Assembly: GCA_937625935.1 (NCBI GenBank)
Contig: OW569354.1
Coordinates: forward strand, 186,001 to 250,000
Origin: Tetramitus jugosus
Taxonomy: Eukaryota; Protista; Heterolobosea
Direction of reading: 5' to 3'
Length of the DNA stretch: 64,000 nt
Part shown: piece by piece, positions 1 to 64,000 of the stretch
Position numbering within the stretch: position 1 is the stretch's first letter
Layout: each line of letters opens with the position of its first letter
Program-made: the position numbers and the translations under genes
The notes under the pieces: generated by a model
Database searches by the model: none
Told to the model about the DNA's origin: nothing
The model's input: only the letters and a program-made list of their open reading frames with translations

Positions 1-112
1 CTCGGGAACAACTGCGGTTGTGGACTTTCTGCCACCTTCATCGGAATTATGATCAGGGTCCAGAAACATCTGGAAGTAAAAATCAAGGCAAACACAACTT
101 CACAAAAAACAA

Positions 113-2464
113 ATGAACGATCACGACAGCGACAACGACGACATGATGATTGAGGAGGACATTGACAATAATGACATTGATCCCTCAACAATGTATCAGG
201 TCATCCCACAAGAGATTCAATTCATCATCTTCACCTATCTGCCCGCATTGCCATAGTATGTACTTTTTTGTATGCAAAATCTCTGTGAAGAGATGATCAC
301 TGACTCTTGACTCACACATATCTTTATCCTCAACCACTGTAGCTACTTTTCTCTCAAGTCACTCAACAAGTACTTTGCCTCTCAGTTCTCCAGTGATGAG
401 ATGACATGGTCAGAAATCAATTGCCTCAATCTGTCTCCCTATAATCGATATGAAAAATACATTTTTCAGTCACCAGCCAGAAGAATCATTGACTCTCACT
501 TTGTTGACAAGTGCAAACCTGAAATGATTCAAAAGCTTGTCTTGTCTAGTTTATACAGGCCATACGCTTCACATCTAATCAAGATGCTTCCCAATCTCAA
601 AGAACTGACATATCCGTCTGATTTCTTGCCACAGGTTCAATGGAGATATCGTCTTCCAGTGTTGGACTCCACCTTTTCATCAGAGTTAAAATTAATGGGG
701 TCCGTTTATTCTCATGATCAAATCGAAACGTTGAATGTGTTTTTGCAAGTGCCCGTCGGTTTGAGAAGATGTCAAATGCGATCGAGAGATGCAATGTATG
801 GAGCTGTGCGTCCTGATGATGGTGATAATGATAACGAAGAGAACAATGACAATAAGAAGAGCAAAGAAGATGAAGAAGCACAGCGATGCGAGAGACTCAA
901 GTTGATAAGTACAATAGTGGATGCGTTGAGATCTTTTCCAAAATTGAAGCGATTAAACGTGTACAATACGACTGTCAGTGATGCAGATGTTGCAAAGTCA
1001 TTGAGACAAGTTCAGTATTGGATGAGAAAAAAAAATGAAATTCTTGACAAGATACAGTCACAGGAATTTACAGAAGCGAGACGCTTGGTAGGAACTGTTG
1101 CAGATTACAATCGATTGTGCTTGCATCCAACTGCCATGAGTGAGGATTTTGAACTCAATGTATACTCTTGTCTACGTCAACAAAACAAGACTCTGGCTTT
1201 TGATGACTTGATTCGATGTGGTTTGTCACCAAGCACTTTTGTACAAAACAATCAGAGAAGCTACTTGTTCATGCTGTTGCACTATGGTAACTGGGCAAGA
1301 AGAAAGGCACCGTTGGAAGAGTTGTACAAGAAACATCCCACTGAATTCTTCTCTTGGTTCCGACCATCGGATTGGAGTCTCCTTCTATCGGGAGAGACAT
1401 GTGAAGCCACGAATTTTATCTCCTTCTTCCTTCCAAAATTTACCAAGAGTGAATTCATGCATGTTGTTTCACCTCTCATTTTGTCAGATGTTGGAGACAA
1501 TGCCTATGTAGTGATACAAAAGTTTCCAGAGTATGGATTCGACTTCAAATCTGTTCCCAACTTGCTCAAGACTGTCGAAAAGGCTCCTAGGTTGTATCAA
1601 TACTTTTGTGAACAGGGTTGCTCATTGCAAGAAGAGGCAATTGTCCCTCAGGACTACCTCAAACAATTAGTGCAGCCATGTGTTCTCCATAAGGTGTTGG
1701 AGGAGAGCGTGTCAAACGGGATCGATCTTGCCAATTCCAAAGAGTTCAAGGATCACATCTTCAATACTATTAGTGTAGGTGATGAGCAGTTTGCGCTCAT
1801 GGCTTTGGACAAAATTGGAGTTGAGAGTGTACAAACTCATCGAGATAACCACGGTGATACGTACTTGCACGCAGCATTGGCATGGACTCGCTTAGAACTA
1901 GCAAGATCCATTATTCGCAGATATGGAATTAAGGATATCAATATGATGAATAATAGCAACGAGACTGTTCTGCACATTGCCTGCAGATCCATGAAATGTC
2001 TTCCTAACATGATAGAGTTGTTGCTTGGTGTTCCAGGAGTCAAAACCTATATCAAAAACAAGGGCAATGAATATGCCTACGATATCATGGTGAGAACTAT
2101 GACATCTAGGTATTATCCTCTCTCGTTGTATGCAAATATTTTGAAGCGATTAGAACCAAAGGAAGCAATGGAAGTTGACAAAATACTTGTTGAGGCCAGC
2201 AAGATTCAAAACGACACTGACCAGGCTTATCCTGCTCCAAGGAAAAGAAGGAGGAAATCGGAAGTTGTCAGTTGCTATCAAAGAGCAAAGAGAGCAAAGG
2301 ATACAACTGAGTCGAATGAAGCTGGCAATGAAACTGGTAATGAAGCTGTCAATGAACCAATCGAACCAACAGAGACAGTCTGCCAAATCACTGGTCGCCG
2401 AACTCAGAGGAACTCAATGTCCCTTCGAACAAACACTAAAAGATTTAGCTCATATGCTCAATAA
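113..2464 (+). CDS. F-box + LRR-like + ankyrin-repeat protein (2 exons; intron 256-342)
   Basis: ATG at 113. Splicing GTATGT(256)..AG(342) joins in frame to ORF 401-2464 and rebuilds an F-box (IPQEIQFIIFTYLPALPYYFSLKSLNKYF). C-terminal ankyrin motifs GDTYLHAA and NETVLHIAC. Confidence 0.8.
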
Positions 2465-2514
2465 ATTCCACGTTGAACAAGTCAGACAGATAGCTTTATT
2501 TCCTCGAATCATCC

Positions 2515-3177
2515 TTATTGGAAACTCTCTGGTCGCGGCACCAGATACATCATGTACAATATCCACCAAATCAATTGTTTCAATCCTGTAAACACTTCAC
2601 TGAGCCAATCTCTTTCAGGAGCAGAACGCCTAATCATCGCCTTTTGTTGCTGCGTCTGAGGTATGTATCGAATGAAGTTTTCACTCTCGGTAGTCGATTG
2701 ATCCCCAACTTGCCTTTTTCTTTGCACGGCAGATGAAGTGGAGATTGGAACCTGACTGCTCTTCCGAAATAGATCATGCTGCTCCTTTGTAGATAGATAG
2801 GGCATGCCATCTGACGGTTTCGGCACAGCCAATGGCATATCTAATGAGTGATACAACTGTAGTTCCGTAAGACCGGGAATTAAATTCTCCGAATCGGGCA
2901 AAATTTTCGAAAAAGAGAGGTGTTCAGCATCCGAGCTCGGTTCGCGCACATATGGATTTTTTGTCATTGTCGTTGTTTTTGCTGTTGTTGCCGATGGTGC
3001 CGATCCAATGGATATGATTCGTTGTGCACCGTTCTTTTCGTATGGTTGTTGTTTGTCAACATCACCGATCGCTCTGTTGTAGCATAGCGCTATGGCTGCT
3101 CTTCTTTGTTCTTCGTCTTCTGTGCTGAATGCAGAGCGCTTGGTTTGAGCATAGCTCGTTGTCCTTGTTGATTCCAT
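2515..3177 (-). CDS. hypothetical protein with C-terminal hydrophobic segment
   Basis: 220-aa ATG-initiated ORF filling the gap between two genes, divergent from CenH3; no recognised motif. Confidence 0.6.
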
Positions 3178-3223
3178 TTTTTTGTTTTTGGGCGCGAGAT
3201 CAACAACGGAGAATCAAGTCTGC

Positions 3224-3234
3224 CGCCAAAAATT
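3224..3234 (-). promoter_or_regulatory. E2F-like site (TTTGGCGG) in the CenH3 bidirectional promoter
   Basis: CCGCCAAAAA on the plus strand about 45 bp upstream of the CenH3 ATG. Similar TTTSSCGS sites occur in several other promoters. Confidence 0.4.
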
Positions 3235-3274
3235 GTCAAAAACCACCAGAAAAAAGGCACGAAATATCACAACA

Positions 3275-3784
3275 ATGAGCAACAGCAATCCCAGCACACC
3301 TAGCATCAACGCTCGATCTAGAGGCAACAACCCAAACACTCCCACAACCGGTGGTGGTACCAACAACCAACGAGCTTCATCCATTGTCGGTGGCCCTGTT
3401 CATGCCAGTTCAAGAAGAACAGTTCCTGGTCCATCGAGGCCAACACCTGGTATTGCAAAGGCTCCTACGCGGAGGAGAGCACCCGGTGAGGCATCACTAG
3501 ATGAAATTAGAAAATATCAAAAAACGCATCATGCACTGTTGCCAAAGTTGCCATTTACGCGAGTGGTGAAATCCATTACAGAAAGAGTGACTTGTGGTCA
3601 AGTACAAATGAAATGGAAGGCAGAGGCATTAGAGGCAGTGCAGCAGGCAACAGAGGATTATTTGGTTCATTTGTTTGAGGATTGTAATCTGTGTGCGATT
3701 CATTGTAAACGAGTGACTATAATGTTGAAGGATATTCATTTGGCGAGAAGGATTAGAGGTGTTAGAGAAGGTATTTATCATTAA
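3275..3784 (+). CDS. CENH3: centromeric histone H3 variant (CenH3/CENP-A)
   Basis: Histone fold ([14 protein letters not shown]...[29 protein letters not shown]) with a tail unrelated to H3. Loop 1 is longer, and the H3-diagnostic residues are replaced: Q68->T, F84->W, T107->C. Confidence 0.85.
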
Positions 3785-3903
3785 GGCATGTGTTTGTAGT
3801 GCTTGACACACCTTAGGAGAACGCACAATGTATTATATAGAATAAATTTTTGAATCATAGGCAATGGCTTCAGAAACCTTCCTTTATTGTGTGCGTGTGA
3901 TTA

Positions 3904-5340
3904 TTAGAGCAAATGATCGTGTCCTAGTAGTGTGCTGATCAGGCCTTCAGATGTTAGATTGCCCGAGGTTGGCTTCCTTGTTTTTCTTCTCTTGGCACTT
4001 GAGCCAGAGAATGCATCTTGTTGCTCATCATCACCAGCCACAGCTTGCTTTTCAGCCTGCACATGTCCTTGTTCGTACTCATTTCTTTGTCTCTTCTTCA
4101 ACTGTGACTCTTCTTCATAGGAATGCTCCTGCTGAACATGTTGATTCAAGCTTCTCTTGTGACAAAAACGTCTGTGACAGAACGTGCAAGGGAACTTGAA
4201 CTTTTCCTCTTCATCACCGTGAGATGTCCGAATGTGCGTATTCAAGTTACTTTGCCTAGTGTATACCTTTAAGCACCCATCATACGGACAACGAAACATG
4301 GGTTCATCTTCTCTAGCGTGTGCCTCTCTCAAATGATGCTGCAACAGCTCTAAACTCGCAAATGTGTGTTGCTTTTGAACATTATCCAAGTGTTGTTCTC
4401 CATTGCTTTCTTCTTGTGATTCTTGTTGTTGAGAATGATGACTGGAATGAGCAGAAGCCGCACACACTGGACAACTATAACCCACATTTTCCTTCTCTTG
4501 ATCCTCCTCTGTTTGATACTTGTGACACTGGTGCAAATGAATTTGCATTTCCTTTCGAAACGCAAACGTTTTACCACAATTTGGAAAACCGCAAATGAAC
4601 CGCATCTCCTCATGTCTCTTCAAATGCTTCTTGAACTGTCCCTCTGTTGCAAATTTTTTGTCACAGTGAGTGCACTCATAGGGCATACTCTTTAGAATGG
4701 CATCAATCTGTTGTTGCGTCACAACACTTTTTTTTTCACTTTCTCCTGCTTCTTCCTGTTGATTCTCTACTACTACTACTACTTGTTTCACATGTATCTT
4801 GGCCACATGTTTTCTCATTTGATTCTTCTTTGCGAATCGTGCACCACAAATTTCACACTTTTCATTCTTGCCTGTCGTGTCATGAAATTGAGCAATGTGT
4901 CTCGTTCGTTCAGCACTCGTGTGAAATCGTTCAGAGCACAGGTGACAGGGAAGGTGAGGAAGTGCTCGCATACTAGCTAATCTACGTTGTCTTCTCGTTG
5001 GTGATTCCATAATGGTACTCGTCGTGTCAGTATTGTCATCATTATCATTAATATTACTATTGTCATTGGAAGTGTGATTTGTATTCGTGTCATCAGTTAT
5101 TGTTGTTGGTAGGAATGATGAATGAGCAGTTAAAGTAGTAGTAGAGGAGGAGGAAGAAGAAGAAGAAGAAGAAGATGGAGAGTGTGAAGCAAGAGAAGAT
5201 GCACCAGAGCTGGCAAAGAGTGGAGAGTTGAGGGAAGTGTTGATCAGCATTGTTGTTGATGGTGCATTGTGTTGTGAATGCTGTGACTGGGAGGTGATGA
5301 TTTCCTCAAAGAGTCGTGTGAGATCGATGGGTGATGACAT
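3904..5340 (-). CDS. multi-C2H2 zinc-finger protein, possibly TFIIIA
   Basis: About 7 C2H2 fingers, e.g. CPYDGCLKVYTRQSNLNTHIRTSH, followed by a basic NLS-like tail. The last fingers resemble TFIIIA fingers 8-9. Confidence 0.75.
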   Translation of the reverse strand: MSSPIDLTRLFEEIITSQSQHSQHNAPSTTMLINTSLNSPLFASSGASSLASHSPSSSSSSSSSSSTTTLTAHSSFLPTTITDDTNTNHTSNDNSNINDNDDNTDTTSTIMESPTRRQRRLASMRALPHLPCHLCSERFHTSAERTRHIAQFHDTTGKNEKCEICGARFAKKNQMRKHVAKIHVKQVVVVVENQQEEAGESEKKSVVTQQQIDAILKSMPYECTHCDKKFATEGQFKKHLKRHEEMRFICGFPNCGKTFAFRKEMQIHLHQCHKYQTEEDQEKENVGYSCPVCAASAHSSHHSQQQESQEESNGEQHLDNVQKQHTFASLELLQHHLREAHAREDEPMFRCPYDGCLKVYTRQSNLNTHIRTSHGDEEEKFKFPCTFCHRRFCHKRSLNQHVQQEHSYEEESQLKKRQRNEYEQGHVQAEKQAVAGDDEQQDAFSGSSAKRRKTRKPTSGNLTSEGLISTLLGHDHLL

Positions 5341-5857
5341 CTTTTGTGTGCAATTTTTTTTTCTTTGAGCACCGGTTTATTTTTTTTTGTTCAAGAAATT
5401 TATGTCACTTTCGTGTTTAGTTGGGAATACAATGAGTTGTAGAATTCCCACAACCTTCTTGTTCGAGAGCATTTTCAGAATTCAATGAGACGGTAAGAGA
5501 ACGGTTTTATCGTAGATTGCGATTCGTAGAATAATTTTGGGATCAATTTTCTTCTGTAGTATTTTGGGAAATCACAATGAAACTTCGCAGTGATAATCAC
5601 TCATGATTTCGTCACTGGCTAGTCGATCAGACAATATGCACAGTTGTTGATGTACTGATTGATGTACCCCTTGATCCTTCGCGCCTAAATTTTGGCGGTT
5701 CAATGAGTTCACTGAATTATTCAAATAGCGAATTGTCCGAATGAAGAAAAATTCTGGAGGAGAAACGAAATCGACAGTGGAAGAAGCAAGCCAAACCACA
5801 CAACAACACACCAAAAATTCTTCAAGTGCAGATCATCATCAACATTGAATACAAACC

Positions 5858-8800
5858 ATGAGCAATCATCAATCTCTAGAGACTGATCATCGCTCTCAAA
5901 ACGCCAACAATTTCACAATCAATCGCACAACCACCAAGCGCAGAAGACTCAACCAGTCATCATCTCCCTCATCCTCACCATCACTCATTCATAATGATGG
6001 TGATGATGAAGCCCACAACCAAAATGATGGCGTTGATGGTGGTGACAATGATGCAAACCAAGTGTACACTAGAGATGAAAGCAAGAGAAAACGAAGCAAT
6101 GTCAATGTGATGACTAGTGGTGGAGGTGTCTCACGTGAAACACTGCTGAAAGCCATTGAGAGCATTGATAAGAGTATTGAGGAGGCAACTCATCAAATCA
6201 ATTCAAAAAAATCAGTATTCAATGAATTCCTGACTCCCAATTCCTCTGTAACAACGACAACGACATTAACGACAAGACCAACAACAATCCCAGCAACAAT
6301 AGCAACCACCAGAGAAACTGCCAACCATGATGATGCGATGCTTTCAAGAAAAAACAAGATTCAACAAATCTATTATGACAATAGGCAAAAGTGCTGTGAA
6401 GCATACTCGTTGTTTGATCATTTGAACTGGAGAGACAATCCAACACCCTATTTATCATCTCCTTTGCCGCTCACAGATGTCAAAAAAGTTTCTTCATCAG
6501 TCAGAGGCAACAAGAACAAGAACAAGAGCAGCAGCAAGGAAACAAAGTGGTTATTGCCATCCATGGATCCCAATCTGCGCAAAGAACTAGAAGCTAGCAT
6601 ATTGCACAAATGGTCCTCTATGCATCAGAAGAATCGAGCATTGATTAGTCAGTTTAAGGAGTTGAATCAAAAGTGGCTCGAGAAGCAAGATAAACTTTCA
6701 AAGAAGAAGAAAAAGAAGACTGAAGAGGATCGAAGGTACAAACCAATGACTCGGCACAAGAAAACTTTGGCTGAAATTCCTAGGATGTTGACAGACGAGG
6801 AGAAAAAGTATGATTTTTTGAGTGTGAACGGATTTATGGACTCTGAGGCTGTTTTGCGAGAGTATGTAGAGCAACGGATCACAGAGACATCATGGACTCA
6901 AGAGGAGAAGGATATATTTATGCAAAAATTTGCTCTTTATCCAAAGAATTGTCGAAAAATTGCCACTTATCTCCCCAATAAGACCACTTATGACTGCGTT
7001 AATTTCTATTACAACAATAAGTGTACTCCCGAGTTTAAGGAGATGGAAAATAGAATATCAAAGAGAAGACATCCTAAGCGTGTCATTTCCGAAGGTAAAA
7101 GTAAACCAAAGCCTGTTGTTGAGGTTCAATCCGAGTCATCAGAGGAGGAAGAAGAGGAAGAGGAAGACACAGAAAAGGATTCGGAGCAAGTTGAATGGAC
7201 AGATGATGAAATTACATCGCTGATTGGATTCTTGCAAGTGTATGGAATCCACTTTGAGACCATTGCACAGAAATTGAAAACAAAGACTGCACAACAATGT
7301 GAAAGCTTCTACAACGAAAATGATGAAAAATTGAATTTGGAGAGTTATGTTCGTACAACAACTCGATCTGGAAGGACAACGGGAGCTATGCCACCAAAGC
7401 CAACAAGACGAAAGGAAGTGAGAGAACCAAAAACAAAAGAATCAGCAAGAGTAGCACCACCGACACCGACCGAGGGAGCAAAACAGAGTAGGAGACAATC
7501 CACACAACCTAATCTTACACCACAGTCAGTACCGCAGGAAGAAGCAACGAAGCTTGACCAAACTGAAGCTAAAAAGACAAAGAAACAAGTGTCTGTTTGG
7601 ACAATCGTTGAAAAAGACACTTTTCTCGACTCGTTTTTAGAATATGGACGTGATTGGAAGAAGATTGCCGAGCTAATACCATCAAAGACTGAGAATCAAA
7701 TCAAAAACTTTTACCAGAATTATAAGGTTAAGTTGGGTTTGGCCGAACCTCCTGGCGTCAAGATAAAAAAGAAGCGAAGGCGAGTGTCGCTGATATTTGA
7801 TTCTGAACCTCCTGAGCTATGCCAACTTGCTAGTTTAGCGCAAGAGCTCGCAGATAAAGGTTCCATCGATCTAGACGATTATCGGATGTCTGACATTACA
7901 GACGATGGATATGACAAAAGAGCGTCCCTGACACCCCCACCTCCTCCATCGCTACTCAATATTCATCCACTCGCAGAGGCTGAATATCGGATGAATAACC
8001 ATTTTGATCTTTTGGCGCATGCGAGTGAACAAAATGATGATGGAGTGGATTTATTGGCAAGTATGGCGCTGCATCAGAAACCACCAACTACCGTTGTTCA
8101 AGCTCCTCCAGCTTCCCAAGCGAATTATCCATCACTGCAGGATGTTATGATCAATTCTGGCATTATTCCGAACCATCAACAACAGGCTGCTGTCCAACCG
8201 CAACTTTATGCCCAGCAACAGCAAACACGACCTCGATCGTCATCTATTCCTACTACGCCCAGAAGTACATCATCCACACCTCCTACTAACAAGAAATCAA
8301 CACCCCGATCAACTACTAGACGAAAATCAAACAGTACGGCCTCTGCGACAACCTTCAAAAACAAGAAGAGCCCACAGCAAGAAGTTGCTAGTGATGCTTT
8401 TTCCAATCCTTTTGCCATGTATGGAATGCCAAACTTTACATTACCATTTAGTCCAGGTCAGTTTAATGCAACCTCAAACAACTATACTCCCTCAACTATC
8501 GAACAACCAACATCTGATCTTGAGAGAAGTAAGAAGACTTCAAAAAAGTCGAGTGCAAAATCAGTAAGCTCCATGGGTCAAACTTCTCCACAACACACAT
8601 GGCTCTGGTTTAACCAACAGGATGCAGGAAAGACTGCTGACAAACCTAAACCTGCAATTGATTTAACCTCGACTGAGACTCTCTCAACAACATTTACGCC
8701 ACAACTTGCGAATAGGCCTGTAAGCAGTGCTCCTCAAGCTGCCACTCAAAATCCTCCTGCCAAATCTAGCAGCGCTGCTCCATTGCATGCATTCTCGACT

Positions 8801-9574
8801 GTTCTATCTCAGCCAACTGGCTCACCTGCAGTAGAGATCAAACATCACGCAAGTGGTACCGAGCAAAAGAATGTTTTAGATGAGTTGAATCGATCGAAAC
8901 CTGTCCAAACGACATCCATTGCACATACTTCTGTTACTAATACCTCTAGCAACACAAACCAGGAGAATGTGATGATTGAAGAGTTAGGTAGGGGTAAAAT
9001 TTCAGAGTATCAACCTCCGCTGACGGCTAGTTGGGGAAATGCCTTCAATACGACACCCCAAGTGAATAACGATCAAGGTAATGCTCGATATGGAAATCAA
9101 ACGAATACCACTCATGGTTACGCATCTGGTTTGTTCTCTTCCTCGAGCTCCTCATCTATGAGTAGTGGTCCACAAACATACCAGACAAGCTCTAATGCAT
9201 TCGGTATCCCCGTCACTAATACTGCTATGCCAAGTCATGGTAATATTAGTTCCAATCCGAGTACCACGCCTGCTGCAGACAACAGAAATCTCTTTTTCAT
9301 GATGCAGAATTCAAACGCAACCCAGGAAAGCAATCAGCCAAGAGGGATAAGCCAGCAGCAAAATGCCCCTGTGTCCAATGTGTCACCTCCCAACACTCCA
9401 CAAGTCACAAACCTATTCTCTATCTCTCCTGCACCTCATCCCAATCCACAAGGAAACATACCAGTGGCAACATCCATCTCTGATTTCACCTTGATCTTTG
9501 CAAACAATCCTCAAGGAAATATCAATAACTTCCAACCTAACATTACTCCATCCAACAAGAAACCATCCGAATAA
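5858..9574 (+). CDS. N-CoR/SMRT/Snt1-like SANT-domain corepressor
   Basis: DAD-like segment (AEIPRML...NGFM) before SANT1 WTQEEKDIF...KTTYDCVNFYY, two more SANT repeats, and a long low-complexity C-terminus. Confidence 0.8.
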   Translation: MSNHQSLETDHRSQNANNFTINRTTTKRRRLNQSSSPSSSPSLIHNDGDDEAHNQNDGVDGGDNDANQVYTRDESKRKRSNVNVMTSGGGVSRETLLKAIESIDKSIEEATHQINSKKSVFNEFLTPNSSVTTTTTLTTRPTTIPATIATTRETANHDDAMLSRKNKIQQIYYDNRQKCCEAYSLFDHLNWRDNPTPYLSSPLPLTDVKKVSSSVRGNKNKNKSSSKETKWLLPSMDPNLRKELEASILHKWSSMHQKNRALISQFKELNQKWLEKQDKLSKKKKKKTEEDRRYKPMTRHKKTLAEIPRMLTDEEKKYDFLSVNGFMDSEAVLREYVEQRITETSWTQEEKDIFMQKFALYPKNCRKIATYLPNKTTYDCVNFYYNNKCTPEFKEMENRISKRRHPKRVISEGKSKPKPVVEVQSESSEEEEEEEEDTEKDSEQVEWTDDEITSLIGFLQVYGIHFETIAQKLKTKTAQQCESFYNENDEKLNLESYVRTTTRSGRTTGAMPPKPTRRKEVREPKTKESARVAPPTPTEGAKQSRRQSTQPNLTPQSVPQEEATKLDQTEAKKTKKQVSVWTIVEKDTFLDSFLEYGRDWKKIAELIPSKTENQIKNFYQNYKVKLGLAEPPGVKIKKKRRRVSLIFDSEPPELCQLASLAQELADKGSIDLDDYRMSDITDDGYDKRASLTPPPPPSLLNIHPLAEAEYRMNNHFDLLAHASEQNDDGVDLLASMALHQKPPTTVVQAPPASQANYPSLQDVMINSGIIPNHQQQAAVQPQLYAQQQQTRPRSSSIPTTPRSTSSTPPTNKKSTPRSTTRRKSNSTASATTFKNKKSPQQEVASDAFSNPFAMYGMPNFTLPFSPGQFNATSNNYTPSTIEQPTSDLERSKKTSKKSSAKSVSSMGQTSPQHTWLWFNQQDAGKTADKPKPAIDLTSTETLSTTFTPQLANRPVSSAPQAATQNPPAKSSSAAPLHAFSTVLSQPTGSPAVEIKHHASGTEQKNVLDELNRSKPVQTTSIAHTSVTNTSSNTNQENVMIEELGRGKISEYQPPLTASWGNAFNTTPQVNNDQGNARYGNQTNTTHGYASGLFSSSSSSSMSSGPQTYQTSSNAFGIPVTNTAMPSHGNISSNPSTTPAADNRNLFFMMQNSNATQESNQPRGISQQQNAPVSNVSPPNTPQVTNLFSISPAPHPNPQGNIPVATSISDFTLIFANNPQGNINNFQPNITPSNKKPSE

Positions 9575-9664
9575 ACTCCTTAAGGCAATTCTCCGCATAG
9601 CTCTGGCTTTTGCACTTGCTTCAATCCAACGAACAACACAAACACATAAAAAGAGAGATTAACC

Positions 9665-10360
9665 ATGTCCAACCAGAGTGGCAATCGTCAATCGCTAGAT
9701 ATTGAGATCTCGGTTCTCAAAGAGGAACACATTACACAAGCAGCATACCTGTTGTCCACTTCATTCGGAATGCACGAACCCATTGCGAAAGCACTTGATA
9801 TTCCCTCACACGATCACTATATTTTCAGTTTGCGATTGGCCCAAAAGACTGCTAAAGATGGATTGTCTCATGTCGCCATTGAGAAGACCAGCGGAATGGT
9901 GATTGGTGTTATACTGAGCGCAGATATGGTTGGTGAAGCACCGTTCGAGATGCGGGAGATTCCCAACGCAATCAATAGTGTCATGACTCTGTTGGATCAC
10001 TTGGATCACATGTACGAAGAAAAGTATGGTCGATTTGAGAAACAGGGAGAGCATTTCCATGTGTTGTGCATTGCGATTCATCCAGATCCGTTCTATGCAG
10101 GCAAGGGCTTGGCCAAACAATTGCTGCAAGCAAATTTGAACTCGGCCAGACATAGAGGATTCACAAATGGTCTGGCTGAGTGTACTGGCTTATTTTCTCA
10201 GCGACTCTTTCGAACATTTGGGTTCAGTGAGGAATTTGATCTTCCTTACAACACCTGGAAAGAAAATGGAGTCTTTATTTTTAAGGATATGGAGGCGAAG
10301 GCGAGAGAAGCAAATGATATCATTCATCCCTCAATCAAGCTCATGAGGTGTAGATTGTAA
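9665..10360 (+). CDS. GNAT-family N-acetyltransferase (arylalkylamine NAT-like)
   Basis: F..HEP motif, acetyl-CoA motif A (IAIHP..YAGKGLAKQLL) and AECTGLFSQRLFRTFGF. Confidence 0.85.
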   Translation: MSNQSGNRQSLDIEISVLKEEHITQAAYLLSTSFGMHEPIAKALDIPSHDHYIFSLRLAQKTAKDGLSHVAIEKTSGMVIGVILSADMVGEAPFEMREIPNAINSVMTLLDHLDHMYEEKYGRFEKQGEHFHVLCIAIHPDPFYAGKGLAKQLLQANLNSARHRGFTNGLAECTGLFSQRLFRTFGFSEEFDLPYNTWKENGVFIFKDMEAKAREANDIIHPSIKLMRCRL

Positions 10361-10401
10361 GAGCAAAGAATAAAGATTAAGTTATGTGCAAAACCGTTCG
10401 T

Positions 10402-11610
10402 TTATGTAAATGGGGCCAAAATTGCCATGACTGCAAAACCAATAATAAATAGAATGAACTTGACGAGAGAGTAGATAGGATGAGGTTCTTCCTCATGGTC
10501 TTCGTCGTCTGGGCCGTGGCTGTGATTGTGACTACCTAGCACTTCAAAGAGGGAGACGTGGAGAAAGGCACCTGCAGCAAGAGCCAAAAGACAGCTCTCA
10601 GCCACAAGCCAACCATTGTTCTCAGAGCTAGCACCTGATTCTGTGATTCCAATACCAATTGCAATACCAACTGGAGTGGCAATAGCAAAAGAAATGACCA
10701 AAAAGATGGTGCCCGCAGTATTTCTCCAGAACTTGCTTGGATCAATCTTACGGAATCCCTTTTCGATAATAATACCCAGAGCAAATGCAGCAACAAATTT
10801 GTGAGCCATAATAGCAGCAAACAAGCTCCACATCTCACCCACATCATCAGCAGCTCCCAATCCTAGACCTTCAAAGACTGAGTGAACACTAAGTGAGATC
10901 CAAATGACAATGGCATTCAAAAAGAGAGTCAAGGATGTCTTGCTCATCTTTCCATGATGATGATGGTCATGGTGATGCTTGTTAAGCTGTTGATCATCAG
11001 AGCCATAGTTTGTGGCGTGTTCTGAGGCATTCAACATTGATTCTTCAGCAGTAATAGCTACATCCATTTCACCACGAGTCTTTGCATGAATCACAAACTT
11101 CATTAGAATATTTTCCAAAAAGTAAATGGTGAGCAAAGCACAGCATGCCAATGTAGCAACCCATGGATACTCTACGAACCATGGTCCTTCATCGCCCTCA
11201 TCTCCCAAGAGACCACCACTAGTAGAGCGAAACTTGGAAGAACGACCCATATTCGAGCTGAATTGAGTCATCCACTGACCATCAGCAGACATGGTCGTAT
11301 TGTGATGATGATGGATGAGCTCTGAAATGGCACCACTCATCTTTTCACTTGCTTCTGGAATGAGATGAAGCATGCCACCACCGAGTAGGATACCACCAGC
11401 AAAGCCTTCCAACAGCCTCATGATCTTCAAGATCTTATCCATAAAGGTAACCTTTGCGTGCAACCATTTCCACTGAGATAGAATAATAGGAGCAAAGCAA
11501 GAGATGAGAGAACCAAAAAGCAACACGAACAGTGTGACGAGCTTGACTGTAAGCAGACCGCGTTCTCCGCCACCGGGTGCGGAGAATACCTCTTCAAAAG
11601 AAATTGACAT
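10402..11610 (-). CDS. ZIP (Zrt/Irt-like) zinc/iron transporter
   Basis: FAGGILLGGGMLHLIPEA, His-rich loop, SVHSVFEGLGLG, AHKFVAAFALG; about 8 TM segments. Confidence 0.93.
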   Translation of the reverse strand: MSISFEEVFSAPGGGERGLLTVKLVTLFVLLFGSLISCFAPIILSQWKWLHAKVTFMDKILKIMRLLEGFAGGILLGGGMLHLIPEASEKMSGAISELIHHHHNTTMSADGQWMTQFSSNMGRSSKFRSTSGGLLGDEGDEGPWFVEYPWVATLACCALLTIYFLENILMKFVIHAKTRGEMDVAITAEESMLNASEHATNYGSDDQQLNKHHHDHHHHGKMSKTSLTLFLNAIVIWISLSVHSVFEGLGLGAADDVGEMWSLFAAIMAHKFVAAFALGIIIEKGFRKIDPSKFWRNTAGTIFLVISFAIATPVGIAIGIGITESGASSENNGWLVAESCLLALAAGAFLHVSLFEVLGSHNHSHGPDDEDHEEEPHPIYSLVKFILFIIGFAVMAILAPFT

Positions 11611-11889
11611 TTTTTGACGCAATTAACGGCAGTGATTCACCTAGATGGAGCGCAATGAAATATCAGTTATCACCACGAGGATGCTGCAGAGTAAGTGAGA
11701 TTTTGTTTGTTTGTGGTTGTTCTCACGTGGAAAGTGGCGTGGTTTTATGTTGTCGTGTTTTTGTTGCGGATCCGCAATATTCCCGGTTGGCCAAAATCGT
11801 GTTCTATCCGCAGTCAACCCAGCTTCCAATCTGCGCATTTATGCCGACTCCCGCCAAAATCAAACAACGCCCAAAATTGTAGAAGCAGC

Positions 11890-12345
11890 ATGAGCAACAA
11901 GCAAGACCAAGCCGTCAATACAACGGATTTACAGCATTGCCTCAATATTGATGAAATCTATCAAGGTATGTTACTTGATGAAGTCAAATCATGTCTTTGA
12001 TGCACCACTGAACTTGTGCTCACAATGTTCCTGACTTCATCACCAGCTTTGCTTCAAATGAAGCCGTCTGATGTACAGAAAAAAGTAGGAGAATCACTGC
12101 AGAGAGGACATGTCATTTCTCAATACGAGACTCAAGTGTTGAGCGAGTGTAAAAATTTAGGTGTTCTCGATTTGGTGAGTCAGTTGAGCAAAGGCGAGAG
12201 TGCCGACGTGCTCGAGGAAGACTTACGAAGACGCATTTACGGTTATGAGCCCCTGCTCAAAACGGATGAACCTTCCCCACCTGTAGTGACGAACGAAAGT
12301 GTCAGTCAGAATCCAAATACAGAATCGCTGAACTCGGACCGCTGA
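11890..12345 (+). CDS. small hypothetical protein (2 exons; intron 11966-12046)
   Basis: ATG at 11890. A GTATGT donor, CTGAC branch point and CAG acceptor join two ORFs in frame. Confidence 0.65.
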
Positions 12346-12512
12346 ACGTCCATGAACAGTTACAGTTATTCATTCTCGAAAATTCGAGCCAGCCCCCCAA
12401 AAATTTCTAGGCGTCATGTTGTTGTTTTCTGCGGGAGGAGTTGAGAAAGCAACCTCGCGCCATTGTTGTCTACATATCACAAGAAGACGCTCATCAGCAA
12501 CAATAATAAAAA

Positions 12513-15500
12513 ATGAGGTTGTCAATGAGACTTAAGCATACTTCCACTTCGCCTGTAACACCCTCAGACGAGAGTACGGACATATTTACTGATACAGAGG
12601 AGTTGAATGCCAAGTCATACACAACATTGAAGAGTATTGATCAAGAGGAGATTAGAACTGATCAATGGCCTTTGATTCTATTATTTAAGGATACACAGCT
12701 CGAAAAGGAGTTTGCAGACTATTACTATGTGAAATATGCTGATAGATGGTGGAAACGGTTTCTTCAGTTGCGTCTCTCTCTATTTTTCCTGACTTTTGGT
12801 ATGTCGGTCTCGTTTGTGAACAACGAAGAGGTACTTTTTCTAACTCTTCCTATGTCTACCTCAGTGTACACTGCTTATGTGTATTGGGACTTAACACAGT
12901 ATGGCTTTGTGACCTTTCATGTTGCCCTGAGGTTGGCAACAGCAGCGCTGATGATGATAATTAACCTGCTCACGCTCATCACTCCACTCATGGAGAGGGG
13001 AAACGGATATTTGATTGACATTTTGTCGTGTGTATTTTTAATGGTTGCTTTGGTGCCTTCTGGTTTGAAGAGTGTGATTAGTCATAAATTTGGAGATGGT
13101 ATGTGCGAAAATAGTTGTTCAGCAAATTTTATGTGAAACATATCATGAAACTAACCACCCTTGATGAACAGAGTATCCTGTGGGATTTCCAGTGACTATT
13201 GCTGTTGGCTTCATTGTCAAAAATTTAAGAATCTATATTATGTTTCCTGTGGCCATCGCAGTGTTTCTGACTTATGTAGCTACTTTTGTGATTCTGATTG
13301 GGAATCAATTCCTCAGATTCTCGTTGCGATATCCAGTATATTGGGCGGTAAGTATATTTATGTATGAAACTTTCTACACATTCCAATATTAACCCAAGGG
13401 AATGATCAGGTGATTCTCTTCTTCAATATTATTGGCTACTTAATTATCTACTCTGTTGAGAACTTTCTTCGAAAACAGTTTGTAGAAAGAAAGAGATTGC
13501 AGAATGAACAAAATAGAGCTGTCCTTGAAAATAAGCGAAGTGAACAACTACTTCAGAATATTTTACCGGCTCATTTGATACCTCAGATCAAAAATTTTCT
13601 CATGAGACCACCAAGTCCATTGTCAGAGTGCATTGTGATGGATAAGAGAGAGAATTGTTCAGTGCTCTTTTCTGATATTGTATCCTTTACAGCATATTCC
13701 AGTACTACGCCGGCGCATGAAATTGTGTTTATGTTGAATAGTCAATTCTCTCACTTTGATTCATTATCAAGCAAGTATCGTCTAGAAAAAGTCAAAACAA
13801 TCGGTGATGCCTACTTTGCTGTTGGTAACCTGAAGGGAGACCACGAGGAGCACAGAGAAGCGATATGTGATATGGCCTGTGGAATGATACGCTACATTGA
13901 GAAAACAAACAGAAAGTATGGGTGGAATTTTAGAATTCGAATAGGTCTTTCATCTGGAACCATTTTCGCAGGTGTATTGGGAAACAAAAAATTTACTTTT
14001 GATTGCTTTGGACCTACCATCGTTCTTGCTCATGAAATGGAAGCTGCCTCATTGCCTGGATGTGTGCATGTGACAAAAGATATAAGACAGCAAGCTAGCC
14101 ACTCTCATTTATTCTATGACCGTGGGCAAAATGATATCCCACCTTTTGGATCCATGCATACGTACATTCTCCTCGGAAGGAAGGGATCTTCTTCCATTAT
14201 GGACGAAAAATTGATTATGGAAGGCACTGGAAGTGGTTGTCATACATCTATTCCTCGTCATATCTCATTGTCTACTGCAACATCCACACAATCGATGTTT
14301 GCAGAAACTCCATCAGAAGTCCACGAAAATTCTCCTCTCGATCCAGATAGAGCCTTATCAGGGACGCTGACCAATCCTGATCAAACGACAGACACTGATA
14401 CTTCACCTCCCTCGGCAAGGCAAACTCTAGATCCTTTGGCTTACCATGTTTTTTTCAACTTTTTCAAGTCTTTCGCAATTGAAAAAGAATACACCCTTGA
14501 GAGTTACAAGAGAGGAAAAAACAGTGTGCGTGGAACTATAGTTGTAATTGCGATGATTAATTTATTTTGTATTACGAACTTGGTCGGAATACACCCGGAT
14601 CAAAGTGCTTCTGCGACTGCCATTATCACCTATGTATTCTTTGCTTTGCAGCTTCTGGCTTTAATTATTCTATTGACACCACTAGGCAACTATGCTCTGA
14701 CAGGACTTGTTGTCTCCATATCTTCTATGCTAAGTAATTACGCAATATTTTTGAGCACGTTGTTTTCTCGAACTTTGGCCTTAGAATATTGCACAATATT
14801 TGGAATTTTATGTGTAATCGTATGTATCTAATGAACTTTATCGTGATTGAGACTTATATTTAACATACTTCAACAGGTCTTCCATATTCCTACGAACATA
14901 CCTCATCCGATCAAGTATACCCTATCATGCTCTGTGTTTTTGTATCCCATTCTCCAAGTGACAATCTATGGTGATTGGTCTGTCATAAATGTATCATTCC
15001 TCGTTGCAATGATATTACTTATGGAGTGGACAGCCTACTTTGTTGATCTCTCCTCTAGAAAAGCTTACATCTTGAGACAGAAGACACAGAAAGAACTAGA
15101 AGTTATTGCTGAGGAGCAACGAAAGAATGAAAATCTAGTGCTCTCAGCACTTCCACTAGAAATTGCTGAGAGATTGAAAAAGCAACCAGAAGCAACATAT
15201 GACTCAATCAAAGACGGTTCAGTCTGTTTCGCCAATCTTTGTGGTTTTGACGAACAACTTCGCCACAGCTCTGAAAATCCACTACCAGTTCTCAATGTTT
15301 TGAATGAGCTTTTCACCAAATTTGACGAGATTACAGCTTTCTACAAATGTTCGAAGATTAAATCGATAGGTAGCACATTTATGGTTGTGAGTGGTTGTCC
15401 CACTTACACTTCTGATCATGCGATCCGAATTACCCATCTAGCGAGAGATTTTATGAGAGCTTCAAGGGAAATATTCTCTAACAGAAGGAATACAATCCCC

Positions 15501-15791
15501 CTCATCGACATCCGTATCGGTTTGATGTGTGGTGACTTTGTGGCTGGTGTACTCGGAGAGACCAAATACCTATTCGATGTTTTTGGTAACTCTGTCAATG
15601 TAGCTGCAAGAATGAGCACAACAGGTCAGAACGGAACAATACAGAGTTGTTCTCCAATGTATGAACACTTGCACAACGTGTTCAAGCTGCAGGACCAAGG
15701 AACAGTGATGGTTAAAGGAAAGGGAGAAATGAATGTTTGGACCATTGCTTACGATGACGAAGTACCATTTGTGGAGGAAGAGACTACGTAG
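12513..15791 (+). CDS. transmembrane class III adenylyl cyclase with two catalytic domains (4 exons; introns 13099-13171, 13348-13409, 14820-14876)
   Basis: TM cluster-C1-TM cluster-C2 layout. C1 has the metal-binding Asp residues (VLFSDIV, KTIGDAY). C2 has KIKSIG and FDVFGNSVNVAARM. All three introns restore the reading frame. Confidence 0.9.
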
Positions 15792-15976
15792 GAGTTCTCA
15801 TCATTCTTCCATTGATTTGGCTCAACTTTTTCCCTCCCTGCACCAGTGGTGGATAATATGGATATCTCGTGACTCCCGAAAGAGTTTCTTATTACGCGAA
15901 ACTGACTGGGTTTATCCATGCTGGGATAAACAACCGGCTGGCGGATGAGCGAACCAAAAAATCAATAAAAAGCAAC

Positions 15977-17107
15977 ATGAGCACCACACCCACTACATCC
16001 AACACAAACACAACCACAACAACCAGTATGAGTGCACAACCAATCATGATATCGAGTACAGTCTCGACAACAACGAACGAAATCAAACCAGCCGCACCAA
16101 AGAATCGTATTTTGGCTTTGATGAGTGCAGGTATGTGTCATGTGTGAAATGTGTGTTAAAAGGATCATGAATAGTTGGCTGACATCTGCTTTTTTTTTGC
16201 TTTGACTTTGGTAGGATCAATCTCAGGCACCATCTCTGCCGTAGCTACACAACCATTTGATGTCATCAAGACAAACATGATCAACAAAACAGGAACATCA
16301 GCCAATGCAAGCATGCTCAAAACAAGTAAATTCATATATAACAGTCATGGATTGACTGGCCTTTGGAGAGGCACTGTGCCCACTATTTATCGTGTGCTTC
16401 CTGGTGCCGCCATTTATTTTAGCATGTTGGACACTGTGTCGCACGTTGTAAAATCGACCCAAAACAAACACACAATCGAACACTACAAGCATACAAACGC
16501 GGAAAATTTTACGATTGGCTTTTTGGCGCGAACCATTGCCAGCACAATCATGTGTCCGATTACGGTGCTAAAGACGAGGTTCGAGCTCTCCACAAACACC
16601 AATGTAAATATGTTGAAGAGCTTGAGTGGCATTTATAGAAATGAGGGTATCAGGGGACTGTTCTCTGGTTTGCTGCCAACTCTTGGAAGAGATGCACCCT
16701 ATGCTGGTATCTCCTATCTGTGCTTTAGACAATTGCAGGGCATTCTATCCACATTTAATCAACACAGTTCCATTGACTTTGGCTCGTTGATTGATCCAAT
16801 TTCAGGTGGTGCTTCTGGTGTGCTCGGCACAATGATCACCTATCCATTTGATGTTGTTCGTACGCGGTTACAACTTCAAGTGAGAACAGTCGGTGTGGGA
16901 GGCTCTGTTGGTTATGTCGCACCAGCACCAGGTGTCATTTCCGTTTTTAAGACAATGATCCAAAGTGAGGGATATTCCTCATTGTTCCGAGGTGCTGTTC
17001 CTCGGTTATGCAAGAGAAGTGTGGCTTCTGCCATTTCATGGAGCATTTACGAATTCAGTGTGGGGGGTTCAGAAAAGAAAAAGAGGGTTTCAAACAATAA
17101 TAGTTAA
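15977..17107 (+). CDS. SLC25A38: mitochondrial carrier, SLC25A38/Hem25-like glycine carrier (intron 16131-16214)
   Basis: Three PxDxxKT-type repeats (QPFDVIKT, CPITVLKTRFE, YPFDVVRTR), GLWRGTVPT and RDAPYAG. Confidence 0.8.
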
Positions 17108-17216
17108 TTCAACAACAACGACAACATTTACATGCACAACCAATTCATTTTTTCTGCATTCCATTGTATTCACTTTAAAACTCCGTTCTAGGAAACAAAA
17201 AACTTGGCGCCAAAAA

Positions 17217-17645
17217 ATGTTAGAAGTCGATTATTTGAGAGTATGGTTGGTGATCATTGCCCTGGGTCGCCTCTATTCCATTTGGATGGGTTACAAGAAC
17301 TCTGGTCAAATTCACTATCGAATCTACCCACAACAGAAGCCTCAACAGATCACTCCTCTGTTTGGTCGCTTGTTTGCCACATGGACATCCACTTCCATTT
17401 GTCTCACTCTCTTCTTAGCTTACAACCCATATAACTGGGAACTCTACTTGCTGAATATCATTGTGTTTTTGGGTGCTGTTCTGACTCATTTCATGCTTGA
17501 ATGGTTCGTTTATCGCACTGGATCTCTCACGAACACAATTATGATTTTCTTCATTGCTGGCGTCACTGGTTTCTACATGATTTTGAGAGTTTGGCTTGGG
17601 TGGGCTCAATTCGATCGTGTCATTCCACCACCACATCTCAAGTAG
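17217..17645 (+). CDS. ERG28: ergosterol biosynthesis protein 28
   Basis: ITPLFGRLFATWT, AYNPYNWELY and THFMLEWFVYRT match the Erg28 signature. Confidence 0.85.
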   Translation: MLEVDYLRVWLVIIALGRLYSIWMGYKNSGQIHYRIYPQQKPQQITPLFGRLFATWTSTSICLTLFLAYNPYNWELYLLNIIVFLGAVLTHFMLEWFVYRTGSLTNTIMIFFIAGVTGFYMILRVWLGWAQFDRVIPPPHLK

Positions 17646-17786
17646 GCTCTGGTAGAGCTAACAACAAAGAGTGGCCACCAGTGAGGAGCTCCTTGTCATA
17701 AAAACCTATTTTTTCCTTCTCTTGTCGAACAACACAAAAATCAAACAACAACAAGAACAAAAAGAACAAAAAGCACAATAGATAAG

Positions 17787-18782
17787 ATGATGGATCAAGA
17801 ACCAGATCACACGAGCATTGATCTTGAGTTTCAAGATTTTCCATCCACTACAACGACAACCACCACCGCTGCCAACATCAATGATGATGACACATTCTTG
17901 GACAATCAACCATTGATGATGATGAATGACAACATGAATAGTAACACATCAAACAATGACAATGAACCATCAAACAGTAACAATAACAACAACAACAACA
18001 ATTCACAACATGGCAATCCAAATGCTTCTCTCTGGTCCATCGAGTATTATCAAACGTTTTTTGATATTACGACGAGTGAAGTGTTGAATCGCATTCAAAA
18101 ATCATTTACTTTTCCACTCTGGATCAACAACAAGAATGATTATTTTACCAAATATTTGAGATTGAGTGTGCATGGAGCAGATATTTGGGGACCATTCTGG
18201 ATTGTTACAACGTTGATTGTGTTGTTGGTCATTACGAGTAACATTGGTGGTGTGTTTAGTGTGAATCAACTCGTGTCTGAAGTGACCAAACAACAAATGT
18301 TGGCGAATAATGGAACGTCGTCAGTGTTGGGTGATCGATCATTGGCGCAGTGGACTGCTGATTTCTCCATTGTTTCCATGGGTGCAACCATTTTGTACAG
18401 TTATTTGATTTTGGCACCGATGGCACTGTATTTTGTAATGCGATGGAAGGGTATGGATGAGACATCGATTGTAGAGCTGTGGTGTCTATTTGGTTATGCA
18501 CTGGTGATTGTGGTTCCGGCTGCTGTGATTTGTGTGTTGAATTACGGGTGGATTAGATGGTTGGCCATTTTGATATCGTTTGCTTATTCTGGTGGATTCT
18601 TGTTGGCCAATTTGATTCCACTGTGGCGTGGTGTGCTGTTGTTGGGTGATGGAACGAATAAGCCACCTGCCGACGGTCATTTGTACATGCTTGGATTGAT
18701 TGCCTATGTCGCGTTGCTTCAGCTCATCATGGCAATCTTTATTCGATTATACTTTTATACATATCACATTACGGTAAAGTAA
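17787..18782 (+). CDS. Yip1-domain protein (YIPF1/2-like)
   Basis: WSIEYYQTFFDITTSEVLNRI, ADIWGPFWIVTTLI, ELWCLFGYAL; about 5 TM segments. Confidence 0.88.
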   Translation: MMDQEPDHTSIDLEFQDFPSTTTTTTTAANINDDDTFLDNQPLMMMNDNMNSNTSNNDNEPSNSNNNNNNNNSQHGNPNASLWSIEYYQTFFDITTSEVLNRIQKSFTFPLWINNKNDYFTKYLRLSVHGADIWGPFWIVTTLIVLLVITSNIGGVFSVNQLVSEVTKQQMLANNGTSSVLGDRSLAQWTADFSIVSMGATILYSYLILAPMALYFVMRWKGMDETSIVELWCLFGYALVIVVPAAVICVLNYGWIRWLAILISFAYSGGFLLANLIPLWRGVLLLGDGTNKPPADGHLYMLGLIAYVALLQLIMAIFIRLYFYTYHITVK

Positions 18783-18824
18783 ATGGAAGATTACCATAAT
18801 GATAATAATAAATACATGTTGAAT

Positions 18825-20895
18825 TTACTTCATTGCTTGCTTGACAAACTCAAATGCATCCTTCTCTTCTTTCTTGGGCTCGGGAGTGCTGACAAAATCG
18901 CTCAAGTTTGGATTAATTTTAAGCGGTGCTCTGTTGTTGTTGTTGAATCCATGGTTGTTCATTGGTGCTGGACGTGTGTTGGTATTCACAGGGATAGTTG
19001 TTGTGTTATCTGGGAAAAGAGACGACACTTGGTGAGTCACTGAGAATGTGCTAGTGCCAAAGAAATCGTCCAATGAGTTTTGACTTGAAGAGCTCGACGT
19101 AGTTGGTACAGGTGCCTTCTTCACAATCTGTTTCTGCTTGGTTGCTGGGGTAGACTTAATGTCCATTGACTCAAACATGTTACCAAGATCGTTCGTTTCA
19201 TTGCTTGCCGAGACTGAAGTGGATTGACTATTTACATCATCATCAAATGGATCCAACAGATTTACGCTTCTCTTGGCTGATTTTGAAGTTTTTGTTGACT
19301 GGTTTCCTCCATTGGTTGAAACACCAAAATCCATTTCGGTCGGTTCAAAGTCAATCACATGTTTCTTTCGGTCTCTTGATTGTTTCTTCAATGTTGTTAC
19401 ATCCTCTTCAATATAATCTTCTGAGCCAGCTCCTGATAATACATTTAATACTTTTCTGGCCTTCACTTGCAAAGGTTCATGCGTAGATTCTGTTTGATCT
19501 TCAATGATATCAATGTTATCATTGAAATAATCAATAACTGTCTCGTTGTCAGCACGCACTAACCCTTCAAGTGCATAGAGTGCCTTCAATCTAACTTGCC
19601 ACTTATCATCATTCAGTTTCTGATTCAATGCCTTTGCAATGTATTGTCCATTGACACCAGCACATCGACCACAGAACGCAGTTAACTCCTGTCTCGTCGG
19701 TTGAAGCTTCACTTTCGAATAGGCAGTAAAATCACCGACAATCTTCTTCTCGATATATCCGGATGAGTCACCCTTTTCAGATGGTGAACTTTTGCTTGTA
19801 CTCTTTGCTTTTTTGCTACTGCCGTTACCGGTACTATGATTTGAGTTTTTGCTTCTGTGATCACTCTCTTCCTCCTCTTCACTGCTACTGTCCCAGTGTG
19901 CACCACCACTTCCACTATTGAACCCTCCTCCCATGTTACGACTACGACCACTATCCTCTACTGCTGGTGATTGATAACCACCACCAAATGAATTTTGTTC
20001 ATGCTCCACTTCCCAATGACCCATCAAACCATCAGCAGGCTTCGATTTTTTCTTTGTCGTGAGCAAACCACTTGCAATGCCAGTCACTGTCGACAAGTAT
20101 CCCTTCTTTCCTGCATTTTCCGACTGTGAACCAGTTGGCTTATAAGGCTGTGATCCAAATCCTACATACTTTGAATTGGTGGAACTGCCAATACCACCTC
20201 CACTGCCACCCATCGAAGAACTGCCATTGCCGCCTCCGTAATTGACAGAGGACGATGAATCGTTTCCACCTTCAATACCAGCGAACCGATTGTGATCATT
20301 GTTTCCCCATCCACCCGTGCTCATATTTCCTCCCATGGCTGCTCGGCTCGATTGTTCAGTTCTCTCAAAAATGGCATCAATTGCATCAGTGGTCGCTTGT
20401 CTCACAGCCTGATTCAACGCATCACCGTGCAATGGATCCATTGGACCTCTAAAGTCTAATCAATCAACAACAATGATAACAATGGCAATAATGACAACAA
20501 TCATCACACAATCACAAGTAAAAAAACAGAGAGCAAACAAGGACAAAATGACAAAATCATAGGAGTGAGTGTCTATTGCGCGCACACACATACACATTAC
20601 AAAAACATATCTTGTGACCACACATACTCGCATTCTTTTTAATTTCTTCACTCTGACGAATGATTTGACGTGCAAATTCAGGGTCACCAGAAGTTGCCAC
20701 ACTACGTATAATATTCAAACACTTCTTTTTTGTTCTTGGTGATTTGGATGAGTTGAGACGATGAACCAACCATTGCACAACGTCGTCTGAAGCTTTTGGT
20801 GAAGCTTTGGTCATGTTGGCGATAGCTTTGAACATCCATGCAGCACATGGTTCATCATTGTCCAACGTAGCCTTTTGCAAAACGCTCTTGTCCAT
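18825..20895 (-). CDS. TEPSIN: AP-4 accessory subunit tepsin (ENTH + VHS-like; intron 20456-20627)
   Basis: LQKATLDNDEPC at the N-terminus. Splicing gives NFRGPMDPLHGDALNQAVR. Second domain contains WQVRLKALYALE. Confidence 0.82.
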
Positions 20896-21125
20896 TTGTG
20901 TGAGATAATTTGAGTTGTTTGTTGTTCGCTTGGTTGGAAGCTGCTGAAATTCCGGTATTTATCGGGGAGATTAGTTTTCGCCGCTGGGTCTTTGCATGTT
21001 CAAGCTTGTAAAGTGTTTCAATCATTTGGATTATCCGCTCAGTCTATTATCCCTCACGTCTCACACCGACACCAAAAAAATCAGAAAACAACAACAACTC
21101 TTGAATTACATCTATTTGTGTGAAA

Positions 21126-22886
21126 ATGATGATCTCGCGAAGCAGCAGACGAATCACTCAAGCCACCACCAGGCATTTGATGAACAACAACATTCAAAGA
21201 TCTTCAATGCACAGCGTTAAATCATTTAGCAGTGTGACTGCTGCTGAGAAGAAGGCGAACATTTTGAATGGTGCTGTTGACACCAATTGCGAAGAATACA
21301 AGATCAATTTTGAGCACAACACTAATGTCATCAAGGAATTGAAGGACACGATTGAACAGATTCGATTGGGAGGTGGTCAGAAGGCTCGTGACCTTCACAT
21401 TCAAAGAAAGAAGCTATTGCCTCGTGACAGAATTAATGAATTGATTGATCCTGGCACGTCATTCCTCGAATTTTCTCAGTTGGCTGGTTATGAGTTGTAC
21501 GGAAAGGACAAGGTTCCAGCAGGTGGTATCATCACTGGTATCGGTACAATTCACGGTCAACAATGTGTCATTGTTGCAAATGATGCAACTGTGAAGGGTG
21601 GTACTTACTATCCAATTACTGTCAAGAAGCACTTGCGTGCTCAAGACATTGCCATGCAAAATAGATTGCCTTGCATTTATATTGCTGACTCTGGTGGTGC
21701 CAATTTGGAACATCAAGCTGAAGTGTTCCCTGATAAGCTTCACTTTGGACGTATCTTTTTCAATCAAGCTACAATGAGTGCCAACGGTATTCCACAGATT
21801 GCTGTCGTTATGGGCAAGTGTACTGCTGGAGGTGCCTATGTGCCTGCCATGGCTGATGAGAGCATTATTGTCAAGGATAATGGTACTATTTATTTGGGTG
21901 GACCTCCTCTGGTAAAGGCTGCTACTGGAGAAATTGTGACAGATGAGGAATTGGGTGGTGCAGATGTTCATTGCAGACAATCCGGAGTGACTGATCATTA
22001 CGCAAACGACGAACACCATGCATTGTACTTGTGTAGAAGAATTGTCGCCAATTTGAATATGCCTCAATACAACTTGGACCGTAAGATAAATATGCTAAAC
22101 TTGGCTGATGTTGAAGAGCCAAGATTTAGTGCTGATGAAATCCCAGGTATCTTACCAAAGGACACTAAGAAAACTTTTGATGTCAGAAAGATCATTGCCC
22201 GTATTGTCGATGGAAGTCGATTTGATGAATTTAAGGCATTGTACGGAACTACTTTGGTCACCGGTTTTGCCAAGATTTATGGTCAACCTGTTGGTATTAT
22301 TGCCAACAATGGTATCTTGTTCAGCGAGAGTGCTCTCAAGGCAGCTCATTTCATTGAACTCTGTACTCAACGAGCTATTCCTTTGGTTTTCTTGCAAAAT
22401 ATTACTGGCTTCATGGTTGGTAAGGCCTATGAGACTGGAGGTATTGCAAAGGCAGGTGCAAAGATGGTGATGGCTGTTTCCAATGCCCAAGTTCCAAAGT
22501 TCACTGTTTTGATTGGTGGTAGTTTTGGGGCAGGTAACTATGGTATGTGTGGTCGTGCCTACGATCCTCGATTCCTGTACATGTGGCCAAACTCTAGAAT
22601 CTCTGTCATGGGTGGTGAACAAGCAGCTTCTGTCTTGACTCAAGTTAAACACGAAGGTATGAAGAAGGTTGGAAAGGAATGGCCTCAAGAAGAGCTCGAA
22701 AAGTACCAACAAGGACTCAGAGACAAATACGAGCACGAAGGATCTCCATATTACAGCAGTGCTCGCTTGTGGGACGACGGTGTCATTGACCCAGCTCAAA
22801 CCAGACAAGTTCTTGGTCTGTCACTTGCTGCAACCAACAATGCCCCAACCACATCCCCCACACAATTCGGTGTGTTTAGAATGTAA
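21126..22886 (+). CDS. MCCC2: methylcrotonyl-CoA carboxylase beta subunit, mitochondrial
   Basis: [52 protein letters not shown] and FGVFRM C-terminus; N-terminal presequence. Confidence 0.96.
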
Positions 22887-23184
22887 TCTGATTTTGGTCT
22901 CCATATGTATCTTTGTCCATGTCTTAGAATATTCTACAAAGGCTTATTTCTCCGTATGCGGTATCGTCCTTGCGACCCTCGAAAAAATCTCGCTCAAAAA
23001 AACACGAAAAATTCCTTCTCGAACCAAAAACACAAGTCTGCTTTTGAGCTACCTCACAAGAAAATCTCCATTATTGAAACCAACAACACAAGAAGATACA
23101 ATCATTCACAAACGCAAAAAAAACACCTCTTAAAGAACTTACTGCCGAACTTTTCAAACACCACATTCATCCATCCATTGCTAC

Positions 23185-25374
23185 ATGCCTCAAACACAAC
23201 CACACCCAACACCACCGCACCACCATCAACCTTCGCTGCAACCCTCCCCCGCCGCAGCCGCATCCTCTAGCTTTCATCAACAATTGTCACAATTGTTCAC
23301 ACCACCAGCACCACCCGCAACATCAACACTTTCACAGCTACAACAACAACAACAACAGCTGTCGCAACAACAACCAGTAGCTCAATATCCAATGTCTACC
23401 ACCACCAATAACAATAACAACAATAACAACAATAATAATAATGCGAGTGATGATTTGATGAAATGGATGATGATTCGACTCATGGGTGACCAAATGGTCA
23501 GTAGCTCACCTCATCATCTCAACAATATCAACAGTAACACAGTGAGTGACATTAGCTCTACTGTGAATACACTCACCAACAATCATAACAACCAATCAAT
23601 CGGTAGTAGTAGCAGTATGATCAATAACTATAATTATAACAACAATATCAATCATAGTAGTGATGAATGTGATGGTGACTCAACAGACAATGACGAAGAT
23701 TGTCATCATCACAATGACAAGAACAGACAACAACAACTACAACAGAATCAACAAAATCAAGATTTACATACACCAAAGATTCGTAAACAATATACAATGC
23801 AGAGAAGACGTGAAAAGTGGACCATGGAGGAACATGAGCTATTTATTCAGGGTATTGAACAGTATGGAAGGAATTGGGAGAGTGTGGAACAAGTTGTGGG
23901 ATCCAAGACCCGAAAACAAATTCGTTCTCACGCTCAAAAGTACTTTGAAAAGTTGAAAAAGGAGGGAGGAGTGTTTCCACCTCCACGTGCCAAGAAACGA
24001 TCACAGAATCCTTATCCTAAGCATACGTCGTCGTCGACAACGTTGAACACGATGACAACAACAACTGCCTCGATGTCTTGTTCTTCTTCTGCTGCTGCTG
24101 CCTCTTCTTCGACGACAAGCAGTGCAGCAGAAATGGGAGTTGAGAGCAGTGCAAAGGAAACCAATGCACCGCCTGTATTGAAAGAGGAATCAGGCGCGGC
24201 AAAAAATACGTATTCCACACTGATGAATGAGAGCTTCTTGGACGATCATTTCCTCACGAGTCCAGAGTATGTGAAGCCCAGTGATCCTGGATTATCACTC
24301 AATCAGTCACGCGTCAATATTCCCGGACTGTTTTCATTCTTTAATCAATTGATGATGCCATCGATTGCTACGACGACACGAGGATCCACTATCCATCATC
24401 ATCATCATCAGACAGGACAACCATCGTTTAACAATATTGCAAACAAGTTTGATTCATTGAAGGAAGATGACAAGAAGCAATTGAAGATGGTGTTGCACAA
24501 TTTGGCAGTCGTCATGTTCGAAGATCAGAAACAACGCTGCAAACCAGAGCAGCAGAGTCAGAGTCCTGATCAAGAAAACAACGAGATGGACAATGCTCTC
24601 ATTGATCAAGTCATGTGTGACGATGACAGTGATGAAGCAGCAGAGGGTGATCAACCATCGTCGCCACAAATCTGCACAGAAGCCGTTCAAGAAGAAAACA
24701 CACTAGACAACTTTTTGTGCTCCAGCAATACCAAAGACATTGTAGATGATGACATGTTTCGATTCACTTCAGGTGGATCATTGCCATCATCGTCTGAGAC
24801 TCCAATGACGAAACCAGATAATAACAACATGTATCTGTCATCAGAGTCCATGTACAATCGATTCTATGAGAATGCGAATGTGAATTCTCTGTTGCCGAAT
24901 GATATCACTTTCTCACATCCGCAACGACCTCCATTCCAAGGCGTTTATCCAATGTCAAATTGGATGAACCAGCAATTGCAACAACAACAACAGTCACAAC
25001 AACAGCAACAACAAGCATTAGATAGTTTGCGTGACATTGATCAAATCAATTGTTACTTTGGTAACAACAACATGAACAATCAAGCTCAATTAACATATGC
25101 GTCGCTGTTTGCATCTGCAAGGGAAAGGGAGACAGCCACGGCAATGGGGGGAATGAATAATGCTGTGGCTGCAGTGAACCCATACATGTCGACGTCGATG
25201 CCTGGAGTTGGCTTCTTGAATCCTGAGGCTGTTAGACTGACAAATCCTTGCAGTTTTAACTCTTTTGTGCCTGTTCATGGTACTGTTGTACCACTCGAAG
25301 CCAGAGAACCAACACACAGGGCCAAGGTTGAACTATTCTACTCATTGATGCAAAACAATAATCCTAACCAATAA
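23185..25374 (+). CDS. single-repeat SHAQKYF Myb transcription factor (LHY/CCA1/REVEILLE-like)
   Basis: KIRKQYTMQRRREKWTMEEH...QIRSHAQKYF followed by PPPRAKKRSQNPYPK. Confidence 0.88.
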   Translation: MPQTQPHPTPPHHHQPSLQPSPAAAASSSFHQQLSQLFTPPAPPATSTLSQLQQQQQQLSQQQPVAQYPMSTTTNNNNNNNNNNNNASDDLMKWMMIRLMGDQMVSSSPHHLNNINSNTVSDISSTVNTLTNNHNNQSIGSSSSMINNYNYNNNINHSSDECDGDSTDNDEDCHHHNDKNRQQQLQQNQQNQDLHTPKIRKQYTMQRRREKWTMEEHELFIQGIEQYGRNWESVEQVVGSKTRKQIRSHAQKYFEKLKKEGGVFPPPRAKKRSQNPYPKHTSSSTTLNTMTTTTASMSCSSSAAAASSSTTSSAAEMGVESSAKETNAPPVLKEESGAAKNTYSTLMNESFLDDHFLTSPEYVKPSDPGLSLNQSRVNIPGLFSFFNQLMMPSIATTTRGSTIHHHHHQTGQPSFNNIANKFDSLKEDDKKQLKMVLHNLAVVMFEDQKQRCKPEQQSQSPDQENNEMDNALIDQVMCDDDSDEAAEGDQPSSPQICTEAVQEENTLDNFLCSSNTKDIVDDDMFRFTSGGSLPSSSETPMTKPDNNNMYLSSESMYNRFYENANVNSLLPNDITFSHPQRPPFQGVYPMSNWMNQQLQQQQQSQQQQQQALDSLRDIDQINCYFGNNNMNNQAQLTYASLFASARERETATAMGGMNNAVAAVNPYMSTSMPGVGFLNPEAVRLTNPCSFNSFVPVHGTVVPLEAREPTHRAKVELFYSLMQNNNPNQ

Positions 25375-25382
25375 AGTCCAGT

Positions 25383-27483
25383 TTATTCGTCTGACAACCT
25401 AAACAAAGTGAATCTATCTCTCGATAATTGTCCAGCGAAATTACCCAACGGATGTTCCAGAGCTTTAAAGTTCTCAATGTTATACTTGTGCTGTGATGGT
25501 AGCACCTGTATCGTTGATCCCGTTTGTGGATCAATCAGTTTGACTGAAGAGAATTGAGTGTATGCTAGAATTGTCTTCTGATGGGTGTTCGAGTGGTCTG
25601 AATCATTGACAATATGCAAATCATCACTACTATCGTCGAGCACAAATGTGGGTTGACTGGTCTGTGAATTCGAATGGTATTTCACAGTGTACAATTGCGT
25701 TGGCGACGAGTAATAATCAGGGATAAATTGCTGTCCAATCCGTTGGAAGTAATTTGGTTGTAGTAGAGGCGGTAGTGGTGTTGGTGGTTGATCATGTTGA
25801 GTGAGTTGGGTCATCGGGGAGGCATCAAATGCAGAACGTGTCTGACTCAAGGGGAAGATCAAGTGACGAATAGATCGTGATGTTTGAGTTGCAGGCGAAG
25901 AATATGATGACACACATAACTGACTGATTGGATCGTATTGTGTGTGATAATTCACGCTTGGTCTTCCTTCTGTTGGTAGTGGCAACATTGCTACATCCCA
26001 ATCGATATTATCTGCAGACTTACAAAGGAAGGTGTTGCCATGAGTCTTACCTTTGGCAACTAATAGGCCCGATGTTTTGTCTGCGAAGGGTATGTGCGAT
26101 ATCGATTGAATCTTGTCAATTGGGTTCTGCACAATAAGGGATGAGACAGACTTGCATGTGTTGAATCTTGAATCATAAATATCAATCTGGCCATTTGTGC
26201 TGCCAACTGCAAAGTATGAGGAACCATCATTAAAATGAGTAATGCAGCTGATTGGATGTTTCACCTTGAGATAACCTTGCACATTCCTATTCTTCGTATC
26301 CACGAATAAAATCTCATCCATCGTTGTGCAAATTAAATTTCGCTGTTTCGTGTTATAGAGCAAGTGGGTCACAGTATTGTCTGAAACGATCAAGTCATCT
26401 GTTGTCGAATGAAGGATATTGTAAATCGAAATATTGTTATTGTAGTTGCACACTATAGTGGCTGGATCAACAAAATCGAAAATCTTGGTCGTTCTCGTCA
26501 TTAGTATCGATCGCTTCTCAACATAACTTGGAAATTCTCTATCGCCATCCTTATCCTGTCCACCATTATCAATTGTTCGCCGCTGTCTCTTTGATTGATC
26601 ACACAAAGACATCACTGCACCATATCTCTCTTCGTTGATTAACAGTCTCTTCTTTTGCTTTGATGCATTGTTTTTGTTCTTGACACCAAAGGGTATCGGT
26701 ATTTCATATGAATTCATTTCGCTTCTCAATCCTCTCAAAAAGTTCAAAAATTGATCGTGTTCGGTCGTCCGTTTGTTCTCATCACTCACATTCACAATCA
26801 TATTGTGTCTCGTATTGACAACATCATCGCTATCGTCATGATCGTCCAATTCATGCAACACAACAATCGCCTCTCGACTATTGTTGCCATTGTTCTGATG
26901 AGGTTTTTCACTCTCTTCTTGAACCACAACCTGACAACGCGATTCCAACTCTGCAATGTAATCTTCCATTTTTTGCTTCACAGCATGAAATGCACTCTCG
27001 GCTTGCTTCCTCTTTGTTCTCTCAGCTCGAAATCGTTTTCTGAGCTCCACATTCTCCCGACTCAACTCTCTTCTCATCTCGATTCGAAACACTTCACTCG
27101 TATTGGCACTGAAAAACAGTGGAATAATGTGATGAGTGTTCAGTTTGGCTTTACAGATGGGACACGAATGATTTTGTTGAACCCACTTGGAAATGCAACT
27201 CTTACCAAACAAGTGACCACACGTACAAGCAGCAACACAGTGCTCTCCTTCAGATGACCATGCATTTTGACAAATGATGCAAATATTCTGTTGATGATGT
27301 CATTCATCATCAATGAATGTGTTTGTAGTGTCAGAATGATCATCAAACAAGTGATCCAACAAGTGTACATACACCTTCTTCTTCTTGTTCTGCTAGAGTG
27401 GCACTGGGTTGTTGAATAATTTCAATATCGTCCCGTTGTTGGTTCCCAACATTGACCAATGATGAGGAAGACTGCATGATCAT
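25383..27483 (-). CDS. RFWD3: RING + coiled-coil + WD40 E3 ubiquitin ligase, RFWD3-like (intron 27288-27372)
   Basis: The spliced RING reads CIICQNAWSSEGEHCVAACTCGHLFGKSCISKW...CPIC, with the RFWD3-typical GHLFG. Coiled coil and WD repeats follow (FAVGSTNGQIDIYDSR). Confidence 0.75.
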
Positions 27484-27793
27484 GGGCTTGCTATGCTCTG
27501 TGACTCTTTTTTTTCTTGCTAAACCAAGGTTTTGATCACGGAAATGCACGACGATTACTTGAGACAAAAAAGTCCGATAAAACTACGAAGGACCAGGTGA
27601 CTGATACAACAGCCCAAATCCGCAAGTTTACAAAAAAGAGGTATTATTCAAGTATTAGTTACGATTGGTGATTTTATTTCATTCGTTTGATTTAACAAAT
27701 TATGCCGTTGAGCCGTTGTCGCATTGAACACAAGGGTTGACCTGTGTTCGTATTCTATTGAGGGGAAGTCTTAGGAGTGTAAAGCAACCAATC

Positions 27794-30078
27794 TTAATGG
27801 GAGTGTTCATTGTGACTCATAAATCTAGAGAAGGTGTCATTGATCATCATGACTCGAATAGAAGAAACCAACTTGTCAAAGATATCAATCTCAGCCCGTC
27901 CCTTTTGAATCTGGAACAACTCTGATGATAGAATCCGATGGGCAATGTTCAACTCCTTGGGAGAATTTGGCAACAAGTATGTCTCAACAATCTCTTGTTG
28001 GATCAATATTCTATCATGAGTCGCTTTGAATGATTTATAGTGAGCCACCACCTCTAAGAACTCAAAGTTCTCCAAACTCATCTCCTTGTGACAGAATTCT
28101 CTGAACAATGCTCTTTGTTCTTCATTGGCCATCATTGAATCAAAAATGGATCCCATATGATTCTGATTTTCATCTTGTTGTTGATGCAACAATGCTCGAA
28201 GTCTGTTCTGTTCTTCCATATTCCTTGCCAACACGATATACACATCCAACACTTGATCATCAGAGTATAATTTGACTCGATTACATGTTACCAAAACAGG
28301 AGTCGGATCCTTCAGTCTGCAATCCATGAATGTATCAAAAGTCTTTCCTGTGGAACAAAGTGACTCAAGTTTTTGCATGAGTTCATCAGTCTTAAATTCT
28401 GTGAGTGCAGATGAAAGAGGCATGACTCCTTCAGTGGTACTTGGATCAAAAAGTAACTGCTGATAGAAGGACTTATTGGCACTAATGATGATTCCAGTTA
28501 GACAGTCGACTGTCAAAATAAAATCTGTAATTCCATCCATCACTGCTCTTGCTCTCTGCTCTTCAATAGAAATCTTGTCAATCAAGATTTGAAGCCTTTC
28601 ATGATCATAGGCAAGCTTCTTGTTGGAACTGTCCAAAGCTCCCAGCATGGTGTTAATCTTCTTGGTCAATATTGAAATTTCATCTTGAGCACATTCATCA
28701 ACCTTCAATCTCAGTCCACGATCAATCAGTTTTGCAACATCACTTACTCCATAGGTCAACTTAATAATAGGGGAAAGGACTGCTCTTTCAATGTAAAGGA
28801 TCATGACAATTGAAGTGATGACAACTCCGAGTGAAACCATTCCATAGGCCCAACCAAATGAACGAAGACCCAAGACATAAACATCTCTTTTCATATCTGC
28901 TCTCAACACCAAGTTGTTCTTTCCATACATATCAGTGAACACTTGATAGGAAGATATTGTTTTCTCTGAAGTGGTCTCATTTCCATTGTCCTTCAACCAA
29001 CATTGACGTCCTGCAACATTAACTTGTTTGTGAGCATTTAAGATGGATATTTCCATGATGTTGGCATCAGTCCAAACAGAGTTGTCCCATGTGATAACAG
29101 TACCCCTGTTTCTCTCGATCCGAGACTTCTTGGACTTGATCGCTGGATTCGTTGCCAGATCCGAGGAGAACATGGTGACACAAGATTGAGCTCTCACTGC
29201 AATATTTTTCACAAAGTCTTCATCCGGAGCAACTGCATACAACAAGATACCACTTGGTAGAGGACCTCTCAGTTCTGAACGAATTGGCTGAGCAAACAAA
29301 AAGTACAGAACATTGGCTGAAGTGTACATATATCCAACATTATCTGCATTGAAGTTTGTTGTCAAATTGTTGGCCATCATGGGATGATGTGGCGGAAGGC
29401 TCTCCAACTCTGGCAACAGTGGAAGAGAATTGCCTGTCTTCAGATCATATCCAACCCAAGCTGCTCTCGTTCCATTCAAGAAGTAAAACACACAATAATT
29501 AGCGAGAAGGACATCCCTCACATACTCAAAGTAGTAATTGGAGGCCAAATGTCCATTCATTCGCTCCCTTGTAAAATTGGCCATGACGTCATAAGGCACA
29601 TCCCAATTGGCATTATCTTCAAATATCAGTAGTCTGACGTTAGAACAAGACTTGTTCGAATTGCAACAAAATTGGGATTAAACGAGTACATACTGTCCAC
29701 CACCTTTGAGTGGAGGGCCAATCTGTCATACAGTGCCCTATTGACACGCTTCTGAGTCTCACGGGCATAAAACTTCTCCAAGTTGCGAGAGTTGGTCGAG
29801 AAAATGGACAATAGAATGGCCAAGAATCCTCCCATCATCAACAGGAATAAACACACAAGAATTACAATGGTTCTGAATTGGATACTGCACAGAAATCGAG
29901 TCAGGAACCTCCTTGAGGGTGACATCTTCTTCATTCCATCATCTCTGTTTCCAGCTTGTTCTTCTATCAAGTGTACCACTGATAAGAATTGAGGGCGTTC
30001 TCTGCCTTGTTGAGCAGTTGGTACCTTTGTTCCTGTTCTCGAACGGGTGCCATTCTGTTGTCGTGCGTGGTCATCCAT
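27794..30078 (-). CDS. CHASE4-HAMP-PAS-RGS membrane receptor, copy 1 (intron 29617-29693)
   Basis: TM1 (TIVILVCLFLLMMGGFLAILL); CHASE4-like start (NLEK...RVNRAL...NNANWDVPY); TM2; HAMP (VLSPIIKL...DEISILTKKINTML); PAS (RAVMDGITDFIL...ISANKSF); RGS (FREFCHKEMSLENFEF...KELNI...DTFSRF). Confidence 0.85.
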
Positions 30079-30298
30079 GATCAAAGTTGCTCCTTTTTCT
30101 GTCTTGGATTTGTTGTGGTTTCTTGTTGGAAAGGTGTGAATTGAGAACAGGGGAGGAATGACATTGGTCATGGAATACTTTGTATGGGTTGGGGGGTGGC
30201 GAAAAAAGATCCGCCCAACGGAACTTCTGAACGACACAGAAAAAGTGCACGCGATGATATATGATTTTTGAATGAGCAACAGCGAAAGAAGAAAAGGA

Positions 30299-30596
30299 CT
30301 GACAGGATCCTAAAAGTCTCACTACTGGTTTTAGGTGTACCCACCCAAAGAAAGGTGCTTGAATCAACCGGTGATAGATTGCAGTATTCAACACTTAAGT
30401 TTGCTCTCTTGTTCCTCCTTCGTTGTATCTATCGAGTTCATGACAACAGACACAGTTGTGATCCATGCTCGACAATTCAGCTTCGGCCCCTTAACTTTCG
30501 TCCTGATTGTCAGAGCTCTCGTGTGATACCGTCGTAGTCTTAATCGTAAACGATACCAACACGAGATTGGTAGTGAGACTTTTAGGATCCTATCAG
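30299..30596. repeat. 27-bp inverted repeat (30299-30325 / 30570-30596), 1 mismatch
   Basis: CTGACAGGATCCTAAAAGTCTCACTAC versus the reverse complement CTGATAGGATCCTAAAAGTCTCACTAC. The right arm lies inside the 18S fragment. Confidence 0.9.
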
Positions 30597-30775
30597 AATC
30601 CAAGGGAAACCGTTTAGTTTTTGGGTTCTGGGGAGTATGCTCGCAGGGCTGAAACTTAAAGGAATTGACGGAAAGGCACTACATGAAGTGGAGTATGAGT
30701 AGTGATCTTAGGATGTGAAAATGATTGACAGATTAAGTTGTTGAGTGCTGATGACCTCTCTTTCCTTGATTTTCT
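30481..30775 (+). pseudogene. fragmented, rearranged 18S (SSU) rRNA gene segment
   Basis: 30525-30697 reads GATACCGTCGTAGTCTTAA...TTTGGGTTCTGGGGAGTATG...GCTGAAACTTAAAGGAATTGACGGAA, the universal SSU core. GATTGACAGATT...CTCTTTCCTTGATT follows after a deletion. The SSU segment that normally lies just upstream (AATCAGGACGAAAGTTAAGGGGCCGAAG) is inverted at 30481-30511. Confidence 0.88.
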
Positions 30776-30849
30776 CTTCAATCAACTGTCGGTGCTATGA
30801 ACATCAATATATTCCTTCATGCTCTTTTTGAAGAATTTCAAGGGTCGTA

Positions 30850-33200
30850 GAAGTTTTACGGTCGTTTTTCTAATTTTCCTAGTTGGAGCTCCTCATGACT
30901 TTTAAAAGTCGATCCCTCAACAATACAAAGTGGTATGAACTTTTCGAACAATGAATATAGCAATATTCTTCCCTTCCTCTTTCCTTAACAACATGCAGCC
31001 TTGGAGAACAACAAACAAAGGATCAATTTTTCTTTTTATCGAAAATTAACAAGGTGTCTTATGTGACCTCTTCTCCTCCGTCTAGTGGTACCACTCATAC
31101 TAGCGCTTTCGATAACAGATACTCGGCAAAGCTCAAGGCCTTGAAACACTTGATTCATCAAAACTTGAACGAGATGCACACTTCCTCCTGCTTTTCACCA
31201 CTTGAACTACTCTACAACGATGACAATTAGATGATCAAGAACAAAAGAAACAGTTACACCAAGTCAACATACCTTCCATCTCTTAATCTTATAGTGGAGT
31301 TGTTGTCTTACATCATGTAGCGCATCAATCGAGTACCAGGCTTCTCATGTACTTGTAGTAGCCTTTCTCCTTTATCTTTACTCTTCCAATCACATGCACC
31401 CCGTCCAGCCGAACACCATCAGAGTGAAACACAAATCGTCTCTTGTACAAGCGTCAGTAATAATTGGTTGAGTTCATTGAACAACGTGACAACATTGATA
31501 CTACTTACACTCATTGCATGTAACAATTTCATCGTTCCTTTGTGTGTCGTGTAGTTCAAACGATCTTCGAGATTCTGCAACAAGGGAATAGCCTCGCAAG
31601 TACCTTGATCCACTCGATACGTTCCATGGATGGATCGCAGAATCACTAGGTTAAAACTGTCAAACGGGAATGCTGTGTAGTACCAGAGAGGTCCATGCCT
31701 CTTCACACAATCAACCAAATGGGTGAGAAGATGAACATTTAATGAAACATACCGATCACCATACACTTCCTGGAACTGAGGCACAAAATGTGTCAGCTCC
31801 AGTTGTACTTTATCCAATTGTTGTGTTGTCAGTTCAGGTTAAAGCAGCTCATACAGGGCATTGACCAGAATCATGTGGTGGTCACAATAGCGAGTGCTCG
31901 CTGGAAACAAGTGCTTTGTAAGTCTCGATGTATAGAGCATGAACACAAGACACTCTGATGCTTTAAAATATCGATGATGCTTGATGATTGATCTGAGATT
32001 TCGACGAAACACAGATAGAAGCTGTTGCTGCAAGAGCAATTGACCAAATGATTCCCACATCTGCTTGCTCTCTCTTGCTCCCAATCTGTCGTTGTACTGC
32101 ACGAGTGCCTTGGAGAATGAGAGATTGAAAGAACACCATGAAAATGGAAATGGCAGTAACGAGATAGCTCTTCCACTCTGTGGCACCATCAATAATCACC
32201 AGAAAGGAGTAACCCCCTCTGGTGTCACAGGAGCAGCAATTCTCCTGTAGACTTCACCGTCATAAACGTCACAAATCACATCAGATGATTTGCAATTTCT
32301 CAGGTGATAGTGCTGGGCGAGAGTGTAAAACCTTATATCCACTCTCATCCTGTCAACGAACTGCTGGACCGGATTGTACCAATGGAAACACTCGATGTAA
32401 CAATTCTTGTTGCAAACGCCGTTGCCCGTCACAAAATTGTGCTCACGACAAAAGTAAATCTTGTTCATTCTTGAGTGGTGAGCAAGTCACTTTAAAAACT
32501 TGTGCTTGGATGTCACTAGAGCATTGTTCTTGGGAAGGAACGCCTGGAGGAAGGTCAACAACTTTTCCAAACCTTGCTCAAATTGAGTTGGACCATGAGA
32601 TACAAAATCAAAGTACAAGCAGTATACAAAGAAATGGGAAGATATTGACACATCTTTTGATCCCATAGTGGATCATCACTATGAATCGTGGATATTCCAT
32701 TGGTGTAGTAATCTCCGATGACTGGCCTTGATTCTTGCATCTCGAGCATGGGTTGAGCTTGAGCCAAGTCTTCTACATCAACAGATGAGATTTGACTTCA
32801 ATGAACTCTTCATCACCAAGCTTCACTACCCGAAATCAGCTGTTTGGCATCAGATAGAGGGCACAACCGTGGTGAGTGGTGGGTTTGGGTTCAGTGGAGT
32901 GTTGGGTGTTGCTTGGGCTGTTGAGGAACAACAATCTTGTTGATGATCGACAACACTATATGTTGGATTTTCCAACATGTTCAGCAAAACTTGTGGTCTA
33001 GTTCTTGTTCTTCTCGTTCGATACTTCATAGAAAAGAATCTAGGATGAGGAAGAACTTCAAGGAAATGATTTCTAAGCTCCCTATTCAGAGCATTCTTTC
33101 CGGGGACGAAAGCGACATCGAGATGAGCGATGTTTCGAGGTAATACGGACTCAAAAGTAGGGACTCGTGCTGTTTCATTTTCACAGAGAGTGGTCAAGCT
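30850..33200 (-). mobile_element. decayed CACTA/EnSpm (CMC)-like DNA transposon (frameshifted, internally deleted transposase)
   Basis: Collinear broken motifs: DVICDVYDGEVY, IIDGATEWKS, RNLRSI...FKASECLVFMLY, and NVHLLTHLVDCVKRHGPLWYYTAFPFDSFN. Boundaries are approximate. Confidence 0.75.
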
Positions 33201-33240
33201 TTACTCTGTTGATGTTTGTTTGTTGGAATGGCGTGTTGTA

Positions 33241-33645
33241 CTACGAACTGATAGACACTACAAAGAAAGCTGATTTGAAGAGTGCGTTCGAAGAATGAAT
33301 GTGATCAAGCCCAAGTACATGATCGCACAATTGGACAATACCAATAAATAAACTGATATTCCCAAGTTCCCTGTCATTTGGCAATCCCCTTACTCACCAG
33401 ACCTTAATCCTATCAAGAAGGTCTTCGGATTGATCAAATCTCGCATGAAAGGTTACGAATTTACCAAGGAGTCGCTGCAACAAATTATCCACCAAGTAAT
33501 TCAAAACTTATCAGATGATGTATCCTCTTTGTCCTGCCTGAAAAAAACGAGCGCAAACGTTGTACTTCAAACAACTAAAAGAGTTAGTGTTACACCTCAA
33601 CAAACCTACAATTTCTTTGGTTGTATAATGTGGAGTCTCGAGTGA
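33241..33645 (+). mobile_element. IS630/Tc1/mariner transposase fragment (pseudogene)
   Basis: QLDN...VIWQSPYSPDLNPIKKVFGLIKSR matches the DDE_3 PxSPDLNPIE motif with E->K; in-frame stops are present. Confidence 0.75.
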
Positions 33646-35084
33646 TTCGATGCTTAATTGAATTTGTAGGAGTGGTGATAACAGTCCTGAGCCGAACCGA
33701 GGCATCCCATAAGTGTTAAAACATCAACGAACAACCTTAAATCATCTAGTACAACCAAACAAGTTTTAATGTTTCTTCTTGGGGTGTTTGAGCTGGCCAT
33801 TGTATTATTGTATTTTTTGAGATCGAGTCGTTGATTCTTGAGTTAACTAGTTGGTTTTTCTCGTTGCAAACAGACAAAACTAGCTCGAAGCATTTCATAA
33901 TAGAAAGATCTTTTAAGAAGTGACACTTCATAATGGTTGCAATTGCAAAAAGGAGTCAATCTATTCAAATCTGAGCATGTCCAAAAAAGAACATTAAGAA
34001 TTGATGAGTGACACATTAATGTCTCTGGTCTTTGTGTCCAAACAATACAGAACCGATAGGTGAAGAAACCCTTGATTTAATGAAGGACTTTGATAAATAT
34101 TTTTCAGCCCAAAGAACGAGTATGGAAGTGCTAAGCTGTGTTTTTCCATCATGACCTCATTGTGTTTGCTTCTGTCAGTGCCCGCACAGCAACATTGATG
34201 CATCGTTGACAGGATCATAATCACAAGCAATCAATTGGTGGTAGTTGTCCAGACTAACCGAGTCTGAGATTGCTCACATCACAAATTCAAGTTGGACGCG
34301 TCTGTTCTAGTTTGACAAATGTTAGTTGCATCCCTTTATGCTCACCCAAGCATACATGGTTATATCCTGATTCTCAAACCATTCGAATAAAATCACACAT
34401 ACCCTTCTTACTTAATCACAAGGGGAGTTATCATGGGATTCGAGTGATAGGCTATGGAAACTGTTCCCTGAAGTTTCCGGCAAAACTTATTCGGTTGAAG
34501 GGATGGGAATGATCCATACCGCGTATGTAGATGTTGATAAGACGAGGAGTGCTTTTTCGTTGAAGCTGTCAGGGATGAAGCGTTGGCAACAGAGAGGAAG
34601 AACTCGAGGGATTAATCGCTTGATGTTCGAGTGATTGTATTGGCTTGTGTCCCGAGAGATTTGTTTCATCGACTTTGTCCACACAAGAGAGTACTTGAAA
34701 GTTTTGAATCAAACAGAAGGAATCAATGTGATAGAGTTTGAGCAGTACCACGTGTTGGCTCTCAACAGAAAAAGAAATGTCAAATACCTCACGAAAACTT
34801 TATGGTGGTAACCATCATGATTCAAGAGACCCTCGAAATGCGGTGTATGCATCAACACTACAACCGAAAAATATGTGACTTCATTGCACAGAACTTGTTT
34901 CTTTGGGAACTCGAATCATGATGGTTCTTTGATTTAATTCTGCTAGGTAACCCTTTACCGCTGCTGGAATTCTAAGTTTATTGTTCCAAGTTGAAAGTGT
35001 CGAATTAGTTCTTCAATCGAATTTCATTCAGCTCGTTGTTTCCTATTGGTAGAAAGTCCTAGGAGTAAGAAGCAACTCCCCTAA

Positions 35085-37350
35085 CTAAAGGGAGTGTTCA
35101 TTGTGACTCATAAATCTAGAGAAAGTATCGGTGATCATCATGACTCGGACAGAGGAAACCAACTTGTCAAAGATATCAATCTCAGCCCGTCCCTTTTGAA
35201 TCTGGAACAACTCTGATGATAGAATCCGATGGGCAATGTTTAATTCCTTGGGAGAATTTGGCAACAAGTATGTCTCAACAATCTCTTGTTGGATCAATAT
35301 TCGATCATGAGTCGCTTTGAATGATTTATAGTGAGTCACCACCTCTAAGAACTCAAAGTTCTCCAAGCTCATCTCCTTGTGACAGAATTCTCTGAACATT
35401 GCTCTTTGTTCTTCATTGGCCATCATTGAATCAAAAATGGATCCCATATGATTCTGATTTTCATCTTGTTGTTGATGCAGCAATGCTCGAAGTCTGTTCT
35501 GTTCTTCCATATTCCTTGCCAACACGATATACACATCCAACACCTGGTCATCAGAGTATAGTTTGACTCGATTACATGTTACCAAAACAGGAGTCGGATC
35601 CTTCAGTCTGCAATCCATGAAGGTATCAAATGTCTTTCCTGTGGAACAAAGTGACTCAAGTTTTTGCATGAGTTCATCAGTCTTAAATTCTGTGAGTGCA
35701 GATGAAAGAGGCATGACTCCTTCAGTGGTACTTGGATCAAAAAGTAACTGTTGATAGAAGGACTTATTGGCATTAACGATAATACCAGTTAGACAATCAA
35801 CCATCAGAATAAAATCCGTAATTCCATCCATCACTGCTCTTGCTCTCTGCTCTTCAATCGAAATCTTGTCAATCAGTATTTGAAGCCTTTCATGATCATA
35901 GGCAAGCTTCTTGTTGGAACTGTCCAAAGCTCCCAGCATGGTGTTAATCTTCTTGGTCAATATTGAAATTTCATCTTGAGCACATTCATCGACCTTCAAT
36001 CTCAGTCCACGATCGATCAGCTTTGAAATATCACTCACTCCATAGGTCAACTTAATAATAGGGGAAAGGACTGCTCGTTCAATGTAAAGTATCATGACAA
36101 TTGAAGTGATGACAACTCCGAGTGAAACCATTCCATAGGCCCAACCAAATGAACGAAGACCCAAGACATAAACATCTCTTTTCATATCTGCTCTCAACAC
36201 CAAGTTGTTCTTTCCGTACATATCAGTGAACACTTGATAGGAAGATATTGTTTTCTCTGAAGTGGTCTCATTTCCATTGTCCTTCAACCAACATTGACGT
36301 CCTGCAACATTAACTTGTTTGTGAGCATCTAGAACTGATATCTCCATGATATTGGCATCAGTCCAAACAGAATTGTCCCATGTGATAACAGTACCCCTGT
36401 TTCTCTCGATCCGAGACTTCTTGGACTTGATCGCTGGATTCGTTGCCAGATCCGAGGAGAACATGGTGACACAAGATTGAGCTCTCACTGCAACATTTTT
36501 CACAAAGTCTTCATCTGGCGCAACAGCATACACCAGGATACCACTTGGTAGAGGACCTCTCAGTTCTGAACGAATTGGTTGAGCAAACAAAAAGTACAGA
36601 ACATTGGCTGAAGTGTACATATATCCGACATTATCGGCATTGAAATTTGTTGTCAAATTGTTGGCCATCATGGGATGATGTGGCGGAAGGCTCTCCAACT
36701 CTGGCAACAGTGGAAGAGTGTTGCCTGTCTTCAGATCATATCCAACCCAACCTGCTCTCGTTCCATTCAAGAAGTAAAACACACAATAATTAACCAGAAG
36801 GACATCCCTCAAGTATTCAAAGTAGTAGTTGGAAGCCAAATGACCACTCATTCTCTCCCTTGTAAAATTGGTCATGATATCATATGGCACAAACCAATTG
36901 CAATTATCTTCAAGATCAAGGAATGTCAGAATCACGTGAGCAACAAAAATTGGAAATGTACATACTGTCCAAAACTGTTGAATGAAGGGCTAATCTGTCA
37001 TACAGGGCCCTATTGACACGCTTCTGAGTCTCACGGGCATAAAACTTCTCCAAGTTGCGAGAGTTGGTCGAGAAAATGGACAATAGAATGGCCAAGAATC
37101 CTCCCATCATCAACAGGAATAAACACACAAGAATTACAATGGTTCTGAATTGGATACTGCACAGAAATCGAGTCAGGAACCTCCTTGAGGGTGACATCTT
37201 CTTCATTCCATCATCTCTGTTTCCAGCTTGTTCTTCTATCAAGTGTACCACTGATAAGAATTGAGGGCGTTCTCTGCCTTGTTGATAAGTTGGCACCTTT
37301 GTTGTTCCTGTTCTCGATCGGGTGCCATTCTGTTGTGAGGTGTCACCCAT
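35085..37350 (-). CDS. CHASE4-HAMP-PAS-RGS membrane receptor, copy 2 (intron 36908-36965)
   Basis: Near-identical paralog of copy 1 with the same intron position and an intact frame. Confidence 0.85.
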
Positions 37351-39413
37351 GTTCTCTCTTCGATTTGTTGTTGGTTCTTTTTGAAATTCAACCTGAGATG
37401 ATGGGAAATCACCAAGGTATAAAGAATCCTTTGTATATCCATCGATGTGACAGTTGACGGAATTTTGTCGGGAAAAGGTACCTCTATTTAGGGGTAGTTC
37501 AATCCCTGGAAAAATTCCAACAGTGACCAGGTATTCTTACTAGTTACCTGCACCAGAAGGGAGGAATGCTGGAGCAAGTAACCAGTCAAATCTGCAGTGA
37601 TATTAGTGATTCACCAAGATATCGAAATTCTTGGCGACTTTTGACACGCAAACAATTCAGAACCGATAATCAAACCAATGATCCAAGACATCAAAGCAAG
37701 TCATCCATACAAGTGTAAGACCTAAAAAAAGAGTCACCACTGAGAACCTGTGGTAATCAACAAACTTAAGCTTTCGTTGGCCATCAAAGTCAAGACATGT
37801 TGAGTTACTGAAGTTTAGAATGATCCGTACATGGAGTTAAAAAGTTCACTAGAACCAAGTCAATTGATTGTGATACTGTTCAGAGTATTTGGCACACTGG
37901 AAAGATATATCTACGACCAAGAGAACTAGATCACAGTTATCAAGATATTGAATGAACGGTTGGACTAGGGAAAGCAGTTTTATCAACTAAATGATCGATG
38001 AAGTATAAATCGTTGTATACAATAATGCCCTTCATCATTCCATCAACCAGTCAAGAGCATTATCTAGATATCCCTTAGGACTTCATGCCAATTTTTTGAC
38101 TCAGAAACATACTAATAATTGGCCGAAGGGCATAGATGTCCACTAAAATTCAAAGTGAAAGGAATTCACGTCAATATGTATTACAGTTTGATCAATCAAA
38201 AGAGTAGGGATTAACACTTACTAATCGAAACACAATCATTTATTTATAAACACATATTTTCTCAAAGTAATTTGTTGACTATATCGGCAACCCCTTTACC
38301 TTGTCCTTGATTCATTTTGCCATCATATGCATCGTAGGAAGATTTCTTAATCCCAATTACAAAGATTGGAATCCAAGATGAGCCACTGATCCAAAACCTT
38401 TTCCATCAACTCTCTCTGTGTTATCCTCGTACCTTTTGCCAACTTCGATAGGAGATATGAATTGACCATTGCCATTTTTAGAAAAGCTAAAAATGCTGCG
38501 CTTCTACGACACATTTTTGTGAGGATATATTAGAACTACTGCAGAATCGATCAAACCTATCCACTCCCTGCATCACAAAGTTGTAATGATGGACCATTGA
38601 GGGAATGGTCATCTTGTTCCACAACCTCTTGACCACACACTGGAGACTTAGTTACAAATTCGCTTGTCAAAAAATGACGAGGCAATGATTGACTTCGTGT
38701 GATCAACCAACCATTTGAATTCTTTCCTCTTGAGCTCGTTCTTGAAGATATCTGATGGACGACTTGCATGACATCAAAAAGTATCTACCTCTTCATGCAT
38801 ATCTTGTGCAAGACCAATGCTACCATAGTTATCTGCGACAAAGACATGCTTTTCTGCCTTGATCGGTCAGATCAAGTCCAAAAAATGGGTCGGAAGGGAT
38901 ATAGATTCGCCAATAGTGCCTTAAGAACATGATAGCCGTCTTCAGCAAGTCCCAAAAATTCTTCTTTTCGAGAGGAGTGCGAATCCAAGTATGTTTCATA
39001 TATTTCGGCATTATTATTCTTTAAAATGAGATTTGGTTTTACTTTCTCATTATCTGATTACCACTAAAACACATCTGTCTAATTTATATCGCGCTGGCCA
39101 TCGAAATTTAACCATATTTCTCTTCGACCAATGTCTACTGTCCTTTTTTCTTCTCGTAATGATCAGTAATGGTGGCGGTACTCGTTGTTGAAGTGCTGGG
39201 TGGTAGTTACCATACTTTCAAATTTGTTCTGCACGTAAAAACTAGCGGAATGCCTTGTATTCGTCAGGACGAAAAAAGAAAGCGAGTGATGGTTGTTAGG
39301 ACTGTATGGGGTGACGCAAGGACGTTAGAAATAACAAAACAGTTCATTCTACATTGTACATCATCCACTGCTGTTAGACATATCACTCACTATTACACAT
39401 ACACACACATACA

Positions 39414-39956
39414 ATGGCAAGAGCACCAAGAACACCTCCCAAAATTAATGTAAAGGACATTAAGAGTGTCCAAGAATTGTTGGACAAGTTAACTAGCTTC
39501 TTCAGAGCCATGCTACTGACAATGAGTACGAAGTCTCTTAGAAGAAGATTGACGTATGACAGAGTATTGAGAACGGAACGTGTTGCTATGCCTCGATTGA
39601 TATTTGATCAATTATTTGGCGACTTAACCAACTACAGACCTCTTAGAAAGGTGTATGGAAGTGACAGATCTCGTCAGAAGGTTATCACAACACTGGCACA
39701 GTTCAAGAAGGCTTTCAAGTGCAAGCTACCCGAGAGACTGTTCAAATATCCATACAGATTGAGTAAATTGAAGATACCACTCATTCTCTTCTATGCTGCA
39801 AAGGGTATTTCTGGTTGTGGAGCCATCATGCAATTTCGCGTCACAAATGAAAATGGTCAACTTGTACGTGACATGAGATCAAAGAAGAAGGGAGAGAGTA
39901 AGACAATGAACCTCACTCGTAAGGCATATCTTGCTCAACGTTATACTAATGTTTGA
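39414..39956 (+). CDS. basic orphan ORF, probably carried by the downstream transposon
   Basis: Intact 180-aa Lys/Arg-rich ORF directly upstream of the transposase remnants; no recognised family. Confidence 0.4.
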   Translation: MARAPRTPPKINVKDIKSVQELLDKLTSFFRAMLLTMSTKSLRRRLTYDRVLRTERVAMPRLIFDQLFGDLTNYRPLRKVYGSDRSRQKVITTLAQFKKAFKCKLPERLFKYPYRLSKLKIPLILFYAAKGISGCGAIMQFRVTNENGQLVRDMRSKKKGESKTMNLTRKAYLAQRYTNV

Positions 39957-39959
39957 ATT

Positions 39960-41581
39960 GATTGATGTCAGGATTTTGATGTAATTGAAGTTCAAGATGA
40001 TTTCCCACCAAAAAATCTTAACAACACGAAAAAAATGTTCACAAGTGCTGTTCTCTCTGCTTTTAATGTTAGTGCTCTAGGGAACGATGCCAATGATGCA
40101 TTTGGATTGTACAAATTCTATCAGAGTAGTGGTAAAGCCCAGAACATGAGAGAAAAATTAATCAATTTGAGAAAACGGCAAGTGGATGACTGTAAAAAAA
40201 CCTAATGGATATGAACTAATTGCACACATATGGATAATAATACTACACAGGAGTCTTCGCAAAGAATCACAACAGATAGTAATTACTCTTTTGTAGGTGG
40301 ACGTAGAACAATACAACAGATGGTTAAAGATGAATGTTAATGTTGCACATCAAAGATTTCCACCACTATCTGTCAAGATTGATCTTGATTGCTACCACTC
40401 TGACCCTCTTCATTTTTCTACTGCTGCTGGAAGGGCTCTTGCAGAGTACATAGTAATGAAATCATTGAACAAAGATAGAGAAGATCATCTAGTCGATAAG
40501 AATCATCCAGCAGAATAGAGCAGAAGAGACTATCTCAGTTTTATAGCTTTATTCGAAAATACTGAGAATTCAAAGCGATCAGACTCTCAGTTGAAGCAAA
40601 TTGCAGAGGATTATTATGTGGAGTATAAGCATAATAATGAAACACTTGTGGGTATTTGTCAGTGATACATTGGTTGCAATACAGAATGATTTGGATCGAT
40701 TGTGTATTGGTGTTGATCTGACAAAGGAAAGAACAGATGATAATTATTATAATGTGCATGGTGATTCACTTCTACTATTGTTAATAGCAATGCCAGAAAT
40801 TTCCTACACTCACCTGAGAGAACGTGATACGTTATTATATGAGAGCCTCAAACAGGTTAATCACGTATTCCACAAAACGAAATTGGAAGAAACTGACAAA
40901 ACTGACGTTGGTACTCATTATCATAATGCATTTGACTCCATGACATGTATGCACTCAAGAACATACTTGCATATAGGATGGCATTTTGTACAGAATGTAC
41001 AGAAGGGTATTCCAACTGGAGTATTTACATGTCAAAAGCAAGAACGTACCAACAGAGTTTGTAAACTGGGAGTGCATGAACATACAAACAAAAGAGTACC
41101 CAGTATCGCAGAAGAAATTTACAGATTAGCAGCAGGAATGTATGATCCGTCAACTGAAGAAGCAATTAAGCATGAAAATCTCGGATCACACTATGTAGAT
41201 CAATTTGTTACATGGTATAATAGGAGAAGGGTAACAACATTTAAATATTATGCTTCAGAAGAGGAGAGACCCTCGAGAAAGAGAAGAAGAGAAATCGAAG
41301 CAATTTCTTCAAACAAGAAGGCTAGGTTAGTTCATAAGCGAATGAAAATGTTGAAGAAGAGAGTAGTTTTTATTCCTTCTGTTGAATATGAACAGGAAGA
41401 GACACGAACAGACCCACAGGCTAATGAACTGATGGATGATGACTATGACATTATGGATGAAGAATACGATGAAGAAGAAGAGGAAGAAGTAACAGAAGTA
41501 ACCAGTAATCAATCAGACAGTATGGATGATGAAGACAATGAGGACGAAATGACAACATCTGGAAATGATCCAAATTTCTGA
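39960..41581 (+). mobile_element. decayed Transib/Chapaev (RAG1-core-like) DDE transposase
   Basis: HSDPLHFSTAAGR resembles RAG1 SIDALHCDIG. RTYLHIGWHFVQNVQKGIPTGVFTCQKQERTNRVCK resembles RAG1 NYFHKTLAHV...GSIGAWASEGNESGNK. Acidic tail; the frame is broken by stops. Confidence 0.55.
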
Positions 41582-42772
41582 ATTGGATCTTCCTCCAAAA
41601 ACATCAACATAAAAAGTCATCAAGTCATCAACTAATTGATGTGGTATTTATTGTATATTGTTGAAGTGTAATACTGTATATAGTAATGGATGGCATACGC
41701 TCGTATTGGACAAGTTACACAGGATGTGTTGTGTATTATTGTTGAATAAGAACTAGTAACCATAGGTGCACATAGGACTCGGTTGTGATTAGAAGAATTA
41801 CTTGTTTAATCCTGTATTATACAAATGCTAGTGTCTTTTCATGAGAGCACCGTTGGTGAATGATATGATCAATTGTATGTGAGAATCGCATTTCATTTTG
41901 AGTGACGTTGTAACGTAAGGAATCACAACCGAAGAATTCTTCGGACGATAAATCACGCAAACGACAATGACGCTATTGATGATTGATGAGAAGCTCACTA
42001 GAAATCAAAAGTAATAGACAGCATTCTTATCTCTCCATGCAACTCAATCACCAAGATTTCGACTGTACAACTCATACAGTGTATGCGTTCAGAAGTCAAC
42101 AAATAGATGTAGAAAGTAACAACACTCCTTGAGCCCATACTCATTGTACCAAGCTTGTGGATTTCGACACGTATGTTTTGAGTCGTAGTATTTATTGCAA
42201 TTACATGATCATATGTGTATGGAAATATGATAAACAATATATTATGAACAAGAGTGGTTGTAACTTCAAATGATTAATACTATCAGTCCTTGAACATGTT
42301 TTGATCAGTGCAGTGTCTGGAGGATTGAACTCAGATATAATGAGAGTACAACTACATGTGTCTTTACAGAGGACATTCAAAGTTATAACATGAGATCATC
42401 AATAGATCGATCTACTATCATATTCAACACTGCATCTAAAGTATGAGCTCGGATTATACAACTGATATCTATGTGATAGATAGGTTCTGAATTTTGGTCT
42501 GTAGAAAATCCATCAAACAAGAAATATTTGCAATTATTAGACATTTTCAATGTATCTACATACTCCTGTATTTAAATGTACTCCTATATCAGTCATGTCA
42601 CAACTAAGAATCAGGTCCTGCATTTAACGGTTCGACATCATTAATTGAGCATCTCCAAGTCACACATACATATTGATGATGTATTCTTAATCAATGTAGA
42701 CATAGCAATTGGCCCTTACCTTTTCTTCGTTAGCTGCTGCTTACCTTCACACATAAAAGGAACCATTGGTGA

Positions 42773-43260
42773 CCTGTCGAACAAGATGATGACAATGAGT
42801 GGTTTTCCTGCTCGAGACAGGCATCGAGTAATGAACTCAGAAAATCTTTGACTGTCTATAGCTCTCAGTTGTGTTTACCAGCTCGTAATACTCAATTCCA
42901 TTAAGACTCACGAACATCAACAATGAATAACGCAATTTCACCACTCGTTAGGCATACGAAACCGCTCTGGAACTCTTGGATCAAAAACAAGGTTAAGATT
43001 CTTGCGTCTTCTCCAAAATGTTCTACAATCAAGTATGAGAACAAGAGGACAACCGACTAAAAGAAAAGAAGAGAAAAATTGCTGAAGTTGAGAGCGAATC
43101 GAACTCCAAGTTGAATCTCCCTGAATACTACAACACCACCTCGGTCACCTGTTATGATAAGTATCAGCGCAACTTAAAACTCAAGGGTGTAACAAAAACA
43201 AGGAGATATCCATGTGGCCTGTCGAACAAGATGATGACAATGAGTGGTTTTCCTGCTCGA
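42773..43260 (+). repeat. perfect 43-bp direct repeat (42773-42815, 43218-43260)
   Basis: CCTGTCGAACAAGATGATGACAATGAGTGGTTTTCCTGCTCGA occurs twice, 445 bp apart. Confidence 0.9.
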
Positions 43261-44563
43261 TCCACTTCAAGGGACAAGAATCAGTTTGAAACCTTGATTT
43301 TGTGAATGCTAATCTTGATGCTACTGGACCTCAACTCGAAGAAATCGAGCGAAACAAAAAAGAAGCACAAATGAGAACAAGCATAAGACGTACAATCAGA
43401 TTGTGAAACAATTAGAGCAATCAAGGAAAGCGTACAATGAAGTGCAGCAAGGAAGAATTAAGCAGAAAGAGAAAAATACTACAATGTCTTCTGTGTTCAT
43501 GTCTGGGTTGAATGCAAAAAGACTTGAGCACGAAAAGAGGAAATTCAACATGCCTTGTATGAAGAAGCTGTCCAACTGTTGAAGAAGGGAATTGAGTACA
43601 TTTCCCTCTTGTTGCTCACGCTATCGAAGATGAAGAAACGAGGTTGTGCGAGGAAATGCAACTGATTTAACGGTGATTTACAACTTTTTGGAGGGTTTAA
43701 TTCTGCCGAAGCTCAAAAACAGTCTAAGCGACAGGGAATCTTCTTTGAGAAAAATAAGGATAAAAATCTTACTCCGCTCTTTCAAGTAAAATGTTCAGGA
43801 CTCACAAATATTGATGGCATCCTTTATGGGATGTGGGTTCCTCCCACCTGAATGCCAATCAATCATGAGCCTTACATGTTAATCAAGATATAATTAATCG
43901 ACTTAAAATAAGATAATAATTCTCTCGTCGTTGATAAAGCTCATACAGTTGACCTAACAAAAGGTGATGAGCGAGCTTTCCTTCAATCAAGGGAAGTATC
44001 TTCTCCAGAACAGACTGAATCCAACTCTGAAAACGAGCGGTGGGTCGAACCATTAAGTTCTTGAATAGGAGGCTACATTGCCCGGAATCTGATCCTCATC
44101 GGTGGAACACATCCCACTACAATACTATGGACTATTGTACAGCCCGCTCCTGTTGAGTATTGCCCAATTGAGCGTGTCGAAATGTCAGACTATGCTGTGT
44201 CATGTCATCTGACATAGGTGTTTGTACAATACTTAAATACAACAAACGAGTTTCACAATGATGAGTGTGGAATTGCTTATGTTTATGTGAAAATTGATAA
44301 TGAAGTCTAACTCGCAACCCAAAAGATCATGTGTAAATCACTAGCAATGATATATGGAATCCACACTCGAAGATGCATTAGATAATTTTGAAGGCTGAGA
44401 AATATCATTGATTATATCTTCCAATTTGACGATAATGAACAAAGTTCAATCATTCGGTGCAATGAACATTGCGGTTGCAATTCACAATGAATTGGAAATA
44501 CAATAGTCCCTGAGACCATCATTTTCTATTGAGAGAAAATCCTAGTAGTGAAGACCAACCACC

Positions 44564-46865
44564 TTATTGTGAGTGTCCATTGTGACTCATAAATCTAGAG
44601 AAGGTGTCATTGATCATCATGACTCGAATTGAAGAAACCAACTTGTCAAAGATATCAATCTCAGCCCGTCCCTTTTGAATCTGGAACAACTCTGATGATA
44701 GAATCCGATGGGCAATGTTTAATTCCTTGGGAGAATTTGGCAACAAGTATGTCTCAACAATCTCTTGTTGGATCAATATTCGATCATGAGTCGCTTTGAA
44801 TGATTTATAGTGAGCCACCACCTCTAAGAACTCAAAGTTCTCCAAACTCATCTCCTTGTGACAGAATTCTCTGAACAATGCTCTTTGTTCTTCATTGGCC
44901 ATCATTGAATCAAAAATGGATCCCATATGATTCTGATTTTCATCTTGTTGTTGATGCAACAATGCTCGAAGTCTGTTCTGTTCTTCCATGTTCCTTGCCA
45001 ACACGATATACACATCCAACACTTGATCATCAGAGTATAGTTTGACTCGATTACATGTTACCAAAACAGGAGTCGGATCCTTCAGTCTGCAATCCATGAA
45101 GGTATCAAATGTCTTTCCTGTGGAACAAAGTGACTCAAGTTTTTGCATGAGTTCATCAGTCTTAAATTCTGTGAGTGCAGATGAAAGAGGCATGACTCCT
45201 TCAGTGGTACTTGGATCAAAAAGTAACTGTTGATAGAAGGACTTATTGGCACTAATGATGGTTCCAGTTAGACAATCGACTGTCAAAATAAAATCTGTTA
45301 TGCCGTCCATCACTGCCCTTGCTCTCTGCTCTTCAATAGAAATCTTGTCAATCAGTATTTGAAGCCTTTCATGATCATAGGCAAGCTTCTTGTTGGAACT
45401 GTCCAAAGCTCCCAGCATGGTGTTAATCTTCTTGGTCAATATTGAAATTTCATCTTGAGCACATTCATCGACCTTCAATCTCAGTCCACGATCAATCAGT
45501 TTTGCAACATCACTTACTCCATAGGTCAACTTAATAATAGGGGAAAGGACTGCTCTTTCAATGTAAAGGATCATGACAATTGAAGTGATGACAACTCCGA
45601 GTGAAACCATTCCATAGGCCCAACCAAATGAACGAAGACCCAAGACATAAACATCTCTTTTCATATCTGCTCTCAACACCAAGTTGTTCTTTCCGTACAT
45701 ATCAGTGAACACTTGATAGGAAGATATTGTTTTCTCTGAAGTGGTCTCATTTCCATTGTCCTTCAACCAACATTGACGTCCTGCAACATTAACTTGTTTG
45801 TGAGCATCTAGAACTGATATCTCCATGATATTGGCATCAGTCCAAACAGAATTGTCCCATGTGATAACAGTACCCCTGTTTCTCTCGATCCGAGACTTCT
45901 TGGACTTGATCGCTGGATTCGTTGCCAGATCCGAGGAGAACATGGTGACACAAGATTGAGCTCTCACTGCAATATTTTTCACAAAGTCTTCATCTGGAGC
46001 AACAGCATACACCAGGATACCACTTGGTAGAGGACCTCTCAGTTCTGAACGAATTGGTTGAGCAAACAAAAAGTACAGAACATTGGCTGAAGTGTACATG
46101 TATCCGACATTATCTGCATTGAAATTTGTTGTCAAATTGTTGGCCAGCAAGGGATGATGTGGAGAAAGGCTCTCCAACTCTGGCAACAGTGGAAGGGTGT
46201 TGCCTGTCTTCAGGTCAAACCCAACCCAAGCTGCTCTCGTTCCATTCAAGAAGTAAAACACACAATAATTAGCCAAGTGAATATCTCTCACATATTCAAA
46301 ATAGTAATTTGAAGCCAAGTATTCATCCATCCTCTCGCTTGTAAAGTTGGCAACCGCGTCATAAGTCATATCCCAATTTCCGTAATCTTCAAATCACATT
46401 CAAGCATTAAAATTCAGATTAGAATCATGTAAACAAAACTCAGAAGTATGAAGAATGCCTATACGAGTACATACTGTCCAAGACTGTTGAATGAAGGGCC
46501 AATCTGTCATACAGTGCCCTATTGACACGCTTCTGAGTCTCACGGGCATAAAACTTCTCCAAGTTGCGAGAGTTGGTCGAGAAAATGGACAAGAGAATGG
46601 CCAAGAATCCTCCCATCATCAACAGGAACAAACACACAAGAATTACAATGGTTCTGAATTGGATACTGCACAGAAATCGAGTCAGGAACCTCCTTGAGGG
46701 TGACATCTTCTTCATTCCATCTCCATTTCCAGCTTGCTCCATCAAGTTGACCACTGATAAGAATTTGGGATGTTCTCTCTCATGGTGTTGTTGAGAGGAT
46801 GTTTGGAGTAGCTTTGTTCCAGTTCTAGAACGAGTAACATTCTGTTGTTGTGAGGTGTCAACCAT
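44564..46865 (-). CDS. CHASE4-HAMP-PAS-RGS membrane receptor, copy 3 (intron 46387-46474)
   Basis: Near-identical paralog with the same intron position and an intact frame. Confidence 0.85.
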
Positions 46866-47299
46866 TCTGGAGGTGGCTCTTGCTATTGATTTTGTTGTTG
46901 CGGTTGTGTTGTTGTTAACTTGTTGGCTTGGGGTCGTGAATTCGAGTTGGGAAAGGAGCAATCGGAATATACACTGGTATAAGGAATCGTGAAAAACCTT
47001 CGTTTGGCTGGCCATCTTAGAATGGATGTGATAGGTGAGTGTACCCGGCTGCCCATAATCAGAAAATCGCATTATTGTTGGTTGGGCCTTTTCACCCGCT
47101 TGTACTGCAGACAAATACCGAACTTCCTGGCAAGGAAAAACGCATGCACGAAGGAGAAAGCAACCCCAAAAACTGGTTCGTGAAATACTTGAATAAGAGA
47201 AAAACAACGATGTTGATTCGATGCATATCGCAACACAGTGAAATTGTTTTGAAGAATGAGAATGTAATGGCGGTTAGGCAGTTTTAAACTACGACTTCT

Positions 47300-48121
47300 T
47301 CACGGAGACCGAGGAACAACAGATGAAACTTCTCGAGAAATCAATTTGGTGGCTCGGCCTGTTTTCATCCAGTAATCTGCGAGAGGGTCAATCTGAGGGA
47401 GGTCTATATCTTCTCGACTCTTCCTTCTCTCCTCGGTACTAATGCCATAGTGATCATCCCTCTCCTGCACCAATTTATCATCCAGTTGACCATCGGACGT
47501 GAAAGCCATCATGAGATTTGGAATGCCATATGGGAAGGGGTCTCCACGGTCTATTTGCCAAGTGTGAAAAGTTTTGCCATAGGTTCTCACGAGGTCCTTC
47601 ATGAATGCGTGTTCAGCAACATAAGGAATTCTCGGAGCAATTAATTCTCCAGATTTCACTTCATAAACATGACTATGCCACAACTTCTTCTCTTCTTCTG
47701 GAAATGAAGAAAACACTTTCTCCGATACAATGTATTCAATACCAATCAACTTGGCCTTGGGTCCATCCGAATCATAAATAACACATTGTGCCAAGTCATC
47801 ACTAAGATGGGAACAATAATGATGAGCAATAACTTGTCGATCCAACTCACCACTGTAGCAATGAAATCCACATACATGGGTGTGAATTTCTTTGATTGGT
47901 GTAAAACGTTGAAGAATGGAAGAGCCCGTCTCGAGGACATTCTTCTTCATTGACTTGCTACTATCTAGGAAGGGAAGATTTGCCAAAGGAATAGGTTGTC
48001 CGAAGCAAGTCAAGAAGTTGGAGTCGTATGCTTCATCTTCTTCTCCGCTTCTTCTCTTGTTGATGTGAATAGAAGAACCAATAAGATAGCCACCAATGAA
48101 AGCAGGAATAATTCTCTTCAT
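47300..48121 (-). CDS. oil body-associated protein / DUF1264 family
   Basis: HVCGFHCY...RQVIAHHYCSH...QCVIYDSD...LIGIEYIVSE...LWHSHVYEVKSG...TYGKTFHTWQIDRGD. Confidence 0.9.
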   Translation of the reverse strand: MKRIIPAFIGGYLIGSSIHINKRRSGEEDEAYDSNFLTCFGQPIPLANLPFLDSSKSMKKNVLETGSSILQRFTPIKEIHTHVCGFHCYSGELDRQVIAHHYCSHLSDDLAQCVIYDSDGPKAKLIGIEYIVSEKVFSSFPEEEKKLWHSHVYEVKSGELIAPRIPYVAEHAFMKDLVRTYGKTFHTWQIDRGDPFPYGIPNLMMAFTSDGQLDDKLVQERDDHYGISTEERRKSREDIDLPQIDPLADYWMKTGRATKLISREVSSVVPRSP

Positions 48122-48216
48122 CTCGTTTTTTAGTGAGATCAACGGTGCCTTGGTCCGTATATTTTTACTTTTTGTTGGATATCTTTATCATCTGACGAGA
48201 AAACTGACAAAAACCT

Positions 48217-50475
48217 TCATATTTCGATTTCTTCAAACTTTGGCAAGTTTCTTCGTCGTTTTTGGCTGACACCCAAAATGATGGACAAGAGGAGTGAAAG
48301 CATGCAAAATACAAACTGCCCAGCAAGGAAAGGTGACGCGAAATACGAGCCAACACTAAAAACAGATATGAAGAAGTACGCCGCGCCACTCGCTGACAAG
48401 ATGACTGAGAGAATGCAGAGGAGTCCGGATAATGAAAGACAGGTGAATGTCTTCAAAAATAAACTCAATACTCTCTTCCATCTACTTTCATGGGATTGAT
48501 CTTGGTTAAATACTCGCATTGCTCTTGCACTCGATGGTACTGCACTTAAAATGATGCTTGGCAACCACATGAATAGGATAATCAGAATGCTCGCACCTAG
48601 AGCCTCTCCTCGCTTTTGAAGCAAAGTTCCCTTGACCCATGTGCCCCACACGAAATATGCGCCCCAATATTTACCTCCCAGGAGAGGTGCAATGATTATG
48701 GGCGAACAAAGAGTCAGAACAAACAATAATACAAACACGACCCAACTAATTGTCGGGATGTTCATAAATCTCCAAGTGTGGGCCCATACAGCCATCCTAA
48801 AGAACTTAAAAACAGAACTGAAGCTCATGGTTCTCTCCAGCAAGCTTGGCATTTTGGGCTTGGTACTAAAATCGCTCTCTATTTCAACGTTGAAATCATA
48901 CTGTCTCTCGTATTCGCTTTCAGACCCAGTATTAAATTCTAGTACATACTCAAGTAATTCCTGGCCGAATCCATTATATCTATCCTTGTCTCTGATCAGA
49001 ACAAAGTACATCAACTTTGGCATTAGCAACAGTATTCCATAAATAAAGAGGGTCAAAAACACCATGAGAGCTCCTTTCTGATGGTTCAGCTTTTGTAAGT
49101 AATTCAACCACAGATGGACGTGAGCAGACTTGGTTGCACCACTGAGAGAAAACTGGAATGCGGACCTTCCGATTCTATTGTCAGAATCTGTAGCAACAAT
49201 TTGGATCTTGTGGAACTGTTCGTCATTATAATCTTCAGCATTCCACTTGTATTGATACAGAACGCCTTTGGTATAATTCAAATTCCTCTCCATGATTCCA
49301 ACAGACTTTCCATCCAAATACAACTCTACCTTCTCAATTGCATGTTCGCTGAATATGAGAGACCTGATGTGAGAGCTAGTCTGCATTGATTGCCAATTCT
49401 CATTTTGAGACAGGTAACGACTGTCTTTTGGATTCGTGATCAGTACCATTGGCTTTTTAGACAACTCATCTAATGTAGTATCAAAAAATGAAAATATTCC
49501 ATTGTCTATCGCCATCACACGTATCGTACTCTTGTACTTGTAATCAGCGACCTCAAGCTCAATCAATCCATTGTCAAATCTATTATACATATCACGTAAG
49601 TGAAGGTGTCCAGTCAAGTGAACTGATGGCTTTACCTTGGAATCAGACACACTATCCATCCAAGTTTTAAACAACTGTTTCCTGTTCCAGTAGGTTGCAA
49701 TTGGATAATGACCAACCATCATGACCATGTCATGGTCCTTGACATTTTGCAATTCTCTCTTGATACTCTTCTGAATACCTCCCATCTCAATTGATGGAAA
49801 CACATTGAACGGAAAATCCAGTCCAGGTAACTCAGTACTATCATATAAAACAAATGAATATTGTTGACCACCTTCAGTGTTGTAGGTGAAAGAGTAGACT
49901 CTATGATTGCCATCTTCTGACTCTATCAAACTTCTATTCCATCTCAACGGAGCAACACCAAAGTCCCTATAGCAATTGCTACTATCATTCATTGATAACA
50001 CACCCATATCATCATGATTGCCCTTAATATCTAACCAGAAATCAGGAGAATATCTTCCATATTTTGTCAACAGAGACTGGTACGCTCTCCACTCATGCTT
50101 TAGTTGTCTATCGGCCTTGGATGTAAAACTATGTGACTCCTTGGCATGAGTAATATCGCCAGATTGGATGACAAACGATGGATTGATCACTGGCATTGAC
50201 CGATTCAAAAAAAGCTCAAATCTCTCATAGATACCAGGAATAACATTCGAGAGATGAATGTCAGATAGATGCACAAAATGAACCAAATTGGTGTGCTGTT
50301 CCAACGGAGAAGCTTCCGTGTTTAAATGATTGCTGTGCAGCTTTGGTGCCAGAGGTGCATTGACAATCAGACACGAAAGCACAACAATAAAGATGGAGGG
50401 CCATAGAGTGAACAACGGAACGACATTATCAAAAAAGCAGAATTTAATTTCGTTCTTGAGACGATGGATGATCAT
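48217..50475 (-). CDS. TMEM62: TMEM62-like membrane metallophosphoesterase
   Basis: Calcineurin-like motifs (SDIHLS, SGDITHAK, WLDIKGNHD, GHYP, GHLH), then LITNPK, an Ig-like domain and a multi-TM C-terminus. Confidence 0.85.
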   Translation of the reverse strand: MIIHRLKNEIKFCFFDNVVPLFTLWPSIFIVVLSCLIVNAPLAPKLHSNHLNTEASPLEQHTNLVHFVHLSDIHLSNVIPGIYERFELFLNRSMPVINPSFVIQSGDITHAKESHSFTSKADRQLKHEWRAYQSLLTKYGRYSPDFWLDIKGNHDDMGVLSMNDSSNCYRDFGVAPLRWNRSLIESEDGNHRVYSFTYNTEGGQQYSFVLYDSTELPGLDFPFNVFPSIEMGGIQKSIKRELQNVKDHDMVMMVGHYPIATYWNRKQLFKTWMDSVSDSKVKPSVHLTGHLHLRDMYNRFDNGLIELEVADYKYKSTIRVMAIDNGIFSFFDTTLDELSKKPMVLITNPKDSRYLSQNENWQSMQTSSHIRSLIFSEHAIEKVELYLDGKSVGIMERNLNYTKGVLYQYKWNAEDYNDEQFHKIQIVATDSDNRIGRSAFQFSLSGATKSAHVHLWLNYLQKLNHQKGALMVFLTLFIYGILLLMPKLMYFVLIRDKDRYNGFGQELLEYVLEFNTGSESEYERQYDFNVEIESDFSTKPKMPSLLERTMSFSSVFKFFRMAVWAHTWRFMNIPTISWVVFVLLFVLTLCSPIIIAPLLGGKYWGAYFVWGTWVKGTLLQKRGEALGASILIILFMWLPSIILSAVPSSARAMRVFNQDQSHESRWKRVLSLFLKTFTCLSLSGLLCILSVILSASGAAYFFISVFSVGSYFASPFLAGQFVFCMLSLLLSIILGVSQKRRRNLPKFEEIEI

Positions 50476-50512
50476 TCTGATTTGTTTTTTGAGCGAGAAA
50501 TCTAAAAAGATT

Positions 50513-50586
50513 TACGATTGACCGGGATCGAACCGGCGACCTTGAGCGTGTTAAGCTCACGATCTAACCAACTGATCTACAACCGC
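50513..50586 (-). tRNA. tRNA-Val(AAC)
   Basis: Minus strand folds as GCGGTTG TA GATC AGTTGGTTA GATC G TGAGC TTAACAC GCTCA AGGTC GCCGG TTCGATC CCGGT CAATCGT A, a full cloverleaf with anticodon AAC. A T5 Pol III terminator lies just downstream. Confidence 0.95.
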
Positions 50587-50639
50587 TGCTTCGTTTTCTT
50601 ATCTTAGAGAATTTAGCTTTTTAAACTAAAACGCAAAAA

Positions 50640-51400
50640 ATGGATCACGTTCTGCGTGAAGCACACCAAGTGACAGAGAGGTCGTCATTACTGGCACGGT
50701 AATGGTGTCTCTTAGTTCAAGCTACTGGGACCTGAGAAGGTGGCCAGTGTGCTCAAGAAGCGTGACACTGCGTCCGTGGTCATGGGTGATGAAACCTATG
50801 CACGAGCAGTGCTCAGTGGAGAGAACAAGGTAAGGCCACGGTCACTCGATACGTCGAGAGGCCACATGATCCTCTCAAGGCTGTCAACAAGAGGTTGACC
50901 AAGATGTACGAGGAGCTGCTGAATGTGGTTGACGCACTGCGTCGACAGGTCACAGAACTCACCAAGGAGTTAGGAAAGACAAAGGGTCAAGGGGGCAACA
51001 AACCGGTTCCAATACCGGAACAAGAAGTTGTCCAAGCCACTGCTAGTGAAGAGACTACTCCTGAGCTAGTGGAGGTAGAAGAACAGAGGATTGTAGCAAC
51101 ACTTCTCCAGTATTCACTTGCTCCAGGATTTGCCGGTCTCAGGAGTGAAAAAGGAAATTGCTGCATTGGCGCTGGCTGCTGCAAAAGGTATGGTTTGACT
51201 GAGAATGAACCAGTCATTGTGGATGACGACTCCAGAAAAGGAGATTCAGAGGCCATAACTCAATGACATCAAGAAAAGGAGTGCTGGGTCACACTGGTGA
51301 TCTGAGGAGCAACAAGACCCAGATGGTTCTGCCACTAAAAAAGATGAAGAATATTTGAAAGTTCACAAATCAAATGCTTGTTCAGTCAACACATGAACTC
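50640..51400 (+). pseudogene. frameshifted, GC-richer ORF remnant with coiled coil, possibly a retroelement ORF1/gag fragment
   Basis: Open segments occur in alternating frames (LGPEKVASVLKKR...; MYEELLNVVDALRRQVTELTKEL) separated by stops. It starts about 54 bp upstream of the tRNA. Confidence 0.3.
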
Positions 51401-51471
51401 AACCACAAATACCAATCAAGAACTATCCCTTCGCCCAAGAAAAGATAGAACAACAAAACTTTACCAGAACA

Positions 51472-52299
51472 ATGCTCGCTCAACAACAGGACACCAGTTG
51501 TTGCCCAATTGAACAGAGAATCAAAAACGACCACGAACAATATGTATTGTTGAAACAGTCGCCAGTCAACAACAACGACACTGACAACAAAACAATAAGG
51601 AGCGAGCTCTTGTATTTTATGACTCTAGGTGTCACATCGACAGAATTGTTGTTACAGCTTGTGTCTCGTGCAATGAACATGCAAGACTATTCCATCATTG
51701 AACAAGAGTTTGTTCAACTGCAGAATCAACAACATCCAATCTATGTCAAATGGAACACGGCAAGTCAACTTTTGGCATTCTATGAATGTCAACTGAAGCA
51801 ACAACAACTACCACAACAACCATTATTGACTCAACAGACCTCAAATGAACAACTACAACAAGATGACAAAAATAAGGAAGAACAAGCAACATCGTTGTTG
51901 ACGACGACTGTTGTTGTTCAGGAATCAACCACCACCACCACATCCAAACCAAAGACATTGGAAGTGCCAGAGCGACTTCGATCAAAGTTCAATCTCAAGG
52001 ATTTGGAAGGATCATTTGAGAACATTGTAGGAAAGGAGCTGTGCTTCTCTAGGCAAAACATGGGATATAAGGCATTGTGTGTCGGCAAGTGCAATGACAT
52101 GGTGTTGAACCAGTTTGTGTTGCATTTGGATGATGAGAATCGATTGAAGGAATTGTGCGAAACAACAGATTTCAACCGATTGCCAAGAAACGTGAGAGGG
52201 ATTGTGACAAAAGTTGTAGAGCTGCCTGCCGCCTACCGATTCAAATTCAAGAAATCAACAAGCATGATTGGTTGCTATGTACAATTTGAATACAATTAA
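51472..52299 (+). CDS. hypothetical protein; C-terminus weakly resembles the ATG11/FIP200 Claw domain
   Basis: Intact 275-aa ORF with a Q-rich linker. C-terminal beta-rich block: KFNLKD...ELCFSR...YKAL...FVLH...LPRNVRGIVTKV...RFKF. Confidence 0.55.
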   Translation: MLAQQQDTSCCPIEQRIKNDHEQYVLLKQSPVNNNDTDNKTIRSELLYFMTLGVTSTELLLQLVSRAMNMQDYSIIEQEFVQLQNQQHPIYVKWNTASQLLAFYECQLKQQQLPQQPLLTQQTSNEQLQQDDKNKEEQATSLLTTTVVVQESTTTTTSKPKTLEVPERLRSKFNLKDLEGSFENIVGKELCFSRQNMGYKALCVGKCNDMVLNQFVLHLDDENRLKELCETTDFNRLPRNVRGIVTKVVELPAAYRFKFKKSTSMIGCYVQFEYN

Positions 52300-52335
52300 T
52301 TGAGAAAATACACAAGTTGCCACAAGAAGTCCTTA

Positions 52336-53664
52336 TTATAAACTGTTTTGAAGATAAAGTGGATTGACTGAACCCTCCTGTATCAGCGCAATGAGTGTCT
52401 CTTCTGTTGTGTACGTGTGATTCTGTCTCAGTTTCTCCATGTCAGAGTTTGGCGTAATGTACAAGTACTCGTAAATGGTATGATTGCCCAGGTATCCGTT
52501 AATACAGTGTGGACAAGTCTTACCACTGTCCTTTGATTTGTTATTGCCATCGGCTGACGATGATGATGAGTCATTGGGATCTGGTGGCATGCAAACAACG
52601 GGCAACACCTGCCTCCGATGACTCTTGTTAAATGAAACAATCCGATAAATGTTCAACAATTGAAGTGCTCGATTATCCGATTTTCCATACATGACCATTT
52701 GTAGTTTACAATGTGGGCAGAGCAAAGGGACTCTCTTCACTCCCAATATGCACTTGAATGCTCTAAATTGTGTCTTGAGATCAATGTTCATCGACCGTAA
52801 TCTCTCCAAGAGATCAATGGGAGAGCTGGCGTGACCTGTTGAAATCACAGACACACCAGACAGTGCAATCGATGTCGCTGTCTCAAAATCAATCTTGTTT
52901 CTCAACTCTCCAAAATAAATCATGTCGGGATCGTGTCTCAACAGTGCATTGGCAGTCTCTGCCAATGATCTCTGCTTGCCCTGAATCTCTTGAAACATGT
53001 CAATTTGACACACGTGGAACAGTCCATGCGTATTCAAATTGACCTCCACTGGATACTCTAATGAATAAATGGACATTGTGCTATTCTTGCTCAACTCACA
53101 CAGAATACCTCGAACAATGGTACTCTTTGGTGTGTGTGTGTGTGTACGCATAGAAAGTCAGACACATGCATGTGAAATGGAGACAAGAACAAAACTACAA
53201 ACCTTTCCGCTGCCCGTGGGCCCTACGATGCACACGTGACCACCACCTCCACCTCCACTTCCACCACTACCCGATCCAATATTGTGTTGAAACACTTGAG
53301 CAATATCGGGAGGATCACCCTTGGGTTGTTCCACAAGTGGTGATGTCGGAGTCACTGGAACTGTTTTGGAGTACACTTTTTCCATGACACGACTAAAGAG
53401 TGTGGCATGAGCAGTCGTGTTTGGATAACCAATGAGCCACTTGTTCTTCTTGAGCTGTTGTTCATTGAGTTGTTTGGCGTCTTGTTGTTTTTTGGTCTTC
53501 TTGTGACTGTTGTTGTGCATGACATTGGCAGTGCTGGTGGCTACTGTGTGTAAGTTGGGTGATATATGCTTCAACAAGACATTGATTCTATTTCTCCAAA
53601 TGGGATTGTCATTTGGTGAGGATGATAATGTTTCGTTCATGTGTTGATGATCATCTTGTTTCAT
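52336..53664 (-). CDS. gspE: GspE/PilB-family secretion ATPase C-terminal domain protein (eukaryotic T2SS-derived; intron 53125-53202; ~416 aa)
   Basis: Splicing GTTTGT..CTGAC..AAG rebuilds Walker A GPTGSGKST. Other motifs: Asp box SLEYPVE, Walker B LLRHDPDMIYFGELR, His box SGVSVISTGH, RL.M, and the Zn motif LCPHCK...CPHCINGYLG...IYE. Confidence 0.88.
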
Positions 53665-53998
53665 GATCTATAATCTCGAAAAGCTTTTGTGCTCAAAATC
53701 CAGAAAAATCAATCTCTCACTTTTTTTTCACCCACGATTGTTGTTGGTCAAACCACAAATATCCAACAATCTCATTCAGGAGACACTTTTATCAAGTTTG
53801 CAGAGTCGTGTCAATCGATAAGAGTAGACAAGCCTTGTCTCTTCCTTGTTTGCGATTGCGCTTTTGCATTTCAGCGACATCTCTGATTGCTCAATAAAAT
53901 TATTGAACGTTTCCTTGAAGTTGCGGTCAACTTGAGGAAACCAACAAAAATTTGAATTACACAAACAAAAAACAAAGTCATAACCACCTATATACATC

Positions 53999-54424
53999 AT
54001 GAAGCATAACCCACTCGTCTCATCCGATGCTGGCAAGTCCAGAAAGCGCCACTTCACCGCTCCATCTTCTGAGAGAAGAATCAGAATGAGCTCAACCCTT
54101 GACAAGAAGTTGAGAGAAAAGTTCAACGTTCGCGCTGTTCCAATCAGAAGCAAGGATGAAGTCGAAATCATCACTGGTAAGTTGAAGGGACAAAAGGGTG
54201 TTGTTAAGGCTGTCTACAGAAAGAAGTACAAGATCTTCATTGAGGGTGTCCAAAAGACCAAGAACAACGGAAAGCAACCATACGATGTTCCAGTCGAACC
54301 ATCCAACGTTAAGATTGTCAAGCTCCACATGGACAAGGATAGAAGATCCCTGTTGAAGAGAAAGGGTGATGCTAGATCTGCAATCAACGGTGCTGTCGCT
54401 TCTGGTGAAAAGCACGAAGAGTAA
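53999..54424 (+). CDS. RPL26: 60S ribosomal protein L26 (uL24)
   Basis: KSRKRHFTAPSSERRIRMSSTLDKKLREKFNVRAVPIRSKDEV. Confidence 0.97.
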   Translation: MKHNPLVSSDAGKSRKRHFTAPSSERRIRMSSTLDKKLREKFNVRAVPIRSKDEVEIITGKLKGQKGVVKAVYRKKYKIFIEGVQKTKNNGKQPYDVPVEPSNVKIVKLHMDKDRRSLLKRKGDARSAINGAVASGEKHEE

Positions 54425-54531
54425 ATCTCGTTCTATTTTTCTTATCAAATTATTTTCATTCTTATCGTAACAGAAGAAACTCGACCATAACAACAAATCT
54501 CCACTTGGTTGATTCAAAGTTTGTGATAGTT

Positions 54532-55689
54532 TTATTTATTTTCAGTGCTGGTCTCGGTTGATTCCACTGCTTCTTCCTTGACTTCGACTCGTGGCTTTGG
54601 CTTCTTGTGGTAAGAAGTCACATCGAACCATAGGTAAGATCCTTCATTGCAGTGAACTTCTTCCAAGTATCTGGTCGATTCTCCTTCTCCGACAGTTTGT
54701 ATCTTGGAGCTGACGGCGGTTAGACCTCTTGTCTTGAGCATTTCCTTTTGATCAGCAGGATACAGCACGAGGAATGGTCTCTCTTGACTGCCATCACCAG
54801 TTCCTTCAATGCAGACAATCAACATGGACATCATATCCATATCTTCGATGGCCAACAATTCATTTCCTACTTGCTGATGAGCAAAGGCACGCAACTTGTA
54901 CATGGAAGGACAAATAATGTTTTGAAGCAAGACTTGATCATCATTCAACACACGTTCATACTCTTGCGCAGCCAACAACTCCCTGACACCCTCTACATCT
55001 GATCTCTGAGGATTGAAGAATTCACTCATTTCATACTCGGCTCTAAAGTGCAAGTAAGTGTTCACAGATCGATCATCCAAAAAGTCGTTCCATAGAGTGT
55101 TGAGCTCTGGGTGAGTCTTTCCAACTCCCTTCTCGAACACTGCTCTTGTGTAATGGTGCTTAAAGATTTGATCAATATCGTGAATGGTCTCTAGATTCTC
55201 CTCTGCAGTAGAGATGGTGTTAACAGCAGCAGCATCATCATCTTGAGTGTGTTCAGCAGTGGCTGATTGTTCTTGTTCCTTGTTTATAATGTTTTCTGTA
55301 GTTGTAGTAGTTGTTGATTCAGTGCTCTTGCTGTCAGAAGATGGTGATGCTTGTTGTTGTTGTTGTTGCTGGAGAGAGCAGCATGTGTAATGATGATAAG
55401 ATGATGCTTGTTGTTGATTGTTCAATGATGATGATAAAAATAGAGAGTGATCCAATTGGTTGTGGTTGTTGATGAGGAATGTGGATAATCTTTGGCAGTT
55501 CAATGTTTGTTGCTTTTGAAAATGAAAGGATCGACTCATCATAGTAGCACTGCAATGGTGGTGGTTGTTGTTGTTGTGATGAGCAGGATAACATGTGGAT
55601 GGTTGATGATGCAAAAGAGATCGGACAAGAGGTGATTTTGATGATCTTCGCATTATGTTTGTTGTGGCAAGAATATGAGTGGACAGCAT
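54532..55689 (-). CDS. DUF4919-like bacterial-type domain protein with a long, probably mitochondrial, N-terminal extension
   Basis: GTGDGSQERPFLVLYPAD...C.EG..LWFDVT motif. The N-terminus is Arg/Ser-rich and lacks acidic residues. Confidence 0.65.
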   Translation of the reverse strand: MLSTHILATTNIMRRSSKSPLVRSLLHHQPSTCYPAHHNNNNHHHCSATMMSRSFHFQKQQTLNCQRLSTFLINNHNQLDHSLFLSSSLNNQQQASSYHHYTCCSLQQQQQQQASPSSDSKSTESTTTTTTENIINKEQEQSATAEHTQDDDAAAVNTISTAEENLETIHDIDQIFKHHYTRAVFEKGVGKTHPELNTLWNDFLDDRSVNTYLHFRAEYEMSEFFNPQRSDVEGVRELLAAQEYERVLNDDQVLLQNIICPSMYKLRAFAHQQVGNELLAIEDMDMMSMLIVCIEGTGDGSQERPFLVLYPADQKEMLKTRGLTAVSSKIQTVGEGESTRYLEEVHCNEGSYLWFDVTSYHKKPKPRVEVKEEAVESTETSTENK

Positions 55690-56246
55690 TTTTGTTGTTT
55701 CGATTGTTTTTTTTTGTTGTTGTTGTTGTTGTTGTTATTGATGGTGTGATTTTGAAGCAATGCGTGTTTTTTTGTTTGTGTGAGTTGGACAAAAGTACGT
55801 GTATTCAATGTCGTTCGTTGTATATGTGTTGTACGAGGAGGAATGTCAGTGAGATGTATTAAGGATTGTGGTGGTCTCTCGTGTGGTGCCAATTGAACTC
55901 AGTTTCACTTGTGTGAGATGTGTGGTGGTGTTTAGCCAAAATAAATTTTCCGCTCCATTTTTTTTTGTTGAAGCTGAAAAATTTTCATTGAAGAATCAAT
56001 TTGGACCGAAAGGCATCAAAGTTTCGAGTTTACGCTGAGCCGATGCCCAGGGTTTTGTGATGTCATTTTTGTTGATTTCCTTCAGAATTTACTCGGCGTA
56101 CGGGTCATACAGACTCCCCCAATGTCCAGTCAATCGAGAGGACTGTTGATGATTGTCGTTGAGGAAAAATATCGTCCGTGGGCAAGAAGAAAAAAACCCC
56201 ATCAAACACTTTTAAAAGAATCTCTCTCGTATCCCAATATCCCAGG

Positions 56247-57143
56247 ATGAACACCACAAAATTCCTCTGTGTGGCTGCTCTCTTCTTCATTGCGACCCTT
56301 TTGTGTCTCATGAATGTTGAAGCCAAGAAGAACAGAATCAACAACAAGCCTTCTCTCAAGACTCTTGAAGCTCGTGTCCAACACCAACTCAAGAAGCACG
56401 TGTTGCGCAACAACAAGAAGTTTGAAGCACCAAAGAAACAAAAGAAGGCCTTTTTGGCACTCAAGAAGAGATTTATCCATGACAAGAAGAACAAGGTGAA
56501 CAACAATAACAATAGCACTGTTGTTGCCATGGCCGACAAGGGTGGCAAGAATGTTGACTTTAACTATTTGCTCTTGTCATTGAACTGGCCAGGAAGTGCC
56601 TGCATGTCCCTCAAGCCATGCCACGGCGTCACTCCAAAGTACGTCAACTTTACGATTCATGGCTTGTGGCCAAACAGTGAAGGTGGACGTGGTCCAGAGA
56701 GCTGCGGTGAAAAGTTTGACTACAATGTTGTCAAGTCCATTTTGCCAGATTTGAGATTTTACTGGCCAGACTTTAAGCCTGATGAGCCAAACTTTTGGAA
56801 GCACGAGTATGAAAAGCACGGAAACTGTGCTGTTCAAGCTGGTGTCGTCAAGAATCAACTCGACTACTTTGTTCAAACCATTAACATTGTCAAGAGATTG
56901 CCAATTATGCTCGTTCTCCAAAGTGCTGGAATCGTTCCATCAAGCACTGTAACCTACAACAGAGAAAAGATTTTGGATACGATTGAGCGATCTGGAATTG
57001 CTGGCAGACCATTCATGACCTGCGATAGCAACAAGTATGTCAGAGAACTTAGATTCTGCTTCAACAAGCAATTGCAACCTATTGCATGCACCCAAAAGAG
57101 TGGTGGATGCAGTGATGCAGTTATCTTGAAGCCTGTCGCATAA
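56247..57143 (+). CDS. secreted ribonuclease T2
   Basis: Signal peptide, CAS I FTIHGLWP and CAS II FWKHEYEKHGNC. Confidence 0.95.
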   Translation: MNTTKFLCVAALFFIATLLCLMNVEAKKNRINNKPSLKTLEARVQHQLKKHVLRNNKKFEAPKKQKKAFLALKKRFIHDKKNKVNNNNNSTVVAMADKGGKNVDFNYLLLSLNWPGSACMSLKPCHGVTPKYVNFTIHGLWPNSEGGRGPESCGEKFDYNVVKSILPDLRFYWPDFKPDEPNFWKHEYEKHGNCAVQAGVVKNQLDYFVQTINIVKRLPIMLVLQSAGIVPSSTVTYNREKILDTIERSGIAGRPFMTCDSNKYVRELRFCFNKQLQPIACTQKSGGCSDAVILKPVA

Positions 57144-57368
57144 ATTGACTCGATTGATGAATAAAATTCAATACTGTTGTTGTCATCTAAACGTGCGGCC
57201 CTCACTTTTCAATGTCGAGTCTTCCCTGTGAAAAAGCTTTGCATGCCGGCGGAACAACAAATTCTCTCCTTGAAGAAAACAACAAAAAACACAAGATTCA
57301 TTTATTCCCTCAACAACAACAATAACTATCCAACCAACTCGAGTATTTACTTTCCAAACACCTAGAAA

Positions 57369-57867
57369 ATGTCTTCCGAGCAATCTGCGACCATCATCAC
57401 CGAAAGCACAACGACTACTGCTGCTGTGATCACTCCTAGTAAAGTTCCGAACCAAATTGAAGAAGCTCTGAATCATCGTTTGCGTCAATATGCACACAAG
57501 CAATGCGATGATATCATGAAACAGTTTGCTGACTGTTCCAGAGACAAACTCCTATCTGTCGTGTTCAAATGCATTGATCATCAGAATGACCTTGTTCGAT
57601 GCATGAAGCAATAGTATGTCTATCGTCATTCATTATCTATTTTATTGTTGTTGTTGTTGTTGTTGTTGTTAGAATGATGGATTCATTCCATGTGTAACAC
57701 AAACTGACTTGCTTCTTGATTTGTGCAGTGTCAACGATGAAAACAAGGAGAAGTTGAGACAAGCTTATTTGAGGGGTGACATGATGAAGAAGAGAACGTA
57801 CAATGACTATCAGAGTGAATTAGAGGAGCGATTAAAGAATGAAGAGCCAAACAATCAATCAGTGTAA
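57369..57867 (+). CDS. CMC1: twin CX9C COX assembly protein CMC1-like (intron 57614-57728)
   Basis: EEAL..RLR..AHKQC-x9-C...SVVFKC-x9-C. A GTATGT..CAG intron leads to an in-frame second exon. Confidence 0.8.
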
Positions 57868-57993
57868 TAAACAATTCAAAATTTGTTCATTCCCGTTGTT
57901 GAACTATTGGTTTCTGGCTTATTTTGGCGCGCAATAACAATCTACGGTTAGTTCAGCTGATTATTCATCAAGAGAAAGAGGAAGAAAAGAGTG

Positions 57994-60158
57994 ATGAATT
58001 CAACAAGAGAGCAAGTTTTCAATTTGTATACATCGGATGAATCGTACTCTAGGCTCAAGATTGTCCAACAATTATGTTCAAGGCTTCACCTGGATGCCAT
58101 TGTAGCTATTGGTGGTATTGATGGAAGGGATAACCTCGGTTCTACGCGGTTGATCAATTATCTACTGGGAGGAATGTATGGGCACTTCCTATCTGATAAT
58201 ATATTATTTAAGGAACAACTGGATGATTTGTTTCTGGTCATAACTGCTGATCGCATCACAATTTATGTCAATCCATTGAATCACAAGTATATTCAACCAA
58301 AAGTCGAGAAATGGGATCGATTGAGTTTGAAAAAGATTGAGGCATTGCTTTATCACAACGATAAGGATGGAGCTGAGATATTCAAGATTGAGAGTTTCAT
58401 CTCTTCGCTTCAAACGATTCGAAATGAATCCAATAGACTCCCTAAGATAGGATTCCCTCTGACACCTACACCTAACAGTACTCAGGGAAGTAAATTTGAA
58501 GTAGAACAGTTTCCTCTGATTCAGACATACGCCCTCGAGGAATTTAAGACAGGTTCTTTTTTTACTCAGGCTTTTGATGTTGAATCAGTGTTTCATGAGC
58601 TGAATGACGTTTACTGCGAGGTTGATTCACAATCATTCAAAGTTCTTTCAACACTTAATAATTCGATGTTGTTGAATCAGTGGTTGATGTCACTACAGAA
58701 TTTTGACATGTATCTCAATGCTCAAACTGAGTGTTACAACCTTCATCAATTACAAAATCGAAGTGAAGAAAACTTCGGAGAACCACTATTAACGTACTAC
58801 AAGTATGCTCACATTAGAAGTTCGGATCATCAGAAGGCGCTTCCTATCCCCAGTCTATCTTTTGGTGGTCGAGATCCTTTTGGTTCTACACCATCTACTT
58901 TGAGTGTATATCCTGGCACAAAGCATTTCACATTGGTTGCATCAGATCCTCACGCACCAATATGCGTGGCTCGAACATACTTTCTACAGACAGGATCTCT
59001 ATTGACTGACGCATGTTTGGATGGTTTGCTAGAAATAGATGATAGGTGTGATACAGAGGAAGTTAGAGTACTGATGGACATCTACAACACGCTTGTTAGA
59101 TGTGTATCAGAAGCGATGAGTAGAGGTTTATCGAAGCAATCCGACCTCGAAGATTTTGTATCCGATTTCTTTACTTTCTATCACATGGATGACAAAGCTA
59201 GTGATCTTCTTCAGAGTGGAGTAATAGCGAGCAAACTGATTCCTCTCGATATGACTCCCTATGTATTGAATAAGGTTCGACATTTGACTTGCTCTGTTCT
59301 TTTTTACTTAGAAGTGCAGATAAAAGACATAGAATTGAGTAGTGGTCGAGGGAGCATAATATATGGAAACACTGTCGCAAAAACATGCTCAGGCATGATC
59401 AATCTAACAAAGGCATATTCGGACTTTGAATGTTGGCTTGCAACTGAGAATGAAAGTAAGATTACAAAATTGATCCATAACAATATTGTCAACAGATTGA
59501 CAAACATGCACGATGTGATGGGAAGACTCACCCAAGGTAAATTCTTCACAATTTATTCTTTTTTCGGGAAAGAGCTGACACAAGGTATGAAGATATGCCA
59601 AACGCCAAATTATTATTTGGTTCATCCGTGTTCCAACCTCAAAATGGCAAGTTGAGACTATTTCAAAAAGGAATTGCATTCTGTCATGCAAGAATGGGCT
59701 ATTTTATTTATGATTTTCATACTTTATCTAGAATAATTGTTTTCAGAGACGACAGAGATCATCCGAGATATGTTCTGTTTGAATTTGAAGAAAATAAGCC
59801 ACCATATCAGGTACTAAGATATTGCAACGATCACAATAGTTTCATTTTGGCTCTTTATCCAGGTACCATGTCATATAGCGATTTTATCCAGGAAACTCTA
59901 CCAGAGTGGGAAAGGTACTGTGACGATGAAGGTCCTGTACTGGAGTTTCGTTTTCTCGATAAAACACCACTTCCTGATGTTTTTGAGTTTGAGGAGAAGC
60001 ACTTTGCTCTCGAAGCGAGCTCCCTAAAAGCAAGGGAGAAATCAAACACCCGATTCTCACTCTTTGTTCATGAGACAATCTCTTCATCCAGAATATTTGA
60101 GTTGGATGAGGACTGGAGAAATGTTTTGACTGATTTGACCATACAAAAGATCAAGTAG
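57994..60158 (+). CDS. DNAAF9: DNAAF9/Shulin (C20orf194)-like dynein assembly factor, N-terminal and middle domains only (probable intron 59537-59592)
   Basis: SRLKIVQ...DAIVAIGGIDGRDNLGSTRLINYLLGG...LDDLFLVI...IYVNPLN...AEIFKIESF...VEQFPLIQTYALE parallels the human C20orf194 N-terminus. Confidence 0.75.
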
Positions 60159-60162
60159 GAGC

Positions 60163-61677
60163 TCATGGAACCCTTTTGAAGTAAGAGAGCAAATTTGTTC
60201 TCGTTGACTTTTTCTGTTCCACTTTCTGTCTTTTGGGTTCAGGTGTGATTGAGCTGAATAAACTTGATGCGTCACGCTTCACAAGATATGATTGAATTGA
60301 GGTTTTGTCATCTCTCTTCTCAGTATTGGCAGTGTATGATTTGAAATCAGAAACTTGCACTGAAAGTCGATACAATTGGAATGATTCTCTACCAATCTTG
60401 CCTTGAAATAGTTCAAGACTAATCTTCTTCAAAATATTACACACACTCGTCATCATGTGTTCAGATGGATTCGAACTCTTCCGTAACAACTCACAAAAGT
60501 TATGTCGTCGCGAAGAGGACATAAAATTACTGTTGTAGTCTCGTAATGCATATCGAAGTGTTATCAATGTTGGATATCTCAAGTGTTTCGTTGAGTCTTC
60601 TATCGTTCTCTCAGCCAGCAACTTGCAAATATTATCGATTTTCTCTTCTGCCATGTCCATTGAATCAACAGGAAGAAAAGTTAATTCGTTTACAAGTGAC
60701 TTACCGCCCTCTAATGCCCATATTTTGTCATCAACAGGAGTGGTATCAATCGCTTGAGCTCTTTGAAGTATGTGATTCGCAAGTTTTTCTCCGACAACGT
60801 TCGATAACTCTCGTAAACTTATTGTACATAGATCGTTTATAATCTTCACATTTAAGGTATCCCTTACTTTGGTTGCTGTCTGTTCACCAACCCCAGGAAT
60901 TACTTGTTTCAATGAACTATCCCGAATCAATCTCTTTGCTGCCTGTACAGTTGCAACTACACTCTGTCCATTCGGCTTTGTTTGAGAACAAGCAATCTTA
61001 CTAATGAACTTGTTGAACGAGATACCGGATGATGTTGTATAGCCAAACTTCTTGAATATTGCTTTTCGAAGTCGAGTAGACACAGGTATCGCGCTTAACA
61101 GATCACCATTCACCAACTTTGTGACTTCAATGTAACATTCATCCATTGCATATTGCTCGATCGTAACCAATTTTTTTTCCTCTGAAGAGAAGTGTTCACA
61201 TGCAATAAAAGAAAAGATTGAATCACTCACTTTGCGATATAGATTCATATTTCCTGGTATAATGACAAGGTTGGGACACTTCTTACGTGCCTCATTCACA
61301 TGCATCATCTTATGCAATCCATACTTCTCTCTGGCAACATAATTACATGTTGATATTGTCATGTTCTGTTGAATACCGACTGGTTCATTCTCCAAATTCC
61401 TTCCATCGTTCAACTTGCTATTCACAATTTCTACTTGGGCATAAAAGTAATCAATATCAAGATGAATGATGCATCGAAAGTTTTGATCTCTGATGATGCT
61501 GTTTCTCTCCTTTGACAACAACCGATTCAATTCTTGTTGCTCAAGTGGATCAACTACTACCTTTGCAGCGATGAATGAAGAAGATGGTACGACTAACTCA
61601 CTTCTACTTTGATCATTGTCATCTTCACCACTCGTGTCCGAGTAAGCTGAAGAAGAGGAGCTTTGGGATAACACCAT
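60163..61677 (-). CDS. Y-family translesion DNA polymerase (Pol iota-like)
   Basis: IIHLDIDYFYAQVE, GIQQ...TCNYVAR, MDECYIEV, SKIACSQTKPNGQ and IPGVGE; PIP-like C-terminus NLLSYF. Confidence 0.88.
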   Translation of the reverse strand: MVLSQSSSSSAYSDTSGEDDNDQSRSELVVPSSSFIAAKVVVDPLEQQELNRLLSKERNSIIRDQNFRCIIHLDIDYFYAQVEIVNSKLNDGRNLENEPVGIQQNMTISTCNYVAREKYGLHKMMHVNEARKKCPNLVIIPGNMNLYRKVSDSIFSFIACEHFSSEEKKLVTIEQYAMDECYIEVTKLVNGDLLSAIPVSTRLRKAIFKKFGYTTSSGISFNKFISKIACSQTKPNGQSVVATVQAAKRLIRDSSLKQVIPGVGEQTATKVRDTLNVKIINDLCTISLRELSNVVGEKLANHILQRAQAIDTTPVDDKIWALEGGKSLVNELTFLPVDSMDMAEEKIDNICKLLAERTIEDSTKHLRYPTLITLRYALRDYNSNFMSSSRRHNFCELLRKSSNPSEHMMTSVCNILKKISLELFQGKIGRESFQLYRLSVQVSDFKSYTANTEKRDDKTSIQSYLVKRDASSLFSSITPEPKRQKVEQKKSTRTNLLSYFKRVP

Positions 61678-61805
61678 GCAAGCGTTTTGTTCTTTGTTCC
61701 CTTTTTTTCAAGAACTTGTACTTCAGAATTCCTCACTCTGCTGGAAGAAAATTGGATTGCGGTGAATTTATTGTCTGTCATCTACGGAAGAACCACCACG
61801 CAGGT

Positions 61806-62126
61806 TCATTCAATTGGAGAGTTGTCAGAATCATAGGGTATGACAACATCATCGTATATGATTCCTTCACTACAGTCTTCCTCTTCAGGGATGGGAAAAA
61901 AGATTGGGACTTCGTCGAAGCAAGTGATGCAGCTGGCGAACACGGCACCAGGCACCCAAAACACCAGGCAGAGAAGGAAGCATACGACAACATTCGTTAA
62001 TACAACCTTACGATCATTTGATACTTCCTTCACTGTCAAATAAACTGAAAGTGGAGGCAGGAGAACAGCCGTGAACAAGGCAATGTCTTGTGTTTTCATT
62101 TCTTGTTTCTGATTTTGAAGACACAT
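61806..62126 (-). CDS. PMP3/UPF0057 proteolipid membrane potential modulator
   Basis: AVLLPPLSVYL...NVVVCFLLCLVFWVPGAVFA. Confidence 0.75.
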   Translation of the reverse strand: MCLQNQKQEMKTQDIALFTAVLLPPLSVYLTVKEVSNDRKVVLTNVVVCFLLCLVFWVPGAVFASCITCFDEVPIFFPIPEEEDCSEGIIYDDVVIPYDSDNSPIE

Positions 62127-62170
62127 CGGTCAAACAACAATTTCTATTCGATAGAGAATCAAATGCCCTA

Positions 62171-63376
62171 TCAATTCACTTGGTCCTCACTCTTTCTGAA
62201 GTTGTCCTCCTCATCAGATTCTGATTGGTTATGAGCTGAGTTGTCATCATTGTCAGTTGCTCTTTGGAGTTCGAACGTTGCACTCTCATATCCATCTATC
62301 ATAGTTTGAGCAGTGCGGGCACTGATTGGAGAAGCGCTCAAGCATGGTTCGTATCGATCCATGTTTCTACCGAGTGAAACTTCTCCTCTTACGTTGTACT
62401 CTTCAGATTCATGAAGCAGCGGAGGTATAGATACAGTCACAGAGGCATTCTCGGCTTGTGTAGTTTCTTCAGAAGTGGATATTACGACTGATACCATTGG
62501 TAGCGCACCACTATCATCTCGAGATGTTGATTGCTTGGGTTTTGGCTTTGACTTCTTTTCTTCACTGCCTCGTGATGTCTTGTTCTTCGTAGAGAGACGA
62601 GTCACACAGCAACAGCACAATGTAGAAACAAACAAAAATCGCAACAGAGACCGAGAATGATAGTCTGTGTGATTGTCAATATCAGTATCCTTGTATCTCT
62701 TCCACAGGCACATGCATCGCAATGCAACAAAGATGAGACCAACGAGCACACAGGCACCCACAAAGCTCAGAACCACAGATAGAACAATCACACCCGTGTC
62801 ATTCAATCCCTTATGGGACACTTCAAAGTTCATCTGAACAGAGAATGTCTGTGCTTGAGTAGCGCTGATGGTCATTGCGGTTGCCATATCATCTGCATCA
62901 ACAAAGCAAAAGCCTCCTTTGACACCGAGATAGTAAACAGAGCTGTTGTCTACCGTGTTGAATGTGAGAACTTGATCTCCTTCGCTAAAGGAACTTGCAA
63001 TGTGATGGTCGCTCTGATCTGTTGGCAGTTCATTCACTTGAACAAAAGAAGAAATTTGACAGTATTGCTGTTCTTTGACATTGACTATCATCTTGTATGA
63101 TCGACTCGACGAAGGAACAACAATCTTGAAATATTTCCATTCATTCTCTGATAGGGAAGCACTGAGAGACACTAGTTTCTCTAACTGTGGTGCATCAGTT
63201 AACAATTGAGCCATTCTCTCTGGTGATTGTTTGAATTGTAATGCAGTTCTCTCTTGAGATTCGTCGGTCATCGAGCTCCGTATCGTTGTCAAGATGATAC
63301 AGAGAGAACAGAGTAAGATGAACAGATGGCATCGACTGTATCTGGTGTGTGAGGATGAATGGTAGACGTGCGGCAT
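62171..63376 (-). CDS. type I membrane protein of unknown function
   Basis: Signal peptide, a beta-rich ectodomain (WKYFKI...VYYLGVKG), one clear TM segment and a Cys-rich juxtamembrane region. Confidence 0.7.
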   Translation of the reverse strand: MPHVYHSSSHTRYSRCHLFILLCSLCIILTTIRSSMTDESQERTALQFKQSPERMAQLLTDAPQLEKLVSLSASLSENEWKYFKIVVPSSSRSYKMIVNVKEQQYCQISSFVQVNELPTDQSDHHIASSFSEGDQVLTFNTVDNSSVYYLGVKGGFCFVDADDMATAMTISATQAQTFSVQMNFEVSHKGLNDTGVIVLSVVLSFVGACVLVGLIFVALRCMCLWKRYKDTDIDNHTDYHSRSLLRFLFVSTLCCCCVTRLSTKNKTSRGSEEKKSKPKPKQSTSRDDSGALPMVSVVISTSEETTQAENASVTVSIPPLLHESEEYNVRGEVSLGRNMDRYEPCLSASPISARTAQTMIDGYESATFELQRATDNDDNSAHNQSESDEEDNFRKSEDQVN

Positions 63377-63693
63377 GATAAGGTCTCTCAGAAGAACTGT
63401 GTGACTTTGGTTATGTTAATGATGCTGGTGTTATCTGTTGGTTGTGTTTGTTGAATAGTGTTGACATGATGATGATGACTGACACACAACCACGCACAAC
63501 ACAGCGGCAATGGACATCGAATATTCGCACAGTTCCTTCTGGAAAGGCAATCAGAGAACAAAACTCTTTAGATTCAATGTCCGAAAATCGAACCCTGGTT
63601 GGCGGGAAAAATCTACAAGAGCTCAATTCAAATAATTTTCCAAGAAGAGGAAGATGATTGTATTTACAACGAAATGAATGAACCTTTGATAAC

Positions 63694-64000
63694 TTATTGC
63701 TGTTGTTCAACAAGCACTCTGTCAATGTACTGACCCAATGTTTCCTTGTCGTCCTTCATCCTTGTAGTTAAATACTCTCTGACGGTTGTGCCTTTCGATG
63801 CACCACCAAACTTTTCCAACAAATTCTCAGGAGTGTATCTGTTCTGCAACTCTTCATTCACATTCTTGGACAAGAATAAAAACTTTGACTTGGTCTTCTC
63901 ATCCAAAAACAGTTTCACAACAGCCCACACAGTGGAAAAATACCATGGTGGTTGAACCAAAATTGCCTCAATCAACCTCTCTGGATAGTTGTTTTGTCCG
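63694..64000 (-). CDS. CRAL-TRIO/Sec14-domain protein, 3' end (extends beyond window)
   Basis: QNNYPERL...PPWYFSTVWAVVKLFLDEKTKSK...LLEKFGG. Confidence 0.88.
   Translation of the reverse strand, partial: GQNNYPERLIEAILVQPPWYFSTVWAVVKLFLDEKTKSKFLFLSKNVNEELQNRYTPENLLEKFGGASKGTTVREYLTTRMKDDKETLGQYIDRVLVEQQQ

Follow-up and report, generated by a model that had tools for sequence, protein, structure and literature searches.

The CHASE4-HAMP-PAS input module is known from bacterial kinases, GGDEF/EAL proteins and adenylate cyclases, among them Pseudomonas aeruginosa PA2072/IsmP (PMC12625894, PMC10904736), and PA2072 uses its CHASE4 domain to sense ATP and Fe3+ outside the cell, by way of changes in dimerisation (PMC12625894). 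The 7TM-RGS receptor GAPs, represented by Arabidopsis AtRGS1 and the 7TM-RGS proteins of Naegleria fowleri, are membrane receptors with a C-terminal cytoplasmic RGS box (PMC9283941, PMC3386157). The subunits G-alpha-5 and G-alpha-7 of N. fowleri are self-activating, and its 7TM-RGS domains act as GAPs on both (PMC9283941).

We analysed a 64,000-nucleotide stretch of DNA (the window) from Tetramitus jugosus, which belongs to the same phylum as N. fowleri, Heterolobosea. Its minus strand carries three intact two-exon paralogs in 27794-46865, from the copy 1 stop codon to the copy 3 ATG, which encode proteins of 735, 735 and 737 aa. Fusions of RGS to bacterial sensor domains are reportedly known in general, a remark that rests on a 2011 comparative-genomics paper. 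The window proteins share the input module of the bacterial sensors, with its domains in the order found there, but their output is a eukaryote-specific RGS domain and not a kinase, cyclase or phosphodiesterase. Taken as a whole, they probably represent bacterial-type receptors that act as ligand-regulated GAPs on G-alpha, a reading that we favour with some confidence.

Gene models, selection and relatives

The genes and their parts, all on the minus strand, are as follows.

27794..30078 (-), copy 1 gene, 735 aa: exon 1 29694-30078, intron 29617-29693 (77 nt), exon 2 27794-29616; from ORFs, donor/acceptor motifs, ATG and open frame
35085..37350 (-), copy 2 gene, 735 aa: exon 1 36966-37350, intron 36908-36965 (58 nt), exon 2 35085-36907; from ORFs, splice motifs, ATG and open frame
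44564..46865 (-), copy 3 gene, 737 aa: exon 1 46475-46865, intron 46387-46474 (88 nt), exon 2 44564-46386; from ORFs, splice motifs, ATG, open frame and RNA junction
46581..46649 (copy 3), 29800-29868 (copy 1), 37072-37140 (copy 2) (-), TM1: hydropathy peak 3.03, preceded by a cytoplasmic N-terminus of ~70 aa
45629..46580 (copy 3, with intron), 28859-29799 (copy 1), 36150-37071 (copy 2) (-), ectodomain: CHASE4 scores, model and structure matches
45560..45628 (copy 3), 28790-28858 (copy 1), 36081-36149 (copy 2) (-), TM2: hydropathy, inside model helix 238-291
45404..45556 (copy 3), 28634-28786 (copy 1), 35925-36077 (copy 2) (-), HAMP: Pfam (14.3 bits), paralogs, relatives and model
44996..45319 (copy 3), 28226-28549 (copy 1), 35517-35840 (copy 2) (-), cytoplasmic PAS: Pfam, paralog and Foldseek
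44585..44914 (copy 3), 27815-28144 (copy 1), 35106-35435 (copy 2) (-), RGS: Pfam, six-frame matches, PDB sequence and structure matches

All three introns are GT..AG introns of phase 1, and the coding sequences contain no internal stops. Splicing of copy 3 at 46386/46475 (CT..AC on the plus strand) was seen in contigs from three soil metatranscriptome runs, and its intron was retained, unspliced, in the DNA-type run X12. For copy 1, a loose end in run X3 matched the junction expected after splicing.

Exon 2 is 95-96% identical among the copies. Since ~5% of its positions differ between copies and the 5' flanks differ too, the copies are not an assembly duplication. We found a pN/pS of 0.12-0.21 among the copies at a pS of 0.13-0.15; the three copies are held under purifying selection. 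They diverge chiefly within the membrane-distal lobe of the sensor, in its N-terminal helices and its first strands. The trio is a recent, lineage-specific triplication that was partly homogenised by gene conversion.

The family is found across Heterolobosea. Entries with the same architecture are present in Naegleria gruberi (XP_002670055.1, XP_002670222.1), N. lovaniensis (XP_044549017.1), Willaertia magna (KAL9651711.1) and Acrasis kona (KAL0484208.1). Unlike the local triplicates, they are distant paralogs or orthologs, with 28-33% identity to the window copies across the whole sensor part, and they are labelled only "predicted protein", "RGS domain-containing" or "HAMP domain-containing". 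The architecture is thus already in databases for related amoebae, yet it has never been studied. Literature searches on RGS with CHASE4, HAMP or Naegleria returned no relevant functional study, in agreement with the sequence-only reading, which knew of no functional characterisation.

A bacterial-type sensor half

Behind a cytoplasmic N-terminus, the protein of each copy has TM1, an ectodomain of two lobes, TM2, HAMP, a signalling helix and PAS, followed by a linker helix and then RGS; TM1 is encoded by exon 1 and TM2 by exon 2. The sequence-only reading had proposed three intact genes with the order TM1-CHASE4-TM2-HAMP-PAS-RGS, and this was borne out by the open frames, the two TM segments and the domain matches at the level of family and structure. 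When exon 2 was modelled with AlphaFold (pLDDT 82.7), helices ran unbroken from TM2 into HAMP, from HAMP into PAS and from PAS into RGS. Foldseek matched this model to a WalK sensor-kinase model, chemoreceptor models, PAS domains and RGS8/RGS16.

The ectodomain is of the CHASE4 type, in the Cache superfamily. Against Pfam CHASE4 (PF05228, Cache clan; gathering score 26.2 bits), copy 3 scored 26.8 bits and copy 1 14.9 bits, and copy 2 gave no match, with the first ~16 profile positions lying in exon 1 and not joined. A six-frame search gave 31.9 bits for copy 3, and among the paralogs L002 scored 32.3 bits and a cyclase paralog 55.8 bits. In its model (pLDDT 86.5, pTM 0.83), the ectodomain is predicted to consist of a stalk helix, encoded where exon 1 ends, and of two lobes, a PAS-like one with five strands distal to the membrane and a smaller one proximal to it. 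This layout, flanked by TM1 and TM2, agrees with the description of the PA2072 CHASE4 (PMC12625894). The model matched the solved CHASE4 structure 8wct (Z 8.1, rmsd 3.4 Å, 157 residues) and LuxQ, DctB and vpHK1S-Z8 (Z 8.4-9.1), Z-scores of 8-9 being a range that the comparison tool itself grades as middling. Foldseek with the ectodomain also matched dCache chemoreceptor domains.

The HAMP match of copy 3 (PF00672) reached 14.3 bits, under the gathering score of 25 bits, and spanned profile positions 4-51 of 53. At the homologous place, the paralogs L004, L002 and L008 scored 34.6, 25.3 and 36.5 bits. The HAMP domain (residues 272-322) adjoins TM2 (residues 248-270), and its translation contains the signature of this domain, with a proline in AS1 and D-E-I-x-x-L-x-x-x-I-N-x-M in AS2. 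Glu307 and Asn316 were retained in 49 of the 50 relatives. The model consisted of a helix to residue 291, a loop at 292-306 and a helix from 307. The copy 3 PAS domain (PF00989 and relatives) scored 19.1 bits against a cut-off of 22.6 bits, and the paralog L004 passed this cut-off (22.9 bits). Its model contained strands at 360-365, 370-374, 421-425, 433-446 and 449-460, and Foldseek matched it to 3bwl_B (TM 0.80, rmsd 2.5 Å).

Paralogs that are 35-39% identical along the full length passed Pfam for CHASE4 (32 bits), HAMP, PAS and RGS, and in the 50 relatives Pfam detected RGS in 42, CHASE4 in 36 and HAMP in 29. When the sensor half was searched with phmmer against 1.8 billion proteins, canonical CHASE4-HAMP-PAS kinases, GGDEF/EAL proteins and cyclases were matched at E values of 1e-11 to 1e-17. 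All ten of the mid-rank matches sampled were canonical CHASE4-HAMP-PAS proteins with such outputs, and their CHASE4 domains scored 118-151 bits. The link between the input module and bacterial-type kinases and diguanylate cyclases, which had been proposed from the letters of the sequence, was therefore upheld by the sampled matches and extends to adenylate cyclases. The alignments to bacterial-type proteins lie mainly in the proximal lobe, TM2 and HAMP, over which identity is only ~25-35%; the kinship is seen both in sequence and in the ectodomain fold (8wct). Unlike the bacterial sensors, the window genes contain spliceosomal introns, and their ectodomains have N-glycosylation sequons (four N-x-S/T sites) and a conserved Cys pair.

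In the window copies taken by themselves, the evidence for CHASE4, HAMP and PAS is weak; all three domains are confirmed by the paralogs that pass Pfam, the 50 relatives, the phmmer links to canonical kinases and cyclases and the AlphaFold match to a solved CHASE4. The sequence-only reading had depended on a CHASE4/Cache and a HAMP match, and both were found.

The RGS output

The RGS domain (PF00615) scored 56.1-59.2 bits in the three copies (59 in copy 3) against a cut-off of 23.9 bits. A PDB sequence search with this domain found RGS16 and RGS8 at E 4e-7, and the best matches were of the R4 class (RGS16, RGS8 and RGS2). The RGS model superposed with an rmsd of 1.4-1.5 Å over 110 residues on the complexes RGS8-Gi-alpha-3 (2ode), RGS16-Gi-alpha-1 (2ik8) and RGS16-Go-alpha (3c7k). 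The positions that contact the G-alpha switches are given here in RGS4 numbering, as established by work on RGS4-Gi-alpha-1. By alignment to RGS16, the equivalents of RGS4 Ser85, Glu87, Asn88, Asn128, Asp163 and Arg167 are all present. The motifs EMSLENF, ELNI and DTFSRF, named earlier as keeping the GAP residues, are indeed there and line up with the corresponding positions of RGS16. Among the relatives, the contact residues were retained in 30/46 (Ser85), 37/46 (Glu87), 39/46 (Asn88), 39/45 (Asn128), 33/42 (Asp163) and 34/41 (Arg167). These residues suggest an R4-like box that is predicted to be GAP-competent.

RGS folds with conserved residues can be G-alpha binding modules instead of GAPs, as in RGS-RhoGEF and GRK2, which recruit active G-alpha. 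The window RGS could likewise be a binding or anchoring module and not a regulated GAP; the receptor would then recruit active G-alpha in the manner of a scaffold or an effector, and the sensor would steer localisation or partner binding. The genome contains ~130 RGS matches, which makes functional diversification likely; GRK2 RGS-homology domains are among the weaker PDB sequence matches, and an RGS-RhoGEF of N. fowleri binds G-alpha as an effector (PMC9283941). We consider this explanation unlikely. The top matches in both sequence and structure are R4-class GAPs, most relatives keep the equivalents of Asn128 and Glu87-Asn88, the residues by which GAP-competent RGS boxes are defined, and the protein ends six residues past RGS, leaving no separate output domain.

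A proposed ligand-regulated receptor GAP

In the preferred reading, a regulated receptor GAP, the protein would be a plasma-membrane receptor of type-II topology, probably homodimeric, that joins the layout of a bacterial transmembrane sensor to a eukaryotic output. A small ligand or ion would bind the CHASE4-type ectodomain or alter the packing of the ectodomain dimer, and this change would pass through TM2 to the HAMP four-helix bundle. From HAMP it would reach the cytoplasmic PAS through the signalling helix, and from PAS the RGS domain through a helical linker of ~30 residues. Access of RGS to GTP-bound G-alpha at the membrane, or its GAP activity on it, would then be altered, so that the receptor would set the level of G-alpha-GTP by regulated deactivation. 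Candidate substrates are abundant, with at least 20 G-alpha matches above the Pfam cut-off in the genome. In this scheme we infer dimerisation, ligand control and its direction (on or off), GAP activity, the G-alpha target and the GPCR-independence of the pathway.

The logic proposed here, regulated deactivation of G-alpha that loads GTP without a GPCR, would be common to the 7TM-RGS GAPs, self-activation being documented in N. fowleri. The self-activating G-alpha subunits and the 7TM-RGS GAPs of that species lend the scheme indirect support. The input differs, with a two-TM CHASE4/HAMP/PAS sensor in the window proteins and a seven-helix bundle in AtRGS1 and N. fowleri 7TM-RGS. The relay proposed also differs, since it would depend on HAMP and coiled-coil mechanics within a dimer, whereas that of AtRGS1 involves endocytosis or phosphorylation.

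The signal might instead arise inside the cell, with the cytoplasmic PAS as the main sensor (of redox state, a metabolite or light through a cofactor) that reports an intracellular state to G proteins, and with the ectodomain serving mainly for dimerisation and anchoring. The CHASE-PAS-RGS and MHYT-PAS-RGS genes of this genome (L010, L011, L014 and L016; L012, L013 and L015) have a PAS-linker-RGS cassette in common with the window copies (26-29% identity over residues 322-595), but their bacterial-type membrane sensor is CHASE or the membrane-embedded MHYT module, and HAMP was not detected in them. The recurrence of PAS-linker-RGS behind three different N-terminal modules (CHASE4-HAMP, CHASE and MHYT) suggests that PAS-RGS is a functional cassette, and PAS varies less among the three copies than the distal ectodomain does. 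Against this, no cofactor motif is evident in PAS, and the ectodomain is itself under purifying selection (pN/pS ~0.2-0.3 where it varies most and lower in the rest). Its Cys140 and Cys200 are invariant, and further residues near-invariant, in 30 relatives. Bacterial CHASE4-HAMP-PAS proteins of the same order sense ligands by their periplasmic domain (PMC12625894). An origin of the signal in PAS therefore seems improbable.

That the copies are decaying duplicates, an artefact of assembly or contamination by bacteria and do nothing in the amoeba, a reading for which their high similarity might speak, is refuted by the spliced transcripts and the low pN/pS, with all three frames open, canonical introns and no match to the RGS profile in 14 prokaryotic control genomes.

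If the proteins are indeed ligand-regulated receptor GAPs, a chemical outside the cell could turn off G proteins with no need of a classical GPCR.

Three paralogous genes and evidence of splicing

The assembly that contains the window is eukaryotic (26.35 Mb, ~41% G+C). On the minus strand, between 27794 and 46865, lie three paralogous genes of two exons each (copies 1 to 3). Each copy consists of two open reading frames, a 5' exon of 385-391 nt and a 3' exon (exon 2) of 1823 nt. The intron between them is short and in phase 1, has GTATGT as its donor and ends in TTGAAG at the acceptor. The encoded proteins, as calculated from the coordinates, are 735, 735 and 737 residues long. Every search and fold was run with single exons as input.

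Genes in and around the array (window positions)
25383-27212, minus strand: flanking gene, RING and RFWD3-like WD40 protein
27794-30078, minus strand: copy 1, ATG at 30078, intron 29617-29693
35085-37350, minus strand: copy 2, ATG at 37350, intron 36908-36965
44564-46865, minus strand: copy 3, ATG at 46865, intron 46387-46474
47300-48142, minus strand: flanking gene, DUF1264 protein (246 bits)
48217-50475, minus strand: flanking gene, TMEM62-like metallophosphoesterase

The flanking genes are not obviously related in function to the receptors, and no RNA family was matched by Rfam at the gathering threshold between 27000 and 48000. In three independent metatranscriptome runs from soil, contigs joined 46386 to 46475; the 88 bases skipped had CT..AC ends on the plus strand and correspond exactly to the GT..AG intron predicted for copy 3. 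The same place was unspliced in a DNA-type run. Presence in an RNA library alone would not show transcription, but the observed splice shows that copy 3 is transcribed. A loose end from one RNA run reads as the spliced junction predicted for copy 1.

Exon 2 of the three copies showed a pairwise identity of 95.0-95.8% and pS of 0.13-0.15, with no indels and no stop codons, which, together with the GT..AG phase-1 introns, confirmed the initial call of three intact genes. The pN/pS ratios of 0.12-0.21 indicate purifying selection on all three copies and, with the stop-free exon 2, rule out pseudogenes. Similarity between copies, introns included, was 91.5-92.4% (27753-30078, 35039-37350 and 44522-46865), extending from ~40 nt past the stop codon up to the ATG exactly. 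Each copy therefore has its own, unrelated 5' flank, and so the promoters may differ between copies. These separate flanks and the sequence differences among the copies rule out duplication in the assembly, and bacterial contamination is ruled out by the spliceosomal introns, the RGS output and the spliced RNA. Copies 2 and 3 had zero differences over 300 nt of the membrane-proximal lobe, and the adjoining segment had a pS of 0.24; this mosaic of identical and divergent segments points to gene conversion. The amino-acid differences were concentrated at the start of exon 2 (its first ~80 residues, within 45650-46386 of copy 3 and the equivalents). In the AlphaFold model this stretch belongs to the membrane-distal lobe, where it forms the N-terminal helices and the first strands.

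Assignment of the RGS and sensor domains

The RGS domain was unambiguous, with Pfam scores of 56-59 bits across the three copies, and it was the sole domain above threshold when Pfam was run on the window ORFs alone. Its sequence matches in the PDB were RGS16, RGS8, RGS5, RGS18 and RGS2, and its model superposed at 1.4-1.5 Å on the structures of RGS8 and RGS16 in complex with activated G-alpha. The sequence-only reading had quoted motifs as retaining the GAP residues, and alignment to RGS16 bore this out: the equivalents of all contact residues, RGS4 Ser85, Glu87, Asn88, Asn128, Asp163 and Arg167, were present. The numbering of these G-alpha contact residues follows established work on RGS4. 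Each of them was conserved in 30-39 of the 41-46 relatives having a residue at that position. A single clade of sensor-linked RGS domains was also considered and dropped, since RGS-only paralogs matched the window copies in the RGS box (30-32%) as closely as the PAS-RGS paralogs did.

Taken by themselves, the window copies gave weak Pfam scores for the remaining domains. CHASE4 scored 26.8 bits in copy 3 (31.9 bits in a six-frame search) and 14.9 bits in copy 1, with no match in copy 2, and HAMP and PAS scored 14.3 and 19.1 bits. The identity of the predicted CHASE4, HAMP and PAS domains was instead secured by four lines of sequence and model evidence, namely paralogs, relatives, bacterial-type proteins and structure.

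Three paralogs in the genome, with 35-39% identity over residues 4-598, carried CHASE4, HAMP, PAS and RGS above the Pfam cut-offs at homologous places. When the sensor half was used as query, an exhaustive phmmer search returned 1676 proteins at E <= 0.001, the best ~50 of which aligned along the entire sensor half, whereas a word-indexed protein search returned just two matches. An alignment of 50 sequences, made of 44 of the best phmmer matches, the three window copies and the three paralogs, contained RGS in 42, CHASE4 in 36 and HAMP in 29. The HAMP signature was visible in the translation, with a Pro in AS1 and D-E-I-x-x-L-x-x-x-I-N-x-M in AS2, and Glu307 and Asn316 of this domain were conserved in 49/50 aligned sequences. 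In the next phmmer tier (E 1e-11 to 1e-17), all 10 sampled proteins were canonical CHASE4-HAMP-PAS proteins with kinase, GGDEF/EAL/HD or cyclase outputs, in agreement with the earlier link of this input module to bacterial-type kinases and cyclases. Together with the models, the paralogs and relatives upheld the CHASE4-HAMP-PAS-RGS order first proposed, despite the weak scores of the window copies.

AlphaFold modeled exon 2 with a pLDDT of 82.7. The model contained a two-lobed ectodomain and a single long helix running from TM2 into HAMP AS1, a connector, and AS2 extending as a 50-residue signalling helix, followed by a five-stranded PAS domain, a 30-residue linker helix and the RGS bundle. 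Its best Foldseek match was a WalK sensor-kinase model, followed by chemoreceptor models, PAS domains and RGS domains. For the ectodomain folded alone (pLDDT 86.5, pTM 0.83), the only Foldseek matches were double-Cache or PDC sensors of bacteria and archaea. An independent aligner placed it with LuxQ, vpHK1S-Z8 and DctB at Z 8.4-9.1 and with the CHASE4 domain of Pseudomonas aeruginosa IsmP/PA2072 (8wct) at Z 8.1 (3.4 Å over 157 residues, the lowest rmsd among its two-lobed structure matches). Z scores of 8-9 are middling by the guidance of the aligner, and they therefore corroborate rather than prove the ectodomain match.

TM1 (hydropathy 3.0) was preceded by a basic N-terminal region of ~70 residues, and HAMP followed TM2. 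The stretch between TM1 and TM2 contained four N-x-S/T sequons, invariant Cys140 and Cys200, and near-invariant Trp176, Arg198, Arg214, Asp223, Arg233 and Asp235. This pattern fits a putative extracellular domain with a disulfide, which would place the RGS domain in the cytoplasm, as needed to meet G-alpha.

Related genes in the genome and in other organisms

Across the genome, RGS was matched ~130 times, and at least 20 matches to G-alpha exceeded the cut-off. Six genes had the CHASE4-HAMP-PAS-RGS architecture, three in the window and three on contigs C3, C30 and C31. Other genes joined CHASE4-HAMP to cyclases, and in a further three CHASE4-HAMP-PAS paralogs neither the open frame nor the following ORF contained a recognisable output domain.

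Other CHASE4 genes of T. jugosus
L008:1078-3243, minus strand: CHASE4-HAMP adenylate/guanylate cyclase on contig C39
L008:3584-5314, plus strand: CHASE4-HAMP adenylate/guanylate cyclase on contig C39, head to head with the former
L005:1698-3926, L006:1149-3350 and L007:906-3065: CHASE4-HAMP-PAS paralogs, 28-31% identical to the window sensor

Seven more loci (L010-L016) encoded four CHASE-PAS-RGS and three MHYT-PAS-RGS proteins. PAS-linker-RGS thus stands behind three bacterial-type membrane sensors, and CHASE4-HAMP is joined to at least two outputs, indicating that these modules are combined in a bacterial manner.

The named relatives were Naegleria gruberi, N. lovaniensis, Willaertia magna and Acrasis kona, all Heterolobosea, and the remainder came from metagenomes. 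These taxa, like the soil origin of the RNA runs, agree with T. jugosus, a vahlkampfiid heterolobosean, as the source. The closest relative outside this genome, 41% identical, was on a 4.5 kb contig (L001) of JGI metagenome 3300062347, with two exons (L001:804-1328 and 1297-3198) and a GTATGT donor just past an A-N-W motif. Its intron lies a few codons downstream of the window intron position.

A candidate dimeric receptor GAP

To our knowledge, the only experimentally known receptor GAPs are 7TM-RGS proteins of plants and Naegleria fowleri. The proteins described here resemble them in proposed function but have a two-TM bacterial-type sensor as input; they share that input with bacterial CHASE4-HAMP-PAS sensors but carry a eukaryote-specific output. 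The best-supported reading, from the models and from analogy, is that they are dimeric receptor GAPs. HAMP and PAS relay mechanics are well understood in bacteria, whose sensors relay signals through continuous helices between modules. Since the AlphaFold model has such continuous helices, we propose a helical relay, in which a change in ectodomain occupancy or packing would start a signal that enters TM2 and HAMP, runs along the signalling helix into PAS and reaches the RGS domains by way of the linker helix. The RGS domains would act on G-alpha-GTP at the membrane, with regulation of either sign.

In PA2072, ATP and Fe3+ are cues for CHASE4, ligands drive changes in ectodomain dimerisation, and helices alpha-1 to alpha-4 of the distal lobe make up much of the dimer interface (PMC12625894). 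By analogy, the differences between copies, which lie largely in the N-terminal helices of the distal lobe, might affect the choice of dimer partner in addition to that of ligand. In N. fowleri, some G-alpha subunits self-load GTP and are deactivated by membrane RGS proteins (PMC9283941). Tentatively, much chemosensing in Heterolobosea might run through one-component-style receptor GAPs, with swappable bacterial-type sensors (CHASE4-HAMP, CHASE, MHYT) feeding into one shared PAS-RGS cassette by which self-activating G-alpha is switched off; the tandem copies would then be freshly diverging receptors, in which the differences in the distal-lobe N-terminal helices retune ligand specificity or block cross-dimerisation of paralogs. 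If true, control of G proteins without GPCRs would have been solved a second time, independently, with bacterial transmembrane signalling mechanics grafted directly onto heterotrimeric G proteins.

No paper describing or testing this architecture was found in the searchable literature on RGS in connection with CHASE4, HAMP, Naegleria or Acrasis. Family members have been public, under generic names, since the 2010 Naegleria genome. A 2016 census of the Cache superfamily listed one Cache protein, an adenylate cyclase, in Naegleria, and CHASE4 without RGS outputs (PMC4822843); the N. fowleri G-protein study reported 79 further RGS proteins, with HAMP and CHASE unmentioned (PMC9283941). The divergent CHASE4- and CHASE-RGS families found in Naegleria, Willaertia and Acrasis suggest that the census undercounts Naegleria Cache proteins, and that extracellular sensing by this superfamily in Heterolobosea is probably much richer than reported.

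The window family is real, expressed and uncharacterised, with members already in databases. It offers a testable second receptor-GAP design, in which a HAMP/PAS relay would drive RGS, and it would make possible chimeras of bacterial sensors and eukaryotic G-protein regulators. Since relatives occur in Naegleria, the family is relevant to environmental sensing by both free-living and pathogenic amoebae.
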